Shown here one piece after another: positions 1 to 64,000 of a stretch of DNA of 64,000 bases. The first letter of the stretch is position 1. Every line of letters begins with the position of its first letter. The notes beneath the pieces were generated by a model. That model was not told the origin of the DNA, searched no databases, and worked only from the letters and a program-made list of their open reading frames with translations. The DNA is from Promethearchaeota archaeon (GTDB lineage Archaea > Asgardarchaeota > Lokiarchaeia > Sigyniarchaeales > SOKP01). The stretch spans positions 64,001-128,000 of the forward strand of contig JAHLWP010000007.1 in the NCBI GenBank assembly GCA_019057865.1, read 5' to 3'. The position numbers were made by a program, and so were the translations under genes.

Positions 1-549
1 AACGATCTTATTGATGGAAAGCTAAATAAGAACAAATTAGAAGAAGTAATACAATGTGAACATATAGCGGACCAGGCAAAAGAAAATTATATTAATATCC
101 TTTATAAGGATAAGCGAGCTCTCCCATTTTTAGTTGAAGATCGTTATAGAATGATTAAATATCTTGATATTGTCTCGGATAACTCAGAAGAGCTTGCTCG
201 TGGTTTAAAAGTTTATCCTTATGAACTCTTTGATGATATAAAATTGGATATGAAAACAATTAACGATTTATATCAAGAAACAATTGAATCATTAGTGGAA
301 ATGGTCAACCTAATGGAGATGGATTTTAAAACTGCTTATCAGAAAAGCTTCCATATTGAAACTCTAAAAAGAAGTGCTCGCGAGGCAAAATACAAAATAT
401 TAGGTTTGATTTATCAAAAACCACAAGAAAAATCTCTACGAGTATATCTAACGTCAAAAATAAGCATAAAAATATTTGATATGATTGTAAGAGCTGAGGA
501 AATTAGTGATTATCTAAGAAGTTTGATTGTAAAATATCCTAGCAAATAA
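1..549 (+). CDS. DUF47/PhoU-like phosphate transport regulator (5'-truncated by window edge)
   Basis: Frame is open from base 1 (NDLIDGKL...EHIADQAKE...LPFLVEDR); all-helical with EHxAD and RAEEISD motifs; directly upstream of a PiT transporter. Confidence 0.8.
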   Translation, partial: NDLIDGKLNKNKLEEVIQCEHIADQAKENYINILYKDKRALPFLVEDRYRMIKYLDIVSDNSEELARGLKVYPYELFDDIKLDMKTINDLYQETIESLVEMVNLMEMDFKTAYQKSFHIETLKRSAREAKYKILGLIYQKPQEKSLRVYLTSKISIKIFDMIVRAEEISDYLRSLIVKYPSK

Positions 550-570
550 TATAATTGAAAGGGGATCCAA

Positions 571-1527
571 ATGGCTTTGTTAGGTATTCTAGTAGTTTTT
601 TTAGTAATAGTAATCATAATTTCATTTGGAATAGGTGGGAATGACGAGACTTTTGCTGGAATATATGGTTCAAGAATTCTAAACATGAAACAAATTATGA
701 TCTTGGCTACAATATTCGCAATAACAGGAGCTCTTTTACTGGGTGAAGCTGTAAGTAAAACTGTGGGTAAAGGCATTTTGGTTAATCTTGATGATGCTAT
801 CGTCATAACAATTTTAATTTCTACTGCTATTTGGTTGATTTTATCATCTGCTTTGCGCTTACCGATTTCAACTACTCATGCAACCATCGGGGCTGTTATA
901 GGTCTTGGCATAGCGCTTAATGCAAGTCTTAATTGGATGAAAATTATTGAGTTAAGCATTTGGTGGGTATTATCTCCGATTATTGGCTATGTTGTTTCAT
1001 TTATAGTTTTTAAGCTTATGCGTGCTTATAAAATTAAACACTTGAATGGATTTCAGAGTCTAGAAAAAACCGAAAAAAGTTTCACATATATAGTTCTAAT
1101 AATTATCTGTATCACCGCATTCTCAAGAGCAGGAAATGATTGTTCAAATGCGGTAGGTATTGTAGTTGGTATAGGAGATATACAAGTTAATCTTCTTCTT
1201 TTGATAACAGGTTTAAGTTTAGCGGGAGGATTGTTAGTTTTGGGACGAGGTGTTATTAAAAATGTCGGAAGTATAACAGAGTTATATCCAAGTACTGCTT
1301 TTGCCTCACAAATTCCTACAGCAGCAATATTGTTTCTTGGTACCGCACTAGGAATTCCTTTATCAGGATCTCATATGTTAGTGGCTTCTCTAGTTGGATT
1401 ATCTAAGGCAAGTCATACTCCTGCTAAGAAAGGATTATGGAAAATAGTATTGATATGGTTAGTAACCTTTCCAGCAGCTGCAATACTTTCTATAATTATA
1501 TATATTCCAGTGAATTCATTTTTCTAA
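571..1527 (+). CDS. Inorganic phosphate transporter, PiT family
   Basis: Two PiT signatures (GGNDET, AGNDCSN) plus PISTTH and PLSGSH motifs; multi-pass hydrophobic. Confidence 0.9.
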   Translation: MALLGILVVFLVIVIIISFGIGGNDETFAGIYGSRILNMKQIMILATIFAITGALLLGEAVSKTVGKGILVNLDDAIVITILISTAIWLILSSALRLPISTTHATIGAVIGLGIALNASLNWMKIIELSIWWVLSPIIGYVVSFIVFKLMRAYKIKHLNGFQSLEKTEKSFTYIVLIIICITAFSRAGNDCSNAVGIVVGIGDIQVNLLLLITGLSLAGGLLVLGRGVIKNVGSITELYPSTAFASQIPTAAILFLGTALGIPLSGSHMLVASLVGLSKASHTPAKKGLWKIVLIWLVTFPAAAILSIIIYIPVNSFF

Positions 1528-1664
1528 TATTAATCTCTTACTTTTTATTTGATTTAAGTCCAAGTCTTTCTTTTTCTTTTTATTTAATGACTTAAATATT
1601 TACAAAAAAAAGGAAATTGTTATTAAAGTTTATATTTGAAGTTATTCAATGTATATTTACAATA

Positions 1665-2132
1665 ATGGCGTCAGATAAAATTGAAATTATAGATTTTTCT
1701 GGTGAAAAATTCTCTCTCATCTCTATACCTTGTTCAGTTAGTTTGCCATTTACTTGTTTGCTTATAATTTTAAATTTTATTTTTATGGTTGCTTTCCCCG
1801 GTTCTTCTATTACAATTGTTTTAAGCTTAGTTTTAATTCTTATAATGGTATTGTTTTTTATCAGTTGGGTAAATAATCCTGCTAAATTGAGAAAATTTTC
1901 TATTTCTGAAGATATTATTGAAATTGTATTACCTCATGTTTCTCGATTTCATAAATATTGGTCTGAATTTGACAAGATTGAAGTAAGGTTAAAATTTCTT
2001 GAAATTAAACCATATAGAGCATATGAATTATATTTTATAAGAGATAATTCTGAAGATTGCTTTATTATTAGCTTATTAGATTTCCATAAAGAAAAAATAA
2101 AAGAAATTTTGGTACTTTTAAAGGAATATTAG
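1665..2132 (+). CDS. Two-TM membrane protein with a soluble beta-rich (PH-like) C-terminal domain; possibly prematurely stopped at TAG
   Basis: ATG at 1665 (MASDK) is more likely than TTG 1617; two hydrophobic helices; frame stays open for 26 codons after the TAG. Confidence 0.6.
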   Translation: MASDKIEIIDFSGEKFSLISIPCSVSLPFTCLLIILNFIFMVAFPGSSITIVLSLVLILIMVLFFISWVNNPAKLRKFSISEDIIEIVLPHVSRFHKYWSEFDKIEVRLKFLEIKPYRAYELYFIRDNSEDCFIISLLDFHKEKIKEILVLLKEY

Positions 2133-2263
2133 CGTAGGAAGAATAAATCTTTTAGTGCAGTAAAGGAAAGAATGATTTCAGGAATTGTTGAGATTGAAGA
2201 TTTAAATATTTAAAATTCAGAGTACGAGATAGAATAAATTTATATTGCTTATAATTTTAAAAA

Positions 2264-3541
2264 CTAATCGATTTTTGCACCACATATAGGACAATTTTTT
2301 GGATTATAAAGTTGGAGTGTCGCACCACAAATTTTACATAGTTTTACTGTTCCTCTTTTCTTTGGAGGATTTAATTTTGTAATAGAAATTTGTTCTTCAA
2401 GTTCAACCGAAGGTGTTACTGATTCTTTTATCTTATTATTGTTATTAACCTTTACTTCTATCTCCCTACCAAAAAACCCTCCTACTCGCACTTTTTTCGT
2501 CATTTCTGGTCGTGGAATAGAAGGAGGTTTTAAAGTTTTTAACTCTATTTCCTCTACTTCTCCATATAGTTCTTGCTCCAATTCTTCATCTACAGGTTGC
2601 TCAATTATAGGTACTTCTCCCAATTTTTCTTCTAGTTCTTCTTCATATATCATATTGACATACTCTTCGTCTAATTTTAATAATGTTTCGCATTGAGGGC
2701 ATCTAAAAAGATGAATAAATCCAATATTTTTAGCAAGTGAATATTTTGCCGCACAACAACTATGAAATTTAGTATTACAGTTAAAACATTTATGTATCTC
2801 ATCAGAATGAGCTTCACAAATTGGACAAACTTCTTGTTCACAGATTGTACAAATTTCTTCATCATCAGGAGAGAGGGTGATTAAATCTACTGCCAATTTT
2901 TCATAAAAAATCTGATCTTCTGCTAAAATTTGATCTTCTTCATCAGTGTGAATTATTTTAAATTCTTTTTTGCTTTGAACTAATGATCCAAGAATATTGT
3001 GGAAGAGTTTTTCATTAGTGCAATAAAAGGTCCCACCATGGGTTTCACTTGAAATTACTTTCAGTTTGACATCATCATCGTAGAATTTCTTGTCTCCAAC
3101 TCGAATAATATCAATAAAAGCTGAAAATCTTTTTGCTTTAATCAACAAATCATAAAGAGCTAAATGATACTCCTCAGATAATGTACTAGGAGTATCTGAA
3201 ATAATAATAACACGATAATCTTTTCTAGCTTTTTGACTTCTTCTAAAAATGTATGCAAGAATTTCATATAATCCATTTTCTAAATAGCTATGTTCGACAT
3301 CGCGAGTATCCCACGCGTCATTTATAGTATTTAAAACTGTTTCTGTTTCCTTTAAATCATAAGCAGTAATAGGATTATCATCTTTTTGAAAAAATACTAT
3401 ACCATAAGAGCTTAAAACGTTAAATTTATTCTTTTCTTTAATAAATGCTCCTATGGCTTTTAGTAGTGGCTTTTTCTTTAGAAAATTCGTCGTTAAATCT
3501 ATGTAAAATATGAATTCCTCAGAATTTATGGTTGTTAACAT
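2264..3541 (-). CDS. vWA-like domain + extended RING/PHD-like Zn finger + C-terminal Zn ribbon (paralog A)
   Basis: vWA strands FIFYIDLT, RVIIISDT, FIDIIRVG, ETHGGTFY; CxxC-x4-CxxC-x9-CxxC-x4-HxCC-x17-CxxC; terminal CKICG...CPICG. Confidence 0.75.
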   Translation of the reverse strand: MLTTINSEEFIFYIDLTTNFLKKKPLLKAIGAFIKEKNKFNVLSSYGIVFFQKDDNPITAYDLKETETVLNTINDAWDTRDVEHSYLENGLYEILAYIFRRSQKARKDYRVIIISDTPSTLSEEYHLALYDLLIKAKRFSAFIDIIRVGDKKFYDDDVKLKVISSETHGGTFYCTNEKLFHNILGSLVQSKKEFKIIHTDEEDQILAEDQIFYEKLAVDLITLSPDDEEICTICEQEVCPICEAHSDEIHKCFNCNTKFHSCCAAKYSLAKNIGFIHLFRCPQCETLLKLDEEYVNMIYEEELEEKLGEVPIIEQPVDEELEQELYGEVEEIELKTLKPPSIPRPEMTKKVRVGGFFGREIEVKVNNNNKIKESVTPSVELEEQISITKLNPPKKRGTVKLCKICGATLQLYNPKNCPICGAKID

Positions 3542-3691
3542 TTTATCATCAAAGCAATTCTAATTTAAACGCATATTAAAAAGTTATACAAGAATAATAA
3601 TTGAAATTGTATTTATTTTTATTTATATTATTAAAATCTATATTTTTATATTTAACAAAAGTATTATTAATAAGAATTTAATAATTTCAAC

Positions 3692-5011
3692 TTATAATTT
3701 AGTTCCACAATTCGGACATTTGAATTGTTCATTCGATGTTATCTGTGTTCCACATTCCGGACAAATCCTAAAACGGGGTTCCTTTTTCTTATCATTTATT
3801 GGTTCTTTAGATTCACTGATTTCTGTTTTTAAAGCAGGTTCTAAAGAAGTTTTAATAGTTTTTTCATATACTATTTTATCTCCAACTTTCTTCACTGTAT
3901 AAACCCTTCCAAAATATCCACCGATCCGAACTTTTCTAGGTTTTTCTTCAGATACTTGGTCTTTTAATGGATACAATTTTTCCTCTTCTGTTTTTTCTAA
4001 TTCAAATGAAGGTTCTTTCATCTCTTCGATCTCAAAAATTTTCTCTGATTCGCCTATTTGTAGATAATCTTTTACAGATTTTACTTTAGGGTCGCTAATA
4101 GAAGCCTCGACAATTAAATCTTGATCAATTTGAAGTAAAATGTCGCAATTTGGACAACGAAAAATATGTGGGATACCGATATTGTTATGAATTGTATAAT
4201 TAGTAACACAACACTGATGAAAGCTAGTGTTGCATGAATCACATAATAACGGAATATCACTAAGTTCTCCACAGATTGGACAAATTTCTTCACGACAGAA
4301 ATGACATTTTAAACCTGTTGCATTAACAGATTCTTTTAGTTTCCGAGCTAATTTATTATAAAAAGTAAAATCTTCTTTACTAATTTTTATGTGATCTGGT
4401 CGATCTGCAAAAGTGCTTACTAGTTGTTTAGTTTTTACTAACTTTTTTATAACATCAGAAAACTCTTTTTTATCTTGTACATAAAAGATTCCTCCCTTAG
4501 TATCACTTGCTAATACATTTAATTTTACATCATCACTAAAAAACCTAGTTCCCTTCTCAGAGATTCTTATTATATCTATAAAAGTGGGAAAATATTTTAT
4601 TTTTGCTACTAAATTAAATAGTGCTTCTTGATATTCACTACCAAGATCACTAGGAGTATCTGTAATAATAATTACTCGGTTATATTTTGATTTTTTCCTT
4701 ACTGTTTCAGCTATATAAGAGAAAATATAAAATAAACCATTTTCAAAAAAACTTGTCTTTTTGGGTCTAAACTTCCAATTTTCTTCAATAGCATTAGTAA
4801 TTATACTAGCTTCTTTTTTATCAGTTATGAAAATAGGATTTCCTCTTTCTTGAAAAATAAGAAGAGAATAATGACCCTTTATATTTGCTTTATTCTTTTC
4901 CTCAATATAATATTTAATAGATTTTATAAGTTCTTTTTTTCTCAACATTTCCTTAGTTAAATCTAAGTAAAAATAAACATCTTCTGTCGTTATTCTCACA
5001 TCACAATCCAA
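3692..5011 (-). CDS. vWA-like domain + extended RING/PHD-like Zn finger + C-terminal Zn ribbon (paralog B)
   Basis: Colinear paralog of 2264..3541 (ENGL, RVIIITDTPS, DDVKL, identical Cys/His spacing, KVRIGGYFGR). Confidence 0.75.
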   Translation of the reverse strand: MDCDVRITTEDVYFYLDLTKEMLRKKELIKSIKYYIEEKNKANIKGHYSLLIFQERGNPIFITDKKEASIITNAIEENWKFRPKKTSFFENGLFYIFSYIAETVRKKSKYNRVIIITDTPSDLGSEYQEALFNLVAKIKYFPTFIDIIRISEKGTRFFSDDVKLNVLASDTKGGIFYVQDKKEFSDVIKKLVKTKQLVSTFADRPDHIKISKEDFTFYNKLARKLKESVNATGLKCHFCREEICPICGELSDIPLLCDSCNTSFHQCCVTNYTIHNNIGIPHIFRCPNCDILLQIDQDLIVEASISDPKVKSVKDYLQIGESEKIFEIEEMKEPSFELEKTEEEKLYPLKDQVSEEKPRKVRIGGYFGRVYTVKKVGDKIVYEKTIKTSLEPALKTEISESKEPINDKKKEPRFRICPECGTQITSNEQFKCPNCGTKL

Positions 5012-5172
5012 ACTTCAGTTAAACTTCACTTAATAATTAATAATCATAAAGATAAAACTTCTTTAAAAACTTTTTATAAAAGATAAATAATTAAAAAAAT
5101 AGTTATTAATAAAAAATCATATGGTTTATAAATTTATTAGTAGATCCCAAAAAAAATGTGTGATATTTCAAT

Positions 5173-7173
5173 ATGGATGAATTTTTAAAACAAATAGGGC
5201 TTTCAGATAATGCTATAAAAATATATATTAAATCATTAGGAAGAACCTCTCTTACGTATTATGAACTCTACTCAATAGTTCCAAAAATATCTGAAGAGGA
5301 ATTTAAAAATTGTATTAATGAACTTATAGATTCCGGCTTAATAATTCAATTGATCCCTCAAAAACCGGAAATCCTTTTAGAACATCTAACTATTCCTCCT
5401 TTTGGACCAATAATTACTTATTACGAAAACATTGATGCGAATTTAACAAACATTAAAAATTCAATTCAGGAATTAATAGCTAATTCGTTAAAACAAATTT
5501 TTAAGAGTAATAGAATAGTTGATATGGATTCGGTTTTCACCGTTTTTCAAGAAATTAAGAAGGATATTGAAGAAGATACTATTATTCAAAAAAGAGAAAT
5601 TGAAGATATTTTTGAGGGTATGGAGGATCTGAATAAGCTTAAAAAAGAGCTTTCTGAAATTCATCAACAGATTAAAAGTATTACACAAACACAATTTTCA
5701 GATCTATTAAAATTAATTTCAAATCTTAAAGATGATTTAACTAAAAAAATTAATTCATTAGAATTTAAGAAATATAAGAAAGAAATTATAGAGATAATTG
5801 AAGAATTATTTAAAACAAGATTAGATGAGATGGTAGGAAATTTTACTAATAAATTACATAATCAAATAGAAGATGAGTTTAGTAATACAAATAAATCTAC
5901 TGATAATATTAGGGAGTCTGTTTTTCAATATCGTGAAGATTTTAAAATGCTACTCTTAAACATGTTAAATAATTTTGAAACAAAAATGAATACTATTTTC
6001 GGTATGATTAAAGATAATAAAGAAAATCTTGTAAATGAAATTCAAACCCTTGAAAGCAAAATCACAGAGAATTTAAATGCTATAGTTAGAAATTCCATAA
6101 ATGAAGTCTCAAAATTAAATAAACCTATTGAAAGTGTAATGAAAAATAGTTTTGAGATGTTGATTTCTTCTGATAAGGCATTGATTAATGATATTTGGAT
6201 GATAAGGAGTATAACTAATGTTAATGAAGAGATTCAAAAGTTAATAAATAACACAAATAAAACTCTCTTTCTTATTATTCCTAATCTTGAAAATCACCTA
6301 GCAATTGAACATTTTGGAAAACAATCTGGAAATTTGAAAATAAAGATCGCCTCTTCAGAAGCACACACTAATAGTCTTGTTAAGAAATTAAAAAACGTAA
6401 AAAATTTAGAGTATAAAACTCTGCAAAATGAAAATATAATTGCTTTGAAAGGGGATGATAAACATATCGTTATAGGTTTAATCCAAGATAATCAAAAAGA
6501 ACCTCTAGAAGATTTTGTTGGATTTGGGAGTAATTTTAAACCTTTAATAAAAATATTCGAACCTATTATAGATACAACATGGGCAGCAGCCTATTCAGAT
6601 ACTTATTTTGCTGCTCAACAAACAAAAATTCAAACAACAGCCCCCAAGAAAGTTGCTGCAATAAAACCTACAGTAATTAAGGAAGTAAAACCTATAACTC
6701 CTACAAAAACGAAGCCCATTAAAACTAATGAAGTATCCACTAAAAAAAAACTAGAAAAAGAAATTCCGAAACAGATTAAAGAACCTATTAAAATTCAAGA
6801 GAAATCTACTCCAAAACCTCTAAAAGTCACTACTGAAAACTCAACACCTAAGGAGAAAATAACAGATTTAACTCAAAAACTAAAGAGAAATTTAACTATA
6901 CTCCCGAAAGCTGGTGATGAAGCAGGTATGTTTATCAATGATGTTTTTAATAGTCTTATTTTGCAATTGAATAATTTAAAGGGAGAAGACTTTAGTATAG
7001 AATTGCAAAAAATAGCGGACTTAATTCTAGAGAAAAAAGGTTTCTCAGTTATTTTACACCAATTAAGAAGTACAATAAATGAATATAAAACACATTATAA
7101 ATTGTTAAATAAGAATGAAAAAAATCAAATAGTCGATTTTATTAATAATTGGAAGCAGAAATTATTTCAATAA
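5173..7173 (+). CDS. TrmB-like wHTH + long coiled coil + PLD-like fold + Pro/Lys-rich linker + helical C-terminal domain
   Basis: N-terminus LKQIGLSDNAIKIY is typical of TrmB wHTH; heptad-rich middle; alpha/beta segment LFLIIP...IKIAS...IIALKGD without an HKD motif. Confidence 0.6.
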   Translation: MDEFLKQIGLSDNAIKIYIKSLGRTSLTYYELYSIVPKISEEEFKNCINELIDSGLIIQLIPQKPEILLEHLTIPPFGPIITYYENIDANLTNIKNSIQELIANSLKQIFKSNRIVDMDSVFTVFQEIKKDIEEDTIIQKREIEDIFEGMEDLNKLKKELSEIHQQIKSITQTQFSDLLKLISNLKDDLTKKINSLEFKKYKKEIIEIIEELFKTRLDEMVGNFTNKLHNQIEDEFSNTNKSTDNIRESVFQYREDFKMLLLNMLNNFETKMNTIFGMIKDNKENLVNEIQTLESKITENLNAIVRNSINEVSKLNKPIESVMKNSFEMLISSDKALINDIWMIRSITNVNEEIQKLINNTNKTLFLIIPNLENHLAIEHFGKQSGNLKIKIASSEAHTNSLVKKLKNVKNLEYKTLQNENIIALKGDDKHIVIGLIQDNQKEPLEDFVGFGSNFKPLIKIFEPIIDTTWAAAYSDTYFAAQQTKIQTTAPKKVAAIKPTVIKEVKPITPTKTKPIKTNEVSTKKKLEKEIPKQIKEPIKIQEKSTPKPLKVTTENSTPKEKITDLTQKLKRNLTILPKAGDEAGMFINDVFNSLILQLNNLKGEDFSIELQKIADLILEKKGFSVILHQLRSTINEYKTHYKLLNKNEKNQIVDFINNWKQKLFQ

Positions 7174-7178
7174 TTTTA

Positions 7179-7961
7179 TTATTGGGAAGTTTTTGCCTTA
7201 TTTCTAATCGTTTTCATATAAATAAGAAATCCTCTGATAAAAAAGATTAATGCAAATAGAAAACTACCAAGAAAAAATATTGAAACAATAATTGAAATTA
7301 AATAATTGGGATTCAGAATTCCAATAATCCCAAAAATTGGACACAGGGGGGCAACAATCAAGAAGGTCAAATAGACACTCTTATCTTTTTCACCAAACTT
7401 TATATAAGTAGTTATATTAAACCATCCGATTAATATCATGAAAAAAGGAATCAAATAAGAAGAAAGTGGGAGAAATGGATAATCTATACCTCCCATTGCA
7501 AATGCATAAAAGTAATTTGCATAAAAAAAAGTAATTAATGATAAAGCACTTAACGGAGTAGGCACCCCGGTATATCCTGGAATTTTAGAGATATTAAATC
7601 TTGCTAACCTGAGTATTGCTCCTAATGCGAAACAAATAGAACCAATCACTATGAAAATGTCTATATATCCACCTGTTTTAAAAGCTTGATAAGTTAAAAT
7701 TGCGGGAGTTATCCCAAAAGTTAAAGAATCACTTAAAGAATCCAATTCCTTACCCATTTCGTTTATTGTACCCGTTTTACGAGCAATATAACCATCTATA
7801 AGATCTGTCCCAAGTGTTATAGATATAAGAAAAAATCCTAAAGATAGAAATTCATGAGTTCCTATACATGCACATACCAAAGCTATAATTCCAAGCGTAG
7901 TACCGATAAGCGTTATATAATCTTTGAATTTCAATAGATTAGGGATACTTGGGGTTGACAT
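7179..7961 (-). CDS. CDP-alcohol phosphatidyltransferase (PssA/archaetidylserine synthase-like)
   Basis: Signature DxxDGxxAR...GxxLDxxxD (DLIDGYIAR...GKELDSLSD) plus LRLARFN and GVPTP. Confidence 0.9.
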   Translation of the reverse strand: MSTPSIPNLLKFKDYITLIGTTLGIIALVCACIGTHEFLSLGFFLISITLGTDLIDGYIARKTGTINEMGKELDSLSDSLTFGITPAILTYQAFKTGGYIDIFIVIGSICFALGAILRLARFNISKIPGYTGVPTPLSALSLITFFYANYFYAFAMGGIDYPFLPLSSYLIPFFMILIGWFNITTYIKFGEKDKSVYLTFLIVAPLCPIFGIIGILNPNYLISIIVSIFFLGSFLFALIFFIRGFLIYMKTIRNKAKTSQ

Positions 7962-8094
7962 TCTATTTTCCTAAATAATTTATTATGTATTAATTAAGCC
8001 TTATTGAATAAAAATATTTTCTTAAGAAAAATGTAAGTCTCCTTCAATTCCTTAAATTTATATAAGAGAGTTACCATTTTTAGCATAATAATTT

Positions 8095-8811
8095 ATGAAA
8101 AAAAATTTTATTCCAATGTATTGTAATATATGTGGAGCGGAAATAAAAGACCCTGATCAAAAATTTTGTGAAAGTTGTGGAAATGAGCTTCCATCTAAAG
8201 CTATTTCTGAACAAGGATCGGCACAAACAACGGTAACTCCGACTACAACGCCCCAACATCGCCCTGGTGGACTGTTTGACATTAACCGGAATTATTACAT
8301 CCTTAAAGAAAAGTATTGGGACTGGGGAAGTGGTGAAATCTTAGATGAGAATAATCAAATAATCGGTAGAATGAAAAGAGTTATCTTAAGCATAAGACGT
8401 AGAGTTGAACTTCAAGAAGTTGATGGTACAATTTCAGCTACAATTCATGCTAAACTTGTATCTGCTCGTGGAGCTCAGGATTTGAAAACACCTGATGGAC
8501 AATTGATAGCAAGAATTAAGAAGAAGATTTTATCGTTATTTCGACCAGTCTTTTATTTGGAGGCCCCTGATGGTACTCAATGGTATAGAGCACAAGGTAA
8601 ATTCATGGGATGGTCCTATAAAGTATATGATGTCTCAACAGGAAAAACAATCGCTGAAATCGAGAAAGCTGATAAATGGAGAGACATCTTTTTTGGTGGA
8701 ATGTTAGATTTTAAGGATACTTATGCTTTAAAAATACTAGATAATGAAACTGATCGAAGGATTTTACTTGGCTTTGTCTTATCAATAGATAATATATTAC
8801 ACGATTATTAA
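8095..8811 (+). CDS. Zn-ribbon + LURP1/scramblase (Tubby C-terminal-like) domain protein
   Basis: N-terminal CNICG...FCESCG; beta-barrel pattern KEKYWDWGSGEILD...IARIKKK...DTYAL followed by a terminal hydrophobic helix (ILLGFVLSID). Confidence 0.8.
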   Translation: MKKNFIPMYCNICGAEIKDPDQKFCESCGNELPSKAISEQGSAQTTVTPTTTPQHRPGGLFDINRNYYILKEKYWDWGSGEILDENNQIIGRMKRVILSIRRRVELQEVDGTISATIHAKLVSARGAQDLKTPDGQLIARIKKKILSLFRPVFYLEAPDGTQWYRAQGKFMGWSYKVYDVSTGKTIAEIEKADKWRDIFFGGMLDFKDTYALKILDNETDRRILLGFVLSIDNILHDY

Positions 8812-8970
8812 TTCCTAATAATTTCATTAATTTTTTTTATTCTTTTTTCTATAACAAATTTATAATTAAAAAAATTTTTATTAATGTATTTTAATATTTT
8901 CTTTAAAAGAACTTTATTCATAGACATAGATTTTTAATTTTTGTAGTATTTCTATAGATGAGAAATCAAT

Positions 8971-9918
8971 ATGACTATAACTTATGAAGAATTTCTAGTT
9001 TTTGATTTAGAGAATGATGGAGAAAAAACGAAATTAGATATAAAACAAGAAGATCTCCAGAACTATTTGAATCCTGAGCAGGTCTTAGTTATCATCCGAG
9101 AAGATTTAAGAAGAATTTATATTTGGAAGGGAGCGAAATCCGCAGTAAGAAAGAGATTTATTAGTTCAAGAGTTGCACGTGATTTACAAAAAGAATTGTT
9201 AGATGATCCTCGATATCATCGCTGTAAAATAGTATCTATAGATCAAGGTGATGAACTCCAAGAATTTTTAGACACTTTTCAACTAGAATCAATGGAAGTT
9301 ACTGAAAGATTACCTGATATGCGATACATACGAAATATCGAACGAGAAAGAATGAAAGAAGCAGAACAAATCGCTAAAGGAAAAACTGAAGACGCTTACT
9401 ATTCACCAGCGCTTCAAGATATAAGTAGCGATGTTGTTATGTCCTCTATCGTTCAAAAACCAAAATTGACTATTGGAATATCTGAAAAAGAGCAAAAACA
9501 AATTAAGAAAAAAATACTTAAAACTGAAGTTCCCCTTGATTATAAGAGACAAAATCTAATTCTTGGTCATACATTATTTGCTGCTGTAACCAAGATTTCA
9601 AAAGTTTTCGATGAAGATGTAGAGGAAATTGTATGGGAGCCGGTTAAGAAAGTTCCAAAAGAAACAATGAATTTAGATAACCATAAATTAAGAGTATATT
9701 TAAATATAAAAAAGGGTATTGTTGAGGCTGTAGAAGTATTAAAAAAAGAAGAAAAGCCAAATCAAAACGCTATACCTAAAAAGATAACTTCGAAACCATC
9801 ACCCACTAAGAGTTCTACTCCTAAGAAGAAGACTTTATTGACTCCAATGCCACCAAAACCTGCCTCGATGAAACAAAATTCAAAAGAGACTGAAACTCAA
9901 GAAAAGCAAGACAAATAG
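8971..9918 (+). CDS. Gelsolin-domain protein with extra C-terminal domain and Pro/Lys-rich tail
   Basis: Gelsolin repeat core LNPEQVLVI...IYIWKGAKS...IDQGDELQEFL. Confidence 0.8.
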   Translation: MTITYEEFLVFDLENDGEKTKLDIKQEDLQNYLNPEQVLVIIREDLRRIYIWKGAKSAVRKRFISSRVARDLQKELLDDPRYHRCKIVSIDQGDELQEFLDTFQLESMEVTERLPDMRYIRNIERERMKEAEQIAKGKTEDAYYSPALQDISSDVVMSSIVQKPKLTIGISEKEQKQIKKKILKTEVPLDYKRQNLILGHTLFAAVTKISKVFDEDVEEIVWEPVKKVPKETMNLDNHKLRVYLNIKKGIVEAVEVLKKEEKPNQNAIPKKITSKPSPTKSSTPKKKTLLTPMPPKPASMKQNSKETETQEKQDK

Positions 9919-10053
9919 GAAATATAATTTAGGTGCAAGTCGAAAATTACCAAAAATCCCTAGTATTAAGTAAAAATTAAAAATTCTCCATTAAATGTAA
10001 ATATCAAATAAATACAAATTAGAACCTATTAATCTCATTATATTATCAGATTC

Positions 10054-10596
10054 TTATTCTTCCCTATTCTCAGGTTTTCCCTTATTCTGATCTTCAGGTT
10101 TGTTTTTCTTTTTAATCTTCCTTAACCCTTCAATAGCCCCTTTCCTTACAAGAGGGCTTACATCTTTAAGAGCTTTTGTTAGAACATCTAAACTATATGG
10201 ATGGTGTAAATCTCCTAACTCGTCAGCAGCTTCCATTCGTACATTCTCATTTGGATCATGTAATAATACATATGTTAATACTCCTAATACTTTTGTCTCT
10301 CCAAAATCACCCAACGTATCAACAGCTTCTCTCCTTACCTCAGCATCAGGATCTGTTGTTGCTGTTATTGCTAGTTGTTTTGAAATTTCATCAGAATTCC
10401 CAATTGGCTCTATAGCGCTTAGATCGACACCACAATACTTGCAAAAATTATGATGGATTTTAATATCATTTCCACAGGCAGGACATATCCTTCGTGTGTT
10501 AAAATCTATGAATGATCTTGTTGGCGGGGCTGATACTTTTTTTACTTTATAAGGATTTACATTTGGATCCGGTCTTAAATATTTATCTTTTCCCAT
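10054..10596 (-). CDS. Zn-ribbon + HEAT/PBS-lyase repeat protein
   Basis: CPACG...FCKYCG; repeats DPDAEVRREAVDTLG, DPNENVRMEAADELG, DVSPLVRKGAIEGL. Confidence 0.85.
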   Translation of the reverse strand: MGKDKYLRPDPNVNPYKVKKVSAPPTRSFIDFNTRRICPACGNDIKIHHNFCKYCGVDLSAIEPIGNSDEISKQLAITATTDPDAEVRREAVDTLGDFGETKVLGVLTYVLLHDPNENVRMEAADELGDLHHPYSLDVLTKALKDVSPLVRKGAIEGLRKIKKKNKPEDQNKGKPENREE

Positions 10597-10705
10597 AAAT
10601 ATCTCAAAATTAATTTAATTCTAATAGGATGAATAATGTAATTTAACCTTTTATTTTTAATTCGATCTAAAATGAAAAAATAAAAAAAAGAAAAAAGGAT
10701 AATTT

Positions 10706-11767
10706 TTATGCAATAGTAATATCCTTACTTAAGTAGACATCTTGTACAGCATTCATGATTTTAATCCCTTCAGGTTTTGACTTTTTAAAAGCTTTTCTCC
10801 CAAGAATTAGACCCATTCCACCAGATCGTTTATTAATAACCGCTGCTTTTACAGCATCTTGAAGGTCATTGCCACCAGATTCACCGCCAGAATTAATTAA
10901 ACCCACTCTTCCCATATAGCAATTTGCCACCTGATATCTATTCCATTCTATAGGGTGATCAGTAGCTAATTTTTCATAGACTAATTTATCCGTTTTTCCA
11001 AAATTTAAGTCTAGGAAACCCCTATTTAGAGTGGATATTTTTTGTTTTATGATATCAGCTTCAATAGTAACGCCTAAATGATTTGCCTGAGACTCCAAAT
11101 CATTAGCAGTATGATAATCTTTTCCATCTTTAATGAATTCTTCTTTATTTCTTAAATAGCACCATAGGACACAAACTAATCCTAGCTCATGAGCATATCT
11201 AAAAGATTCACTAATTTCTTGAATCTGGCGTCTAGATTCTTTAGAACCAAAGTAAATTGTTGCACCTACTGCAGCAGCTCCCATAGTCCATGCTTGATCC
11301 ACATTCGCGAAGAATGTTTGATCCGAAAGTTCTGGTTTTGTAAGTAATTCGTTATGGTTTATTTTTACTATAAATGGAATTTTTCTAGCATACCGACGAG
11401 AAATTGATCCTAAAACTCCTAGAGTGGAGGCAACACCATTACATCCACCATCTATGGCCAATTTAATAATATTTTCAGGATCAAAATAGGATGGATTTAC
11501 AGCAAAACTGGCAGACCCACTATGTTCAATACCTTGATCTACAGGTAATATAGAAAGGTATCCGGTTCCGGCTAGCCGACCACGTTGATTAAATAATCTA
11601 ATCATATTATTTAAAACCAAATTAGTACGGTCTGAATGCTCCATAACTCTTTCAATGAAATCTGGTCCTGGAACATGAATAAGATCCTTCGTGATTCCTG
11701 TACATGTATGATTCAGAAGTCCTTCAGCTTCAGATCCAAGGAGGTTTTTAATCTCATTAAAATCCAT
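10706..11767 (-). CDS. fbaB: Class I fructose-bisphosphate aldolase (DhnA/FbaB long type)
   Basis: [29 protein letters not shown] (Schiff-base Lys), GLILGRKAF. Confidence 0.9.
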
Positions 11768-11904
11768 TTTTTTATATCATCCTCTTTATTATATTTTAAG
11801 ATTAAAGAAGAAATAATCTTCCTAAAATAAAATATTTTTCCTTCTTAATATTTGCTAATCAATAGTTTTAAGAAGAAGTATGCAAATTGAGCCTTGCAGA
11901 TATA

Positions 11905-12189
11905 TTATTCTGATTTACCATTTGAATTAAAGAATTCTTTTAATAGTTCTGAAAGGAGATTATAATTACTTGAATGAACTTTTGAACTTCCACTTTCTAA
12001 TTTAAGTAAAATTTTTCTTTTTTCTATACCATTAATCTCTAACTTTAATAATAATCTCTTCTTTTGATATTTTAAATTTCTAACATCAGAAGTTTTTTCC
12101 CATAAGTTATCTATCTTTTCTGAAAGAACTTCTTTTTCATTGAAGGGTGGCTTTAATTGATTTCTTTTTATTGTATCTGTTTTTTCCAT
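11905..12189 (-). CDS. Hypothetical basic helical protein
   Basis: 94-aa ORF with ATG start filling an otherwise empty gap; no motif. Confidence 0.5.
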   Translation of the reverse strand: MEKTDTIKRNQLKPPFNEKEVLSEKIDNLWEKTSDVRNLKYQKKRLLLKLEINGIEKRKILLKLESGSSKVHSSNYNLLSELLKEFFNSNGKSE

Positions 12190-12337
12190 TTTTCTAAATT
12201 TATCTTGTAATTACTTGCTTTATTATCTATGAGATATTTTCATCCCGCATTTAAAAACCCCATAATAATTTCGGTTAGAATTTTACCTTATGAATTTGAA
12301 CGAGAAACATTAATTTGTATGAGAATTTTTCATAACT

Positions 12338-12667
12338 ATGCCTAATGAATTCGATTTTAAAAACTACAAATCAATAGAAGACTATGGTAAAACAATGGAA
12401 GGTACAAAATATCTTCATGATTTATATTTAAGGGCGGTTAATCATCCAGTTCGCAGACAAATATTAACTATCGTTAATAATGCTAAAAAAATTTCTAAAG
12501 AAAAATTGTTTAGTATTCTTTTGGACGAAAACGTTATCAATGATGAATTTTCACTCAATTACAATATAGATTACTTGATTAAAGCTTTTTGCATTGAAAA
12601 AATTGAGGAAAAAAGTAAAATTTATTATGAAATCACTCAAAGTGGAAGAGTGATTGATTATTTATAA
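12338..12667 (+). CDS. ArsR-like winged-helix protein
   Basis: AVNHPVRRQIL...LNYNIDYL...YYEITQSG pattern. Confidence 0.7.
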   Translation: MPNEFDFKNYKSIEDYGKTMEGTKYLHDLYLRAVNHPVRRQILTIVNNAKKISKEKLFSILLDENVINDEFSLNYNIDYLIKAFCIEKIEEKSKIYYEITQSGRVIDYL

Positions 12668-12684
12668 TAAAGCAACCATTATTG

Positions 12685-13140
12685 CTAATCACCCATCAAT
12701 TTTTTATAGCAATTACAACAAGGGATTCCAAAACTAAAATTAATTTTATTTAATTTCTTACTTCTTAAATTCATGAATTTAATTAACTTTTCTTTTAATT
12801 CTCTTTTATCTTCGTCAAAATATAGTTTCTTTAAATTACGATAATGATTGTATTGATAACAAATAGGGCAAATTTGATAGAATTTTATAAAGCTTGAAAA
12901 AAATTCTTTTTCTTCTTTCGAAAGAGCTTTTAGCTTTAAATCAGGATTATTATCGATAAGATTTCTTAAATTATTTAACTCATTTAACATTTCATCTCTT
13001 AATAATGTTGTATTGATTCTCCGATTTTCCAAATTATTTAATTTTTCGCTTATTAGAATTTCTCGAGTATCTGATTTATCAAAATATTCTATAGCCTTAT
13101 AAAAAAGTGGTAAACGTTTATTTTTCTGCTTTTCTCTCAT
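12685..13140 (-). CDS. Hypothetical Zn-finger protein
   Basis: CPIC...PCCNC distal Cys pairs; helical N-terminus. Confidence 0.6.
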   Translation of the reverse strand: MREKQKNKRLPLFYKAIEYFDKSDTREILISEKLNNLENRRINTTLLRDEMLNELNNLRNLIDNNPDLKLKALSKEEKEFFSSFIKFYQICPICYQYNHYRNLKKLYFDEDKRELKEKLIKFMNLRSKKLNKINFSFGIPCCNCYKKLMGD

Positions 13141-13215
13141 ATAAAAAAATCATTTTTTTTATTCGTATTTCTTTTTTTTCATAAAATATCTAGTTTGGTA
13201 ATCTAAAAAATCTTT

Positions 13216-14511
13216 TTAAAGAAATTTCAAATTTTTCTCATTTCGGTTAAAAATATCATTCTTTTGCTCACTAGTTAATCTCCTGAAGTCAATTACTTTG
13301 GAAGGCGCAAAATATTCAAAATTAAAATCAATATCATCACCTGCAAACTTGCCAGGGATTGGCATCAAGCGCGCTGTTAAAGGTTTATTCAACCTAACAG
13401 AAAGTGTACACAAATCTAATAATATATAAAATAATTCTTTTTCTGTAATATCACCAGGTAGAGGAACAACATCTAGACCTGTACCACAAATCGTAGAGTA
13501 TAACAAGAGAGAATCGATGTTGAATTTATTTTCTGATAATCTTTTGGATATAATATAATCTTCTAATACAGGTTGCATAAAACCTGAAAATCCGATGACA
13601 TTCTCCTTATCAATTGGAATGGAATTATTTATTAATGCTATTCCAGTTAAAGTTCCATTAGCTCCAAAATATTCAATACCTAGTTTTTCTATTGCTGTTC
13701 CTATGCTTTTTTCAATTATGGGATATGGGGCAGGTGAAAAATCAACTCCTTTAAATTCAATATTGAATTTTCTTCCCACTTTTATTGAAATTTTAGTTAA
13801 TTCATCATAGATTTCATTAAATTTCATTAATAAATTGTCTTGTACGTCTTTAAATGTAGTAGAAGAATCAATAACATCAATAATTACATCTGCCATTTCT
13901 AAAGCAAGAGAAAAACCTGATTTTTCAGAAAGGTGATATGCTGCCGGAAAGAAGGGAACGTTTGGTTTAACATTAGATGACACACAGAATCTCAAATTAT
14001 TAAAAGGATCGGGCTCTGAAAGTTTTTTGATTATTTTAGCACTAGACTTTATAGCTGAAATATTAATTCCAGTTTCTGTAGACGCTAAAGGTAAAGATGT
14101 GAAAAAGTTTTCACTATTTTTAATGAACTGAGGTACTTCATTTAATAGTAACTTCTCAAAAATTCCTAACTCTTGAATTTGATTTGCTAACATCATGCAG
14201 CAAGCAAAATAGTCTATATCATAATCCTTGAATATAGCTTGTAAAAAACCTAATTGTTCACTTATATCGACTAATGTTTCTTGTAAATTCTTTTCATAGA
14301 ATAATTTGTTATCATAACTAAAAATTGGTTGTGAACAAACTCGTTTAGTATCAACTAGTATGTTAATATCCTCAAATTGGTTGATAATTTCATTATTAAA
14401 GTTAGTAAAATTTTTAAGTTTTTCTTGTAAATAGGATAGTGTTGTTTCATTCCTATATAAAAATGGTATTTCCTGCCCGATAGTAATTGCTCGAATTCTC
14501 ATATTATCCAC
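13216..14511 (-). CDS. DUF711/UPF0210 (PFL-like fold) family protein
   Basis: IRAITIG start; PFFPAAYH, DFSPAP, GFSGFMQPVLED, STICGTGLDVVPLPGD, KPLTARLMP. Confidence 0.85.
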   Translation of the reverse strand: MDNMRIRAITIGQEIPFLYRNETTLSYLQEKLKNFTNFNNEIINQFEDINILVDTKRVCSQPIFSYDNKLFYEKNLQETLVDISEQLGFLQAIFKDYDIDYFACCMMLANQIQELGIFEKLLLNEVPQFIKNSENFFTSLPLASTETGINISAIKSSAKIIKKLSEPDPFNNLRFCVSSNVKPNVPFFPAAYHLSEKSGFSLALEMADVIIDVIDSSTTFKDVQDNLLMKFNEIYDELTKISIKVGRKFNIEFKGVDFSPAPYPIIEKSIGTAIEKLGIEYFGANGTLTGIALINNSIPIDKENVIGFSGFMQPVLEDYIISKRLSENKFNIDSLLLYSTICGTGLDVVPLPGDITEKELFYILLDLCTLSVRLNKPLTARLMPIPGKFAGDDIDFNFEYFAPSKVIDFRRLTSEQKNDIFNRNEKNLKFL

Positions 14512-14660
14512 TCTGATATTGAATTTAGAATTTTATTCTCATACTATAATATACAATATCAATTAATAAGATTTATAGAGGAATAGCAATAAAACAATAA
14601 AATACTAACAATTATTATACTAAATTAAAATTTTCTTTTTTAAATAAGATAATAAAAATC

Positions 14661-17054
14661 CTATATTTCATCTAACTTAGCTTTATCTATTGCTTTTTCT
14701 TTTCTTGAAATAGGTTTTGTATATTCTTCTGGACGAATTGGGCCTAAATTTTCTAATTCTTCTTTGAATTCAGTTATTATTTGAGCAAATTTTTCTCCTT
14801 CTCCAGCAGATATACTAGTAATTTTAACACGATTCTCATATATCCCTGTCTCCGCTAACATTTGCTTAATACTTTCATAACGTGTTGTTGCTTTTTTAAA
14901 TCCTTCTTGATAATGACAATCTTGAGGATAACATCCAGCAATTAAAACACCATCTGCACCATAAAAAAAACTCTCAAACACTAAAGAGGGATTCAACATT
15001 GCAGTACACATTACATGAATAATTCTTACATTTGTAGGGTAAGTTAATTTACTTATACCGGCAAGATCTGCCCCCAGATAGGAACACCAATTACAAAGAA
15101 AAGCAATAATAAGTGGAAATTCTGATTTATCTTTTAATAATGAATTTATTTGGGCAGAGATCTGATTTTTCGTGAACCCCGGAATATATAGAGCATCAGT
15201 TGGACACATTGCAGCACACGCTCCACATCCAGTACAATTTGCTTGAATAATATCTAAATGATTCTTTTCAATATTTAGTGCATTGAACATGCATATATTT
15301 TCACATAAACGGCATAAATCACATTTTTCCTCATCAAAACACACTACATGTGGATCTAATTCTACTTTCTTTTTAGAGATTAAACTAATTACTTTAGCAG
15401 CTGCGCTTTCTGCTTGAGCAATACTACTTGGAATATCTTTTGGTCCCTGAATTGCCCCAGCTATATATATCCCAAAAATAGAACTTTCAGAAGGATTTAC
15501 TTTTAAATGCTTTTCTAATAAAAAACCATAAGGACCTTGAGAAATGCCTAAAATTTGACTTAATTTGTCTGTATTTTCTGCTGGCTCAATACCTACTGCT
15601 AAGACTGCTAGATCTGTTTTATTTTCAAATAAAGCATCTTCAGTAACATCTTCTCCTCGAATAATTAACTCTTCAGATGTATCACTCTTTAATATTGCTG
15701 ATATATTACTTCTAATAAACCGTATTCCAAAAACTTCACGTGCCCTGTTATAGAATTCTTCACAATTCTTGCTAATAGATCTAATATCTGTGTAATAAAT
15801 ATTAATTTTAATATCAGGATATTCTTTCTTTAGTAAAATTGCTTGTTTTATTGCAACATTACAACAAACCTGACTACAATATTCACGATGAATCTTTTTA
15901 TTTCGTGATCCAACACATAATACAAATGATACCTTCTTTGGTGGTTGACCGTTGGAAGGTCTTATGATTCTTCCATGGGTGGGGCCATCATTATTAAATA
16001 ATCGTTCCATTTGCATTGTTGTAATTACATCAGAATATTTTTGATAATTTAATTCTCCTAAAATGGATGGATCAAATATCTTTAATCCAGTTGCTACGAT
16101 TATTGTACCAACTGTAATATCTAAAAATTCCGGTTTTTGGTCAAAATCAATTGCAAGTCTATCTCCACACGCTTGAGAGCACGCTTTGCATCCTATGCAA
16201 TACTCCTCTAAAATATATGGAAATAGGGGAATAGCCTGTGGATATGGAACATCTATAGCCTTTCTTGGGAAATATGTATCCACTATATCAATAGGGCACA
16301 CATCACGGCAGATATCAACACAACCTACACAATTTTCTTCCACGATAAATCTTGGTTTCTTTTTAATAGAAACATTAAAATTACCAACATATCCCTCAAC
16401 TTTTTCTACCTCAGAATAAGTTAATAATTCGATATTAGGATGATCTTTAACTTCCGTCATTAATGGTCCAAGAATGCAGATCGAACAATCTAAAGTGGGG
16501 AAAGTTTTATCGAATAGAGCCATATGGCCCCCTATAGTAGGTTCCTTTTCTACAAAATACACTTTATAGCCAGCATCAGCTATAACCATAGCCGCTTTTA
16601 TCCCCGCAATACCTCCACCGATTATTAAGCAGGATGGTAGTACACTTGAATATTGGACTTCTAAAGGTTTTAAGAGTTTAACTTGTTCTATTGCCATATT
16701 AATTTGATCAATTGCTTTTTTTGTAGCTTTCTCTGGTTCATTGGCATGGACCCATGAATTTTGTTCCCTTATATTTGCAAAAGATATTAAAAATCGATTA
16801 ATTCCTGCTTTTTCGATAGTTTTTCGAAATAAAAGTCCGTGTAATTTAAATGAACATGCTGCAATAACAACACGATCGATTTTTTTTTCTTTAATTTCTT
16901 CAATAATTTTGTTTAAACCTAATTCTGAGCATAAGTATTGATCTCCAATAACATGAATTTCTGAATAATTGTTGAAGTGTTCGATTAATCTATTATTGTC
17001 AATAACACCTGAGATATTCCTACCACAATCACACAAAAAAAGTCCTATTTTCAA
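14661..17054 (-). CDS. hdrA: Heterodisulfide reductase subunit A fused to MvhD (hydrogenase delta)
   Basis: Probable TTG start at 17054 (MKIGLFLCDCG) after GAGGT; FAD motif GGGIAG, KTFPTLDCSIC, ferredoxin motifs, YCSQVCC; C-terminal MvhD FLCNWCSY...GCYPQDCHY. Confidence 0.92.
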   Translation of the reverse strand: MKIGLFLCDCGRNISGVIDNNRLIEHFNNYSEIHVIGDQYLCSELGLNKIIEEIKEKKIDRVVIAACSFKLHGLLFRKTIEKAGINRFLISFANIREQNSWVHANEPEKATKKAIDQINMAIEQVKLLKPLEVQYSSVLPSCLIIGGGIAGIKAAMVIADAGYKVYFVEKEPTIGGHMALFDKTFPTLDCSICILGPLMTEVKDHPNIELLTYSEVEKVEGYVGNFNVSIKKKPRFIVEENCVGCVDICRDVCPIDIVDTYFPRKAIDVPYPQAIPLFPYILEEYCIGCKACSQACGDRLAIDFDQKPEFLDITVGTIIVATGLKIFDPSILGELNYQKYSDVITTMQMERLFNNDGPTHGRIIRPSNGQPPKKVSFVLCVGSRNKKIHREYCSQVCCNVAIKQAILLKKEYPDIKINIYYTDIRSISKNCEEFYNRAREVFGIRFIRSNISAILKSDTSEELIIRGEDVTEDALFENKTDLAVLAVGIEPAENTDKLSQILGISQGPYGFLLEKHLKVNPSESSIFGIYIAGAIQGPKDIPSSIAQAESAAAKVISLISKKKVELDPHVVCFDEEKCDLCRLCENICMFNALNIEKNHLDIIQANCTGCGACAAMCPTDALYIPGFTKNQISAQINSLLKDKSEFPLIIAFLCNWCSYLGADLAGISKLTYPTNVRIIHVMCTAMLNPSLVFESFFYGADGVLIAGCYPQDCHYQEGFKKATTRYESIKQMLAETGIYENRVKITSISAGEGEKFAQIITEFKEELENLGPIRPEEYTKPISRKEKAIDKAKLDEI

Positions 17055-17184
17055 TTTGAGACCTCTTATAAACACTAAATTTTCGCAATCTTATGAATAA
17101 TATAAAGTTGAATTAATATTAATTATTCTAATAATTAGTATAAGATAATCTTGACTTTTCGTAATTATAAAGAAGAACTATGAA

Positions 17185-17790
17185 TTACCTATTAGTTATA
17201 TCATTAGGTAGAAATTTATATACTTTAAATATATTAAAATCATTTTTCTTCATTTTCATGAAAAAATTCTTCTCCATCTCATATTCTTGTTTTGCCCATT
17301 TTATAATATCATCTTTAGAGTAAAAATATCCTTGGTTCTCAAGAGATTTTTGAAGAGCGGGACATCTTTTTGAATAGTCTTTAAAGTTTCTTAAACTATT
17401 TATAAGCATATTCCAACCAATAGGAAAAGCTCTACATTGGAAAGGTCTAGCTGTATGAACAGTACATTTATTATCCTTTAAAAAATGGCAATGTTCATCG
17501 TTACCAGTAAATTTAAATCCTAATGTCTTAAATCGATAAGTTTTACCTTTTTTAGTTTTTGGATTCCTCCAAAAGAAGGTATCATTTATTATTTTCAAAT
17601 ACTTTTTAGTAAATTCTCTCAAACCAGATATTCCTTTTAGATTTAAATGATTGGCAAGCGTTTTAATGTCATTTTTATATAAAAATACTTCGCCTTCGCC
17701 TAATCCTCTACAACAAGTGCCACACATCTTGCAGGAAAAGAAAATTCCATTCTCAAACTTTTTAGAGATTTTAATCTCAGTTGAGGTCAA
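17185..17790 (-). CDS. YkgJ/CxxCxxCC Fe-S cluster protein
   Basis: FSCKMCGTCC...CHFL...CTVHTARPFQCRAFP. Confidence 0.85.
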   Translation of the reverse strand: MTSTEIKISKKFENGIFFSCKMCGTCCRGLGEGEVFLYKNDIKTLANHLNLKGISGLREFTKKYLKIINDTFFWRNPKTKKGKTYRFKTLGFKFTGNDEHCHFLKDNKCTVHTARPFQCRAFPIGWNMLINSLRNFKDYSKRCPALQKSLENQGYFYSKDDIIKWAKQEYEMEKNFFMKMKKNDFNIFKVYKFLPNDITNR

Positions 17791-17905
17791 AACTATAATT
17801 TATCTTTTTGTTGTTGGTTTTTAAATAATATACAAATATTTAATTAATATTTAAATATTAATTCATTGATTATTTTAGGCAATAATGAAAGAGGAGTTTT
17901 AGTTT

Positions 17906-20155
17906 TTGGTCAGGAATTTAACCATAAATGAATATGTAGATCTTGATCTACAAATTATAAATAAAAAAGTAAAGCAGTTTGAAAGAATTTTAATTAAAAA
18001 TGAGATTCACATCGATAAAAGATTTATTAAATGGATTAAAGACTTTAAAAAGATATATGGGAGTAGATACGCAAATTTACAGTTATATATTGTTTTATCT
18101 TTACTTTATTTATTAAGCCTTGAATTTATTCATAATTATATTCTAAAAAATGAAACCCCTTTATTTAAACAAAAAAATCCCATAAAAAAATATAAAAGAA
18201 TAATAGGACAAGTAGAAGCCATTTATAGAAATATTGAAATTTTTGAATTTGATTATTTTGAACCAATCTTATCATTCTCTGTAAGAGAAGATGCTATTAT
18301 TTTGCGGGAACTCATTGAAATATTGTCCAATCACGTGTTAAATTTAAAAATTGACCCTGAATACTTATTTGATTATCTGATACAAAAAATAATATCTCCT
18401 ATTATAAGACATAAAATTGGTGAATATTATACTCCTCCTTTTTTAGTTAAAATAATGGTCCATGAAGTTTATTCATTTGGAGATACAGTCCTCGATCCTT
18501 GTTGTGGGTCTGGGAATTTTTTAGTTGAAATCTTAAGATATATAAATTCACAAGATAGGAGTAATGAAGAGAAAATAAGCGCAATCAATCGAATATATGG
18601 GTATGACATCAATCCTATCTCAATCTATTTTTCAAAAATTAACTTTTTATATATTTTAAGGGAAAAAGGTCCTTTAATTAAATTCCATTTATATGTTCTT
18701 GATTTTTTATCCCAAAAAGGGAGTAAGTTGGATACAAAATTTGACTTAGTAATAGGAAATCCTCCATGGTATACATATAGAGACATAGAATCAGTATATT
18801 ATCAAAAGCAAATTAAATCTTTAGCAGAAAATTTAGAAATAAAACCACTTCCTAAAAATGTTTTAAATTTAGAAGTCTCTACTCTCTTTTTTTATAAAGC
18901 AAATAAGGTTTTTATGAAAAAAAATGCGAAAATATTTTTTGTAATTACTAAAGGAGTAATCACAGGTTCCCATGCTTCTCAATTTCGTAATTTCAAAGGT
19001 TTTTATAATTTAAAGATTTGGACTTTTGATAAAAAGATTGAAAATGTTTTTAACATTGATTTTATTTGTTTGTTTGCTCAAAAATCTGAAATTGAATTTG
19101 AATATTATGATAAAGAGATTCCTTCTTTACATTTTAAGATTAATGATAAAGCCAATGATATAAATTATTTTTCTCATATAGAATTAAAACAGGAAAAAAT
19201 TAATTATTTAATACCCTATTGCGTTGAAATAAAAGGTGAAAAAAGATATCCAAAAAAATTTATTCTAAAAGAAAGATATGAAGAATTATTCTGTATTAGA
19301 CCTAGCTATTATAAAAAACAATTTCACAAGGGTGCTGATTTAAACCCAAGAAATTTAATATTCATTAAATATAAAAAAGTAGATGATAAATTAGTAAGAA
19401 TTAATCCTGATGAGAGAATTTTTAAAAGAGCCAAATTCCCTTGGAATAAAAATGAATTTAAAGATGAACTTGTTGAAAAAGAATATCTTTTTAAAGTAAT
19501 TAAAAGTACAGAATTGGTAAAATTTTTTGTCTGTAATTATTATTATGTTTTTCTACCACTCTCAAAAAAAGATTTTAGTTTTAATTATTCAAGTTTATCT
19601 AAAAATGCTAAATGCTTTTATGATAAAATTAATGAAATTTATTTGAATTATAAGAAGGAAACTACAAAAAACAATTCTTTAATGGATAACTTAAATAGAT
19701 GGTCAAAATTGATTAATAATAGACAACTCTCAGAGATTAAAGTGATCTACAACAATTCAGGTTCAGTATTGAATTCTGCAGTTGTACAAGGGAATTTCAT
19801 AATAACAGGAGATTTGAGTTTTTATGCTACTCAAAATCTTGATGAGTCATATTATTTATCAACCATATTAAATTCTACGATAATGACAAATCAAGTTCAA
19901 ATAATGAAAAGTTCAAGACATATTTTTAAAATTCCCTTTGATATCCCTATTAAAACATTCAATCCAAATAACCAGAATCATCAAAAGTTAGTTAAATTAG
20001 GAAAAAGAGGAGAAGATATAGCAAAAAATACAGTCGATAAATTCCTCAAAAATAATAATTTTTCCAAAATAAAAATTCAAAATGTATTGTATGCAGAGTT
20101 AGGTAATATTTTAACTCAAATTGATGAAATTTTAAAGAATGAATTTGAAGAATAA
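17906..20155 (+). CDS. N6-adenine DNA methyltransferase with C-terminal target-recognition region (type IIG/Eco57I-like; no evident nuclease domain)
   Basis: GEYYTP, motif I LDPCCGSGNF, GYDINP, motif IV VIGNPPW; C-terminal YYLSTILNS. Confidence 0.85.
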   Translation: MVRNLTINEYVDLDLQIINKKVKQFERILIKNEIHIDKRFIKWIKDFKKIYGSRYANLQLYIVLSLLYLLSLEFIHNYILKNETPLFKQKNPIKKYKRIIGQVEAIYRNIEIFEFDYFEPILSFSVREDAIILRELIEILSNHVLNLKIDPEYLFDYLIQKIISPIIRHKIGEYYTPPFLVKIMVHEVYSFGDTVLDPCCGSGNFLVEILRYINSQDRSNEEKISAINRIYGYDINPISIYFSKINFLYILREKGPLIKFHLYVLDFLSQKGSKLDTKFDLVIGNPPWYTYRDIESVYYQKQIKSLAENLEIKPLPKNVLNLEVSTLFFYKANKVFMKKNAKIFFVITKGVITGSHASQFRNFKGFYNLKIWTFDKKIENVFNIDFICLFAQKSEIEFEYYDKEIPSLHFKINDKANDINYFSHIELKQEKINYLIPYCVEIKGEKRYPKKFILKERYEELFCIRPSYYKKQFHKGADLNPRNLIFIKYKKVDDKLVRINPDERIFKRAKFPWNKNEFKDELVEKEYLFKVIKSTELVKFFVCNYYYVFLPLSKKDFSFNYSSLSKNAKCFYDKINEIYLNYKKETTKNNSLMDNLNRWSKLINNRQLSEIKVIYNNSGSVLNSAVVQGNFIITGDLSFYATQNLDESYYLSTILNSTIMTNQVQIMKSSRHIFKIPFDIPIKTFNPNNQNHQKLVKLGKRGEDIAKNTVDKFLKNNNFSKIKIQNVLYAELGNILTQIDEILKNEFEE

Positions 20156-20248
20156 GAATTTTTTAAGATTAAAATAAATAGGTGTATTTATTTCTATCAC
20201 TTAATTATACCACAGTATAAAATTATAGGATTTCTTTGGTAAATTCTA

Positions 20249-20767
20249 ATGCGGTCATTTGTTTTTAAGGTCTTAATCGCGGGGAATGGCGGAGTGGGTA
20301 AAACCTCATTGCTACGTAGATATGTAGATGGATTCTTTGATGATTCTACTATTGAAACGGTAGGTGTGGATTTCTTCATTAAAGAAATCGAATTTAACAA
20401 TACTTATTGCATGTTGCAATTGTGGGATTTAGGGGGTCAAGAAAGATTTAGACATTTAATAGAAAATTATGTAATGGGTGCTAGGGGAGCCCTCCTTTTA
20501 TTTGATATAACAAGGATGCCAAAAATCGAAAGTATTTTACAATGGGTGAATATTATAAGAATACATGATTTGAATTTACCTATAATACTTGTTGGAACTA
20601 AACTTGACCTCGAGGATGCTATTGCTGTCGATGATGAAAGTGCAAATCATATAAAAAATGCCTTTAATATGATTAAATATGTCAAAACCTCTGCTAAAAC
20701 TGGTGATGGTGTTGAAGAACCATTTGAAATATTAGCAAAAACCATAAAGAAAGGAATTAAATACTGA
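20249..20767 (+). CDS. Rab/Ras-like small GTPase
   Basis: G1 GNGGVGKT, G2 TVGVDF, G3 WDLGGQERF, G4 GTKLD, G5 TSAK; no C-terminal prenylation Cys. Confidence 0.93.
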   Translation: MRSFVFKVLIAGNGGVGKTSLLRRYVDGFFDDSTIETVGVDFFIKEIEFNNTYCMLQLWDLGGQERFRHLIENYVMGARGALLLFDITRMPKIESILQWVNIIRIHDLNLPIILVGTKLDLEDAIAVDDESANHIKNAFNMIKYVKTSAKTGDGVEEPFEILAKTIKKGIKY

Positions 20768-20917
20768 AATTTTTACTCATACATGTTCCATGCTTAAAAT
20801 ATTTATCTCAACTAAATGTTGTTAAAATGAAAATTCCTTTTATCGAATTATAGAGAAAAAATTATTTGTTTTGTATTATTTAATTTAATAATTATAAAGA
20901 TAGTAAACTTTGACAAG

Positions 20918-21727
20918 ATGCAACAAGATCAACTTATAATTTTAGGGTCTGGTGGCGGGAGGCATCATATAAGGACTCAACATCGAGCAACTGGAGGCAT
21001 TCTTTATAAATTTAATGGGATTCAATCTCATATAGACCCTGGACCAGGAGCAATTGTGCGAATCAATCAATATAAAGAAGATCCCCTTAAAACAGAATTA
21101 TTTATTGTGACCCATGCTCATGTTGATCATTTTAATGATTTAAGCGCTTTAATTGAGAGTTCTAGGGAAATATTGCATGATAAAAATTATAATTATTTCA
21201 AAAAAGGGATCTTAATTACTACAAATGAAGTGCTTAAGCTAATGTCTAATTATCACCTAAATATGCTTGAAAAGATAATCTCTTTTAAAGCTGGAAGCAA
21301 ATATAATTACAAAGATATTGAAATTAGGGGGACTAAAGTCGTTCATTCCCCCAATAACGAAGGATTTGGTGTAATTTTTAAACTAAAAAATTATTCATTA
21401 GCATTTGCAAGTGATACTATGGTATATGACAGTTTTTCTGAACAATATTCGCGAGTAAATATTCTAATTCTTAACTTATTAAGACCAAATTCCGTTACTT
21501 GTAAGAGGCACTTATGTACTGATGAAGTAATCCCATATTTAAATAAAATTGTCCCTCCTCTTAATGGATTAGTTATAACTCATTTTGGTTCTTATATGGA
21601 TGGACCAAGATCTCCTAAAAATTTTGTTCCAAGTCAAGTCAAAAAGCTAAAAGAGAAAACTACCATTAAAAATATTATCGCTGCTGAGGATGGATTAAAA
21701 ATCAAAATTGCTTCTCTATTAGAATAA
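20918..21727 (+). CDS. Metallo-beta-lactamase-fold hydrolase (PhnP/RNase Z-like)
   Basis: LGSGGG, IDPGPG, THAHVDH, later SDT, RHL and THF motifs. Confidence 0.85.
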   Translation: MQQDQLIILGSGGGRHHIRTQHRATGGILYKFNGIQSHIDPGPGAIVRINQYKEDPLKTELFIVTHAHVDHFNDLSALIESSREILHDKNYNYFKKGILITTNEVLKLMSNYHLNMLEKIISFKAGSKYNYKDIEIRGTKVVHSPNNEGFGVIFKLKNYSLAFASDTMVYDSFSEQYSRVNILILNLLRPNSVTCKRHLCTDEVIPYLNKIVPPLNGLVITHFGSYMDGPRSPKNFVPSQVKKLKEKTTIKNIIAAEDGLKIKIASLLE

Positions 21728-21848
21728 AATTAAATCCTCCTTCTTTAGGTAAAACTAATAATTCTAAACTTAGTATGTTCTCGATATTGAAACATAAATA
21801 ATTAATAATCACATTATTTTTATAAGAGGATATACCTATATATTCTAG

Positions 21849-21970
21849 GAAGGGAAATAAAAAACAAGATAATTTGAGCTAACATTGGATTTCGCCCTCT
21901 ATTAAACTCTTTGATGAGTTTAATTCTCTCCCTGATTTTTTTCTAATTGCTCGAATTTCTTCTTCCCTTC
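21849..21970. repeat. Nested imperfect inverted repeat (~120 nt); candidate structured RNA or decayed MITE
   Basis: GAAGGGAA(21849)/TTCCCTTC(21963); AATTTGAGC(21871)/GCTCGAATT(21949); ATTGGA(21884)/TCTAAT(21942); ATTAAACTC(21901)/GAGTTTAAT(21916). Confidence 0.55.
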
Positions 21971-22088
21971 ACTTCTTTATATTTTTATTAAAAATAAGAT
22001 CGAAATAAATTTAACAGTGAATTTTTATAATTGGGTTATTTTCAAAAAGGATCAAATTAATATATAAAAAGAGCAGGAAATTAAAGAT

Positions 22089-22247
22089 TTATTCTAAAGG
22101 AATCCAATACCTACACACAATACATTGGAGTACCGTCTCAAATTTTTTCTCTTCAGAATTGTTATTGGCAATTTTTCTTGTTATCATTATATTACCGCAC
22201 TTTTTACAAATATATAATTCTTTTGCTTTTATTTTTTGTGCGGTCAT
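22089..22247 (-). CDS. Small Zn-ribbon protein, 52 aa (not in ORF track)
   Basis: MTAQKIKAKELYICKKCGNIMITRKIANNNSEEKKFETVLQCIVCRYWIPLE; two CxxC pairs. Confidence 0.7.
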   Translation of the reverse strand: MTAQKIKAKELYICKKCGNIMITRKIANNNSEEKKFETVLQCIVCRYWIPLE

Positions 22248-22481
22248 GCTCTATTTCACGAAAGTTACATTATTATGTTACCATAAATTTTAATCTAAAT
22301 ATTATAAAGGAGAATATTTCTTAATACCAACCCTTTACTTATAATATAGTAAAAATCTATTTATTTAAATTTATTCAAATGGTCTTCTAAGCAAAAATTT
22401 GTCGGATTTTAACATAAAGTTCAATAAATTCAATAATTTAACGAGGTTTTAGGAAGGAAAAGTAGCTTCAAAAATATCAAA

Positions 22482-23393
22482 TTATCTAATTTTTTTATTC
22501 TCTTCCGTTTTTAGAACTGTTATAAGGATTGCTACAAAAACTAAACCACATCCAAGCCAACCTAATATAGTCATTGTTTCATTTCCAATTATAAATGAAG
22601 CAAAAAGAACGGCAAAAACGGGTTCAAGAGTAAAAATTATAGCTGTTTTAGCAGGACCTTGATGTTGTTGCCCCCAATTCTGAAAAATGAATGTTCCTGT
22701 AGTAACAACTATGCCCATATAAATAATTACCACCCAATAGCCTAACTCAATTGATGAGAAGCTATATGATTCATTTATTAAAAAAGAACTTCCAAAACAG
22801 AATAAACTAATAATCAATAATTGAACAATAGAATATAAGTATATATCTATAAGATTTACAAATTTATCGTTCAAAATTATAAATATTGCATATAAAACAG
22901 CACATACTAACACTAAAATGTCACCAATAATTATACCTGCCTCACCTTCCAATAAAAGAAATGCCATACCAATTATGGATACAAAAACTGCAATCCATAT
23001 CCTTTTATTTAGTGATCGCTTGAATCCAAGCCATGCTATAAATGGAACCATTATTGTACTCAACCCTGTAATAAATGCTGCTTTTCCCGCTGTTGTTGTT
23101 TGGAGTCCTATTGTTTGAAATACAATTGCAAGAAAATAAATTAATCCAGTTATACTTCCCCATAATAAAATCCTTTTATTGACTTGTTTTATTTTGATAA
23201 AATATGGGAATAATCCAATAATCGCAATTAAAAATCTCAAACCCAGATAAAGAAAAATAGGAACTTCTTGGGTAAGTATCTTAGTTATTATAAAAGAAGT
23301 ACCCCATAGCAGTGTAGTTAGGATTAGTAATATTGTTGCAATTATCTTAAGTCTATTTGAAGTGAAAGAGCTATCTCGAATGACCATATCCAT
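22482..23393 (-). CDS. DMT/EamA family transporter
   Basis: LWGTSF, LRFLIA, AGKAAFITGL, IFTLEPVFA; about 10 TM helices. Confidence 0.92.
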   Translation of the reverse strand: MDMVIRDSSFTSNRLKIIATILLILTTLLWGTSFIITKILTQEVPIFLYLGLRFLIAIIGLFPYFIKIKQVNKRILLWGSITGLIYFLAIVFQTIGLQTTTAGKAAFITGLSTIMVPFIAWLGFKRSLNKRIWIAVFVSIIGMAFLLLEGEAGIIIGDILVLVCAVLYAIFIILNDKFVNLIDIYLYSIVQLLIISLFCFGSSFLINESYSFSSIELGYWVVIIYMGIVVTTGTFIFQNWGQQHQGPAKTAIIFTLEPVFAVLFASFIIGNETMTILGWLGCGLVFVAILITVLKTEENKKIR

Positions 23394-23892
23394 CTGTTTG
23401 ATAATTTATTAATTACAGAAATATGTAAAAAATAAAAACTATTCTTATTTTATTATGGAGATCTAATAACTATAAAAACTTACACAATAGAAGTATTTAG
23501 GACCAATACTTAAAGAATTTTAAATCCTTATTTTCATCTCTTAAAATAAATATGTTTATTCTTTTTTTTTTTCAATTAAAATGAATTAAAAGAATAAGGG
23601 ATTAATTTCTACTATTAATGCTTTAATAATTGACTGTATTTGAAATGATAATAAATCTATTAAAAAAATATATGATGAATTACTAAAATATATCGAATTA
23701 TAACTTAATAGCCTAGATGATTTCTAGATTTCGAATAGATGAATTGAATTACTCTTTTATAAAAAAAATTTTTCTTTAATTAAAAGATCTTTAAAATTAA
23801 AAAAATTTAAATATTTTGGGATTGAAATTGATATTAACACCAATGTTTTAAAAAAAATTATTTAAAAAATATTTAATGAGAGTTGAAAAAAT

Positions 23893-24363
23893 TTGGTAGA
23901 TTTTAAAAAAGATACTTGGTTATATGGCTTAATCGCTGCAATTTTAGCAATTATTGGGATCTTAGTTCCTGCAGGTGGCCTTGAGGTGGGTGGCGATACC
24001 ATATGGATATGGTTTGGCGATATAGTCGCTTATAATGCTGATGCTGATCCCACTTGGTTTGATCTGGGATATTTTGGTGGTAATACAGCAGGATTATGGA
24101 CTTTAGTACTTGCTGCAATGTTTGGTGCCTTATTTTTATGGTACGGCATTCATGGTATGAAAGGGATGGAATTCAAATGGGACTGGTTAGTTTACTTATT
24201 AGGTGGAATTGTTTGTGTCATCTTCCCAATCCTTTTCTGGGCTTTTGCTGCTGAAGCACCACTTGGAGCAGAAATAGTATTTGGTCCCGGTCCACTTTTA
24301 ATACTTTTTGCTGGAGCAGTAGCAATTGTAGCATTTGTGATGGACAAATTCATGGGCGAATAA
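23893..24363 (+). CDS. Four-TM membrane protein of unknown function
   Basis: TTG start; four hydrophobic segments; visibly higher GC than the flanks. Confidence 0.7.
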   Translation: MVDFKKDTWLYGLIAAILAIIGILVPAGGLEVGGDTIWIWFGDIVAYNADADPTWFDLGYFGGNTAGLWTLVLAAMFGALFLWYGIHGMKGMEFKWDWLVYLLGGIVCVIFPILFWAFAAEAPLGAEIVFGPGPLLILFAGAVAIVAFVMDKFMGE

Positions 24364-24622
24364 ACCCAAGAAAAAAACAATAATTTCTAAAAATTCTCTT
24401 TTTTTTTTAATTTTTCACTTAATACTTATAATTTAAAATTCAATTTCCTCTCCCTGCTCTATAATCTCTCTCTAACCAGTATCTTTTGACAAGCTATATA
24501 TACCTTATTTATGTATTAAATGCATATTTTCTCTATAAAATATTTATAATAAAGATTTATTATTGTAAATTAATCCCTTAATTAACTAGATATAACTTTA
24601 TTAGATAAAATAAGGTGATCAT

Positions 24623-24989
24623 TTGATTAAAACATATATTGAGATTAATGAAAGAATTAAAAGTGGCAATGTTATAGTAGTAAATGCGGAAGAAATGATA
24701 AAAATTGTGGAAGATAGCGGTATAAAGATCGCTGCAGAGGAAATAGATGTAGTTACAACAGGTACTTTTGGGTCTATGTGCTCAAGTGGTGCATTCTGAC
24801 CCCCCAATAAAATTTGATGTCATCATCGATGATGATAAATGTATTGATTGCGGTGCATGTATATCATTATGTCCGACAGACGCCTTACATTTCAATAGTG
24901 ATGATAGATTAGAATTTTCTTATGAAAAATGTATTGGTTGTTTATTATGTTTAGACTCATGTCCAAGGTATGCAATTGAAGAAATGTAA
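24623..24989 (+). pseudogene. Collapsed remnant: DUF39 homocysteine-biosynthesis protein N-terminus joined out of frame to a 2x[4Fe-4S] ferredoxin
   Basis: RBS AGGTGA + TTG 24623: [15 protein letters not shown]...[17 protein letters not shown] (TGA 24797); +1 frame continues HSDPPIKF, then CIDCGACISLCP...CIGCLLCLDSCP. Confidence 0.8.
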
Positions 24990-25025
24990 AGAGATATACT
25001 TTAAAATTTTTTTAGGGTTTAATTA

Positions 25026-26039
25026 TTATTGTTGAGTTATTATTTCAAAAATCTCATCTAATCTAGGTGTTTTTCTTCTTAAAGTAATACAGCGGTCTTC
25101 TTCACACCCTCTCAATATCGCAATTAATTCATTAAGATGAATTGTAGGAATATCTAATTTTTCTCCGTACCATTTCTTCATTTTTTCTCTATACTCTGGT
25201 TTACTTAAAGTGTATAAACATGTTGGGCAAGGCATTAATATAAAATCAGCATTAACATTCTCAGCACTTTTTAATTTTTTGAGGGTTACCTTTAAAGCTT
25301 CTTTAGGATGTATTACTAATTGACTAGCACCCCAACCACAACAACTTTCTTTTTCTTGATAATCTACAGGATTTCCACCAAAAAGAGTAATTAGTTCATC
25401 TAATTTTGTTTTATCTTTTAAATAATTTTCAGCAGTTCTTTTATCTCTGCTTAAATTTAAATAGTGACATCCATAATGAACAGCAACTTTAAGATTTTTT
25501 AAATCAAATTTTAATGAATTAAGAACTTCATTTCTAATTAAATATAAAAAATCCAAATCGTGAACTAGTCTTAGGTTTGGATTTTTTAAAACTTCATACT
25601 TACCTGGATAATTCTCAGTGTTATTTTTTTCTTTTAACTGATTTAAAATTTCCTGTGTTTTTTTTCTTACTTCATGATTATTTAAAAATTCTCGTCCTCT
25701 TAAGAGACTATTATAACATCCATTACAACTAAATAGAACTATATCTGCTAATTGGTTCATTTCATTTAGATTTCTTTCATTTATTGCAGCAAATTGAGCT
25801 CTTGTTATTAGATTTCTTTGAAAGAAAGTACCACTACAACAAGATTGATTAATACAAGTCTCTACTTTTAATTGAAGTTCTTCTAATAAATCATGAATCC
25901 CCCATCTTACACCGGGAAAATATTTTTCTAGACAAGCTTTAAATAAGCATAATTTCTTATCTCTGAAAAATTCTATAACATTATTGGGAAATTTTTTTTC
26001 TATTTCATCTAAATTTAAAGCTAAATTGCTAAATTCCAT
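25026..26039 (-). CDS. hdrB: Heterodisulfide reductase subunit B (CCG domains)
   Basis: Two CCG domains: QSCCSG/SCNGC and HYGCH/SCCGWG/PCPTC. Confidence 0.88.
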   Translation of the reverse strand: MEFSNLALNLDEIEKKFPNNVIEFFRDKKLCLFKACLEKYFPGVRWGIHDLLEELQLKVETCINQSCCSGTFFQRNLITRAQFAAINERNLNEMNQLADIVLFSCNGCYNSLLRGREFLNNHEVRKKTQEILNQLKEKNNTENYPGKYEVLKNPNLRLVHDLDFLYLIRNEVLNSLKFDLKNLKVAVHYGCHYLNLSRDKRTAENYLKDKTKLDELITLFGGNPVDYQEKESCCGWGASQLVIHPKEALKVTLKKLKSAENVNADFILMPCPTCLYTLSKPEYREKMKKWYGEKLDIPTIHLNELIAILRGCEEDRCITLRRKTPRLDEIFEIITQQ

Positions 26040-26054
26040 CTTAATTTTCCTATA

Positions 26055-26576
26055 CTACTTTTTCTTCTTACCTTTACTTTTATTTGATCTACTTGCTTTA
26101 AACACGTATTTTATGCGCGCAAAATTACATATAGTATTTAATTCCTCAATTCTTTCTTGTGATAATTTCTCGCCTAAAGGTTCTTCAACAACTATACCAC
26201 TTGTTAGAAATCTTTCAGCCATTTCTACATATTTTCTTAAATCATTATATTGAGGACCATATCCCTTTTTGAAACTCTCATTCCTAAGATTGATAATTAA
26301 TAACGGAATATTGATGTTATCTTTTGGGCATACACGGGTACATCTTTCACATAAATAGCAATACCAAATATCAGAATCCTTTAATACACTTTTGTCTCCT
26401 CGAAGAACTTTATTAATTATCTTTCTTATATTAAAATTTGAAACTTTTGATGCAGGACAATCTCCAACACATTTTCCACAAGATATACATTGAATTATAT
26501 TTTTATTTTCATCTACATCATCTACAAGTTCTTCATAAAAGTCCCAATTCCAGTCTGAATCAGAATATTCGTCCAT
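26055..26576 (-). CDS. hdrC: Heterodisulfide reductase subunit C
   Basis: CISCGKCVGDCP and IWYCYLCERCTRVCP; directly upstream of hdrB. Confidence 0.88.
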   Translation of the reverse strand: MDEYSDSDWNWDFYEELVDDVDENKNIIQCISCGKCVGDCPASKVSNFNIRKIINKVLRGDKSVLKDSDIWYCYLCERCTRVCPKDNINIPLLIINLRNESFKKGYGPQYNDLRKYVEMAERFLTSGIVVEEPLGEKLSQERIEELNTICNFARIKYVFKASRSNKSKGKKKK

Positions 26577-26737
26577 TATTTTACATTTTAATGATTTAAT
26601 ATTTTGTAATATCTCTTTCTATGAGAGATTCATAATTCATTGTAAAAAAATGTAAGGTTTTTTGTTCATAAAACAAGACTAATAATCCCGAAGAGGAAAA
26701 AATTCAAATTTAATAATAAAAAAAAAAAATAAATAGT

Positions 26738-27496
26738 TTATTCACTTTTTAAAAAGATTTCTTTCATCCATCTTGGTAAAAGAAAACCTCCATAAAATTC
26801 AATCGCACTTGTTATTAACAGTAACCGAACAATAACGACCAATATCGATAGAAGTGGGTCAGCAGGATCTTCAAAAACTGCTCCAAGGGAAGAATCTAAA
26901 ACTGCAGCGACTGTAAAAGTAATGAAAGCAGCACGGAGTAGTTTACCTTTCAATCGTACTTCCCGATCATCGGACTTAACCGATTTTTGAGCGAAAATAA
27001 CTCCAGTAATTAACATTATTAGGATAATAAGTATTAGATAGATTGTTATAAAAATGCCAAAATCTACTGTGAAGGGTCGTGTAGGATTAATTATTCCTAT
27101 TAAATCAATATCTATGAAAAACATAATGAAAAATGTTACTTCAAATATTAACGAAAAAATATAAGTTAAAAGTACTGCTATTAATTGAATCCTTTTATTG
27201 ATCATATCTGTATATGCCACCATCCAGCATAAAAGTGCTATTGGAATAAATACATTACCAATAATGAAGTACCATCTTACTGGTAAGGACTCCCCAACAA
27301 TTAAATTCATTAAGAAGCTAATAGAGTCAGGCCACCAAGGTAAAGAAACTCCTACCCAAGATAAACCCACTAAAAAATATAACCGAGATTTATATTTAGG
27401 GTATTTTGATAAAATTGCAAATCCTAATATCAATGAAATGATAACAAAGATTAAACTAAAACTACCTTGTAAAATATCTACTGGTTCGAGGGTCAA
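26738..27496 (-). CDS. Stand-alone seven-TM membrane protein
   Basis: Seven hydrophobic segments; no soluble output domain. Confidence 0.7.
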   Translation of the reverse strand: MTLEPVDILQGSFSLIFVIISLILGFAILSKYPKYKSRLYFLVGLSWVGVSLPWWPDSISFLMNLIVGESLPVRWYFIIGNVFIPIALLCWMVAYTDMINKRIQLIAVLLTYIFSLIFEVTFFIMFFIDIDLIGIINPTRPFTVDFGIFITIYLILIILIMLITGVIFAQKSVKSDDREVRLKGKLLRAAFITFTVAAVLDSSLGAVFEDPADPLLSILVVIVRLLLITSAIEFYGGFLLPRWMKEIFLKSE

Positions 27497-27579
27497 TAAA
27501 TTTCACCAAATTTTTAAAAAATTGCATATAAATTTATTGAATTAAAATTAACTTTTTAGCATAAATAGTTTTGCCTAAA

Positions 27580-28668
27580 TTAAATTACTTCATAATTTAT
27601 ATACGATGGGTGCCCCTCTAATTGATCTAATAGCAATTTAAGATGAGTTAGATATTCATCTAGCGAAAGAGATTGATTCTTATACCTTTTAGTTATTCTT
27701 TCAAATATATAAAAAGGTGTAAATTTAATGAAATGGACATCCGAAAAACTATAAACAAAACCCTTTGCTTCATAAATAAATTGTTTCTCAATTAGTTCCG
27801 TAAATAGATCTTGTTTATTATTTAAAATATTCAAGGATTCATCTACAGAAAGTCTCTTTTTTCTTAACATTTTTAATAATGAAAAAACATCTTTATCTAC
27901 TATTACCGTTTGTAGAATTGTTTTATTCTCAATATCTGTCACAGAATCATAGTTTATAAAAAATTCAATCAACGCTTTCTTATACTTTCTTAAAACTTTC
28001 TCTTCTATTTGTTCATTTGGCAAATTCTTAGGAGGAATTCGTGTACAAGAAAGATCCTTTATTAAGAAATAACATTCTTTGATTCCAGGGATATTCTCTT
28101 TAATAATTAAGTTCTCTTGGATGAAAGAAATTAGTAATAAATCAATATTAATAGTCGAGAATCCATATTCTTGCCTTAAAATATTGGTTAATTCCAATTT
28201 AGATATTACACCATTTCTTAGAATCTCTAGAATAGTGAATTTTATTCTATCTTGGAAAAAGCTAATTAAGTTTTCTTCTTCATCTAATTTAGAATAATTA
28301 ATTATAGTATTAAATGCCTCAGAAATAGCACGAGTAATTTTATTAGTATTGATCAATTCTACTAAATTCCTACTAATAATTGCTAAGATATCAGGAGAAT
28401 CTTTTATAATATTTTCAAACATATTTTTTTTATTATAAACTAAAACTATAAAGTATATTTCACCTTCAAATTTTTGTATAATTGAAGTAAAATGGTAATT
28501 ACCCTCTTCATGAAGGAATTCTATTATTGAATTTTCTTTATTTAATTCATGCTTAGCCCAAATTTTCAAGAATAAATCTTTTGGAGGAAAAGACTTTTCT
28601 GGTGGATATTGGATTATAGGTTCTGGACCTGTTGATTTATTCCAATAAACCAAAATAATTCTTTCCAT
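27580..28668 (-). CDS. Longin/uDENN-like N-terminal domain + winged-helix-like region
   Basis: IILVYWNKSTGPEPIIQYP start resembles longin/uDENN (FD..GP.....P); later ILEILRNGVISKLEL is wHTH-like. Confidence 0.55.
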   Translation of the reverse strand: MERIILVYWNKSTGPEPIIQYPPEKSFPPKDLFLKIWAKHELNKENSIIEFLHEEGNYHFTSIIQKFEGEIYFIVLVYNKKNMFENIIKDSPDILAIISRNLVELINTNKITRAISEAFNTIINYSKLDEEENLISFFQDRIKFTILEILRNGVISKLELTNILRQEYGFSTINIDLLLISFIQENLIIKENIPGIKECYFLIKDLSCTRIPPKNLPNEQIEEKVLRKYKKALIEFFINYDSVTDIENKTILQTVIVDKDVFSLLKMLRKKRLSVDESLNILNNKQDLFTELIEKQFIYEAKGFVYSFSDVHFIKFTPFYIFERITKRYKNQSLSLDEYLTHLKLLLDQLEGHPSYINYEVI

Positions 28669-28818
28669 ATTTAAATTATAACAATTATTCTATTAATTTT
28701 TATGTAATATACTTAAGATTACATAGTAATATAGTTTTGAATTAAATTAACTATTATATTCTAAATTATGTGTTTCCAATATTTTAAAAATAGATATGGT
28801 TTTCAAATAGAAATGAAT

Positions 28819-29070
28819 TTAAAAAAATTGAGGATAAGTTTGCTCTATTTTATCTAAAGTCAAAGTTAAGAAATTAAGTAAGTCCTTATTATTAGAAATG
28901 TTGATATTATCAATAACATTGTTTAATATTTGATTTCCAATTTTAATGTCATTCTCAGTAAATCCTTCTTTTTTATTTCTGAATAAATAATTGAATTCTT
29001 GTTCTAACCATATGAGTTCTTCTTTTATGGTATCTTCCAAAATTCTATTATAATTTTCATTAACACTCAT
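28819..29070 (-). CDS. Hypothetical small helical protein
   Basis: 83-aa ORF, ATG start, amphipathic helices. Confidence 0.6.
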   Translation of the reverse strand: MSVNENYNRILEDTIKEELIWLEQEFNYLFRNKKEGFTENDIKIGNQILNNVIDNINISNNKDLLNFLTLTLDKIEQTYPQFF

Positions 29071-29383
29071 TCTAAATCCATTCTGAAATTATATAATTAT
29101 TCATTCTTACTGCTTTATAAATTAAATAGTCTTCTAACTTATAAAATTTCTATGAATAACGTTTTTTTATAATAATGAAACGAACAATTATGAAACTCAT
29201 GAATTATTTATATATGAGATTTAATTCTTTAGTTTTTGTCTTATTATCCGATAGAATTAAATTAATTTTTTTTAAGAACTTACCAAAAGAGAGAAACGAT
29301 TAGGTAATATGAGGTATTAAATAAAATTAATATTAAATAGAATTAGAGATAATAAAGAAATATCATCGAAAAAAAGGAGGAGG

Positions 29384-30211
29384 ATGGTTAATATACCTAA
29401 AATAAAAGTTGACGATATTAATATTTATTATGAAATCTATGGAAATGGGGTTCCCCTTATTTTCATAATGGGACAGAGTGGTCATGTTAAGCATTTCAAG
29501 TCTTCTCTACTATTTCAAGACTTTGAAATATTGATTTTTAAAAAATTTAAGACAATAATTTTTGATAATAGAGGAATTGGACAAACAGATGATGGAGATA
29601 AGCAATATACCATAAAAATATTAGCTGATGATGTAGCAGGATTGTTAGATGCTTTAAAATTTGGGAAAGTGAATATAATAGGTTTTAGTATGGGAGGAAT
29701 GATTGCTCAAGAATTAATAATTAATTATCCTGAAAAAGTTGAGAAAGTAGTTATTGGTTCAACCCATTGTGGAAGACCGAAATATATCATGCCTTCAAAG
29801 GAGATCTTTTCTGGAAAATCTCCTTTCCAAGAAGGTGTATCTCCAGAACAAATAATAAAAAGCCAGATCCCACTTGTATATAACGAAGCTTTCATTAAAA
29901 CCCATCCGGATTCTATAGAGTCAATAATCCAAAACTATATTTCTCATCAAGTTCCTCTTGAAGTGCAACGTAAACAAATTAATGCTGTGTTAAGATTTAA
30001 GTCGCATAGAAGATTGAAAAATATTCAAGTTCCCACTTTAATTCTGCATGGAAAACAAGATCTTCTTGTTCCTCCTCAAAACGCAGAAATTTTGGCTGAT
30101 TTAATCCCGGGGGCAAAATTAAAATTATTTGAAAATAGCGGGCATGGTTTAGTTACTGAGCAAGCGGAAGCTGTCATGAATGCCATCATAGATTTTATGG
30201 GAACTCATTAA
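29384..30211 (+). CDS. Alpha/beta hydrolase
   Basis: FDNRGIG, nucleophile GFSMGG, GKQDLLVP, SGHG; strong GGAGGAGG RBS. Confidence 0.92.
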   Translation: MVNIPKIKVDDINIYYEIYGNGVPLIFIMGQSGHVKHFKSSLLFQDFEILIFKKFKTIIFDNRGIGQTDDGDKQYTIKILADDVAGLLDALKFGKVNIIGFSMGGMIAQELIINYPEKVEKVVIGSTHCGRPKYIMPSKEIFSGKSPFQEGVSPEQIIKSQIPLVYNEAFIKTHPDSIESIIQNYISHQVPLEVQRKQINAVLRFKSHRRLKNIQVPTLILHGKQDLLVPPQNAEILADLIPGAKLKLFENSGHGLVTEQAEAVMNAIIDFMGTH

Positions 30212-30378
30212 ATTAAAAAAAATATAATCTTTAGTTTGTGTTAAATGTAAAAGGAGTTACCTCATTAAATGGTTTTGTTAAAAATGATAACCTAACTTTA
30301 ATAGAAATTAAATTCTATATAATATTTATTTAATCTAAAATCTTACAATTTAGCACAGAAATGTTGGATTGATGAAGA

Positions 30379-30813
30379 TTGAAAAGAATTTCTCGAAAGA
30401 TAATTGATGTGTTTTCATTAGGACATATAGTATTTGGATTAAATATAAACTCGTTTTTTATGTTATTTTTCCAATTCAATATAACCTACAAACAGGGAAT
30501 TGTTTTATCACCATTCAGTCTTTTGGTATTTATTGGATGGGAATTGATTGAGCATACATTTGTTTATAAATTTATTTACAGTCGGGTTCTAAAAAATTGG
30601 TCGGAAAGCAAAAAAAACTCATTAATGGATGTTGTAATCTCTGAAACTACATTCTACGTAGCTTTTTTAATTTTATACGTTTTAATTTATAATATTTTAG
30701 TTTCAATGGTCAATTTGGCTATTTCATTATCATTAATCCCAATTGTAGTTATAATCATAATAAAAAGTAACAAAAAGAATTTTTTCAATTTTGACAAAAC
30801 TGGAAAGCCTTAA
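30379..30813 (+). CDS. Membrane protein (DUF2585-like)
   Basis: DxFSxxH...WELIE...ESxxNSxxD within TM helices. Confidence 0.55.
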   Translation: MKRISRKIIDVFSLGHIVFGLNINSFFMLFFQFNITYKQGIVLSPFSLLVFIGWELIEHTFVYKFIYSRVLKNWSESKKNSLMDVVISETTFYVAFLILYVLIYNILVSMVNLAISLSLIPIVVIIIIKSNKKNFFNFDKTGKP

Positions 30814-30892
30814 ATATTTTTGAAATTATTTATTTATTTTAATCTTGGGAATAATTTTTAGAAATATTATTAATAAAAATTACTTTACTTTC

Positions 30893-31066
30893 TTAATCTT
30901 CTAATTCTTTAAAATAGTATCTCGTGATAATCTTTGAAAGCTCATAGATAGATTGCAAATTATTTGCATTTATTGCATTTTTCAGCTTTTCATATGCATC
31001 AGATAAACTCATAACAAAATTTTCCCTTAAATTATTTAATGGTATTATTTTTTCTTTTTCATTCAT
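30893..31066 (-). CDS. Small hypothetical helical protein, 57 aa (not in ORF track)
   Basis: MNEKEKIIPLNNLRENFVMSLSDAYEKLKNAINANNLQSIYELSKIITRYYFKELED. Confidence 0.45.
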   Translation of the reverse strand: MNEKEKIIPLNNLRENFVMSLSDAYEKLKNAINANNLQSIYELSKIITRYYFKELED

Positions 31067-31281
31067 ACGCTACTAATTATGATTAAAAATAAAAAATGGA
31101 GATAATATCTCAATAATATGGCATATGCTAAAAAATCCAAAAATTACGATTATTAATTCTTGAATTTTTTCTGAAATTCAAGGATAATAAAAAAAAAATA
31201 AACAGTTGTAAGTAATTTATAACTAGTAATATAGTATAAATTCTTAAAAACTGTTATTAACTTAGTTGATACTTTAAAATA

Positions 31282-31524
31282 TTACCGGAAGGTATCTCTC
31301 TTCATGCGTGGTCCCTTTTCAGTAATTCGTACATCTTTTGCTTGTTTGCCTTTTTGACCCTCAACTATTTCAAAATCAACTTTATCTCCTTCGTATAATG
31401 TTCTAAAACCACTTTCATCATCAAGAATGCCACTAAAATGGACAAAAATATCTTCGCCTTTATCGGAAGTAATGAATCCATATCCCTTCCGGCTATTAAA
31501 CCACTTTACAATTCCATTAACCAT
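31282..31524 (-). CDS. Cold-shock domain protein (CspA family)
   Basis: GIVKWFN, RNP1 KGYGFI, RNP2 IFVHF. Confidence 0.95.
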
Positions 31525-31689
31525 TATTGAAACCTATTAGAGTACATAATAATTAGTATTTATTGCTTCAAATTGAAACAACTAAACCCTTAACATTTTT
31601 CATTATAAATAACTTTATGGTTTTTTAAATCCATTAATATTAAATTTAATCTGTAAAAGAGAGATCTAATAGATAAATTCTTTTATATC

Positions 31690-32532
31690 TTATCTTTTTT
31701 TCTCTAAATACTTAATAAGGATATAATAGAGAATAAACATTAATACAAGAACACCTAAAATGATTAATAATATAATATTGAAATAAATAGATTGTTCCTG
31801 AAGTGCTCCAGGAGGTAATGTATCGAAATCAATTGGTAGGGAAAGGCTATACTTACTAAAAAATAAAGATCCTAGTAATGCATAAAAAAAAGCCCTAAAA
31901 ATTGAACCTATTAAAGTCCCTATTGAATATTTTTTTATGTCAATATCGACTAAGCCTGAAGTGTAAGATATAACATCAAAAGGGATAAAAGGAATAAAAC
32001 GAGTGATAATAATTGCCTTCATACCATGTTTTTTTATAAATTCATCTGCGATGTTTATAGCTTTTTCTCCTACAAATTTTTCTGCTAATGGTCTTCCACC
32101 TTTTTTACTTATATAAAAACATAATATACCGGCAGCCATTGAGCCAATAATACCCATAAAACCCCCCAAGTAAATACCCCAAATCATTCCAGTTGCTAAT
32201 AAAACAACTTCTGATGGAATTGGAACTATAAGTCCCTGAAATGCCATAATTACAATAAATAAGAAAATCCCCATAACCTGTAATTTATAAATCGGATTTA
32301 CAAAATAGTTTATAATAAATTTGTATAAAATAGTTTCATCAATGAAAAAAATATAATATAGAAGAAATAGAGATATCGCAAATAAAAAGATAAATATAGT
32401 GATATAAATTATTGTTTTCGTATCATATTGTGAAAATTTAATTAAATTTTTGAAATAGCTTTTTAATCTAGCTGAAAAGGGCTGCTTTTCTTTATAATTA
32501 TCCTCATTCTCTCTTTTTTCCATTCTACTCAA
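31690..32532 (-). CDS. TVP38/TMEM64 (DedA/VTT domain) membrane protein
   Basis: PIPSEVV...G...RFIPFIPFDVISYTSG. Confidence 0.9.
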   Translation of the reverse strand: MSRMEKRENEDNYKEKQPFSARLKSYFKNLIKFSQYDTKTIIYITIFIFLFAISLFLLYYIFFIDETILYKFIINYFVNPIYKLQVMGIFLFIVIMAFQGLIVPIPSEVVLLATGMIWGIYLGGFMGIIGSMAAGILCFYISKKGGRPLAEKFVGEKAINIADEFIKKHGMKAIIITRFIPFIPFDVISYTSGLVDIDIKKYSIGTLIGSIFRAFFYALLGSLFFSKYSLSLPIDFDTLPPGALQEQSIYFNIILLIILGVLVLMFILYYILIKYLEKKR

Positions 32533-32672
32533 AAAATAAAGTAAATATTAAGTAATATATGTAATTTAGATTTAAATAAAAATTATTTTTTTTCTTTAAT
32601 CTAAAACAAATTTATTAGTTTGCTTATCTATCTCTTATTATGTATTGATATATTTATTCAAAGTGCTTAAAA

Positions 32673-33314
32673 ATGAAAGAAATTTTTAAGGATATTTACC
32701 ATATAGGAAATTCTGGCTGTTCTGTTTACTTGGTGGATACAAAAAGTAATGATGGTTTAGTGTTAATTGATTGTGGTATGAGTCTTAGTTTAATAAAAAA
32801 AATAAGTAAAAGAGCTTTAAATCCTATGAATATTAAACACTGTATTTTAACTCATTTCCATATAGATCATATCGGTGCATGCCATGATCTTAAGCAATTT
32901 AATAAAAACGTAAAATTTTACGCTCATGAGTTAGATGCTGTCGCTATTGAAGAGAAAGGGCATGATAAGGAAACAGCAGCTAAGTGGTATGGGGTAAATT
33001 ATAAACCTATAAAACTTTCGAAAAGATTAAAAGGAGAACTAGAAATTTTAAGATTTGGCACATACGAATTTAAATGTATTCACACTCCCGGGCATACACC
33101 AGGATCATTAGCGATATTACTGGAGTTAGAGAAAAAAATTTTATTTGGTCAAGATATACATGGACCAATAATTCCCGGTGTTAGTGATTTCGAAGATTAT
33201 CAGGATTCTCTCAAAAAACTTTTAGATTTAAAAGTAGATATTTTATGTGAAGGACATTTCGGGCTCTTTCAAGGGGAAGAAGTACAAAAATATATTAAAC
33301 AATATATAGAATAA
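32673..33314 (+). CDS. MBL-fold hydrolase (glyoxalase II-like)
   Basis: LIDCG, THFHIDH, TPGHTPGS, GQD, EGH. Confidence 0.9.
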   Translation: MKEIFKDIYHIGNSGCSVYLVDTKSNDGLVLIDCGMSLSLIKKISKRALNPMNIKHCILTHFHIDHIGACHDLKQFNKNVKFYAHELDAVAIEEKGHDKETAAKWYGVNYKPIKLSKRLKGELEILRFGTYEFKCIHTPGHTPGSLAILLELEKKILFGQDIHGPIIPGVSDFEDYQDSLKKLLDLKVDILCEGHFGLFQGEEVQKYIKQYIE

Positions 33315-33342
33315 ATAAATAAAAAAAATAAAAATTTGCTTC

Positions 33343-36300
33343 TTATTTTAATTGACTCTTAAGAGTATCTGCATTCTTTTTTATTATACCAGCTAAACTT
33401 GACTTGCTAGCACCTATCTTCTCTAAAACTTTTAATGCCTCATCAAATTGCTTTAATGCTTTAGGTTTTTTACCTTGATTTTTATAAATTAAACCAATAC
33501 TGTGTAAAACTTCCGCTCGACCCTCTAGATCTCCGAGTATACTAAAATCTTCTATTGCTTCTTCAAAATATTTTAAGGATTTTCGATAAATCTCTTGGTC
33601 CATATAGAGAGATCCGATTTTATTGAGGAAATTTGCTTTTGCCTTAATATCATTTTGATTTTCAGATAGATTAAGCCCCTCTTCATAATATCTCAATGCT
33701 TCTTCATATGATTTCTGTTCACTCATAATTAATCCTAAATTCTCAAGTGTCTCAATCCTTCCTTCATTATTCTCAAGATGTTCAAATATTCGAAATGCCT
33801 CTTCAGATCTTTCCAAAGCCTCATCAAACCTTCTCTGATTAAAGTAAATCATACCTATATTTTTAATTGAATTAGCCTTATCTTTCAAGTTACCAACTTG
33901 TTCATTGATTTTTAATGCTGCTTCATATTGAGTTAATGCTCTTGAATATCTTTTTTGTATTTGATAAATTTCTCCTATATTTACTAATCGTTTTGCTCTT
34001 CCCGGTAAATTACCTAGTTCATCATCAATTTCTAATCCTTTTTCATATTGGTTTAGTGCATCATCATATTTTTCTTGATATTGATATATATTTCCTATAG
34101 TTTCAAGGATATTAGCTTTCATTTCCAGATTTCCTAGTTTTTCAGCAACTTGAAGTATATTTTCATATTGTTTTAGAGCTTCATCATACCTCTCTTGATA
34201 TTGATAAACATTTCCGATAACTTCTAAGATTTTGGCTTTTTCTTCGAAGTTTTCTAAATCTTCAGCAATAAAGAGTGCTTCATCAAACCATCTTAGGGCT
34301 TCGGGGTAATTAACTTGATCTAGATACACATTGCCAATAGTTTTAAGAATTTTCGCATTCATTGATAAATCTTCTAACTGTTCAGAAATTAATAGTACTT
34401 CTTCAAAATTTTTTATAGCCATATCATAATTTATTTGATAAAGATAATTAAGCCCAATATTAGTAATTGCTATGGTTTTTCCTTCGAGATTTCTCATTTT
34501 TTCATAAATATTTAAGGTTTCTTCGAATTTTTTGAAAGCATCGGAATAATTTCCTTGGTCTTGATCAATCAAGCCAAGATTTATAAGAGCTTTAGCCTTT
34601 CCCTTAAGATTTCCTTGTTGTTCATACACATTTAAGGCTTCTTCAAACCGACTCAAAGCTTCAGGGTAATTTCCTTGATCGAGATAAATAACTCCAATAT
34701 TATTGATACTATCTGCATATCCAACATCATTCTTTAAATCCAAATAGATAGTTAATGCATCTTCAAATCTTTTTAAAGCTTCCTTATAATTGCCCTGTTC
34801 ACGATAAGTTAATCCAATCTTGTTGAGATAAGCAGCATTATCTCCCAATCTGCTTAGTTTTTCAGAGATCTCTAATATTTTTTCATATCTCCTAATTGCC
34901 TTGGGATACGCTTTTTGTTTAACATAAATGCTTCCAGTTTTTTTAAGAATACTTGCCTTTCCTTCAATGATGCCCAATTCATCTATAATCTGTAAAGCAT
35001 TTTCATATTGTTCTAATGCAGCTGGAAAATTTTTTTGTTTCTTATAAATATTTCCAATATTGAATATTAATCGTGTTTTATCCTCCAAATTACCTGTTTG
35101 TTCAATTATATTTAGAGCTTCTTGAAATTGGTTTATAGCTTTAGTTAAATTCCATTGATTTGTATAAATTAAGCCATTGTTAAACAGACATTCAGCTTTT
35201 CCTTCTAAATTTCCTAATTTTTCAAAAAGAGGAAGCGCTTCTCCAAACTCTTTTATAGCTTTTCTATGGTAACCTTGCCTTCTAAAGATTGTACCTATTT
35301 TTAATTTAGAATTTGATTTCCCTATTAAATCTCCTAACTCCTCATAAATCTTCAACGCCTCTTGAAAAGCATCTAGAGAATCAGAATATTTGTGTTGAAT
35401 ATTAAGTATATTTCCAATTTTTCGTAGAGTATTAGCTTTTTCCCTTAAATTACCCAATTTATTATATATCTTAATTAAATCTTCATATTTTAATATTGCT
35501 TCATTAAAATTCCCTTGTTCTTGATAAATTTGCCCTAAATTATTAAGATCATATGCTATCCTTGCAAAGTTTTTTAACTTTTCATCAATCTTTAAAGCTT
35601 CATTAAAATATTCTAATGCTTTAGTATAATTTCTTTGACTATGATAGATTACTCCGATATTACCCTTGTTCATTGCTTTGCCTTTAAAATTCTTTGTGGT
35701 TTCTACAATTTGAAGTGCTTCTTCAAAAGAATTTAGTGCTTCCGGGAATTTTTCTTGATCTTTATAAATTAATCCTATTTTATTAAGTAATGTTGCTCTT
35801 AGGCTTAAATTACCTGATTCTTCAGAAACACTAATCAATTCTTTAAGACATCCTAATGCTTCATTATATTCATTAAGAAAAAAATAAATTTTGTAAGAAA
35901 TAGTACTTTTGATAATATCATCAATAGTTTTAAGATTTTCTTTAAACCAATCTGAAGTATTTATAGAGAAGTTTTCCTTACTAATCTCTGGCTTAATATC
36001 TAATAAGTCTTCAAATAATTTTGTTGTATTCGTATTTACGCGATATATATTTACATCGTAATTTATTTGTTTTATATCATTTAGTATATAATCAACATTA
36101 TCCAATTTTTCTAAGGATTGAATTCGCTTAGCATCAACTTCATAAATTTCTTCCTTTCCCTCTTCTCCAATATGATTAATCCAAATGATATTTCTAAGGT
36201 TCATTAAGACTTTAAGTGTAGGAATAATATCATTATCATTCTGACCAGAATAGCCTACAATAATAAGTGAACGTTTATTTGTGATATTATCAAATAAAGG

Positions 36301-36933
36301 ACGTTTATATGGTTCTAATTGAAATATATTTAATCCTTCTTTATTAGAACCTAATAACTTGATTGTATCAATTAAAGAATCGTTAGTGTCTTCCTCAAAA
36401 ATAATATTTTTAGCTGAGCCATGGATCTTATGTAGTGAAAATCTTCCACTTTTCAACAATTTGATAGGGTCACTAAATTTTTTAAAATCTTTTTCAGTAA
36501 TGGCAGTAACTATCCTTTTTTTCATCACATTAGACTGTAATAGAGCATATTCGATTAAAAAATCGAAATTCGTAGTCATAACAAAAGCCCCTTTCTTAAT
36601 CATTTCTGCAATAAAATAGTGCTGAATATTTGGTTTATCGCATAATCCATAATAGTCAAAAATCATTAGTGCCTCATCTAAGCAATCACGAATAATATCT
36701 AAAATTGTTTCAAGTCTTAAGTTTTTTAATTTTAGGATTTTCTCTATCTCTGATTTAGCACAACTATACTTAATGATGTTTTTTATCATTTCATTGCTGG
36801 CTGGTAGACATGAAGGTGGGTCGACAGAACAACCAGCACCTATTAGAAATGTTAAATCTTCACCTTTTTTCAATAAATCACGTATATTGAGCTTCGATTC
36901 ATTATTTACAGACGTCATTTTTTTCGCACTCAT
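33343..36933 (-). CDS. SIR2-like domain fused to about 20 TPR repeats
   Basis: FLIGAGCS, TTNFD, KIHGS, VGYS in the N-terminal ~300 aa; ~40-aa TPR units (GNL..KA..L..IG..Y..Q..Y..AL) through to the C-terminus. Confidence 0.88.
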   Translation of the reverse strand: MSAKKMTSVNNESKLNIRDLLKKGEDLTFLIGAGCSVDPPSCLPASNEMIKNIIKYSCAKSEIEKILKLKNLRLETILDIIRDCLDEALMIFDYYGLCDKPNIQHYFIAEMIKKGAFVMTTNFDFLIEYALLQSNVMKKRIVTAITEKDFKKFSDPIKLLKSGRFSLHKIHGSAKNIIFEEDTNDSLIDTIKLLGSNKEGLNIFQLEPYKRPLFDNITNKRSLIIVGYSGQNDNDIIPTLKVLMNLRNIIWINHIGEEGKEEIYEVDAKRIQSLEKLDNVDYILNDIKQINYDVNIYRVNTNTTKLFEDLLDIKPEISKENFSINTSDWFKENLKTIDDIIKSTISYKIYFFLNEYNEALGCLKELISVSEESGNLSLRATLLNKIGLIYKDQEKFPEALNSFEEALQIVETTKNFKGKAMNKGNIGVIYHSQRNYTKALEYFNEALKIDEKLKNFARIAYDLNNLGQIYQEQGNFNEAILKYEDLIKIYNKLGNLREKANTLRKIGNILNIQHKYSDSLDAFQEALKIYEELGDLIGKSNSKLKIGTIFRRQGYHRKAIKEFGEALPLFEKLGNLEGKAECLFNNGLIYTNQWNLTKAINQFQEALNIIEQTGNLEDKTRLIFNIGNIYKKQKNFPAALEQYENALQIIDELGIIEGKASILKKTGSIYVKQKAYPKAIRRYEKILEISEKLSRLGDNAAYLNKIGLTYREQGNYKEALKRFEDALTIYLDLKNDVGYADSINNIGVIYLDQGNYPEALSRFEEALNVYEQQGNLKGKAKALINLGLIDQDQGNYSDAFKKFEETLNIYEKMRNLEGKTIAITNIGLNYLYQINYDMAIKNFEEVLLISEQLEDLSMNAKILKTIGNVYLDQVNYPEALRWFDEALFIAEDLENFEEKAKILEVIGNVYQYQERYDEALKQYENILQVAEKLGNLEMKANILETIGNIYQYQEKYDDALNQYEKGLEIDDELGNLPGRAKRLVNIGEIYQIQKRYSRALTQYEAALKINEQVGNLKDKANSIKNIGMIYFNQRRFDEALERSEEAFRIFEHLENNEGRIETLENLGLIMSEQKSYEEALRYYEEGLNLSENQNDIKAKANFLNKIGSLYMDQEIYRKSLKYFEEAIEDFSILGDLEGRAEVLHSIGLIYKNQGKKPKALKQFDEALKVLEKIGASKSSLAGIIKKNADTLKSQLK

Positions 36934-37138
36934 TAAAAAATATAAATTTTTAATTGAATTAAATTAAATGATTCTTTTTATTCTTAAAAAGTTTATTTTA
37001 AAACTTATATCCTAATTTTTTAAAAGGATTTTGCACAAGTATCCATCTTATTATATTAATTTTGTTGTTTAAAAAAGTAAAATTTAAAGAAATTACATAA
37101 TTTTTTGAGACAATAAAACCAAAAAGTGAGTATGTTAA

Positions 37139-37372
37139 ATGGAAAATAAAAAATTCCTCCAAATAGGGTTAATATGTAGTATAATCACTATATTTTGCCT
37201 TATAATATCTCTGATGGTATCATTAGCAACTAATTATTGGATATGGGAGTTAAGTAATCTTCCATTATCAACGGCAGAAATATTTATAATAATCTTTGGA
37301 ATTATTATTGGAATTAGTGGAATTTTTTCTGGTGTTTTTATTGCTATGTGGATTATTAAAAGTAAAACTTAA
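37139..37372 (+). CDS. Small two-TM membrane protein
   Basis: Two hydrophobic helices with basic termini. Confidence 0.6.
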   Translation: MENKKFLQIGLICSIITIFCLIISLMVSLATNYWIWELSNLPLSTAEIFIIIFGIIIGISGIFSGVFIAMWIIKSKT

Positions 37373-37470
37373 AACAATCTAAAAAATATCTTAATTTCCT
37401 AATTTAGATCTACAACTTCTAATGTAAAAAGTAAAATTTTAACTTTTTTCTTGTATTTCACTTTTTTAGA

Positions 37471-38322
37471 ATGAAATTAGAAGACTGGCATACGCACAGT
37501 GCTCTTTGTCACCATGCGGTTGGCTCCATTGAAGATTACATAAGAAAAGCTATCGAACTTGAATTAAATACAATTGGTATTTGTGATCATTTTCCCTTTG
37601 AATTTTTAAAGAACATTGAACGAATTCCATATGAAGATTATGCGATAACTTTAGATGAGATTAAGGGTTATTTATCAATGGCAAAAACTTTAAAAGATAA
37701 ATATAGAAATGTTATAAATGTAAGAATCGCATTTGAAGTAGATTTTTTTGAGAATCAAGAGTCTGCTCTTAATACCCACCTTTACAAATATAAAAATCAT
37801 TTAGATTACATCTTAGGTTCCATTCATATTTTAAATTTTCATGATGGAAGAGGAGCATGGGGATTTGATGATAGTAGATTTAGAACTGATTATGACTATT
37901 ATGGTCCTGATAAAGTATATATGGAGTATTACAAGACGGTACAAAAAATGATAAATTCCAATGACTTTGATTTTGATATCATAGCTCATTTTGATTTACC
38001 TAAGAAATTCAACGATATCCCTAATAATAAAGAAATAGTAAATAATGAGGCAATGAAAACCTTAGGCCTTATTAAAAAAAGAGATGTTGTAATTGAAATA
38101 AATTCAAGTGGATTGAGGAAGGATGCAAAAGAGCAATACCCAAGTAAAGAAATTATTCAAAAAGTGTATGATCTTGATATTTCAATATTATTAGGCTCTG
38201 ATGCCCATGATCCTAATTATATCGCTTGGGAATTTGAAAAAATTATTAATATGTTAAAAAAGATAGGATATAATCACCTTGTTCACTTTAAGAAAAGAGA
38301 TAGATTATATATGGAAATATAA
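37471..38322 (+). CDS. Histidinol-phosphatase, PHP (HisJ/HisK) family
   Basis: DWHTHS, CDH, GSIH, AHFDLPKK, EINSSG, GSDAH. Confidence 0.88.
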   Translation: MKLEDWHTHSALCHHAVGSIEDYIRKAIELELNTIGICDHFPFEFLKNIERIPYEDYAITLDEIKGYLSMAKTLKDKYRNVINVRIAFEVDFFENQESALNTHLYKYKNHLDYILGSIHILNFHDGRGAWGFDDSRFRTDYDYYGPDKVYMEYYKTVQKMINSNDFDFDIIAHFDLPKKFNDIPNNKEIVNNEAMKTLGLIKKRDVVIEINSSGLRKDAKEQYPSKEIIQKVYDLDISILLGSDAHDPNYIAWEFEKIINMLKKIGYNHLVHFKKRDRLYMEI

Positions 38323-38370
38323 TCAAGAGAAAAAATGCCCTATTTTTTAAAAATAACTAGATAAGATTTT

Positions 38371-39273
38371 TTAAATCCCTCTACTCTGCAACCATCCTTC
38401 CATAGTTAGTGAGTTGAAGAGACGAATATGTTTTGAATCTTTAGTATGAATTGTTAAATGATTCTTCTCAGAATTTCCTTTAACAGCAATGAGCATTTCC
38501 TCGCCATCTCTCACTATAACATATCTATCCTCACGTTCATAACTTCTTAGAGAAATGTTATCAAGACTAGTAAATTCATCTAATAATTCAGAATGTTCAT
38601 CTATTCCAGGATTAATTAAACAAGAGATCCTCATATTTACAGACGACTTCACTTCATAAAGATATAACTCTTGTAAATCAACAATAGTAGGAACGACAAT
38701 CATGACATTGTGCAAACCTTTTTCTAGAATTTCTCTCATTTTTATAAGAATTTCAGATTTTGTAATTTCAGTTTTGGTGAAATCAATGATTTTTGAACCT
38801 GATAAGCTTGATTGTGCTTGTCTTAATTTCTCATTTTCTAATTCTAACGTCTCTAAATCGACATCTGCCTTAGATAATTCATCATTTAAAATTTCTATCT
38901 CTTTTTGGAGTTTGTTGATTTTTTCATCTTTTTCTTTAAGAAGATTTTCATCAGTTATAGATGATGCCTGTGCTTTCAACTCCTCCTCTTTTAATTTAAT
39001 TGTTTTTCCTAATGTTGCTATTTTTTCATCTTTAGCTTTTATTTGCTGATCTTTTAATTCTAATGAATCACGAATAGTCTTTATTTGATCATCCTTTAAC
39101 TTTATTGAATCTTTAAGAGAATTTATAAGGCTATCTTGAGTTTGAAATTTTTCATTTAATTTATTTATAGATTCTCCAACTTTTCTTAATGTTTCGTCTT
39201 TTTTTTCAATTTCAGCTTGTAGCTTATTGATGAGTGCGTCTTTAGATTCATCATTTACCATTATGATATTCAC
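38371..39273 (-). CDS. Coiled-coil + PLD-like (TrmB effector-like) domain protein
   Basis: Repetitive KDxQI heptads; C-terminal VMIVVP...YVIVRDGEEMLIA, similar to the 5173..7173 domain. Confidence 0.6.
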   Translation of the reverse strand: MNIIMVNDESKDALINKLQAEIEKKDETLRKVGESINKLNEKFQTQDSLINSLKDSIKLKDDQIKTIRDSLELKDQQIKAKDEKIATLGKTIKLKEEELKAQASSITDENLLKEKDEKINKLQKEIEILNDELSKADVDLETLELENEKLRQAQSSLSGSKIIDFTKTEITKSEILIKMREILEKGLHNVMIVVPTIVDLQELYLYEVKSSVNMRISCLINPGIDEHSELLDEFTSLDNISLRSYEREDRYVIVRDGEEMLIAVKGNSEKNHLTIHTKDSKHIRLFNSLTMEGWLQSRGI

Positions 39274-39506
39274 AAAATCTTTTATATATATTAATAAAAA
39301 AGTTTAGCTTAAAATATATTTTCTATATTCTTAAAGTATATAAAATCTTGAAATATTTAAAATTGAACTACATTTTTCATTTTTAATATAAAACTAAATT
39401 AATAAGATTATCCTAGAATATTCAGATAATATCCTATTATAAAGTTTTAAGATTATTACTTGATTATTAGAATATCTTTTTATTTTTATAAGAAGAAGAT
39501 AACATT

Positions 39507-40244
39507 ATGGAAAAACACGATAATATGATAAAAGAATTAGAATCGGATGTCTCTGAACTGATAGAAAAAGAACTTCAATCGGCACCAGCCATTCTAGGTA
39601 TTAATGTTGGAACGCCTGAAGGAACTAGAATTGCGAGTAAATTCAAAAAAGAGATAAAAATGTCGATGAGTGAAGTAACGGCCGCTAGTAGTAGCCTTGT
39701 TTTTCTATCATCAAAAATTTTGAAGGATTCATTAAACCAAAAGATTTCTTATCATTTAATTACTGGAAAAGAAAAAATAATCCATTCTATTTTAACAGAA
39801 AACATTACGATGATTTCCTATCTGAATCGAGAATTAGCAGAACTCGAAGGACTAAGTATTTACATAAATAATTTATATAAATTAAGTCTACGGATATCAG
39901 CAATTATTGAAACTTCGGATATCCTCAAAGAACAAGTTTTTGTAGCTATAAAGAGAGCAATTCCTAACGCACTTGTTATAGCTATTATTACAAAAGACGG
40001 TTTACCCATTAAAATTCAAGCAACTATGCCTGAACCTATACTATCAGCTATTACTTCCGCAATATACAATTTAGCTGGTGTTTTATTAGAAGAAGGGTTA
40101 GAGTTTTCGATAATTGGAGGAGAAAACGGTTCAATTATTATTCATGAACTAGATGAGAATCGTATATTGGCAATGGCAGTTCCAGAGGCAGATGAAAGAA
40201 AGTTAGGTTCTTATATTGCGAAAATTAAGTCTATAATTCAATAA
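39507..40244 (+). CDS. Tandem Roadblock/LC7 (MglB-like) domain protein
   Basis: Two repeats: GTPEGTRIAS...VTAASSS and ITKDGLPI...LSAITSAI...GENGSIII. Confidence 0.85.
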   Translation: MEKHDNMIKELESDVSELIEKELQSAPAILGINVGTPEGTRIASKFKKEIKMSMSEVTAASSSLVFLSSKILKDSLNQKISYHLITGKEKIIHSILTENITMISYLNRELAELEGLSIYINNLYKLSLRISAIIETSDILKEQVFVAIKRAIPNALVIAIITKDGLPIKIQATMPEPILSAITSAIYNLAGVLLEEGLEFSIIGGENGSIIIHELDENRILAMAVPEADERKLGSYIAKIKSIIQ

Positions 40245-40254
40245 TGTTTAAAAT

Positions 40255-41499
40255 TTAATGAATAATATTTTTAATTTTATCTATTATCTTTATAGCACCA
40301 AAATAAGATTCTGAGAAATTCTTTCCCTTAAATAAGATCGTACATAAAGGTTCTTCTTTTAAGATATTCTTAATGGGTTCAGTTTTATCATAAACAAATT
40401 CAATATTATTAATTTTATTCAATAATTCTTTATTTATTTCTTTTGGAGCAAAAAATATTAATTTTGTAGCAAATCCAGTTGCTTGTGCTGATCTAATTTT
40501 ATTTTTTACAATATCCCATCTTTTCGGATCAAAACTTTGAACATGTAAATCTAAAAGGTTTAAATCTAAAACTTTTTCAGAAGCTCTAATACTACCAGGA
40601 ATTCGTGGATTTATTTCCATTAAATATGGATAATGGTTTTTTAACACAAAATCAAATCCATTAATACCTTTTAAACCTAGTTTTTTTGTTAAAATTAATG
40701 AAATTTCAGAAATTAGTTTGTTATCCTCTTTTAATAAATTTGCTGGCACAATATTTCCACAATATACAAAATCTCCTGGGGGATTGAGAAATTTTTCTCC
40801 AATTATTTGGCGGTTAATAGAAATAATTTCGCATTCAGCACCATTGGATATAATAGTGCAACTTACAGGTATTCCTTCAACAAATTCTTGAATTAACCAA
40901 TCTGATGGGTTAAATTCTTTTACTTCTAATTTATTTAAAAGAAAATTTAATTTTTCCTTATTTTCAATTTTAAAAACATTTATGCCTCCCGCGCTCCTCT
41001 TTTTTTTTAAAATAATAGGAAATTCAAATGTTACATTATTTTTAAAAAGCTCATAAGAAAGAGATAAAGGAACCTTAAATCCCTTAGAGCTGAGATAATC
41101 ATAGACTCTTTCAATATCTCGAGATTTTTTAATGATTTCTAAATTATTATTAACATTTTTCACGTCTAACTCTTTTTCTTTGATTTCTCTTAAAATGAAA
41201 TCTCTTCCTTCATAATCATCATCTAAACCACTCCCAATTAATAAATAATTGATGTCATTATGTTTTCTTAGCATTTCTACTGTAAAATGTACTAAAAATT
41301 CACTGTATTTATCTTTTAGAAATTCATAGTTAGACTCTAACTCCTTTGTAATAATTATATAATCCTTAACATAAGGATATAGATCTAAATCTCCAAAAAA
41401 ATCTACTGTATATACTTCATAATCCGCTATATGCAAAGATTTAGCTAAAGGTCGAGTATTAAATCCTACTACCAAAATTGAATTTATTTTTACAACCAT
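40255..41499 (-). CDS. ATP-grasp ligase (archaeal COG2232-like)
   Basis: GFNTRPLAKS, DFFGDLDL, SAGG, IQEFVEG, GFDF, EINPR. Confidence 0.85.
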   Translation of the reverse strand: MVVKINSILVVGFNTRPLAKSLHIADYEVYTVDFFGDLDLYPYVKDYIIITKELESNYEFLKDKYSEFLVHFTVEMLRKHNDINYLLIGSGLDDDYEGRDFILREIKEKELDVKNVNNNLEIIKKSRDIERVYDYLSSKGFKVPLSLSYELFKNNVTFEFPIILKKKRSAGGINVFKIENKEKLNFLLNKLEVKEFNPSDWLIQEFVEGIPVSCTIISNGAECEIISINRQIIGEKFLNPPGDFVYCGNIVPANLLKEDNKLISEISLILTKKLGLKGINGFDFVLKNHYPYLMEINPRIPGSIRASEKVLDLNLLDLHVQSFDPKRWDIVKNKIRSAQATGFATKLIFFAPKEINKELLNKINNIEFVYDKTEPIKNILKEEPLCTILFKGKNFSESYFGAIKIIDKIKNIIH

Positions 41500-41542
41500 T
41501 AATTAGGGATAGTAATAAAATTTAATTGAAATGTATTTCGGT

Positions 41543-43747
41543 TTAAAGAATTTTCTTCAATTCTAATATCAAAGAAGAAGGATTATACTTATCAAATTTA
41601 TATACTTCTGCATTACCAAATTTTTTAAAGTTCTTTTTAATGTTATCTGCTGAATAAGTATGTACTCCTAAAGCCTGAGTAGCGTAAGATTTTTTTGGTT
41701 CTAATACAACTATATGGACTTTTTGTTTTGATAATTTTTTTGTTAAATCCTTCAATTCTTCAGTTACTAAGGCATAATCATTCTCAACTTGTGCAATTAA
41801 ATCAGGATATTTTACTGAAATATTGGCTCCACAGTCAGAAAATATAAAGATTACCGGGATAATATTTCGATTCTTTAGTTTCTCTGCTTTTATTAAATCT
41901 GAACATTTCTTTAATGCTGCTGCCATTGGAGTATAAGATTTTCCCTCTATTCTTTTCAATTTATTTACAGCGCTTTTAAAATTAACTGTAGGTTTTTGGA
42001 GAACAATTGCTTCTTTCCCTCTAAAAACAATTAAAGCAATTTTATCCTTTTTACGATACCCTTCTTTATGGAGAGACAATATAACGTCAGTCATTTGCTT
42101 TATTACATAATGCATTGATGCAGAACTATCGAGAACGAAAAAGAGAATTAAAGGAGCACGGTATTCATAAATTTTGTCCATTAAATCATATTTGTTAAAG
42201 TGTATTGGAAATTCAACGTCAGTTTGATTATATACTTTGTTTTTCAAATAATTTCTTATAGTTGCATCTAAAGCAATACTTTTTGGAAGTAGATTGATTG
42301 GCCTCCTATATGAGACATATCTCCCTTTTTGTGAAGATGATATTTTAATCCGCCTTCCTATACCTCTTCCTCCATAATCAGAAATTTTTCGATCTTTTCT
42401 AATATTATCCAATATTGAGGTCATTTTTTTTTCCATTTTATAAATAAATGTCCTATTACTTAATTTGTCCTCAAAAAATCGAAAGTCATCTTTTTCTCTA
42501 GGAATATTTTTTACTTTCCATCCTCCTGCAGGTTTAGGGCTCCTTTTTTTGTTATCAGGGTATTTAGGAGGGGGTAGTTTCTGTTCCTTTGTTTCAGGTA
42601 TATCAACTTTTTTAGGATCTACCGACTGACGTTTAAATTCCTTTTGCGGAGTATCGTCATGTTTTAAAGGACCTTCTGTGTCTTTATTAGGACGGTATGC
42701 TTTTGGGTCCTCATAGGCTTTCTGAATTTTACCATAGACTTCCGCAATTTTAGCCTTCACCTCCTTAGGGGTCATTTCGTAATGAAGTGATAGAATTCTA
42801 TGCTCAAACACTAAATCCATTGCCACATCTAAGTCTTCTTCAGTAATGATTTTCCTATCACTAAAAGCGGCATGAGCTCTAGCACACCGGATGAATGTTA
42901 TATCTGCTCTTTGAGAAAAGATTTCTAACTCATTAACTATTTTAGAAACAAACTCGTAAATAGAAGCGGGAATCTGGACTTCTTGAAGAATTTCTCGTGC
43001 TCTTACAATTCTATGTTTTAAAATCTCTTGTTCACTTTCATAGCATTTAATAAATTCTTTAGGATTATCATCAAATTCAATGACTTTTTTTGTTATTTCA
43101 GCTCGAAGTTTATTATCTCGAGGAGCTTTTATTCTAACTTCCAATCCAAGACGATCTGCGATCTGGGGTCTTAATTCACCCTCTTCAGGATTCATACTAC
43201 CTACTAATACAAATCTTGAAGGATGTGTAACAGAAATTCCTTCTCGCTCAATGATATTTATACCTGAAGCTGAAGCATCTAAAAGAGTATCAACGATATG
43301 ATCTTGCAGTAAATTAATTTCATCAATATATAAAATTCCTCTATTTGCTTTAGCTAATAATCCAGGATGAAGCTCTGATGTTCCCTCTGTTAATACACGA
43401 TCAATTGATAAGGAACCGCAAACCATATCTTCTGTTACACCAAGAGGGAGGTTAACCAATCGCATCTCTCGAAATTCAATTTCAATTTCCTTTTTCTTTT
43501 TCAATCTACAATCCTCACAAAGATCATCAATATTAGACTTAGGATTACAAGAAAACTGACAATCTTTAACAACTTCAATATCTGGCATTACTTCAACCAA
43601 AGATCTTACAGCAGTAGATTTTCCCGTACCTTGATGTCCCGTTAAAAGCACTCCTCCAATTTGGGGATCGATGACATTTAGTATTAGTGACATCTTCATC
43701 TTATCTTGTCCTAATATAGCAGTAAAAGGATAATTAATTTTTTTCAT
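41543..43747 (-). CDS. Mg-chelatase ChlI/ChlD-like AAA+ ATPase fused to vWA domain
   Basis: YPFTAILGQ, Walker A GHQGTGKS, Walker B LYIDE, GSMNPEEG; Pro-rich linker; MIDAS DSSAS. Confidence 0.9.
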   Translation of the reverse strand: MKKINYPFTAILGQDKMKMSLILNVIDPQIGGVLLTGHQGTGKSTAVRSLVEVMPDIEVVKDCQFSCNPKSNIDDLCEDCRLKKKKEIEIEFREMRLVNLPLGVTEDMVCGSLSIDRVLTEGTSELHPGLLAKANRGILYIDEINLLQDHIVDTLLDASASGINIIEREGISVTHPSRFVLVGSMNPEEGELRPQIADRLGLEVRIKAPRDNKLRAEITKKVIEFDDNPKEFIKCYESEQEILKHRIVRAREILQEVQIPASIYEFVSKIVNELEIFSQRADITFIRCARAHAAFSDRKIITEEDLDVAMDLVFEHRILSLHYEMTPKEVKAKIAEVYGKIQKAYEDPKAYRPNKDTEGPLKHDDTPQKEFKRQSVDPKKVDIPETKEQKLPPPKYPDNKKRSPKPAGGWKVKNIPREKDDFRFFEDKLSNRTFIYKMEKKMTSILDNIRKDRKISDYGGRGIGRRIKISSSQKGRYVSYRRPINLLPKSIALDATIRNYLKNKVYNQTDVEFPIHFNKYDLMDKIYEYRAPLILFFVLDSSASMHYVIKQMTDVILSLHKEGYRKKDKIALIVFRGKEAIVLQKPTVNFKSAVNKLKRIEGKSYTPMAAALKKCSDLIKAEKLKNRNIIPVIFIFSDCGANISVKYPDLIAQVENDYALVTEELKDLTKKLSKQKVHIVVLEPKKSYATQALGVHTYSADNIKKNFKKFGNAEVYKFDKYNPSSLILELKKIL

Positions 43748-43917
43748 TAGTATAACTGTTATTTTTAGAGTTCAATTGATTTAGTTTTTTACTTAAATAC
43801 TCTTCTTACTCTTCTAATAAAAGAAAATATCAAAATAAATAAAGATTTTCCTAAAAACAATAGATTAATGTTAGGTTTAGGTTTATTTTTAAATAGTACT
43901 ACTCTTAAATAAACCAT

Positions 43918-44865
43918 TCAAAATTTTGATAAGTCATCAATTCTCTGGTCTAATTTAGAAATAACTTCATCCCAATTAGATAAGATTTCTTCTACTTTAG
44001 GAATAACTATATCTCTTTCCTTATATTCTAAATAATCTAAGAACTCTTTAATATTTTCAATTTTCATAAAAGTTTCTGCAACATACTTGCGAATCTCGGA
44101 TTTTTGATTATCTAGAACTTCAGGAACTCTGTTGTGTTCCCCACGTCGTATTAATGTCGCTATATATTCTTCTGTTCCTTGCAAAAGGGAATTTAATTGA
44201 TTTATCCGTTCCATGATAAATTTTTCATAGGACTCAAAAATTCTATCTTTTGGGAAAAAATTAGTAATATCTATGATAAATTTCTGGGTTAGCTTAACTA
44301 ATTGCTCCATACTTTCATATCCTTCAATTATATAATCAACAGTATGATAAGATGCTTCAATACCTTTATTAACATCATTCAATCTAAAAATTTTAAAACC
44401 AGGATCATTTTTTAATCGCTTTTCGGGATCCCCTTTTTTGTCTGCTACCTCGATTTGACGTATTAACCTTGTTGGATTAAATACGAGAGAAACTGCTAAT
44501 GGATTATTGGTTTGATAAGACAATGTGGTTTTAATATCTATGTGGCTCATCATTACTTTAAAACCGGGATGAGAATGCCACCAACCTACTGTAAATTCTT
44601 CTCGAGAAAACGCCTTATCATCAATAATATATAAAGCTTCATAATCTTCATCTGACCATTTATATTGGTCGATAACGGCATCCTTATCGAGTTTTTGATG
44701 CATAATGGGATAGGCTGCAGCAATCATTATGTCATCACCTTCATTTTTACCAATAAAAACACCACTTACTTCAAGCCAATCATCTTTTAGGATTTTCTGG
44801 TTAGCAAACCTCACAGTGGCAGCAACAATTGTCAAATAAACTTTCTTAGGGATGATTACTACCAT
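43918..44865 (-). CDS. MPN/JAB metalloprotease (JAMM intact) with helical C-terminus
   Basis: EVSG and WWHSHPGFKVMMSHID = E...HxH-x7-S-x2-D. Confidence 0.9.
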   Translation of the reverse strand: MVVIIPKKVYLTIVAATVRFANQKILKDDWLEVSGVFIGKNEGDDIMIAAAYPIMHQKLDKDAVIDQYKWSDEDYEALYIIDDKAFSREEFTVGWWHSHPGFKVMMSHIDIKTTLSYQTNNPLAVSLVFNPTRLIRQIEVADKKGDPEKRLKNDPGFKIFRLNDVNKGIEASYHTVDYIIEGYESMEQLVKLTQKFIIDITNFFPKDRIFESYEKFIMERINQLNSLLQGTEEYIATLIRRGEHNRVPEVLDNQKSEIRKYVAETFMKIENIKEFLDYLEYKERDIVIPKVEEILSNWDEVISKLDQRIDDLSKF

Positions 44866-45031
44866 ATTCTTAAATCATTTTTTTAATTATTCAAATGGAA
44901 TTATATTGATTAATACTAATTTTACTATTTATGTTTTAGTTTGAATATAAAATTATATAACTATGAAATTTATATTATAATATTATTACAATATTCAATT
45001 CTCAAAATTATATGCAATTTTATAGATAATT

Positions 45032-45685
45032 ATGTCATTAAATTTTGAACCATTAACAAGTCAATTGGGTGTTCCTGGGACTTCCTATAGACTTCAATTA
45101 GGATCAATTAATGGGAAATGGGCTTGTAGATTATTGAAGGGAAAAAATGTAATTGATTCTTATGTATTCAAAGATGAAGATGTGCTAGATGATATTCCTA
45201 ATCAAAATCGAATTGTTTCATGGGTCTTAATGACTGTAGCTATTCCAAATATAAACCCTCATCAAATTATGAAAACAACGCAGGCCTTGGTCAAACAAGC
45301 ACTCAAAAAGAAGGAAGAAAGAAAAGCAGTAGCACCCATATCTGAAACAAAAAAAGTAGAGTTAGAGAGAGTTCCCGAAAGTGAATTGAAACGACCTAAA
45401 GTGGCTGGATGGGTTAAAGAAGAGGGAATGAAAACAGTTCAGGAATTAGAAGATGAAAAACGACAAGCATTTAAAGAAAGGATGATCCATAAAAGGGAAG
45501 AAGAAAGAACTCGAGAGGCTTCTACTTTAAAAACTTCAAGAGAATTACCATCTATTCCTACAGGTGCAGGTGGAACAAATGTATCTGCTGGTGCTGAGGT
45601 ATCAAAATTTTGTCCATTTTGTGGAAAAGATTTAAACTGGAAATTTTGTCCTAATTGTGGGAAACCTCTACCCCATGAAGATTAA
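45032..45685 (+). CDS. Hypothetical protein: beta-rich N-terminal domain, charged helix, double Zn ribbon
   Basis: C-terminal FCPFCG...FCPNCG. Confidence 0.75.
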   Translation: MSLNFEPLTSQLGVPGTSYRLQLGSINGKWACRLLKGKNVIDSYVFKDEDVLDDIPNQNRIVSWVLMTVAIPNINPHQIMKTTQALVKQALKKKEERKAVAPISETKKVELERVPESELKRPKVAGWVKEEGMKTVQELEDEKRQAFKERMIHKREEERTREASTLKTSRELPSIPTGAGGTNVSAGAEVSKFCPFCGKDLNWKFCPNCGKPLPHED

Positions 45686-45826
45686 TTTATTATTATTTTA
45701 GTAAAATCTATTTTTGAAAAAAATTATTTTTAATTTCTAAAATTCAATTCAAAAATTTAAAACATTTAAATTATATATGGATAAAAAATTAACTATATCT
45801 AAAACTCATAAAAATCGTGATTAAAT

Positions 45827-47302
45827 TTGACATCTGATAAAACTGTCATCATTAAACCACTCGCGTATTATAAAATGCTCATTCATGTTTTACGTTTTGG
45901 TTCTAAAGTAAGAGATCGCAAACAATATAAAGAGGTAATGGGGATCTTAATTGGTCGTCTTGAGTCAGGAGAACCTGATAAAAAAGGGATCAATGATGTA
46001 ATTGTGGAAGATGCAGTACCAATTTCCCATGGCGGCTCAATAGAAGTTGATTTTGCCCCAGAAGATTATGTAACATTCTCCATGGTAGATGCAGAATTTG
46101 CAGAAAAAGGATGGTTTAGTGTAGGGTGGTACCATTCACACCCTGGTTTGAAGATATTCTTTTCGAGTACGGATATAAAAAACATGCTTGGTTGGCAGAC
46201 TCCGAACCCAAGCGCTATTGGAATTGTCTTCGACCATACTTTCTTAGAAAAACCCGGAGATATGGGATTTCGCGCATTTAGATTAGATGACACTTCTAAA
46301 GGCCAAACAACAGGGTATCATGAAGTAAGAACTGTAGTCGAACCTCCAGATAGTCTTGAATATTACCAAAGACTTATGGAATTAATTAACAGTGTTCACT
46401 CTAAAGAACCGCCAATCTTAGAACTTAATGAATTGCCTGACTTATTTGGTGATATTGCTATTCCTAGTCAAGATCAATTAATAACTAAAAAACCAGAATT
46501 AGAATTAACTAAAATATTTTCTGCTATCCAGAATGGAATATCAAGTTTTTTAGAGTTGACAATTGAACCATCTGTTAAATTTCTTAATACGTGGAGTCAA
46601 GAGATGATTAGAAAAACCATTGAATCTAATTTAGAAATGAGAAATAACATTTTAGCTATAAAGGAAAAGATTGGAAATGGTATCTCTAATATACAAAAAG
46701 ATTTTAAATTTTCCTTAAAAGATAAATTGAATCAATTAGATATGTATATCGATGATAAATTTGATGAATTTGATAATAACAATGAAAATCTTAAAGAAAT
46801 TATAAGTCAAATTAAAATTGAACTTAATGATAAATTGAAGGTCATATTTGAAGAAAAGCTAAAGGTTTCTCTAGATCAAGGTATAAACTCGTTTAAAGAA
46901 AATCTAGAAAATTTAACAAAAATAAATCAAGAAAGTTCTATTTTTATTGAAAAATTAGAAGGTGAACGCAAGTCTCTAAATAATGTATCAGAGAATATTA
47001 ATTCTATTGAAGATTCAATCAACAATAAATTAAAGAATATACAAGACGAAGTCATAAATAAACTATCCAAAAACACTAATAAAATTGTTGGAAATTTTAT
47101 TAATTTAAATAAAGACACAAAGAGTTTCTTATCAGATTTAAAAGCCGCAATTATATTACTGGAAAGTTCAAAGAATCCTATACAGAATAAGATAAAAATC
47201 TTAGAAACAGAAAATAAGACCCTCCAAAAAGATTTATTAGAGTTGAAAAATGAAAATCAAGATTTAATGATTAAATTAAAAAAATATGAAGGAGGAGAAT
47301 AA
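45827..47302 (+). CDS. Rpn11/CSN5-like MPN+ metalloprotease with long coiled-coil tail
   Basis: VIIKPLAYYKMLIH...EVMGILIG...GWYHSHPGLKIFFSSTD: complete JAMM motif; C-terminal half is heptad-rich. Confidence 0.92.
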   Translation: MTSDKTVIIKPLAYYKMLIHVLRFGSKVRDRKQYKEVMGILIGRLESGEPDKKGINDVIVEDAVPISHGGSIEVDFAPEDYVTFSMVDAEFAEKGWFSVGWYHSHPGLKIFFSSTDIKNMLGWQTPNPSAIGIVFDHTFLEKPGDMGFRAFRLDDTSKGQTTGYHEVRTVVEPPDSLEYYQRLMELINSVHSKEPPILELNELPDLFGDIAIPSQDQLITKKPELELTKIFSAIQNGISSFLELTIEPSVKFLNTWSQEMIRKTIESNLEMRNNILAIKEKIGNGISNIQKDFKFSLKDKLNQLDMYIDDKFDEFDNNNENLKEIISQIKIELNDKLKVIFEEKLKVSLDQGINSFKENLENLTKINQESSIFIEKLEGERKSLNNVSENINSIEDSINNKLKNIQDEVINKLSKNTNKIVGNFINLNKDTKSFLSDLKAAIILLESSKNPIQNKIKILETENKTLQKDLLELKNENQDLMIKLKKYEGGE

Positions 47303-48715
47303 TTGAAAATGCCTGAAAATGAATTAAACAACAATAAGGACAAAAATGAGAAAGATCAAACCATTCCAACGAAAAATAGACAAATAATAATAAAAAAAGA
47401 AGCTTTCAGGAATATGATAACCCATGTTTTAAGATTTGGAAGCATTGCATTAGAAAAGAGTGTAGAGGTTATGGGCATTTGCTTAGGAGAATTAACTGAG
47501 AATGAGAAAGACATTGTTTTAATCAATGCTATTCCGATTACTCATGGAAAAAAAGTATCAGCAGGTTTTACTAAAGACGATTATGATTTATTAACTCAAC
47601 TTGAAAAACAATATCAAAAGAAGAATCTTAATATTGTAGGATGGTATAGTTCACACCCCGGGTGGGGTCTTTATTTTTCTGACTTAGAGATAAAAACTCA
47701 TCAATTTTTTCAAAAGGAAAGTAATCCTAACGGATTTTTTGTTGTTTTTGATCATACTTTAATGGATAAAGATAAGACTTTTGGTTTTGAGATTTATAGA
47801 TTTGATGATTTTAAAAAAGCAGATAAATATCATAATGTAGTATTTGAAATTGAAGAACCAGCAACCCTAGATTATTTTAAATGGGTTCAGAAATTTGTAG
47901 AAGATTTTCAAAAACAGACATCTATCTTAATTAAAGAAATTAGTGAATCAAAAGAGTCAATTCCGGGTGAATTACAAGAAATACCAATATCAGAGGAAAT
48001 ATCACCAGAAGAAGAATTTGATGATTATTCACAAATTTCACCGATAATTTCAGGATTTCAAAAAGGAGTGTCTAGATTTTCTGAATCGGTGATAGATACC
48101 TTCAAGTCTCAATTTGGAGATTGGACCAATGATCTTAAAGAAGGATCTTCGAAAGGTTCAGAATATTTACGTAATAGTGTAAATAAAATGAAAGAGGCAG
48201 CATCTCAGAGTCTTATTAAAGTAGAGAATTGGTTTAAAAAAAATTTAGATAGTATGTTAAACGAATTTAAAGAAACTGTGGTTAATTATGTAGATAATAG
48301 AGTTGAAGCTCAGACTGAACTCAGAAATGATCTCAATAATATAAAAAATGATCTTTTTAATGATTTAAATATCGTTGTTGATGAAAATTTAAAATATATT
48401 AAAAGTGAAATAGCATCTGTTGTTAAATTAACAACTGAAAAAGTAAATAATAGCACTCAAATAAATTCTAAGATTGAAGAGATGATTGGCAGTATTTCTA
48501 AAGTAATCTTAGCAATTGAAAATGAATCAAGTGATCTAGGTAGTAAAATAGAAAAAAATATTGAAACAACGATTGATCAATTTGAAACAAGTATTAATGA
48601 AAAAATTGAAAAAATGAGTTCAGAATTACAACCATTTAAAGAATATTACTTAGAAATTAGTGAATTGTTAGAAAAGTTACAAAAAATAATCACAGATTTT
48701 CGCATGAAGATATAG
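47303..48715 (+). CDS. MPN- (catalytically degenerate JAMM) paralog with coiled-coil tail
   Basis: EVMGICLG...GWYSSHPGWGLYFSDLE: His1->Ser and Asp->Glu; abuts the upstream stop, with GGAGG RBS inside the upstream gene. Confidence 0.88.
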   Translation: MKMPENELNNNKDKNEKDQTIPTKNRQIIIKKEAFRNMITHVLRFGSIALEKSVEVMGICLGELTENEKDIVLINAIPITHGKKVSAGFTKDDYDLLTQLEKQYQKKNLNIVGWYSSHPGWGLYFSDLEIKTHQFFQKESNPNGFFVVFDHTLMDKDKTFGFEIYRFDDFKKADKYHNVVFEIEEPATLDYFKWVQKFVEDFQKQTSILIKEISESKESIPGELQEIPISEEISPEEEFDDYSQISPIISGFQKGVSRFSESVIDTFKSQFGDWTNDLKEGSSKGSEYLRNSVNKMKEAASQSLIKVENWFKKNLDSMLNEFKETVVNYVDNRVEAQTELRNDLNNIKNDLFNDLNIVVDENLKYIKSEIASVVKLTTEKVNNSTQINSKIEEMIGSISKVILAIENESSDLGSKIEKNIETTIDQFETSINEKIEKMSSELQPFKEYYLEISELLEKLQKIITDFRMKI

Positions 48716-48749
48716 TGGTTAATGAATTACATATATAGAGGGATCTGAG

Positions 48750-48938
48750 TTGACACCGTCAAGAAAGAAAATGTTAAAGAAGGTAGACGAAGCTATAAAA
48801 GTATTGGATAATCAAATCAACAATCCTGATGGGATCGATGAAAACAAGCTAAAAGAGTTAATGGAATTGAAGGAAGAACTCGAGAAATCAAAAAAAGTGA
48901 TAAAAAAGAGACACTTTGACCTCTTACCTTACAGGTAA
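48750..48938 (+). CDS. Small helical-hairpin protein
   Basis: TTG start 34 nt after the MPN- stop; two amphipathic helices. Confidence 0.6.
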   Translation: MTPSRKKMLKKVDEAIKVLDNQINNPDGIDENKLKELMELKEELEKSKKVIKKRHFDLLPYR

Positions 48939-48977
48939 GAAGGAATAAAATCAACTAAAAAATTAAAGATTTCTGAA

Positions 48978-48994
48978 GTGAGCTGAAAGCTCAT
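48978..48994 (+). other. Short stable hairpin downstream of the MPN operon
   Basis: GTGAGCT-GAA-AGCTCAT, flanked by CTGA and GAT. Confidence 0.45.
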
Positions 48995-49258
48995 GATTAA
49001 TTTCTACATCTCTAATTTTTTAGAGATATATATAATATGTTATATCCGGGAGGAGTTGAGCGAGAAAGTTATAAAATAAATAAAAATTTAGGCATAGAAG
49101 TTTTTTTTTATATGATTCTGATCTTTTATTTAATTTTTTTATTTCTTATTTTTATATCCATTTGTCAATTTTTGATTACAAAAGAGCAGAGATTACGATT
49201 ATGGATCCATGGAGGATGATTTTGACTATTGGGAAGAGACAGTAGGTGTAAAAATGGT

Positions 49259-49543
49259 TTAGAAAAATTTCAAGTTTGAAACTTTAGAAATTTGTAATCT
49301 ATATTTCGGAATGTTAGTATTCAATCGCTTTAAATGATTCAATTTAGCGATTTTGCCTAAAACTCTTCCGATTCTGTCAACTTTAACGTCAATTCCAAAA
49401 TTTTCTTTAAGAACTGAATTAATTTTATAGGACGATAATATAACAACACGTGAGATATTTTTTTCACATAACAACTCAATTGCTTTTTTTACTAAGCTAA
49501 TTAGAGTTTCTTTATTATCTATCTTAATTTTTTCCATTCTCAA
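49259..49543 (-). CDS. Small basic winged-helix-like protein
   Basis: Helix-turn-helix-wing pattern (SSYKIN...VDRIGRVL...PKYRL). Confidence 0.5.
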   Translation of the reverse strand: MRMEKIKIDNKETLISLVKKAIELLCEKNISRVVILSSYKINSVLKENFGIDVKVDRIGRVLGKIAKLNHLKRLNTNIPKYRLQISKVSNLKFF

Positions 49544-49674
49544 TAATTTAAAAAAAATTTCGTATAATTAAATTTATTTTTAACCATTTTTAAAACTTTC
49601 ATCTAAGTTTGATTCTTAAATTTGTTTTAACTTTATAATTAGGTTTAAATTAAAAAAAATGATTTATTAATATA

Positions 49675-49827
49675 ATGTCTGATAAGCAATCTAATTCTGT
49701 TAATTCTCTAAGAAAATCAAATATATCTAAAGAACAAAAAAGTTCAGAAACAGAAATAAAATTACTCAAATTAAACCGTCATATTTATCACATACTTCAA
49801 AAATTGGGAGGCGTAGGTTCAAAATGA
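49675..49827 (+). CDS. Small 50-aa protein translationally coupled to the downstream membrane protein (not in ORF track)
   Basis: MSDKQSNSVNSLRK...HILQKLGGVGSK; its TGA overlaps the next ATG (ATGA) and it contains the GGAGG RBS. Confidence 0.5.
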   Translation: MSDKQSNSVNSLRKSNISKEQKSSETEIKLLKLNRHIYHILQKLGGVGSK

Positions 49828-52172
49828 AAAAAAGAGAGTCTTTATCGACCCTTCGAACAAAAATTGCAGCCTTTAAGTCAAGAACAGGTGAAAAATTAAA
49901 GGTATTTGCGGATAAACTTGTTCACAAGGAAGTCTATGTTGATGGGCAAGAACCTCCAAAATCTTATTCATTTGAAAAAAAGTTCTTTGGCTTATATTTC
50001 ATTTTTATAATATCTTCTTTTGTCTTAATATTAACAATTAACATTTCACAAAAGAATTCTATAAATACAGTAATTTTTGCTATTTCAAATGCAATTGTTG
50101 CATTCTTTCTAGTACTATCTGGATTGTTAAGTATAGATAGATTTAGAATTTTCTTATTTGAAGAAAAAACTTTAATTAAACAACTTATTCTTTATTCAGG
50201 TTTATTTACTTTACTTATTCCCGTTTCTTTTTATATCTCAACAGATATTAACTTTATTACGTATTTATTGATTTTCGCAATGATATGGTTATTTCTTCTA
50301 AGTAGCAAATTCTATATTTATTCTAGGAAATTTGCTACAAAAATTGAAGCTAGATTTATTAAAAAATATTCTATCCTTAGATATCTTGTCGCAATTATTA
50401 TCCCCTTTTTAATATTAGGTGTTCTTGTTATTCTTTCACTATTTTATAGGACTTTTTTAGTGTGGCTCTCATTGGATTTCTTTGGAAATAGTGATCCTAG
50501 TTCTGCTGTTGCTGTATATAATCTAGAAATGCGTGTAGTTATGCCGCTAATTTATTTTAGTTTGGTATTAACATTAGTATTTATAATTTTTGAATTTGTT
50601 TTTACTAGAAGGCGTGCAGAAACAAAAAGAGCTGGAACTTTTGATAATTTTACTTTTTCTTTAATTGTTTTATTCATCTTTTTCTTTCAAATTTTACAAA
50701 TCAGTATCTTTATGTTATTAAGACCAGAAACAATAGATGCCTTTAAAGCAACGGTAGGAGTTATTGGCTCGCCTGTCGGTTATATTATAATTTTTGAGTC
50801 TGTCATTTCTATGTATTTTCTATATAGGGTTATTAAAAAAACTGGTAGAACATTAGGTTGGCGTATCTTTATATTTAAGAAAGATGGATTAATTTTGTTC
50901 TTTTTAGCATGTGTCCTCGCTCAAACTATGACACGTTTTGCACTAGCAAATGAAATAGCAAATCAAGAAATAACTCCAATAGGAACATTGTTAATGGCGG
51001 ATAAATATGTAATTTCAGTATTGATGATTTTTCTCTTAGGTAGTACTTTATTAGTCTATTATATAAAACCTCATGAGACTTCAATGTTCATGAGACTTCA
51101 AAAAGAATTAGTATATGATGAAGAAAAGAATATTGAAAAAATTTATAACATTATAAGAAGTGAATATATCCGGAGGGGAGAGGCTTTTCCAATTGAAATA
51201 CTTGAACGTGAATTAATTAAAGCAACTCGACTATCAAAAGGTAATGTTTACTCTCTAGTTGAGCAATTAGCGATAAAAGATATGGATATTCTGATAACCG
51301 AGAGAAAAGAAGAATTTGGAACACCCGTAAAATTTATAGATTTCACCTCTGTTACCGAACGATTTGATAGAAAAGAAATAGCACAAGAAAAAGCTAAAAA
51401 ATATTTAACCAAAAGATTATATGAAACAAGTTTGGCGAAAAGGAGTGAAAAAAGCAGATTAAAAGCTGTCAGCGAATCAGAAAAAGCTTCAGATCAACTT
51501 ATTACCTCTCTTACTGCAAATTATACAAAAAAGCAAGTAGATGAACGAGAAATTGAAAAAGTAAAAGAAGAAGCAAAAGTAACAGAAGATTTGAGAGTAA
51601 AGTTAACAGATGCTTTAAAAAATCAACTATTACAAACGATTAAAAATGAATACTTCTATAGGATTGAGAACAATGATAAATATTTAGACTTTTATGTCCC
51701 TATTTCTGAAGTGTCAGATCAAATTGAATTAAATACGAAAATCACTCCTGGAGAATTATATCCCATTTTAGAAAGTCTCAGTATTATTGATTTGGAATTG
51801 ACTCTAATTGATAATCCTGATGAACCTGAAGATAAGAAAATCAAATTCTTACCCTTTGCTGATGATAATATGAACTTTTCTTTAGCAAATTTTCGACCAG
51901 AAGAGTATGCTAAATTTAAAATTAATGTAATTAAAAATTTTCATAGAGCTCTTAAAACTAAGAAAGAAAAAAGAAGTTTATTTCAGTTGAAAAAAGGGAT
52001 TTCAGATAAATTCGAAGGTCAAAAATCATGGCTTAGTTTATTAGATAATTTATATAGATATTATCCTTTATATACTGAAAAATTATCTTCTGTTCCTAAT
52101 ACAACAAAACTTAGAAATCAGTTGAGGAAAATGGAAGAATTTTATGAAAGAAAACATAACTTAAACAGTTAA
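49824..52172 (+). CDS. Polytopic membrane protein (~11 TM) with large cytoplasmic tail carrying a duplicated wHTH-like module
   Basis: Hydrophobic to about aa 415; repeats IIRSEYIRR...PIEILERELIKATRLSKGNVYSLVEQL and TIKNEYFYR...PISEVSDQIELNTKITPGELYPILESL. Confidence 0.7.
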   Translation: MKKRESLSTLRTKIAAFKSRTGEKLKVFADKLVHKEVYVDGQEPPKSYSFEKKFFGLYFIFIISSFVLILTINISQKNSINTVIFAISNAIVAFFLVLSGLLSIDRFRIFLFEEKTLIKQLILYSGLFTLLIPVSFYISTDINFITYLLIFAMIWLFLLSSKFYIYSRKFATKIEARFIKKYSILRYLVAIIIPFLILGVLVILSLFYRTFLVWLSLDFFGNSDPSSAVAVYNLEMRVVMPLIYFSLVLTLVFIIFEFVFTRRRAETKRAGTFDNFTFSLIVLFIFFFQILQISIFMLLRPETIDAFKATVGVIGSPVGYIIIFESVISMYFLYRVIKKTGRTLGWRIFIFKKDGLILFFLACVLAQTMTRFALANEIANQEITPIGTLLMADKYVISVLMIFLLGSTLLVYYIKPHETSMFMRLQKELVYDEEKNIEKIYNIIRSEYIRRGEAFPIEILERELIKATRLSKGNVYSLVEQLAIKDMDILITERKEEFGTPVKFIDFTSVTERFDRKEIAQEKAKKYLTKRLYETSLAKRSEKSRLKAVSESEKASDQLITSLTANYTKKQVDEREIEKVKEEAKVTEDLRVKLTDALKNQLLQTIKNEYFYRIENNDKYLDFYVPISEVSDQIELNTKITPGELYPILESLSIIDLELTLIDNPDEPEDKKIKFLPFADDNMNFSLANFRPEEYAKFKINVIKNFHRALKTKKEKRSLFQLKKGISDKFEGQKSWLSLLDNLYRYYPLYTEKLSSVPNTTKLRNQLRKMEEFYERKHNLNS

Positions 52173-52220
52173 GAAAAATAAAATAATTTTAATTCTATTT
52201 TTAATGTATAAAGATAAGAT

Positions 52221-53534
52221 TTGTCGAGTCAAAAATTTCAAGAATCAAATTTTAAAGTATTCATTGGATTATCCTCTTTTCAAATTCTCGCTATGTTTAG
52301 GCGAGGTTTGTTTTATACATATTTATCTGTTTATCTAAAGTTTTCTTTAAATTTATCAGTAACAGAAACAACTCTATATGCTACACTCCCCATGATAATG
52401 AGTGTATTGTTTCAAAATCTAGTTTGGGGTCCTATAAGTGATAAATTTCAACGTCGACGATTATTAATTATTTTAGGTGAAATAATCGCGGGAATTGGAA
52501 CACTGCTAGTATGGGGCGTTCATTTTATTTTCGAGAATTTGTATCTAGCTGGATATGTAATAATAATTGGATTAATGATTGTAGAAATGTTTTGGTCAAT
52601 GTCAAACATTGGATGGAGTGCTCTAGTGAGTGATATATACCCTCTTAAAAAACGTGGTAAAACTATGGGCTATTTAACTAGTATTGGAGGATCAGGACGT
52701 ATTATAGGAATCTTTATCGGTGGATTTCTGTATGATGGAGGCTTGGGGTTTCGAAACGGAACATTATTTTTTATAGCATCATTTGTTATGTTTATTTCAA
52801 CTATTCCAATGCTCCTCTTTGTTCCTGAAGGTGGTGTCACCTTAAGAAAGAAACCAGAAGGGAATTCTGATATAGAATTAGATGATGAGCAAAATAACAT
52901 TTTCATATTTGTCATATTCATTATTGCCTTAACTTTTATAAATTTTGGAAGAAATTCTATTGCTGTTCCTTTCCCGCAATTTTTAAAATTGGAATCTGGT
53001 TTTGCAGTTGATGATATAATGCTCAGTTTTATTGCGAATACACGTTCAATTTCAATTATTTTAATTGGACTTTCAGCAGGAATATTAAGTAAAAAATTAG
53101 GCCATGCACGGACTTTAATATTTGGTGCAAACATTGGAATCATTGCTTTAATCATTATAGCAACTGCAGCCAATCTACCAACCATTTTCCTTGGAAGTTT
53201 CTTAATAGGTGCGGCTGAAGTAATTATATACGCCTCATCATACGCTTTTGCTTCAACTTTAATACCAGCAAGAATTCGAGCAAAGTTATTTGGGGTATAT
53301 AATACTACATTCTTCTTATCTTGGGGTTTAGCTTGTACTCTTGTATCTGGACCTTTAATAGATCTCTTAATAAACGAAGGAAAAAGTGATATTTTTGCGT
53401 ATCAAGTGGCGTTTTTGGTGGGAGCGTTGATTTGTTTAATTGGTCTATTAATGTTCACTTTTTTAGAAATTTGGCTGAAATTAAAAAAGAGAAAGTTAAA
53501 AATAGCTTTAAATAAGTCTAATGTTTTAATTTAA
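52221..53534 (+). CDS. MFS transporter
   Basis: Motif A GPISDKFQRR and GILSKKLG; about 12 TM helices. Confidence 0.9.
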   Translation: MSSQKFQESNFKVFIGLSSFQILAMFRRGLFYTYLSVYLKFSLNLSVTETTLYATLPMIMSVLFQNLVWGPISDKFQRRRLLIILGEIIAGIGTLLVWGVHFIFENLYLAGYVIIIGLMIVEMFWSMSNIGWSALVSDIYPLKKRGKTMGYLTSIGGSGRIIGIFIGGFLYDGGLGFRNGTLFFIASFVMFISTIPMLLFVPEGGVTLRKKPEGNSDIELDDEQNNIFIFVIFIIALTFINFGRNSIAVPFPQFLKLESGFAVDDIMLSFIANTRSISIILIGLSAGILSKKLGHARTLIFGANIGIIALIIIATAANLPTIFLGSFLIGAAEVIIYASSYAFASTLIPARIRAKLFGVYNTTFFLSWGLACTLVSGPLIDLLINEGKSDIFAYQVAFLVGALICLIGLLMFTFLEIWLKLKKRKLKIALNKSNVLI

Positions 53535-53557
53535 TCCAAAAAATTAACTCAAATTAC

Positions 53558-53713
53558 TTATTTATTATTTAAATTTTTTTTCTTTAGTTGAAATTCACTG
53601 CATACATTTATTGCTTTAGAATCATTACAATTAAAATTCTTAGGCAAAATACAAGAATCATAAAAAGGACAATTAATTCTCATTTTCGACCTTTGATTTG
53701 ATTGTTCACTCAT
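53558..53713 (-). CDS. Small four-Cys protein, 51 aa (not in ORF track)
   Basis: AGGTG RBS; MSEQSNQRSKMRINCPFYDSCILPKNFNCNDSKAINVCSEFQLKKKNLNNK. Confidence 0.6.
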   Translation of the reverse strand: MSEQSNQRSKMRINCPFYDSCILPKNFNCNDSKAINVCSEFQLKKKNLNNK

Positions 53714-53824
53714 ATTCTCTCACCTAAACCCTTAAAGATGGTAATAAACAGATTCGTTGATTTATCTTTTTATTTACCAGTTAATATTATAATTTGTAAA
53801 ATATAAGATAAAAAATAAAATTTA

Positions 53825-53992
53825 TTATTTACAACAATTTTCACAGATAAACTCATCCAAATCTATGTAACCACAGGATTCTCCCATATAACACTCCAAC
53901 GCTCCAGTTTCTTCATTAATAATCATATCTTGACCACAATGTTGTGGAAGCGTCTCAACAATATTTCCGCATTTAATACATTTTAATTCCAT
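53825..53992 (-). CDS. Small Cys/His-rich metal-binding protein, 55 aa (not in ORF track); paralog of the CopA C-terminal module
   Basis: AGGTGA RBS; MELKCIKCGNIVETLPQHCGQDMIINEETGALECYMGESCGYIDLDEFICENCCK. Confidence 0.8.
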   Translation of the reverse strand: MELKCIKCGNIVETLPQHCGQDMIINEETGALECYMGESCGYIDLDEFICENCCK

Positions 53993-54041
53993 AATTTGTA
54001 TATCACCTTTCTTTTAATTCATATCAATCATTACTACTTCT

Positions 54042-56924
54042 TTACTCAATCACTTCCATAGGTTTTCCGTGATGTTCTGGGATTTGCTGAGCACCACAAG
54101 ATGCACCCATCCAACAGACTAACTGGTCACCTTCCTTATGCATAGGCTTACCACAATGCATTGGAAGTTCTTGTTCTACTCCACATTCCACACATTTTAA
54201 TTTTCCCATTTTTTTATCAACCTCTTTTTTATTTACAGATTTAACATACTTTTCATTAATACTTTTCATTTGCATTAATTTGGGATTCATATTATCATAA
54301 TTCTTAAATCTTTCTGGATCACGTTTAAAGTGAGTTTCACAGTTAGGATTACAAAAGTGATATAGTTTCCCCTGATATTCATACTCAATAGCGCGTCTTG
54401 GATCAATTTCCATTCCGCATACAGGATCAATTACTTTTTCTTGAGATACAAGTAAACGTTCCTCTTCAAGTTGTTGAGGTGTTTTTGGTTCGAATCTTTT
54501 TAAGAACAAAGCATTGGTCACCACAGAAACAGAACTAGTAGCCATGAAAACTGCTGCTAAATAAGGAGGTAAAAAGAATCCTGTTAATCCATATAAAATA
54601 CCCGCCGCAATAGGAAGTCCTATGATATTATAAATAAATGCCCAAAATAGATTCGTAATCATTTTTTTATACGTTTTTTTAGATAAATTAATAGCAGAAA
54701 CCACATTTCTAAGGTCACCTCGCATTAGAACGATATCTGCAGTCTCAATTGCTACATCCGTACCAGATCCAATAGCAATGCCTACATCTGCTTGGGCTAA
54801 AGCTGGTGCATCATTAATTCCATCACCTACCATACCCACAATTTTGTGATCACCCGATTTTTGTAGTTTCTGTATAGTTAAAGCTTTATCATTTGGAAGA
54901 ACCTCTGCTAATATGTGTTCCTCGTCAATTTTTAACTGATTTCCTATACTTAACGCGGTTTGCATATTATCACCAGTTAGCATATAAATGCTTAATCCAA
55001 TTTCTCTTAATTTATTTAAAGCGTATGGAGCTTGATCTTTAATCTTATCAGAAATTCCTATAATTCCTCTAACAACATTTTCTATACTTACTAAGATTGT
55101 CGTTATTCCTTTTTGCTGAAATTCTTCAAATTTGTCCTTGTATTTAAAGATCGAAATATTGTTTTCAATCATTAATTTTTCATTCCCAATCAATACTACT
55201 TTTCCTTTAATGTTAGTTCTGATACCTTTACCAAGGATAGCATCAAATTCAGTCGGAGCTTCAAGAGATAACCCTCTTTGATTTGACTCCTCGATAATTG
55301 CTTTTCCAATTGGATGTTCAGAGCCCATTTCTGCGCTCCCAGCATAAAATAAAAGTTCTTTTTCGTCATAACCTTTTCCAGTTAAATCTTTTTCAGCAAA
55401 AATTACCGAAACTTTTGGTTTTCCAACGGTTAAAGTGCCAGTTTTATCGAATACGACTGTATTAATAGTATTAATGGATTCTAAGGAATCTCCACCTTTA
55501 ATTAATAAGCCACTTTCAGCACCTTTGCCAGTACCAACCATTACAGCGGTTGGAATTGCCAATCCTAAGGCACAGGGACAAGCAATAACTACAACTGAAG
55601 TGAATACTAATAAAGATGTCTCAAGTTGAGTTGCTTCGAGTGCTGGATATAATTGAGTACCAATGAAATACCAATAAAGAAACGCGCTAACAGCAATAAT
55701 AATGACTATAGGTACGAAATAATTACTAATTTTGTCAGCTAATTGCTGCTTAGCAGCTTTTCGACTTTGAGCTTGTTTTACAAAATTGATGATTTGAAAT
55801 AATAATGTATCTTTTCCAACTTTTTCAGTTATCATATGAATTAAACCAGTTTGGTTTACTGTTGCCCCAATTACTTCACTATCAAGCTCTTTTTTAACAT
55901 ATTTACTTTCTCCTGTAATCATAGATTCATCTATTTTAGTTTTTCCCACAATTACTCTCCCATCAACTGGAATTTTTTCTCCTGGTCTGACAACTAACAC
56001 GTCTCCAACTTCAATTTCTTCAATAGGAATCTCTATTTCCTCGCCATCTTTTAAGATTGTTGCGGTTTTCGGTTGCAATCCTACTAATTTTTTTATAGCT
56101 TCAGATGTCTGCCCTTTAGTCTTATGCTCAAGGTATTTTCCAACTAATAAAAAAGTGATTATCAAACTCATTGCTTCATAAAACACTTTTCCTGATATAA
56201 AGAAAGTGGTCATTATTGAGTAAATAAGTGCAGTCGTTGTCCCTAAAGCAACTAACACATCCATGTTAGTAGTTTTATTTTTTAATGATTTATATGCTCC
56301 GATTAAAAAAAACGACCCTGAAATAACGTAATTTGTTATCCCCAAAAAGAAAAGAAGGATGTTTCTTTCAAACGATTCTGTCACAAACCAACTTATAGGT
56401 GCAATTATTAGTGAAAATATTAATGATATTGCCATGATGCGTAATCGATATCTCATTTCTTTCTTATGTTTTATAATTTCCATGTCCATAGCTCCAGCAG
56501 ATTTCTCAATGTTATAATCTAGTTGTTTAACTTTAGAATATACTTGGTTTTCATCTATAACTAATTCATTAAATTCAATGAACATCTTAGATGCTTTATA
56601 ATTTCCCCTGATGTCATGAATTCCTTCGACCTCTTTTATACTATTAATAAAAATTTCAAATTCATTTTCTGAAAGTTTATCTACAACTCTTATATCGATT
56701 TTGGCTAAGGATGCCTTGTAACCAAGATCTCGAATTGCTTCTTTAAAGTTATTGAAATTAGTTATATTTGGATCATATTTGACTGTCGCTTCTTCATTAG
56801 CAAAATTAACAACTGCATTCTTCACACCATCAAGACTACTCAATTTATTCTCAATTTTTAAGGCACAATTAGCACATGTCATTCCACCAAGCTTAATATT
56901 TACATTTTCTTTTGTTTCTGCCAT
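54042..56924 (-). CDS. copA: Cu(I)-exporting P1B-1 ATPase with N-terminal HMA, C-terminal YHS domain and extra Cys/His module
   Basis: [38 protein letters not shown], MxxSS; YHS DPVCGM...FCNPNC. Confidence 0.95.
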
Positions 56925-57538
56925 TAAAAATCACCTTTTTTCATATTTCTAGATAACAAATTTAATAATTATACCTTTTGTTTATATTTTGAAAGATTTT
57001 TAAATCATATTTTTTGAGACTTGTAAAAAAATCTTATAGATTTGTTATTTTTTAAAAATAAAATTTAGAATAAAACCTGATTACTTATAAACAATTAAAA
57101 TAACATATTTTTTTCATAACATTTTTTTAAAAATTTTTTTAAAAATCTTAAACTTTCTTCTTACAATAAATATTTCTATAAACTTAATTTTTTTTTAAAT
57201 TTCTAAAAACTTTTATCTCATTTTATAGTTTCTTGTTTCAAAATGAAAATTTAATAATACACCCTCCACCTTGATTCTAATTGTCAATTATTGAGTTATT
57301 ATTAAAAAAATCCGAGATTGAAACAAAAGTCTCTATTTTTTAGTTTATAAAATTATTTTGACGTAATATTTAAAATTATGTAGTAAAGGTGTTCTTAAAA
57401 CTATTATAAACCCAGAATAATAATTTTTTTACAACCTTTATCAGGTTGCTTAGTTCTACTCCTTTGTAGTTAATAAGAAGATATGAAAAAGAAAATAAAA
57501 TGATAATAATTAACTAAATTATCTCAATTTTTTATTTC

Positions 57539-59620
57539 TTATTTCTTTAACTTTAGAAATCTTGCATTAATGGCAACGATAACCGTGCTTAAAGACATAA
57601 GAATTGCCCCAATTGCAGGAGTAATTAATACTCCGAGACTAAATAGAACTCCTGCGGCAAGCGGAATCGCAAAAACATTATAACCTGTTGCCCATATAAG
57701 ATTTTGAATCATTTTCTTATAGGTTGCTTTTCCAAATCCTATAAGAGAAGTTACATCTCTTGGATTACTATTTACGAGAATGATGTCAGCAGTTTCAGCT
57801 GCAACATCAGTGCCTGATCCAATTGCAATTCCTACATCTGCTTGAGCTAAAGCAGGAGCATCATTAATTCCATCACCAGTCATTGCTACAAATTCACCTT
57901 TAGATTGTAACTCTTTAACCTTTTCTAACTTTTCATGAGGAAGTACTTCAGAATAATATCCATCAAGACTTAATTCCTCTGAGACGGCTTTAGCAGTTTT
58001 TTCATTATCACCTGTTAACATCCAACATTTAATATTCATAGATTTTAAATTCTTAATAGCATCATGAGATTCTTCACGGACTTGATCAGAAAGACTAATA
58101 GCCCCGATTAATTTATTCTCACCCAAAAGCACAAATACGACAGTATCTATTGATCCTCTTCTCAAATTTTTTGGGATCGGGATGTCTAGGGCTTTCAAAT
58201 AATTTGGACTAATAACACTAACAAGTTCTCCATTGATAGTTCCTTCAACACCTTTTCCCTTGATAGCTTTAAAATCCAAAGGTTGTTGTAGGGTAAGATT
58301 CATTTTATGTGCTTTTTCTACTATTCCCTTTGCAATTGGATGCTCAGAATTTTGTTCTAACGAAGCTGTTAGTTGAATAATTTTCTGCTCATCATAATCA
58401 TTATCAAAGGATTGTATGACATTTACACCAAAAGCACCCTCTGTTAAAGTTCCCGTTTTATCAAACAAAATGGTGGAAATTTTTCTAGAAGCTTCGAAAG
58501 CTGTTCGATTTCTAATCAATAAACCACTTTTTGCAGAGAGGGCAGTCGACATTGCCACTACCAGAGGTATCGCTAATCCAAGCGCGTGTGGACAGGCAAT
58601 AACCATTACTGTTGCCATTCTCTCAATTGAAAAATTAAAAGACTCTCCAATAGATAACCAGATAAATAAGGTGGTGAATCCAACAGTCAAGGCTATAATA
58701 GTAAGCCAAAAAGCAGCTCTATCAGCAAGTCGTTGAGTTTTTGATTTGGAGGCTTGTGCTTCTCTCACTAAATTAATTACTTTTGATAAATATGAATCCT
58801 TCCCTGTACTTTCTACTTGAATTTCAAGAGACCCATCACCATTAACAGACCCCCCGATAACCAAGTCTCCACTCTCCTTTTCAACTGGTACTGATTCTCC
58901 TGTTAACATGGACTCATCAATATAGCTCGAACCTTTTAAAATTAATCCATCGGATGGTATTTTTTCACCAGGCCTTATTAAGACATTGTCTCCTTTTTTT
59001 AATTCACTAAGCTCTACGTCAATGATCTCTCCATCTCTTATTTGATGAGCTGTCGATGGCATTAACTCCACCAACTTTTCTAAAGCTCGAGACGCTCCTA
59101 AAATTGATTTCATTTCGATCCAATGCCCTAAGAGCATAATATCAATTAATGTTGCTAATTCCCAAAAAAAAGGATCTCCTTCTAATCCCAAAACAGTAGC
59201 AGCACTATAAAAGTATGCGACAGAAATAGCTACCGCAATCAATGTCATCATTCCAGGAGCTTTTTTCCTTAACTCGTTCACAAGACCTTTAAGAAATGGC
59301 CATCCTCCATAAAAGAAAATAAAGGATGCCATAATCAGTAATACATAATCTAAACCGGGAAATGTGATACTCACTCCTAACCATCCTTGTATAGTGGGAG
59401 ATAATATAAGTATAGGAATAGTAACAATTAGTGAGACATAAAATCTTCGCCGAAAATCTTTTATCATCATTCTATGGTGAGCAGATTGATCCATATGTCC
59501 TTTATGTTCAGCTTTATTCGAACTATGAGTATCATGAGAATTTATTCCATTCATATTTTTATCTGATACTACAGTGGGTTTATCTTGTTTTTTTTCTTTA
59601 ACTTTATTATTATTTTTCAT
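57539..59620 (-). CDS. copB: P1B-3 copper ATPase with His-rich N-terminus
   Basis: His/Met-rich N-terminus; CPHALG, DKTGT, GYN, MSLST. Confidence 0.93.
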
Positions 59621-59719
59621 CTTTTACCATCGATTCTTTTTCTATCAAATATTTTTTTTTACTATTTGTTATAAATTTTTTATTTATAATTTAAATATAA
59701 TTAAAATAAAATGGTTACT

Positions 59720-59890
59720 TTAATCTAATCCAATGTGTTCAATTACATTTCTAAGTTTTTGAGCAGATTTTTTAAAGTAATCTTCTTCTTTCAAGTTTAG
59801 GGCAATTTTCAACACACGCGATACACCTAATTTGTTTATAATCGCAGGTAAACCTAAATAGACTTTGTTTATGCCTAAGTAGTTTCTTTT
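59720..59890 (-). pseudogene. C-terminal remnant of an L-lactate/malate dehydrogenase
   Basis: YLGINKVYLGLPAIINKLGVSRVLKIALNLKEEDYFKKSAQKL matches the LDH/MDH C-terminus; no Rossmann N-terminal domain upstream. Confidence 0.7.
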
Positions 59891-60080
59891 AAAAAGGAGT
59901 CTAACGCGGAGAGAAAGCCGGATATTAATTATCATAAATCTTATTTAACTTTACATAATTTTTGCAAAAAATTAATACACCGTCCATAGTCAAGGCCCAA
60001 AAGTTTTCAATCATTCTATTTTCATCTCTATGTAAATTTAATTTTACTATTTTATTTATGCAAATAAAAACGTAAAATAA

Positions 60081-60323
60081 TTAAATTTTTCTTCTCAGTC
60101 TTTAAATTCAAGTATTGTATATTTTGCAGTTTCTTCATTTGCAATTAAGACTGCTATGGATCCTCATATTATAAAAACAATAAAAGTTAAAAAATTTAAT
60201 TCTTCTAATAAAATTCACTTGAGGTTAGCACAACTTTCGCAAGACGCTCTTAAAATAACTAAAAAGATCATTGAAGATAGTCATGAAGATTTAATAACAA
60301 ATTTGAATAACTTTAAGGAATAA
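60081..60323 (+). pseudogene. C-terminal remnant of a type IIG-like DNA methyltransferase/RM protein
   Basis: Stop-bounded frame LNSSIVYFAVSSFAIKTAMDPHIIKTIKVKKFNSSNKIHLRLAQLS; compare LNSTIM...IKTFNPNNQNHQKLVKLG in 17906..20155. Confidence 0.6.
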
Positions 60324-60350
60324 ATTGATAAAACAGTAGCTAAACTGTAT

Positions 60351-60773
60351 TTAGGAACCACAACCAAACCAAGGCTTCTCGTCCTTTTTAGTCTGCTGTG
60401 CAACATTGAATCTGTTCAAACCTGAATAAATGTCAATAATTGCATATATCTCAGTTAAAGCTTCGTCATCCAAACCATTGTTTGATACTGCTCCATTATA
60501 AACATCAATACAATAGTTAGATCCGCTCATTATTGAGACGGTAAGAGCAATAATGTCTTTGGTGTTTTTATCAAGCTTGCCTTCTTTGGTCATGACTGCC
60601 TGAACTCTATTCCAAGTTAATTCCAAATAATCAGGGTTCAACGCCATAGCTTTGTACATGTTAGGGATAAAATCTATTCCTAATGTTTTCTTAATGTCAT
60701 CATAAATCATTCGCACTTTTCCTGCTGCAGTTGATTCATCTACAACATCCGTAGTCGTACATTTTTCTGTCAT
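60351..60773 (-). CDS. Carboxymuconolactone decarboxylase/AhpD-like protein
   Basis: IPNMYKAMALNP...LDKNTKDIIALTVS..SGSNYC; the usual CxxC is SxxC. Confidence 0.8.
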   Translation of the reverse strand: MTEKCTTTDVVDESTAAGKVRMIYDDIKKTLGIDFIPNMYKAMALNPDYLELTWNRVQAVMTKEGKLDKNTKDIIALTVSIMSGSNYCIDVYNGAVSNNGLDDEALTEIYAIIDIYSGLNRFNVAQQTKKDEKPWFGCGS

Positions 60774-60914
60774 AAGAAAAATATTAATTCTTTAATTTAT
60801 AAACGTAATCCATTTAATTTATAATATATTGATTGTAGGAGCAATTATCAGAACAATCAATATCTTCACTTATTTTTCTTATTTCAAGAACAGAATCAAG
60901 ATCTACTATTTTGA

Positions 60915-61256
60915 TTAAATTTCACTTCCGCAAAATGGACAATATTTTTGTGTTCTTTCATCGAGTTTTTCTCCACAATTAGGACAGAAATAAGCATTTT
61001 CACTTTTCAGTTTTTCTTCAATTCCTTTATCTGATGTAATTCTCTGTAAATTTCGAGTTTCTATTTTATTAGATTTTTCATTGTTATATGCTTCTTGATG
61101 TGAGATGTCTGTTAAATTATCCTGACGAGTTCTTCGAGATAGAAGATATAAAAGAATTACAGCAATTATAACAAAAAGACTGACTCCTAAAATCATGTAG
61201 AACCATCCATTTGAACCCCAATCCATCATACCATCATGACCATAATCTAACATCAT
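60915..61256 (-). CDS. Single-TM protein with His/Met-rich N-terminus and C-terminal Zn ribbon
   Basis: HDGMMDWG, TM helix, FCPNCG...YCPFCG. Confidence 0.75.
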   Translation of the reverse strand: MMLDYGHDGMMDWGSNGWFYMILGVSLFVIIAVILLYLLSRRTRQDNLTDISHQEAYNNEKSNKIETRNLQRITSDKGIEEKLKSENAYFCPNCGEKLDERTQKYCPFCGSEI

Positions 61257-61276
61257 TAATCCACCCTATACTTATG

Positions 61277-61573
61277 TTAATTTCTATTTCCATTTGCTTT
61301 TTTATTTAAATGGCTTTCTTCATAATTTCCTCTGACAAGTAAATAAACTAATAACCCTAATACATTAAAAATTAAGGATATTATTAGCCACACTTCAGAA
61401 TTGCCAATTCCTCTCCTAATGGCATCTTTATGGACATAATAGGCAATTGTAACACTAAATATGATATAAAGACTTATTCCTAATACCATAACGAGCCATA
61501 GATAGGGACCAAATATACTATACCACCAATCCATCATGTGAAAATCTCCATCATGAAAGCTATCGAAAATCAT
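61277..61573 (-). CDS. Small membrane protein (PLDc_N-like) with His/Met-rich N-terminus
   Basis: HDGDFHMMDWW; YVHKDA..RG...WLII..IFNVLGLLVYLLVR. Confidence 0.75.
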   Translation of the reverse strand: MIFDSFHDGDFHMMDWWYSIFGPYLWLVMVLGISLYIIFSVTIAYYVHKDAIRRGIGNSEVWLIISLIFNVLGLLVYLLVRGNYEESHLNKKANGNRN

Positions 61574-61613
61574 TTTACCACCTATTTTAACAAGTTTTAT
61601 TAAAGTATTATCT

Positions 61614-61644
61614 TAAGATATATATGTAAAAGTATGTATTTAAA
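61614..61644 (-). promoter_or_regulatory. TATA box plus conserved downstream motif (copy 1)
   Basis: 26/31 identity to 63012-63042; minus strand reads TTTAAATA-CATACTTTTACATATATATCTTA, 40 nt upstream of the 61573 start. Confidence 0.5.
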
Positions 61645-61960
61645 AATTATTATTATAAAATATATATAATTAGAAAATTCTATGTAAGTGTATTTATTTT
61701 TATAGAGCTAATATTTAATTTTTTAAAAGGAGGATAAATGTGAATAGTTATTTAAGATTATAACCTAAGGAGTATGAATCATATTAAGTATAATGTTAAT
61801 TTATAGAAAGAGTCTTTTTTTTTTTAAAAATATATAGATTAAAGTATTATTTCAATTACAATTTATTTCTACTAATTGATTTGACAATATTAATTTATAT
61901 TTCTGTATTTATGGATTTTTTACATATTATGGGATTCTTATTTTTCTAATTTCACCACAA

Positions 61961-62044
61961 CTACAGATCTACTGCTTCTAATCCTTCTCGAAATGCTAAA
62001 AATGTTGGAATTAAAAAATCCACAAATGAACCTTGTAAAATCAT
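61961..62044 (-). pseudogene. N-terminal remnant of an FTR1/EfeU iron permease
   Basis: MILQGSFVDFLIPTFLAFREGLEAVDL*; the REGLE (RExxE) motif is followed by a stop. Confidence 0.65.
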
Positions 62045-62066
62045 ATTAGTTTTCTTTTTTTTAATG

Positions 62067-62276
62067 TTAATTGATTTTATAATTACGTACTTTTTTACTG
62101 CAGATTGGACATTTATAATAATAGGTCTTATATTTTCTTTTTCTTCCCATAACTGTCTCTGTATTTATGATTCTTTCTTTCACACATTTCAAGTGGAAAT
62201 TATTAATACAATCTGGGCATTGGAAAATTTGATCTTCTTCGCCTATAAATTTATCATAATATTTGCATTTATGCAT
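62067..62276 (-). CDS. Stand-alone RINGv/PHD-like (C4HC3) finger with second Cys replaced by Tyr
   Basis: CKYY...CPDC-x4-HLKC...CPIC. Confidence 0.6.
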   Translation of the reverse strand: MHKCKYYDKFIGEEDQIFQCPDCINNFHLKCVKERIINTETVMGRKRKYKTYYYKCPICSKKVRNYKIN

Positions 62277-62295
62277 AGTTAATTCAAATTTTAGA

Positions 62296-62976
62296 CTATT
62301 TTGGCTTAGATATTATTACTCGTATAATTCCAGCAGGATCAAGGGACCATTCATGAATTACACTAAATCCTGCTCTTTCAAGGTTGTTTAATGTGTTTCT
62401 AGTGAGGTGAAATCCCCGCATATTAGCTGTTATTGGATCAAATGCTCTCATGAAGATGTTTAATAATTTGGAATTGCTTATTCCATGCTCAATTTGAACA
62501 AATTTCCCTGATGATTTCAATACCTTAGCTATTTCTTGAAGACCTTTTAATGGATCAGGAACTGAACAAAAAACACAAGTAGAAGTTATGAAGTCAAAAG
62601 AATTTGGTTCAAAATAATTATTTAATTTTTGAATATCCCCTATAACAAAGTTTTTAATATTATGAAGCTCTAATCTTTTTACTTTCATTTTAGTTTGACG
62701 GATCATCTGTGGGCTCCAATCAAAAACAGTAATATTTGCAGAAGGATGGTAGTATTTTAAATTTTCTCCAGTTCCTACACCAACTTCGAGTATTTTTCCT
62801 CTTAATAATGAAAAAATAGTTCTTCCTTTCGAAAATAAACGCTCCATAAGTGAATTCATTATATCATAAGTAGGAGCTTGTCTATCATATATTTCTAATA
62901 TGGGATCTATATCTGACATTGTTTTGAAACCTCTAAAAAGTTTATTCTTAGTTTTATTTGAGACATTTTTCCGCAA
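62296..62976 (-). CDS. Class I SAM-dependent methyltransferase (PmtA/UbiE-like); real start may be ATG 62919
   Basis: ILEVGVGTG, FDWSPQM, FCSVPDP, IEH. Confidence 0.88.
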   Translation of the reverse strand: MRKNVSNKTKNKLFRGFKTMSDIDPILEIYDRQAPTYDIMNSLMERLFSKGRTIFSLLRGKILEVGVGTGENLKYYHPSANITVFDWSPQMIRQTKMKVKRLELHNIKNFVIGDIQKLNNYFEPNSFDFITSTCVFCSVPDPLKGLQEIAKVLKSSGKFVQIEHGISNSKLLNIFMRAFDPITANMRGFHLTRNTLNNLERAGFSVIHEWSLDPAGIIRVIISKPK

Positions 62977-63011
62977 CCTGATTTTTAAGATAGTCTAAAA
63001 ATTTATTACTC

Positions 63012-63042
63012 TAAAATATATATGAATAAGTATATATATAAA
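63012..63042 (-). promoter_or_regulatory. TATA box plus conserved downstream motif (copy 2)
   Basis: Minus strand reads TTTATATA-TATACTTATTCATATATATTTTA, upstream of the methyltransferase gene. Confidence 0.5.
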
Positions 63043-63068
63043 TGTATATATTATAATTTTATAGTTAT

Positions 63069-63236
63069 TTATAAAATTCTAATTGGGGCAGATTCTTTAT
63101 CATCATGCTTTATTGTTTTTACAATGGTGTAATTATCAATTTTAGGATCAAAGTTAAAATATTTTTCACATACCTTACAGTATAATCTTTTATTTTTTGG
63201 AATTAATATATTATCACAATATGGGCAGAATCTCAT
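63069..63236 (-). CDS. TFS/RpoM(Rpb9)-like N-terminal Zn ribbon only, 55 aa (not in ORF track)
   Basis: MRFCPYCDNILIPKNKRLYCKVCEKYFNFDPKIDNYTIVKTIKHDDKESAPIRIL. Confidence 0.7.
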   Translation of the reverse strand: MRFCPYCDNILIPKNKRLYCKVCEKYFNFDPKIDNYTIVKTIKHDDKESAPIRIL

Positions 63237-63313
63237 AATTTCCCTTTATAAAATATAATTATATTCTCTATTTGTATATATTTTTAGACAATGTTTTAAG
63301 AAAATTTTGAAAG

Positions 63314-63871
63314 TTAAATAAAGCGCCTAACTTTTTTACGATATTTATTATACTCATCTTTGAACTGTTCTTTTAACCATGGTTCTTCTGTAAACGGAGT
63401 AAGAAAATTCCACAAAATTCCTAAAATGCCTGTAATCAAAGTTAAAAAGGAATTAGCTAGTATTATCAATCCGGCAAATAATAAAATATCGGCTAAATAT
63501 TGGGGATTTCTTGAATATTTATAGGGCCCATCTGTGACTAATTTCCCTTTTAACCCGAGGGTCAAGTGAATACTTAAAGTTCTTACTCCCCAGATCGCAA
63601 AAAATAATCCCACAACTATTAATGATAACCCAATTGGGTACCGAGACCAATGTAATAAAATAAAATTATCCCAATCCAAAATACTTAATGTAATTGTTCC
63701 TAAGAAAGAAATTATTGATACAATCCATGATATCCAAAATTGCCATGAATCTTTGTTTGGTGGAGGCCATATCCTATATTTTGGTTTGATTATTGTGAAA
63801 ATAAGCCCTCCCACAAGTAATATATCTGCAATAACAGTCATAATAAATATTAAAATTGTTAAAGATCCCAT
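63314..63871 (-). CDS. ICMT/PEMT (Ste14-like) integral membrane methyltransferase
   Basis: LVTDGPYKYSRNPQYL...EEPWL..F..Y..Y.KKVRRFI. Confidence 0.9.
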   Translation of the reverse strand: MGSLTILIFIMTVIADILLVGGLIFTIIKPKYRIWPPPNKDSWQFWISWIVSIISFLGTITLSILDWDNFILLHWSRYPIGLSLIVVGLFFAIWGVRTLSIHLTLGLKGKLVTDGPYKYSRNPQYLADILLFAGLIILANSFLTLITGILGILWNFLTPFTEEPWLKEQFKDEYNKYRKKVRRFI

Positions 63872-64000
63872 AATTCTTACACCCCCTTATTTTAAACCTA
63901 TTTTTTTAATAAATGATATATTTTTCCATTCTTTCTTCAAGTTCTCTTCACTTAACCTGTTAAATCACTAAGATAATAATAAATCCCCTAAAGGAATATC

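Follow-up and report, generated by a model that had tools for sequence, protein, structure and literature searches.

To our knowledge, all archaeal JAMM enzymes characterised to date are small, soluble and associated with ubiquitin (Ub) or SAMP operons. JAMM chemistry is established: the motif ligates zinc, a glutamate activates the water and a serine stabilises the oxyanion. CSN5, Rpn11 and BRCC36, of the COP9 signalosome, the proteasome lid and BRISC/BRCA1-A, depend on an MPN- partner, and their helices join a bundle formed between subunits. CsRpn11 of Ca. Caldiarchaeum subterraneum is a soluble archaeal JAMM deubiquitinase (PDB 6FNN, 6FJU; PMC6043591). In solution it is a monomer, and it needs no auxiliary factors to process CsUb. 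Ins-2 and the additional helices at the C-terminus, by which eukaryotic Rpn11 is anchored in the lid, are both absent from it (PMC6043591).

The locus described here belongs to a Loki-type Asgard archaeon. It is located in the window, the whole stretch of 64,000 nt that was analysed, and was originally predicted to encode a dedicated five-subunit MPN complex. All five ORFs are present where the prediction had placed them, with the starts of mpnA and of the zinc ribbon gene ZnR head to head and separated by 166 nt. The features are:

41543-43747, minus strand: ChlI/D-type AAA+-vWA gene, a conserved neighbour downstream of mpnA within a family-wide syntenic block
43918-44865, minus strand: mpnA, 315 aa; JAMM-intact MPN domain, Ins-1, Ins-2-like insertion and C-terminal helical bundle
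44536-44577, minus strand: codons of the mpnA JAMM motif, with the F102/K103 junction between 44560 and 44559
44866-45031, no strand: divergent intergenic region, 166 nt, with putative back-to-back promoters
45032-45685, plus strand: ZnR, 217 aa; N-terminal domain (aa 1-98), charged linker and C-terminal ribbon
45611-45658, plus strand: zinc ribbon of ZnR, a single C-terminal 4-Cys ribbon
45765-45779, plus strand: TATA-like element ~55 nt upstream of mpnB, putatively the own promoter of the mpnB-mpnC pair
45827-47302, plus strand: mpnB, 491 aa; JAMM-intact MPN with a long helical/coiled-coil tail
47303-48715, plus strand: mpnC, 470 aa; degenerate-JAMM MPN with a long helical tail, abutting mpnB
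48705-49248, no strand: species-level insertion, 544 bp in place of 58 bp in the nearest species
48750-48938, plus strand: 62-aa helical ORF, a predicted sporadic passenger gene within the 544-bp insertion
49259-52172, both strands: 94-aa gene (minus) and gene of a 782-aa membrane protein (plus), the actual conserved neighbours on the downstream side of mpnC

MpnA is a predicted JAMM/MPN+ metalloprotease, with an MPN fold, the glutamate and H-x-H-x7-S-x2-D. All three MPN proteins score above the Pfam JAB cut-off (52.8 bits for MpnA; cut-off 22.5), and both MpnA and MpnB read E...HxH-x7-S-x2-D. MpnA had been counted as a third JAMM-intact MPN; the locus does have three MPNs, but the JAMM is intact in two of them only, MpnA and MpnB. 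The proposed MPN+/MPN- pair is present, with an intact motif in MpnB and SSHP...SDLE in MpnC. Among 50 MpnA orthologues, E32, H97, H99 and D110 are invariant and S107 is kept in at least 90%; the serine or the Ser-Asp spacing is altered in a few. A conserved Ins-2-like insertion of about 15 aa is located at about aa 131-155 and the C-terminal helical bundle of ~130 aa at aa 186-313, and conserved non-catalytic residues were found in both. The AF2 single-chain model (pLDDT 93.8, pTM 0.90) packs the tail on its own MPN domain; a monomer model may fold back helices that subunits exchange in vivo, and such an exchange is possible for this tail. The model fits CSN5, Rpn11 and BRCC36 across the MPN domain, tail excluded (full-length rmsd 13-21 Å), and aligns with CsRpn11 over 142 residues (VIA; Z 18.7, rmsd 1.9). 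In sequence searches MpnA matches CSN5, Rpn11, CsRpn11 and BRCC36 best, and CSN5 ranks first both there (E 3.5e-11) and in Foldseek.

In 12 of 53 congeners, the JAMM motif of mpnA is interrupted at the F102/K103 junction by a bulge-helix-bulge (BHB) intron of 29-32 nt. The mpnA of the window is free of it. The 4-bp central helix between the two bulges is paired in all 11 distinct intron sequences, with double-sided changes at two of the four pairs, a level reached in 0 of 500 shuffles; the stem beside the 5' bulge is looser in five of the 12 introns. Unspliced mpnA has a stop or a frame shift in all 12 carriers, and excision at the BHB positions yields WWHSHP(G/D)FKVMM in every one. A search of five genomes, of which four carry the intron, found two splicing endonuclease genes (PF01974) in each. 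The mpnA of the intron-bearing relatives appears to need tRNA-type splicing. A programmed -1 frameshift and pseudogenes were ruled out for the split genes by the insert of 29-32 nt at one site. The BHB intron of the crenarchaeotal cbf5 pre-mRNA (PMC2738675) is likewise short and patchily distributed, and it too occupies a single position within a conserved coding motif, but it belongs to another phylum and another gene, and mpnA splicing is predicted from sequence. With this intron, a ubiquitin-system protease joins the coding genes of Lokiarchaeia that apparently need tRNA-type splicing. A literature search, with subscription journals mostly outside its reach, returned no description of Asgard mRNA BHB introns or of the MPN paralogues of this locus.

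The genome encodes seven MPN proteins. RF(G/A), GFxx(F/Y)R and YHxV are common to MpnA, MpnB and MpnC, as had been observed in favour of a local expansion, but the unlinked paralogue on contig C66 has these motifs too (RYA, GFEIYR, YHKV), and an expansion would be ancient at best. The MpnA and MpnB groups have orthologues order- to class-wide. A recent tandem triplication was ruled out by tree depth. The absence of E1 and E2 genes, noted for the window, extends over its whole contig, and in all loci read mpnA is without a linked ubiquitin-like (Ubl) gene. The separation from Ub-E1-E2-JAMM operons was predicted correctly: Ub/Ubl-E1-E2-JAMM clusters are located on contigs C41 and C54, with JAMM paralogues of their own. 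The Ub precursor of C54 ends in GG-YYKH, C41 encodes two Ubls, and several GG-ending SAMP/MoaD-like ORFs are found in the genome. PCI/winged-helix searches gave six weak matches in four ORFs of the genome, none of them in the window.

The gene order mpnA<>ZnR-mpnB-mpnC, with the first two genes head to head, is kept in nearly all sampled members of the family. Four of the five genes thus stay linked family-wide, as expected from the original prediction, but no more tightly than unrelated neighbours. The surrounding 20-kb block is as syntenic as the MPN genes, and the ChlI/D-type ATPase, ATP-grasp, roadblock, membrane protein and MFS genes are equally linked. The sister family splits the block. 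There, mpnA and ZnR are adjacent in eight genomes of four genera, and the fetched flanks contain neither mpnB nor mpnC. Elsewhere, mpnA adjoins ZnR in 34 of 35 congener loci and 14 of 17 loci of other genera. All of these adjacency counts come from related genomes and are non-independent. mpnA is conserved across Lokiarchaeia and kept in the single-contig genomes of P. syntrophicum MK-D1, Ca. L. ossiferum B-35 and Ca. Harpocratesius. No orthologue of mpnB or mpnC was found in these three; queries with MpnB, MpnC and a three-way alignment return mpnA and short JAMMs only. The pairing with ZnR is also present in both cultured Lokiarchaeia (DSAG12_03478/03477 for mpnA/ZnR of MK-D1; NEF87_001340 for ZnR of B-35). 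The mpnB-mpnC pair is located apart from mpnA<>ZnR in genomes G051, G038 and G042. The three single-contig genomes and the split block of the sister family argue for a separation of mpnB-mpnC from mpnA. To judge from the same three genomes, MpnA would not share the obligate MPN- partner of lid-, CSN- and BRISC-type complexes.

The region probably reflects inherited gene order, with two modules and a passenger, and MpnA is probably a ubiquitin/SAMP-type isopeptidase that stands alone and acts in trans. The first module would comprise mpnA, as a JAMM zinc isopeptidase, and head to head with it ZnR, the gene of a widespread uncharacterised Asgard domain. The second would be the translationally coupled, long-tailed mpnB-mpnC with its own putative promoter, and the 62-aa ORF would be the passenger. 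In MpnA, zinc would be held by His97, His99 and Asp110, water activated by Glu32 and the oxyanion stabilised by Ser107. The enzyme may cut after the C-terminal glycine of a modifier, ubiquitin-like or of SAMP type, whose gene lies elsewhere in the genome. It would act without MpnB and MpnC, as a monomer or homo-oligomer with the helical tail packed against the MPN domain of the same chain; substrate choice may fall to the Ins-2-like insertion and the conserved tail surface. The candidate substrates and ligation machinery in trans, that is, C41, C54 and the SAMP/MoaD-like ORFs, count in favour of this reading. Against it, four genes stay together across the whole family, and the AU test does not reject one MpnA+MpnB+MpnC clade (p 0.24). 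The single-chain model could hide subunit-exchanged helices. A looser functional network would fit as well, with ZnR beside mpnA in one lineage and beside mpnB-mpnC in another.

ZnR was predicted to be a double zinc ribbon protein. It has only two CxxC (C194/197, C206/209), which make one ribbon; the score against double zinc ribbon (DZR; PF12773) is 25.6 bits, below the cut-off of 27.3, and that against Zn_Ribbon_1/zinc_ribbon (PF13240) is 25.7 bits, above the cut-off of 25. The C-terminal CxxC-x8-CxxC is shared with both families, and in sister orders the distant orthologues carry four CxxC, as a double zinc ribbon does, but the ZnR of the window has half a DZR and is defined by its N-terminal domain, which has no family. 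The ribbon is missing in MK-D1, B-35 and Harpocratesius, with a coiled coil in its place in the first two, and is dispensable across the family. The conserved part is the N-terminal domain of ~95 aa (aa 1-98), with three main strands and two helices. It has no Pfam family, no PDB sequence match and no Foldseek match at E 0.001 or better (best E 0.07). With PH/EVH1-like and PC4-like folds as the candidates considered, the best VIA match, a de novo protein (Z 6.7, rmsd 3.1, 73 aligned), and EVH1 (Z 5.0, rmsd 4.2, 80 aligned) are weak, and such matches prove neither a new fold nor an absence of relatives. An Atlas search with the domain gave no usable feature match, and only its own cluster appeared near the top of the structure search. 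The 95-aa domain has no known fold or function. It marks about half of the Asgard families in nearly single copy, and ZnR is present in 174 of 250 Asgard genomes searched.

MpnA and ZnR might form a two-component deubiquitinase, in which the N-terminal domain or the conserved linker motif of ZnR docks on MpnA and targets substrates, perhaps with CDC48 or other proteostasis machinery. Of all adjacencies of mpnA or ZnR in the order, the head-to-head arrangement persists best, and Thor-like and Hel-like genomes encode CDC48 and/or an AN1-zinc-finger M50 peptidase beside ZnR. The conserved non-catalytic residues in Ins-2 and tail of MpnA would suit a docking partner. This explanation is nevertheless unlikely. 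ZnR occurs widely, and the 23 loci read beyond the two closest families all lack an MPN gene next to it; two genera have the pair apart, with about 40 kb between the genes in Harpocratesius. A Rosetta-stone search of 150 domain representatives detected no fusion with an MPN, and the fusion partners found were Ras/Roc GTPases and a gelsolin-like domain. A wider form of the idea has a lower probability still: MpnA, with its eukaryote-like Ins-2 and helical tail, and the ZnR N-terminal domain as adaptor would be a novel two-component deubiquitinase, joined here by a stalked MpnB-MpnC pair in a PCI-free archaeal multi-MPN assembly, and in some species MpnA synthesis would depend on tRNA-type splicing within the catalytic motif. 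ZnR is most likely a co-regulated neighbour of mpnA and possibly its adaptor. Comparison of congener upstream sequences revealed separate conserved AT-rich elements upstream of mpnA and of ZnR, and the 166 nt putatively contain back-to-back promoters. A sigma-70 promoter scan, with a model unsuited to archaea, remained at chance level.

In this family only, MpnA, ZnR, MpnB and MpnC could be a four-subunit, BRISC-like helical-bundle complex, reduced where MpnB and MpnC are lacking. The order of the four genes is near-universal in the family, insertions are more frequent outside than inside it, and all three MPN proteins have helical tails like eukaryotic MPN subunits. The probability of such a complex is nonetheless low, given equally syntenic unrelated flanking genes, single-contig genomes with mpnA and without mpnB or mpnC, the G090 locus without mpnC, and genus g18, in which ZnR-mpnB-mpnC is retained and mpnA has moved away. 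The tails are also very unequal (about 130 aa in MpnA; 270-300 aa in MpnB and MpnC). A further argument against it is the TATA-like element of mpnB, which is conserved, with 31 matches in the -55 bin among 48 upstream regions compared. The stop of mpnB abuts the start of mpnC and a GGAGG is located inside the end of mpnB; translational coupling in a separate operon with its own putative promoter is the best reading of mpnB-mpnC.

A non-ubiquitin substrate, or a scaffold role like that of EMC8/9 with a retained zinc site, is very improbable for MpnA. The lack of a linked Ubl gene, the few orthologues with a changed serine or spacing, and a good alignment with EMC8/9 that includes the tail position (VIA; Z 16.9, rmsd 2.7 over 170 residues) fit such a role. 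The catalytic set, however, is invariant or nearly so class-wide, the top sequence matches are to CSN5, Rpn11, CsRpn11 and BRCC36, and EMC8/9 have no JAMM site that we know of.

The 62-aa ORF is co-oriented with mpnC, begins 34 nt downstream of it and has an RBS-like GAGGGA. The 544-bp block that contains it alters the last mpnC codons and is present at the identical site in a 97%-identical strain. None of the 52 orthologous loci in other species has the ORF. Of 153 other genomes of the order, five encode homologues, which lie at unrelated sites beside unrelated genes. The prediction of a helical protein was sound as to the gene, but not as to its membership in the locus: it is best read as a real but sporadic passenger that was recently inserted outside the conserved locus. 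A single dedicated complex of all five products is most improbable, with its fifth gene a recent insertion, its linkage no tighter than that of unrelated genes and mpnA<>ZnR split from mpnB-mpnC; the analysis removes the case for it.

Among known systems, BRCC36-Abraxas/ABRO1 resembles mpnB-mpnC by an active and an inactive MPN side by side with long helical tails. The likeness is an analogy, as the inactivity of MpnC is labile (the motif is intact in 23 of 47 relatives) and both proteins are paralogues within Lokiarchaeia. MpnA shares with CsRpn11 the MPN fold, the full JAMM motif and, probably, activity without an MPN- partner. CsRpn11 is encoded in a Ub-E1-E2-RING operon (PMC6043591), whereas mpnA is unlinked to ubiquitin genes. 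With its conserved Ins-2-like insertion and 130-aa helical bundle, MpnA is neither Ins-2-less nor short-tailed and is not a Ub-operon JAMM of the CsRpn11 type. CSN5, Rpn11 and BRCC36 are similar to MpnA in size (~315 aa), in the MPN+ domain with Ins-1 and Ins-2 and in the C-terminal helices, a similarity that establishes orthology to no single one of them. They differ in that mpnA is found in genomes without mpnB or mpnC orthologues and its modelled tail does not superpose. The pair DSAG12_03478 and DSAG12_03477 of MK-D1 makes the association of MpnA with ZnR testable in a cultured lineage. In the two cultured Lokiarchaeia, MpnA occurs with no MPN- partner despite its Ins-2-like insertion and helical tail, and thus allows a direct test of the roles of these elements before or apart from PCI/MPN complexes.

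The locus contains five ORFs, and their coordinates agree with the original prediction:

43918-44865, minus strand: mpnA, MPN gene
45032-45685, plus strand: ZnR, gene for a zinc-ribbon protein
45827-47302, plus strand: mpnB, MPN gene
47303-48715, plus strand: mpnC, MPN gene
48750-48938, plus strand: s62, 62-aa ORF

All three MPN proteins pass the Pfam JAB cut-off. The catalytic JAMM motif is complete in mpnA and mpnB; in mpnC its first His and its Asp have been lost. ZnR had been described as a double zinc ribbon. It has two CxxC motifs only, hence one zinc ribbon, and falls under the DZR cut-off.

Within the genus, 34 of 35 loci have mpnA next to ZnR, and the divergent pair persists in 14/17 loci from other genera of the family. 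Eight genomes (four genera) of the sister family have it head to head among otherwise different neighbours. Among these eight are Ca. L. ossiferum B-35 and P. syntrophicum MK-D1 (DSAG12_03478/03477). The single-contig genome G006 has the block broken within ZnR, with halves 1.66 Mb apart (L016:9479-9742 and L043:10602-10889), due to either an inversion or a misassembly. The zinc ribbon is the variable part of ZnR. It is replaced by a coiled coil in MK-D1, B-35 and Harpocratesius, by a true four-CxxC DZR in sister orders and by an ATC-hydrolase/DUF6125-like domain in the one more remote Asgard orthologue examined. The constant part is an uncharacterised Asgard domain of 95 aa (pLDDT about 90). 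Among 250 Asgard genomes searched, it occurs in 174, mostly as a single copy, and a block of other families gave no match. It accounts for only 160 clusters among 1.84 billion representatives. Neighbours of ZnR in Thor-like and Hel-like genomes are genes for CDC48, an AN1-finger M50 peptidase and gelsolin-like proteins. In the Thor-like loci L122-L126 (e.g., L125:7180-11953), CDC48 and the AN1-zinc-finger/M50 peptidase lie beside ZnR or close to it, and some of these loci also have gelsolin-like genes in the vicinity. The AN1-M50 gene turns up again as a neighbour in Hel-like lineages and others (L108-L110, L113, L120). Four representatives are fusions that carry the N-domain of ZnR C-terminal to another part, a Ras/Roc-type GTPase in three of them and a gelsolin-like domain in the fourth (P0161, P0172, P0226, P0202). 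P0133 and P0134 have two copies each. Gene position is the basis for a possible partnership of MpnA with ZnR, which is less likely than not; in the loci read, ZnR has no MPN neighbour outside the two closest families. The ZnR domain looks like a general adaptor module.

In 32 of the genus loci, the order ZnR-mpnB-mpnC follows. This conservation was proposed as a check and is mostly found in the family, but genes for a ChlI/D-type ATPase, an ATP-grasp protein, a roadblock protein, a 94-aa protein, a 782-aa membrane protein and an MFS protein are equally syntenic. Linkage within the family therefore says little. In the sister family or its neighbour, the mpnB-mpnC pair, where present, sits apart from mpnA-ZnR (G051, G038, G042). 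Genus g18 retains ZnR-mpnB-mpnC with a relocated mpnA. In the single-contig genomes of MK-D1, B-35 and Ca. Harpocratesius, searches with mpnB, mpnC and a three-way alignment returned mpnA and short JAMM proteins only. A conserved TATA-like element of its own precedes mpnB; mpnB and mpnC abut, with an internal GGAGG. A four-subunit complex of MpnA, ZnR, MpnB and MpnC limited to the family would fit the contiguous order and is unlikely. The simplest reading is two modules, mpnA-ZnR and mpnB-mpnC, that are contiguous in the window's family. At 38371-40244, a coiled-coil gene and a tandem-roadblock gene form another head-to-head pair, which remains no more than about 8 kb from mpnA even in the sister family (G037, G055).

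The ORF s62 lies in a 544-bp block (48705-49248), where the three nearest species have 58 bp. The block is not an assembly error, since a 97%-identical strain carries it as well. None of the 52 orthologous loci read in other species contains s62. Five of 153 other genomes of the order have homologues (60-78% identity); their neighbours there are a DNA methyltransferase, Roc-type GTPases and repeat proteins, and none lies at the MPN locus. Judged by this distribution, s62 is a passenger gene. The same insertion holds a hydrophobic 60-aa ORF ending in HGG (49037-49219), with a pattern that is not ubiquitin-like. It has no gene call in the sister strain and is probably not a gene. The five-gene observation is partly confirmed; the complex of five subunits proposed from it is unsupported and extremely improbable, with s62 a passenger and the other genes split in the sister family.

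Neither an E1 nor an E2 gene is on the window's contig. The genome, placed in Lokiarchaeia/Promethearchaeota by the names of homologues, has seven MPN genes. Two of those outside the locus are in Ub/Ubl-E1-E2 clusters on contigs C41 and C54, so the canonical operon is present elsewhere and the locus is indeed separate from it. The cluster at C41:59830-65170 encodes two Ubls ending in STAG, E1, E2 and a JAMM protein; that at C54:79130-81540 encodes a Ub ending in GG-YYKH, E2, E1 and a short JAMM protein. A third E1 and E2 are together on C18. The signature RF/GF..R/YH.V also occurs in an unlinked paralogue on C66. The tree of MPN domains gives mpnA a clade to itself that spans five families (support 98/94) and loosely joins unlinked paralogues (91/91); mpnB and mpnC cluster apart from it. 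The AU test did not reject a single clade of all three (p 0.24). A local expansion is compatible with this test, but tree placement and AU test together indicate that any local duplication predates the order and is not recent.

The JAMM of mpnC is intact in 23/47 relatives, and in the others it has degenerated in various ways; the 'MPN-' state in the window is therefore recent and labile and does not point to an ancient Rpn8/CSN6-type subunit. In G051, short MPN-like genes of 203 and 246 aa lie directly upstream of mpnB-mpnC (L061:5446-9667); the 246-aa protein lacks a JAMM, and both members of the pair keep it. In G008, mpnB is split near residue 215 into MPN domain and tail (L031:7093-8639).

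A split of mpnA at the JAMM motif was first seen in seven congeners. Searching by pattern gave 12/53 genus genomes with the insert (L075-L086) and 0/81 from other genera, both limits because the pattern needs exact flanks. The insert of 29-32 nt is located between an F and a K codon, corresponding to 44559/44560 of the window, and causes a stop or frame shift in every unspliced gene. Excision at bulge-helix-bulge (BHB) positions restored the motif in 12/12. Pairing of the 4-bp central helix is kept in all 11 distinct sequences, with double-sided changes, and splicing endonuclease genes are present in the genomes searched. The insert is a predicted BHB intron, and its patchy distribution takes five or more gains or losses on the genus tree. 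One species closely related to that of the window is a carrier; the window's own mpnA has no intron. BHB introns in coding regions have a precedent in cbf5 (PMC2738675). Some mpnA orthologues of other genera, at L089, L092, L093 and L094, have an altered JAMM Ser or Ser-Asp spacing (SGFGD, THLD, TSLD). G034 has a second mpnA copy without recognisable JAMM at the end of a 1178-aa fusion (L044:2906-6439).

E32, H97, H99 and D110 are invariant in 50 mpnA orthologues, as are several residues of the tail and of Ins-2, an MPN-domain insertion. MpnA is a Lokiarchaeia-wide tailed JAMM enzyme, predicted to be a stand-alone isopeptidase. It would use Zn to release a modifier of ubiquitin-like or SAMP type whose gene lies in trans; candidate modifiers are present in the genome. 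Both mpnA and the ZnR domain are testable in cultured strains. AlphaFold models the single chain confidently (pLDDT 93.8, pTM 0.90), with a helical bundle C-terminal to the MPN domain. The best sequence matches are CSN5, Rpn11, CsRpn11 and BRCC36. The MPN domain superimposes with CsRpn11 (Z 18.7, rmsd 1.9) and CSN5 (Z 18.2). CsRpn11 is a monomer, lacks Ins-2 and is active without auxiliary factors (PMC6043591). Eukaryotic MPN subunits have extended helices, whereas the modelled tail of MpnA takes another course.

Follow-up and report, generated by a model that had tools for sequence, protein, structure and literature searches.

Eukaryotic MPN+/MPN- dimers pair an active subunit with an inactive one. 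BRCC36-Abraxas and BRCC36-ABRO1, at the core of BRCA1-A and BRISC, combine an MPN+ and an MPN- subunit, both of which continue into a helical tail, and BRCC36 activity requires its partner (PMC9313428). The same logic of active plus inactive MPN protein is seen in Rpn11-Rpn8, CSN5-CSN6 and eIF3h-eIF3f. The archaeal CsRpn11 of Caldiarchaeum subterraneum is small, monomeric in solution and active alone, and its gene lies beside a Ub-E1-E2-E3 operon (PMC6043591). According to Fuchs et al., MPN+/MPN- organisation is not known in archaea (PMC6043591).

Here we describe two adjacent genes, A and B, in a 64,000-nucleotide stretch (the window) of the genome of a Promethearchaeota archaeon of the class Lokiarchaeia. 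An initial annotation had read them as an active and a degenerate MPN paralog, either ancestral to or convergent with the eukaryotic pairs. A literature search found no published account of the A-B pair.

Results

Gene A carries an intact JAMM site

Gene A (45827-47302, + strand; 491 aa; Pfam JAB, E 3.5e-12) contains a complete ExnHxHx7Sx2D site, made up of the catalytic Glu36 (45932-45934) and the zinc-binding motif H103-x-H105-x7-S113-x2-D116 (46133-46174, + strand). The initial annotation had reported a full JAMM motif as HSHP-x6-SSTD; this is the same motif in Hx7Sx2D spacing, and it is complete as claimed. E36, H103, H105, S113 and D116 were invariant in the alignment of A orthologs, and the site was intact in all 87 of 87 complete orthologs. 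An apparently broken A in one genome (G095) was rejected as such, the position being an assembly gap.

The AF2 model of A (pLDDT 79.6) showed an MPN head plus helix (residues ~1-192), a linker and an uninterrupted helix from 242 to 488, with a length of ~37 nm computed at 0.15 nm per residue. Linker length is conserved, at 58 residues in 80 of 81 orthologs. Comparison of the model with solved structures (Foldseek E 8e-13, probability 1.0) supported the MPN fold also indicated by Pfam JAB; BRCC36 and Rpn11 were the best matches, with BRCC36 chains in the top two places. Among PDB sequences the A profile matched CsRpn11 best (58 bits). By motif and modelled fold, A is an MPN+/JAMM metalloprotease, and its predicted activity is most likely that of a Zn-dependent isopeptidase toward ubiquitin or a ubiquitin-like protein (Ubl).

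Gene B has a degenerate site on a retained fold

Gene B (47303-48715, + strand; Pfam JAB, E 7.4e-16) encodes a paralog of A of 470 aa, or 468 aa if the ATG at 47309 is used. Its motif reads S116-x-H118-x7-S126-x2-E129 (47648-47689, + strand). The changes are H116S (codon AGT at 47648) and D129E (GAG), with E55 (at 47465), H118 and S126 retained. Two of three Zn ligands are therefore altered, as first described. The His-to-Ser replacement had been argued to be no sequencing error, and an independent relative (L002) with the same AGT and Glu confirmed this.

The AF2 model of B (pLDDT 77.7) showed an MPN head, a linker and a single continuous helix (246-469, ~33 nm). The linker is acidic and carries a near-invariant, B-specific LQEIP motif at 224-228. 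Both heads matched BRCC36, Rpn11, CSN5 and CsRpn11 by Foldseek, and Rpn11 and CSN5 were the best matches of the B head; B profile scores were 53 bits for Rpn11, 49 for CSN5 and 28 for Rpn8. These substitutions and the model suggest that B of the window genome is an MPN- pseudo-enzyme that has kept its fold and lost zinc ligands, though Glu could still bind metal.

A and B abut and share long tails

The stop codon of A (TAA, 47300-47302) directly meets the TTG at 47303 of B, with no gap between the paralogs, as initially noted; the in-frame ATG at 47309 is an alternative start. A GGAGG sequence (47291-47295, + strand), spaced 7 nt from the TTG, is a candidate ribosome-binding site of B within the 3' end of A. 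The sequence had been taken for such a site; because the same bases code for Gly-Gly near the C-terminus of A, its presence is no independent proof of that function. Stop read-through or A-B fusion was rejected as a conserved feature: the two genes are in frame here and out of frame in many orthologs. A promoter scan using a bacterial model gave counts at chance level. In two metatranscriptome runs only 5-6% of words were shared.

A and B are homologous over an hhalign alignment of 414 columns that takes in the tails (probability 100%, E 2e-73); BLAST gave 27% identity (E 2e-44). The motifs said to be shared by both proteins are real. In each protein a single long helix of fixed length (225-245 residues) accounts for over half of the chain. 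The tails align in register by hhalign, and their lengths are almost fixed (190-199 residues in B, counted from a conserved Trp); the last ~65 residues of the A helix overhang B. The initial description of long coiled-coil tails was right as to the tails, but their first ~130 residues follow an 11/3 hydrophobic pattern (period 3.66-3.7) and not plain heptads, the ends being closer to a heptad. Each tail is net acidic (~-7), and overall charge complementarity is absent. No transmembrane segment was found in A or B. MitMem_reg, CSN5_C and BRCC36_C gave no listed Pfam match for the window proteins, nor did any of them rank among the 25 families most common in 81 B orthologs.

The pair and its neighbourhood among relatives

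Of the family's 134 genomes, 126 had an A-profile match at E <= 1e-45. Beyond the family, a sister family had full-length orthologs in 4 of its 14 genomes and a third family in its sole genome, and A-B occurs in only part of one Lokiarchaeia order. Three single-contig genomes of the sister family yielded no A-B pair. Conservation of adjacency across relatives, proposed as a check on the initial annotation, was evident: B starts 30 nt or less from the A stop in 77 of 88 pairs (first ATG of B used). This junction is retained across three families while other neighbours vary; in one genome (L068) a real ~6-kb insertion separates A from B. Two genomes (L162, L164) carry a second, shorter pair, A'/B', whose first gene is intact and whose second is dead. 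Two NCBI labels, 'Hodarchaeota' for L052 and 'Bathyarchaeota' for P0052, look misapplied, as both genomes seem to be Lokiarchaeia; the L052 protein pair equals that of G085, from the window genus, in lengths, scores and motifs.

Upstream of A lie gene D (45032-45685, + strand; 217 aa; 55 loci), a conserved gene with a C-terminal zinc ribbon detected by Pfam, and gene C (43918-44865, - strand; 315 aa; Pfam JAB), a third, divergently transcribed MPN+ protein with an intact site. Downstream of B are a small conserved protein (49259-49543, - strand; 56 loci; no Pfam match) and a multi-pass membrane protein (49824-52172, + strand; 782 aa; 52 loci) with ~9 TM-like segments. This neighbourhood (C, D, an AAA-vWA gene, the small protein and the membrane protein) is syntenic in the family. 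Gene C falls in its own clade (99/96) outside A+B and is a separate, older paralog. Because D stays beside C in genomes without A-B (L151, L152), it is a neighbour and no proven partner; C and D are probably bystanders of the pair. The membrane protein stays near A-B in one genome of a second family (L161). It had no Pfam match and no named Atlas match, and Atlas searches with it and with D returned only their own unnamed clusters.

The B site was lost repeatedly

Among 96 B orthologs, 35 sites were intact, 16 lacked only the catalytic Glu (mostly Glu to Gln) and 45 lacked at least one zinc ligand. Dead B sites showed 29 different patterns. The H116S/D129E pattern is confined to the five-member clade of the window, the sister clade of which is mostly intact; conservation of these changes across Asgard genomes, which the initial annotation had proposed as a check, was thus not seen. 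It had also held that retention of HxH...D in most B orthologs would speak against it, and such retention was found in the window genus (20 of 30 genomes) but not family-wide. The reading as an active and a degenerate paralog stands in so far as A is intact and B degenerate here; B is, however, no fixed pseudo-enzyme of the kind seen in Rpn8, CSN6 and Abraxas.

If regain is barred, 7-15 losses are needed on the B tree and 8-16 on a tree from A alone. Six state changes suffice if regain is allowed, which is unlikely since several exact residues would have to be rebuilt. Intact B is present in early-branching lineages. Read from these site states, B is an ancestrally active protein that has lost its site many times independently, while A has never lost its own.

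Dead B heads remain under selection. In 13 close pairs their dN/dS was 0.09-0.31, against 0.04-0.16 for A, and it was 0.11-0.25 in the window clade; the dead copy is thus under purifying selection. The helix after the MPN domain, a P-I-x-I-x-E strand and LQEIP are conserved even in dead B. The faster evolution of B than of A (~50% vs 60-64% identity to the same congeners) could be taken to mean that gene B is decaying after duplication, or that its sequence is an artefact. Either is extremely unlikely: the frame is open and nearly fixed in length in all complete B orthologs, dN/dS is well below 1 in dead lineages, and independent genomes carry the same substitutions.

A near-identical dead site, x-S-R-P...F-T-[DE]-[IV]-T, was reached in two distant B lineages. 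Recent recombination was rejected as its source, synonymous identity being ~50%, the same as in the flanks; an old exchange is possible.

A and B are sisters within a Lokiarchaeia radiation

Eukaryotes are thought to branch near Heimdallarchaeia. A mixture-model tree was built from 77 Asgard MPN domains, with no eukaryotic sequences. A and B formed one clade (100/96). Its sister group (99/98) consisted of long-tailed MPNs from another family of the order, which have intact sites and occur unpaired. Forcing B together with Heimdallarchaeia and ubiquitin-operon MPNs was rejected (AU p 0.02). The single long-tailed MPN of other orders, found in E1-E2-MPN operons, was considered as the pre-duplication ortholog and set aside, as it sits on a different branch and the proteins of family f33 are nearer. 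A search of 83 Heimdallarchaeia genomes for A/B orthologs, as distinct from dead MPNs as such, found no long-tailed ortholog; it returned MPN-domain matches only, in frames of at most ~400 aa and with a best score of 117 bits, against more than 400 for true orthologs. No A/B match was found in 61 genomes of another class.

The shared active/dead logic and the fold matches to BRCC36 and Rpn11 would fit an archaeal ancestor of Rpn11/Rpn8-type dimers, with A in the Rpn11 line and B in the Rpn8 line. We regard this as very improbable. A and B are sisters within the Lokiarchaeia radiation, the alternative placement of B was rejected, early-branching lineages have an intact B, the B profile scores Rpn11 and CSN5 above Rpn8, and the tail domains and Heimdallarchaeia orthologs are missing from the searches above. 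Since A and B are sisters in one lokiarchaeial order and absent from the 83 Heimdallarchaeia genomes, the pair seems convergent with, and separate in origin from, the eukaryotic MPN+/MPN- dimers. Of the two origins initially offered, 'ancestral or convergent', the second is the one that fits.

A and B as likely partners

Complex prediction with near-full-length A and B gave weak support for binding, scoring 0.52, compared with 0.00 for the best control, with at least 83% contact agreement between runs and a partner pLDDT of at least 71. The mark used was attained by 58 of the 80 solved complexes and by 2 of the 110 mismatched pairs; scores of 0.60 or less at that mark came from 7 of the 80 solved complexes and from both mismatches. 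The A-B score could stem from resemblance to MPN dimers of solved structure, and by itself it does not distinguish hetero- from homo-pairing. Gene coupling, fixed in-register tails and one-sided catalytic loss are stronger, if indirect, arguments for binding. Together, these observations and the model make an A-B heterodimer likely.

We favour, at a probability of about 0.6, a duplicated stalked pair in which A is the obligatory zinc isopeptidase and B a structural partner whose site is free to decay. The ancestor would have been a single JAMM gene of the Rpn11-like, long-tailed type, whose tandem duplication in one order of Lokiarchaeia gave rise to A and B. Co-expressed, they would form a heterodimer or A2B2, the MPN heads packing together and the homologous tails running in register as a ~33-nm stalk. 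A would most likely cut a ubiquitin-like protein off substrates. B would be needed for fold, interface and stalk but not for catalysis, and its site would therefore be free to decay many times independently, that of A never. Against this proposal are the split in L068, the acidity of both tails, the absence of ubiquitin genes beside A-B while other MPN paralogs occupy the ubiquitin operons of the genome, the monomeric and independently active CsRpn11 (PMC6043591), the sufficiency of six state changes when regain is allowed, and the tree, in which other proteins lie nearer to A+B than the long MPN linked to E1-E2.

A and B might instead act separately, for example as homo-oligomeric stalks. In that case B would bind ubiquitin-like tags or some other ligand without catalysis, and co-regulation and general synteny alone would hold the genes together. 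The entire neighbourhood is syntenic in the family, LQEIP is particular to B and near-invariant, and the nearly identical dead site in two distant lineages, with no synonymous excess, hints at selection for a new pocket. General synteny does not account well for a tight junction kept in three families while other neighbours change, nor does separate action for A'/B', again with the dead copy second, or for a complex score above all controls. We consider separate action unlikely.

Ubiquitin-system genes and possible function

The window genome has eight MPN genes; B is the sole non-intact one, the seven others being intact. Its ubiquitin-like, E1 and E2 genes form two operons, both of which include an MPN paralog of their own, and A-B adjoins no ubiquitin-system genes. 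Routine Ubl precursor processing is probably done by the operon paralogs and not by A-B. In other orders, related long-tailed MPN genes belong to E1-E2-MPN operons that have a vWA-RING gene nearby, and a ubiquitin-like conjugate is the most likely substrate class of A.

The distance from ubiquitin genes also fits a hetero-complex with a mainly structural role, such as a tether, a ruler or a rod associated with membranes or lipids, in which A is a protease aimed elsewhere than at ubiquitin conjugates. Consistent with such a role are the fixed-length helix of 11/3 periodicity that fills over half of each protein, the conserved membrane protein downstream, and weak apolipoprotein-like profile matches, which lie far under the Pfam cut-off and are typical of any amphipathic helix. 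The heads, however, are nearest to Rpn11, CsRpn11 and CSN5 among solved structures, and neither protein has a transmembrane segment, which makes a mainly structural role improbable.

S1 and S2 are two short MPN genes (~200-250 aa) with fully dead sites and no tail. They immediately precede A-B as a tandem in three genomes and have another location in three more. Neither was found in the window genome. A profile search for S2 across 160 Lokiarchaeia genomes gave only six positives, which belong to two families. B is intact in every one of them, and in five the A profile has a third strong match. No dead-B genome has S2, while 29 intact-B genomes lack it, and the six S2 genomes represent only about three lineages. 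The link of S2 to intact B is a lead. The only MPN matches of the S1 profile among solved structures were to eIF3h (E 4e-4), and S1 and S2 form their own long branch in the Asgard MPN tree.

S1 and S2 allow a more specific, and doubtful, proposal: A-B would be a stalked deubiquitinase that works only as a heterodimer, with B as the activator of A, and would be the remnant of an archaeal four-subunit MPN complex of two active stalked subunits and the short dead S1 and S2. After loss of S1/S2, B would repeatedly have taken the pseudo-enzyme role. If this were true, the family would be an independent, still-polymorphic replay of the origin of eukaryotic MPN+/MPN- dimers, with all stages extant.

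Discussion

If A and B bind, as the favoured reading of an obligatory isopeptidase with a structural partner supposes, the family is a natural series from a symmetric enzyme dimer to an enzyme plus pseudo-enzyme, and it bears on whether partner dependence precedes or follows catalytic loss. Close relatives supply active/active, Glu-less and zinc-less pairs that can be compared side by side.

Because A-B has a separate origin, it gives no direct account of the origin of the eukaryotic proteasome lid. PCI domains (PF01399) gave six matches in four ORFs of the window genome; the two strongest ORFs encode a winged-helix-repeat protein and an LRR-TIR protein, neither of them lid-like.

Like CsRpn11, its best PDB sequence match, A is archaeal and has an intact JAMM motif. 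A-B differs from CsRpn11 in its long stalk, its paralog partner and its lack of adjoining ubiquitin genes. By sequence, both heads match Rpn11 and CSN5 best. Unlike in Rpn11-Rpn8, CSN5-CSN6 and eIF3h-eIF3f, the second subunit is nearer Rpn11 than Rpn8 and has no MitMem_reg tail. BRCC36-Abraxas likewise has a helical tail after each subunit, whereas the tails of A and B are single helices of 225-245 residues, the two proteins are recent sister paralogs at 27% identity, their dead state is polymorphic, and no BRCC36_C or Abraxas Pfam match was listed for either. In the tree without eukaryotic rows B is sister to A, and its profile scores favour Rpn11 and CSN5 over Rpn8, which speaks against orthology to Rpn8, CSN6, eIF3f or Abraxas; both models show one continuous helix in place of C-terminal bundle helices homologous to MitMem_reg, CSN5_C or BRCC36_C. 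Although organised like BRCC36-Abraxas or Rpn11-Rpn8, the pair is a member of neither family, since the tests for orthology of the dead subunit, for the tail domains and for a dead state fixed across orthologs all came out negative.

Degenerate active sites in B and a second pair

In B, the second gene of the long-tailed MPN pair A-B, two distant lineages, one represented by loci L019 and L022 and the other by L107-L109, have almost identical degenerate active sites, [IL]-S-R-P-x-W-G-[LP]-D-F-T-[DE]-[IV]-T. Synonymous identity between these two sets of B sites was not raised. Parallel selection for a new pocket in B of the two lineages is possible. Two genomes of a sister family carry a second, shorter tandem pair, A'/B' (L162:4195-6274; L164:456-2634), in which A' is intact and B' degenerate.

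MPN+ genes in ubiquitin-system settings

In a different order of this class, the long-tailed MPN+ gene is single and lies downstream of E1 and E2 genes; beside it are a gene of the ThiF family and one of vWA (Ssl1-like)-RING type (L166:5728-11365; also L172 and L173). The genome of the window (G000) has two ubiquitin-system operons (L169:831-6168, contig C41; L168:3131-5541, contig C54), each with Ubl, E1-like and E2-like genes and its own MPN+ gene.

Other genes of the window and genome

A Mg-chelatase-like AAA+-vWA gene (41543-43747, minus strand) and an ATP-grasp gene (40255-41499, minus) are kept downstream of C, the divergently transcribed third MPN+ gene, throughout the family. The window also encodes a Roadblock/LC7 protein with apparently tandem domains (39507-40244, plus), a coiled-coil protein (38371-39273, minus), and, from the ORF list, a 1196-aa protein (33343-36933, minus) whose N-terminus carries a set of SIR2-like motifs, after which come many TPR-like repeats. 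Sequence motifs mark two P-type heavy-metal ATPase-like genes (54042-59620, minus).

Elsewhere in G000, outside the window, a 788-aa protein with tandem winged-helix repeats (L174:439-2802, contig C87) showed profile matches to PCI, UFL1 and DDRGK and a weak C-terminal match to VPS28; it is possibly an ESCRT/UFM1-related fusion. An LRR, winged-helix and TIR protein (L175:103-2109, contig C38) is a candidate defence sensor.

A short, inactive MPN pair

Tandem short MPN genes with fully dead sites, S1 and S2, were present in 6 of 160 Lokiarchaeia genomes (L033:940-2163; L034:3-1100; L161:5437-6838; also L184, L185 and L186), and B is intact in all six. Gene order at L033 is D-S1-S2-A-B, D being a zinc-ribbon gene; at L184, D-S1-S2 is present and A-B is absent from the same contig. 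The S1/S2 layout resembles that of eIF3f/eIF3h, likewise a dead/dead MPN pair.
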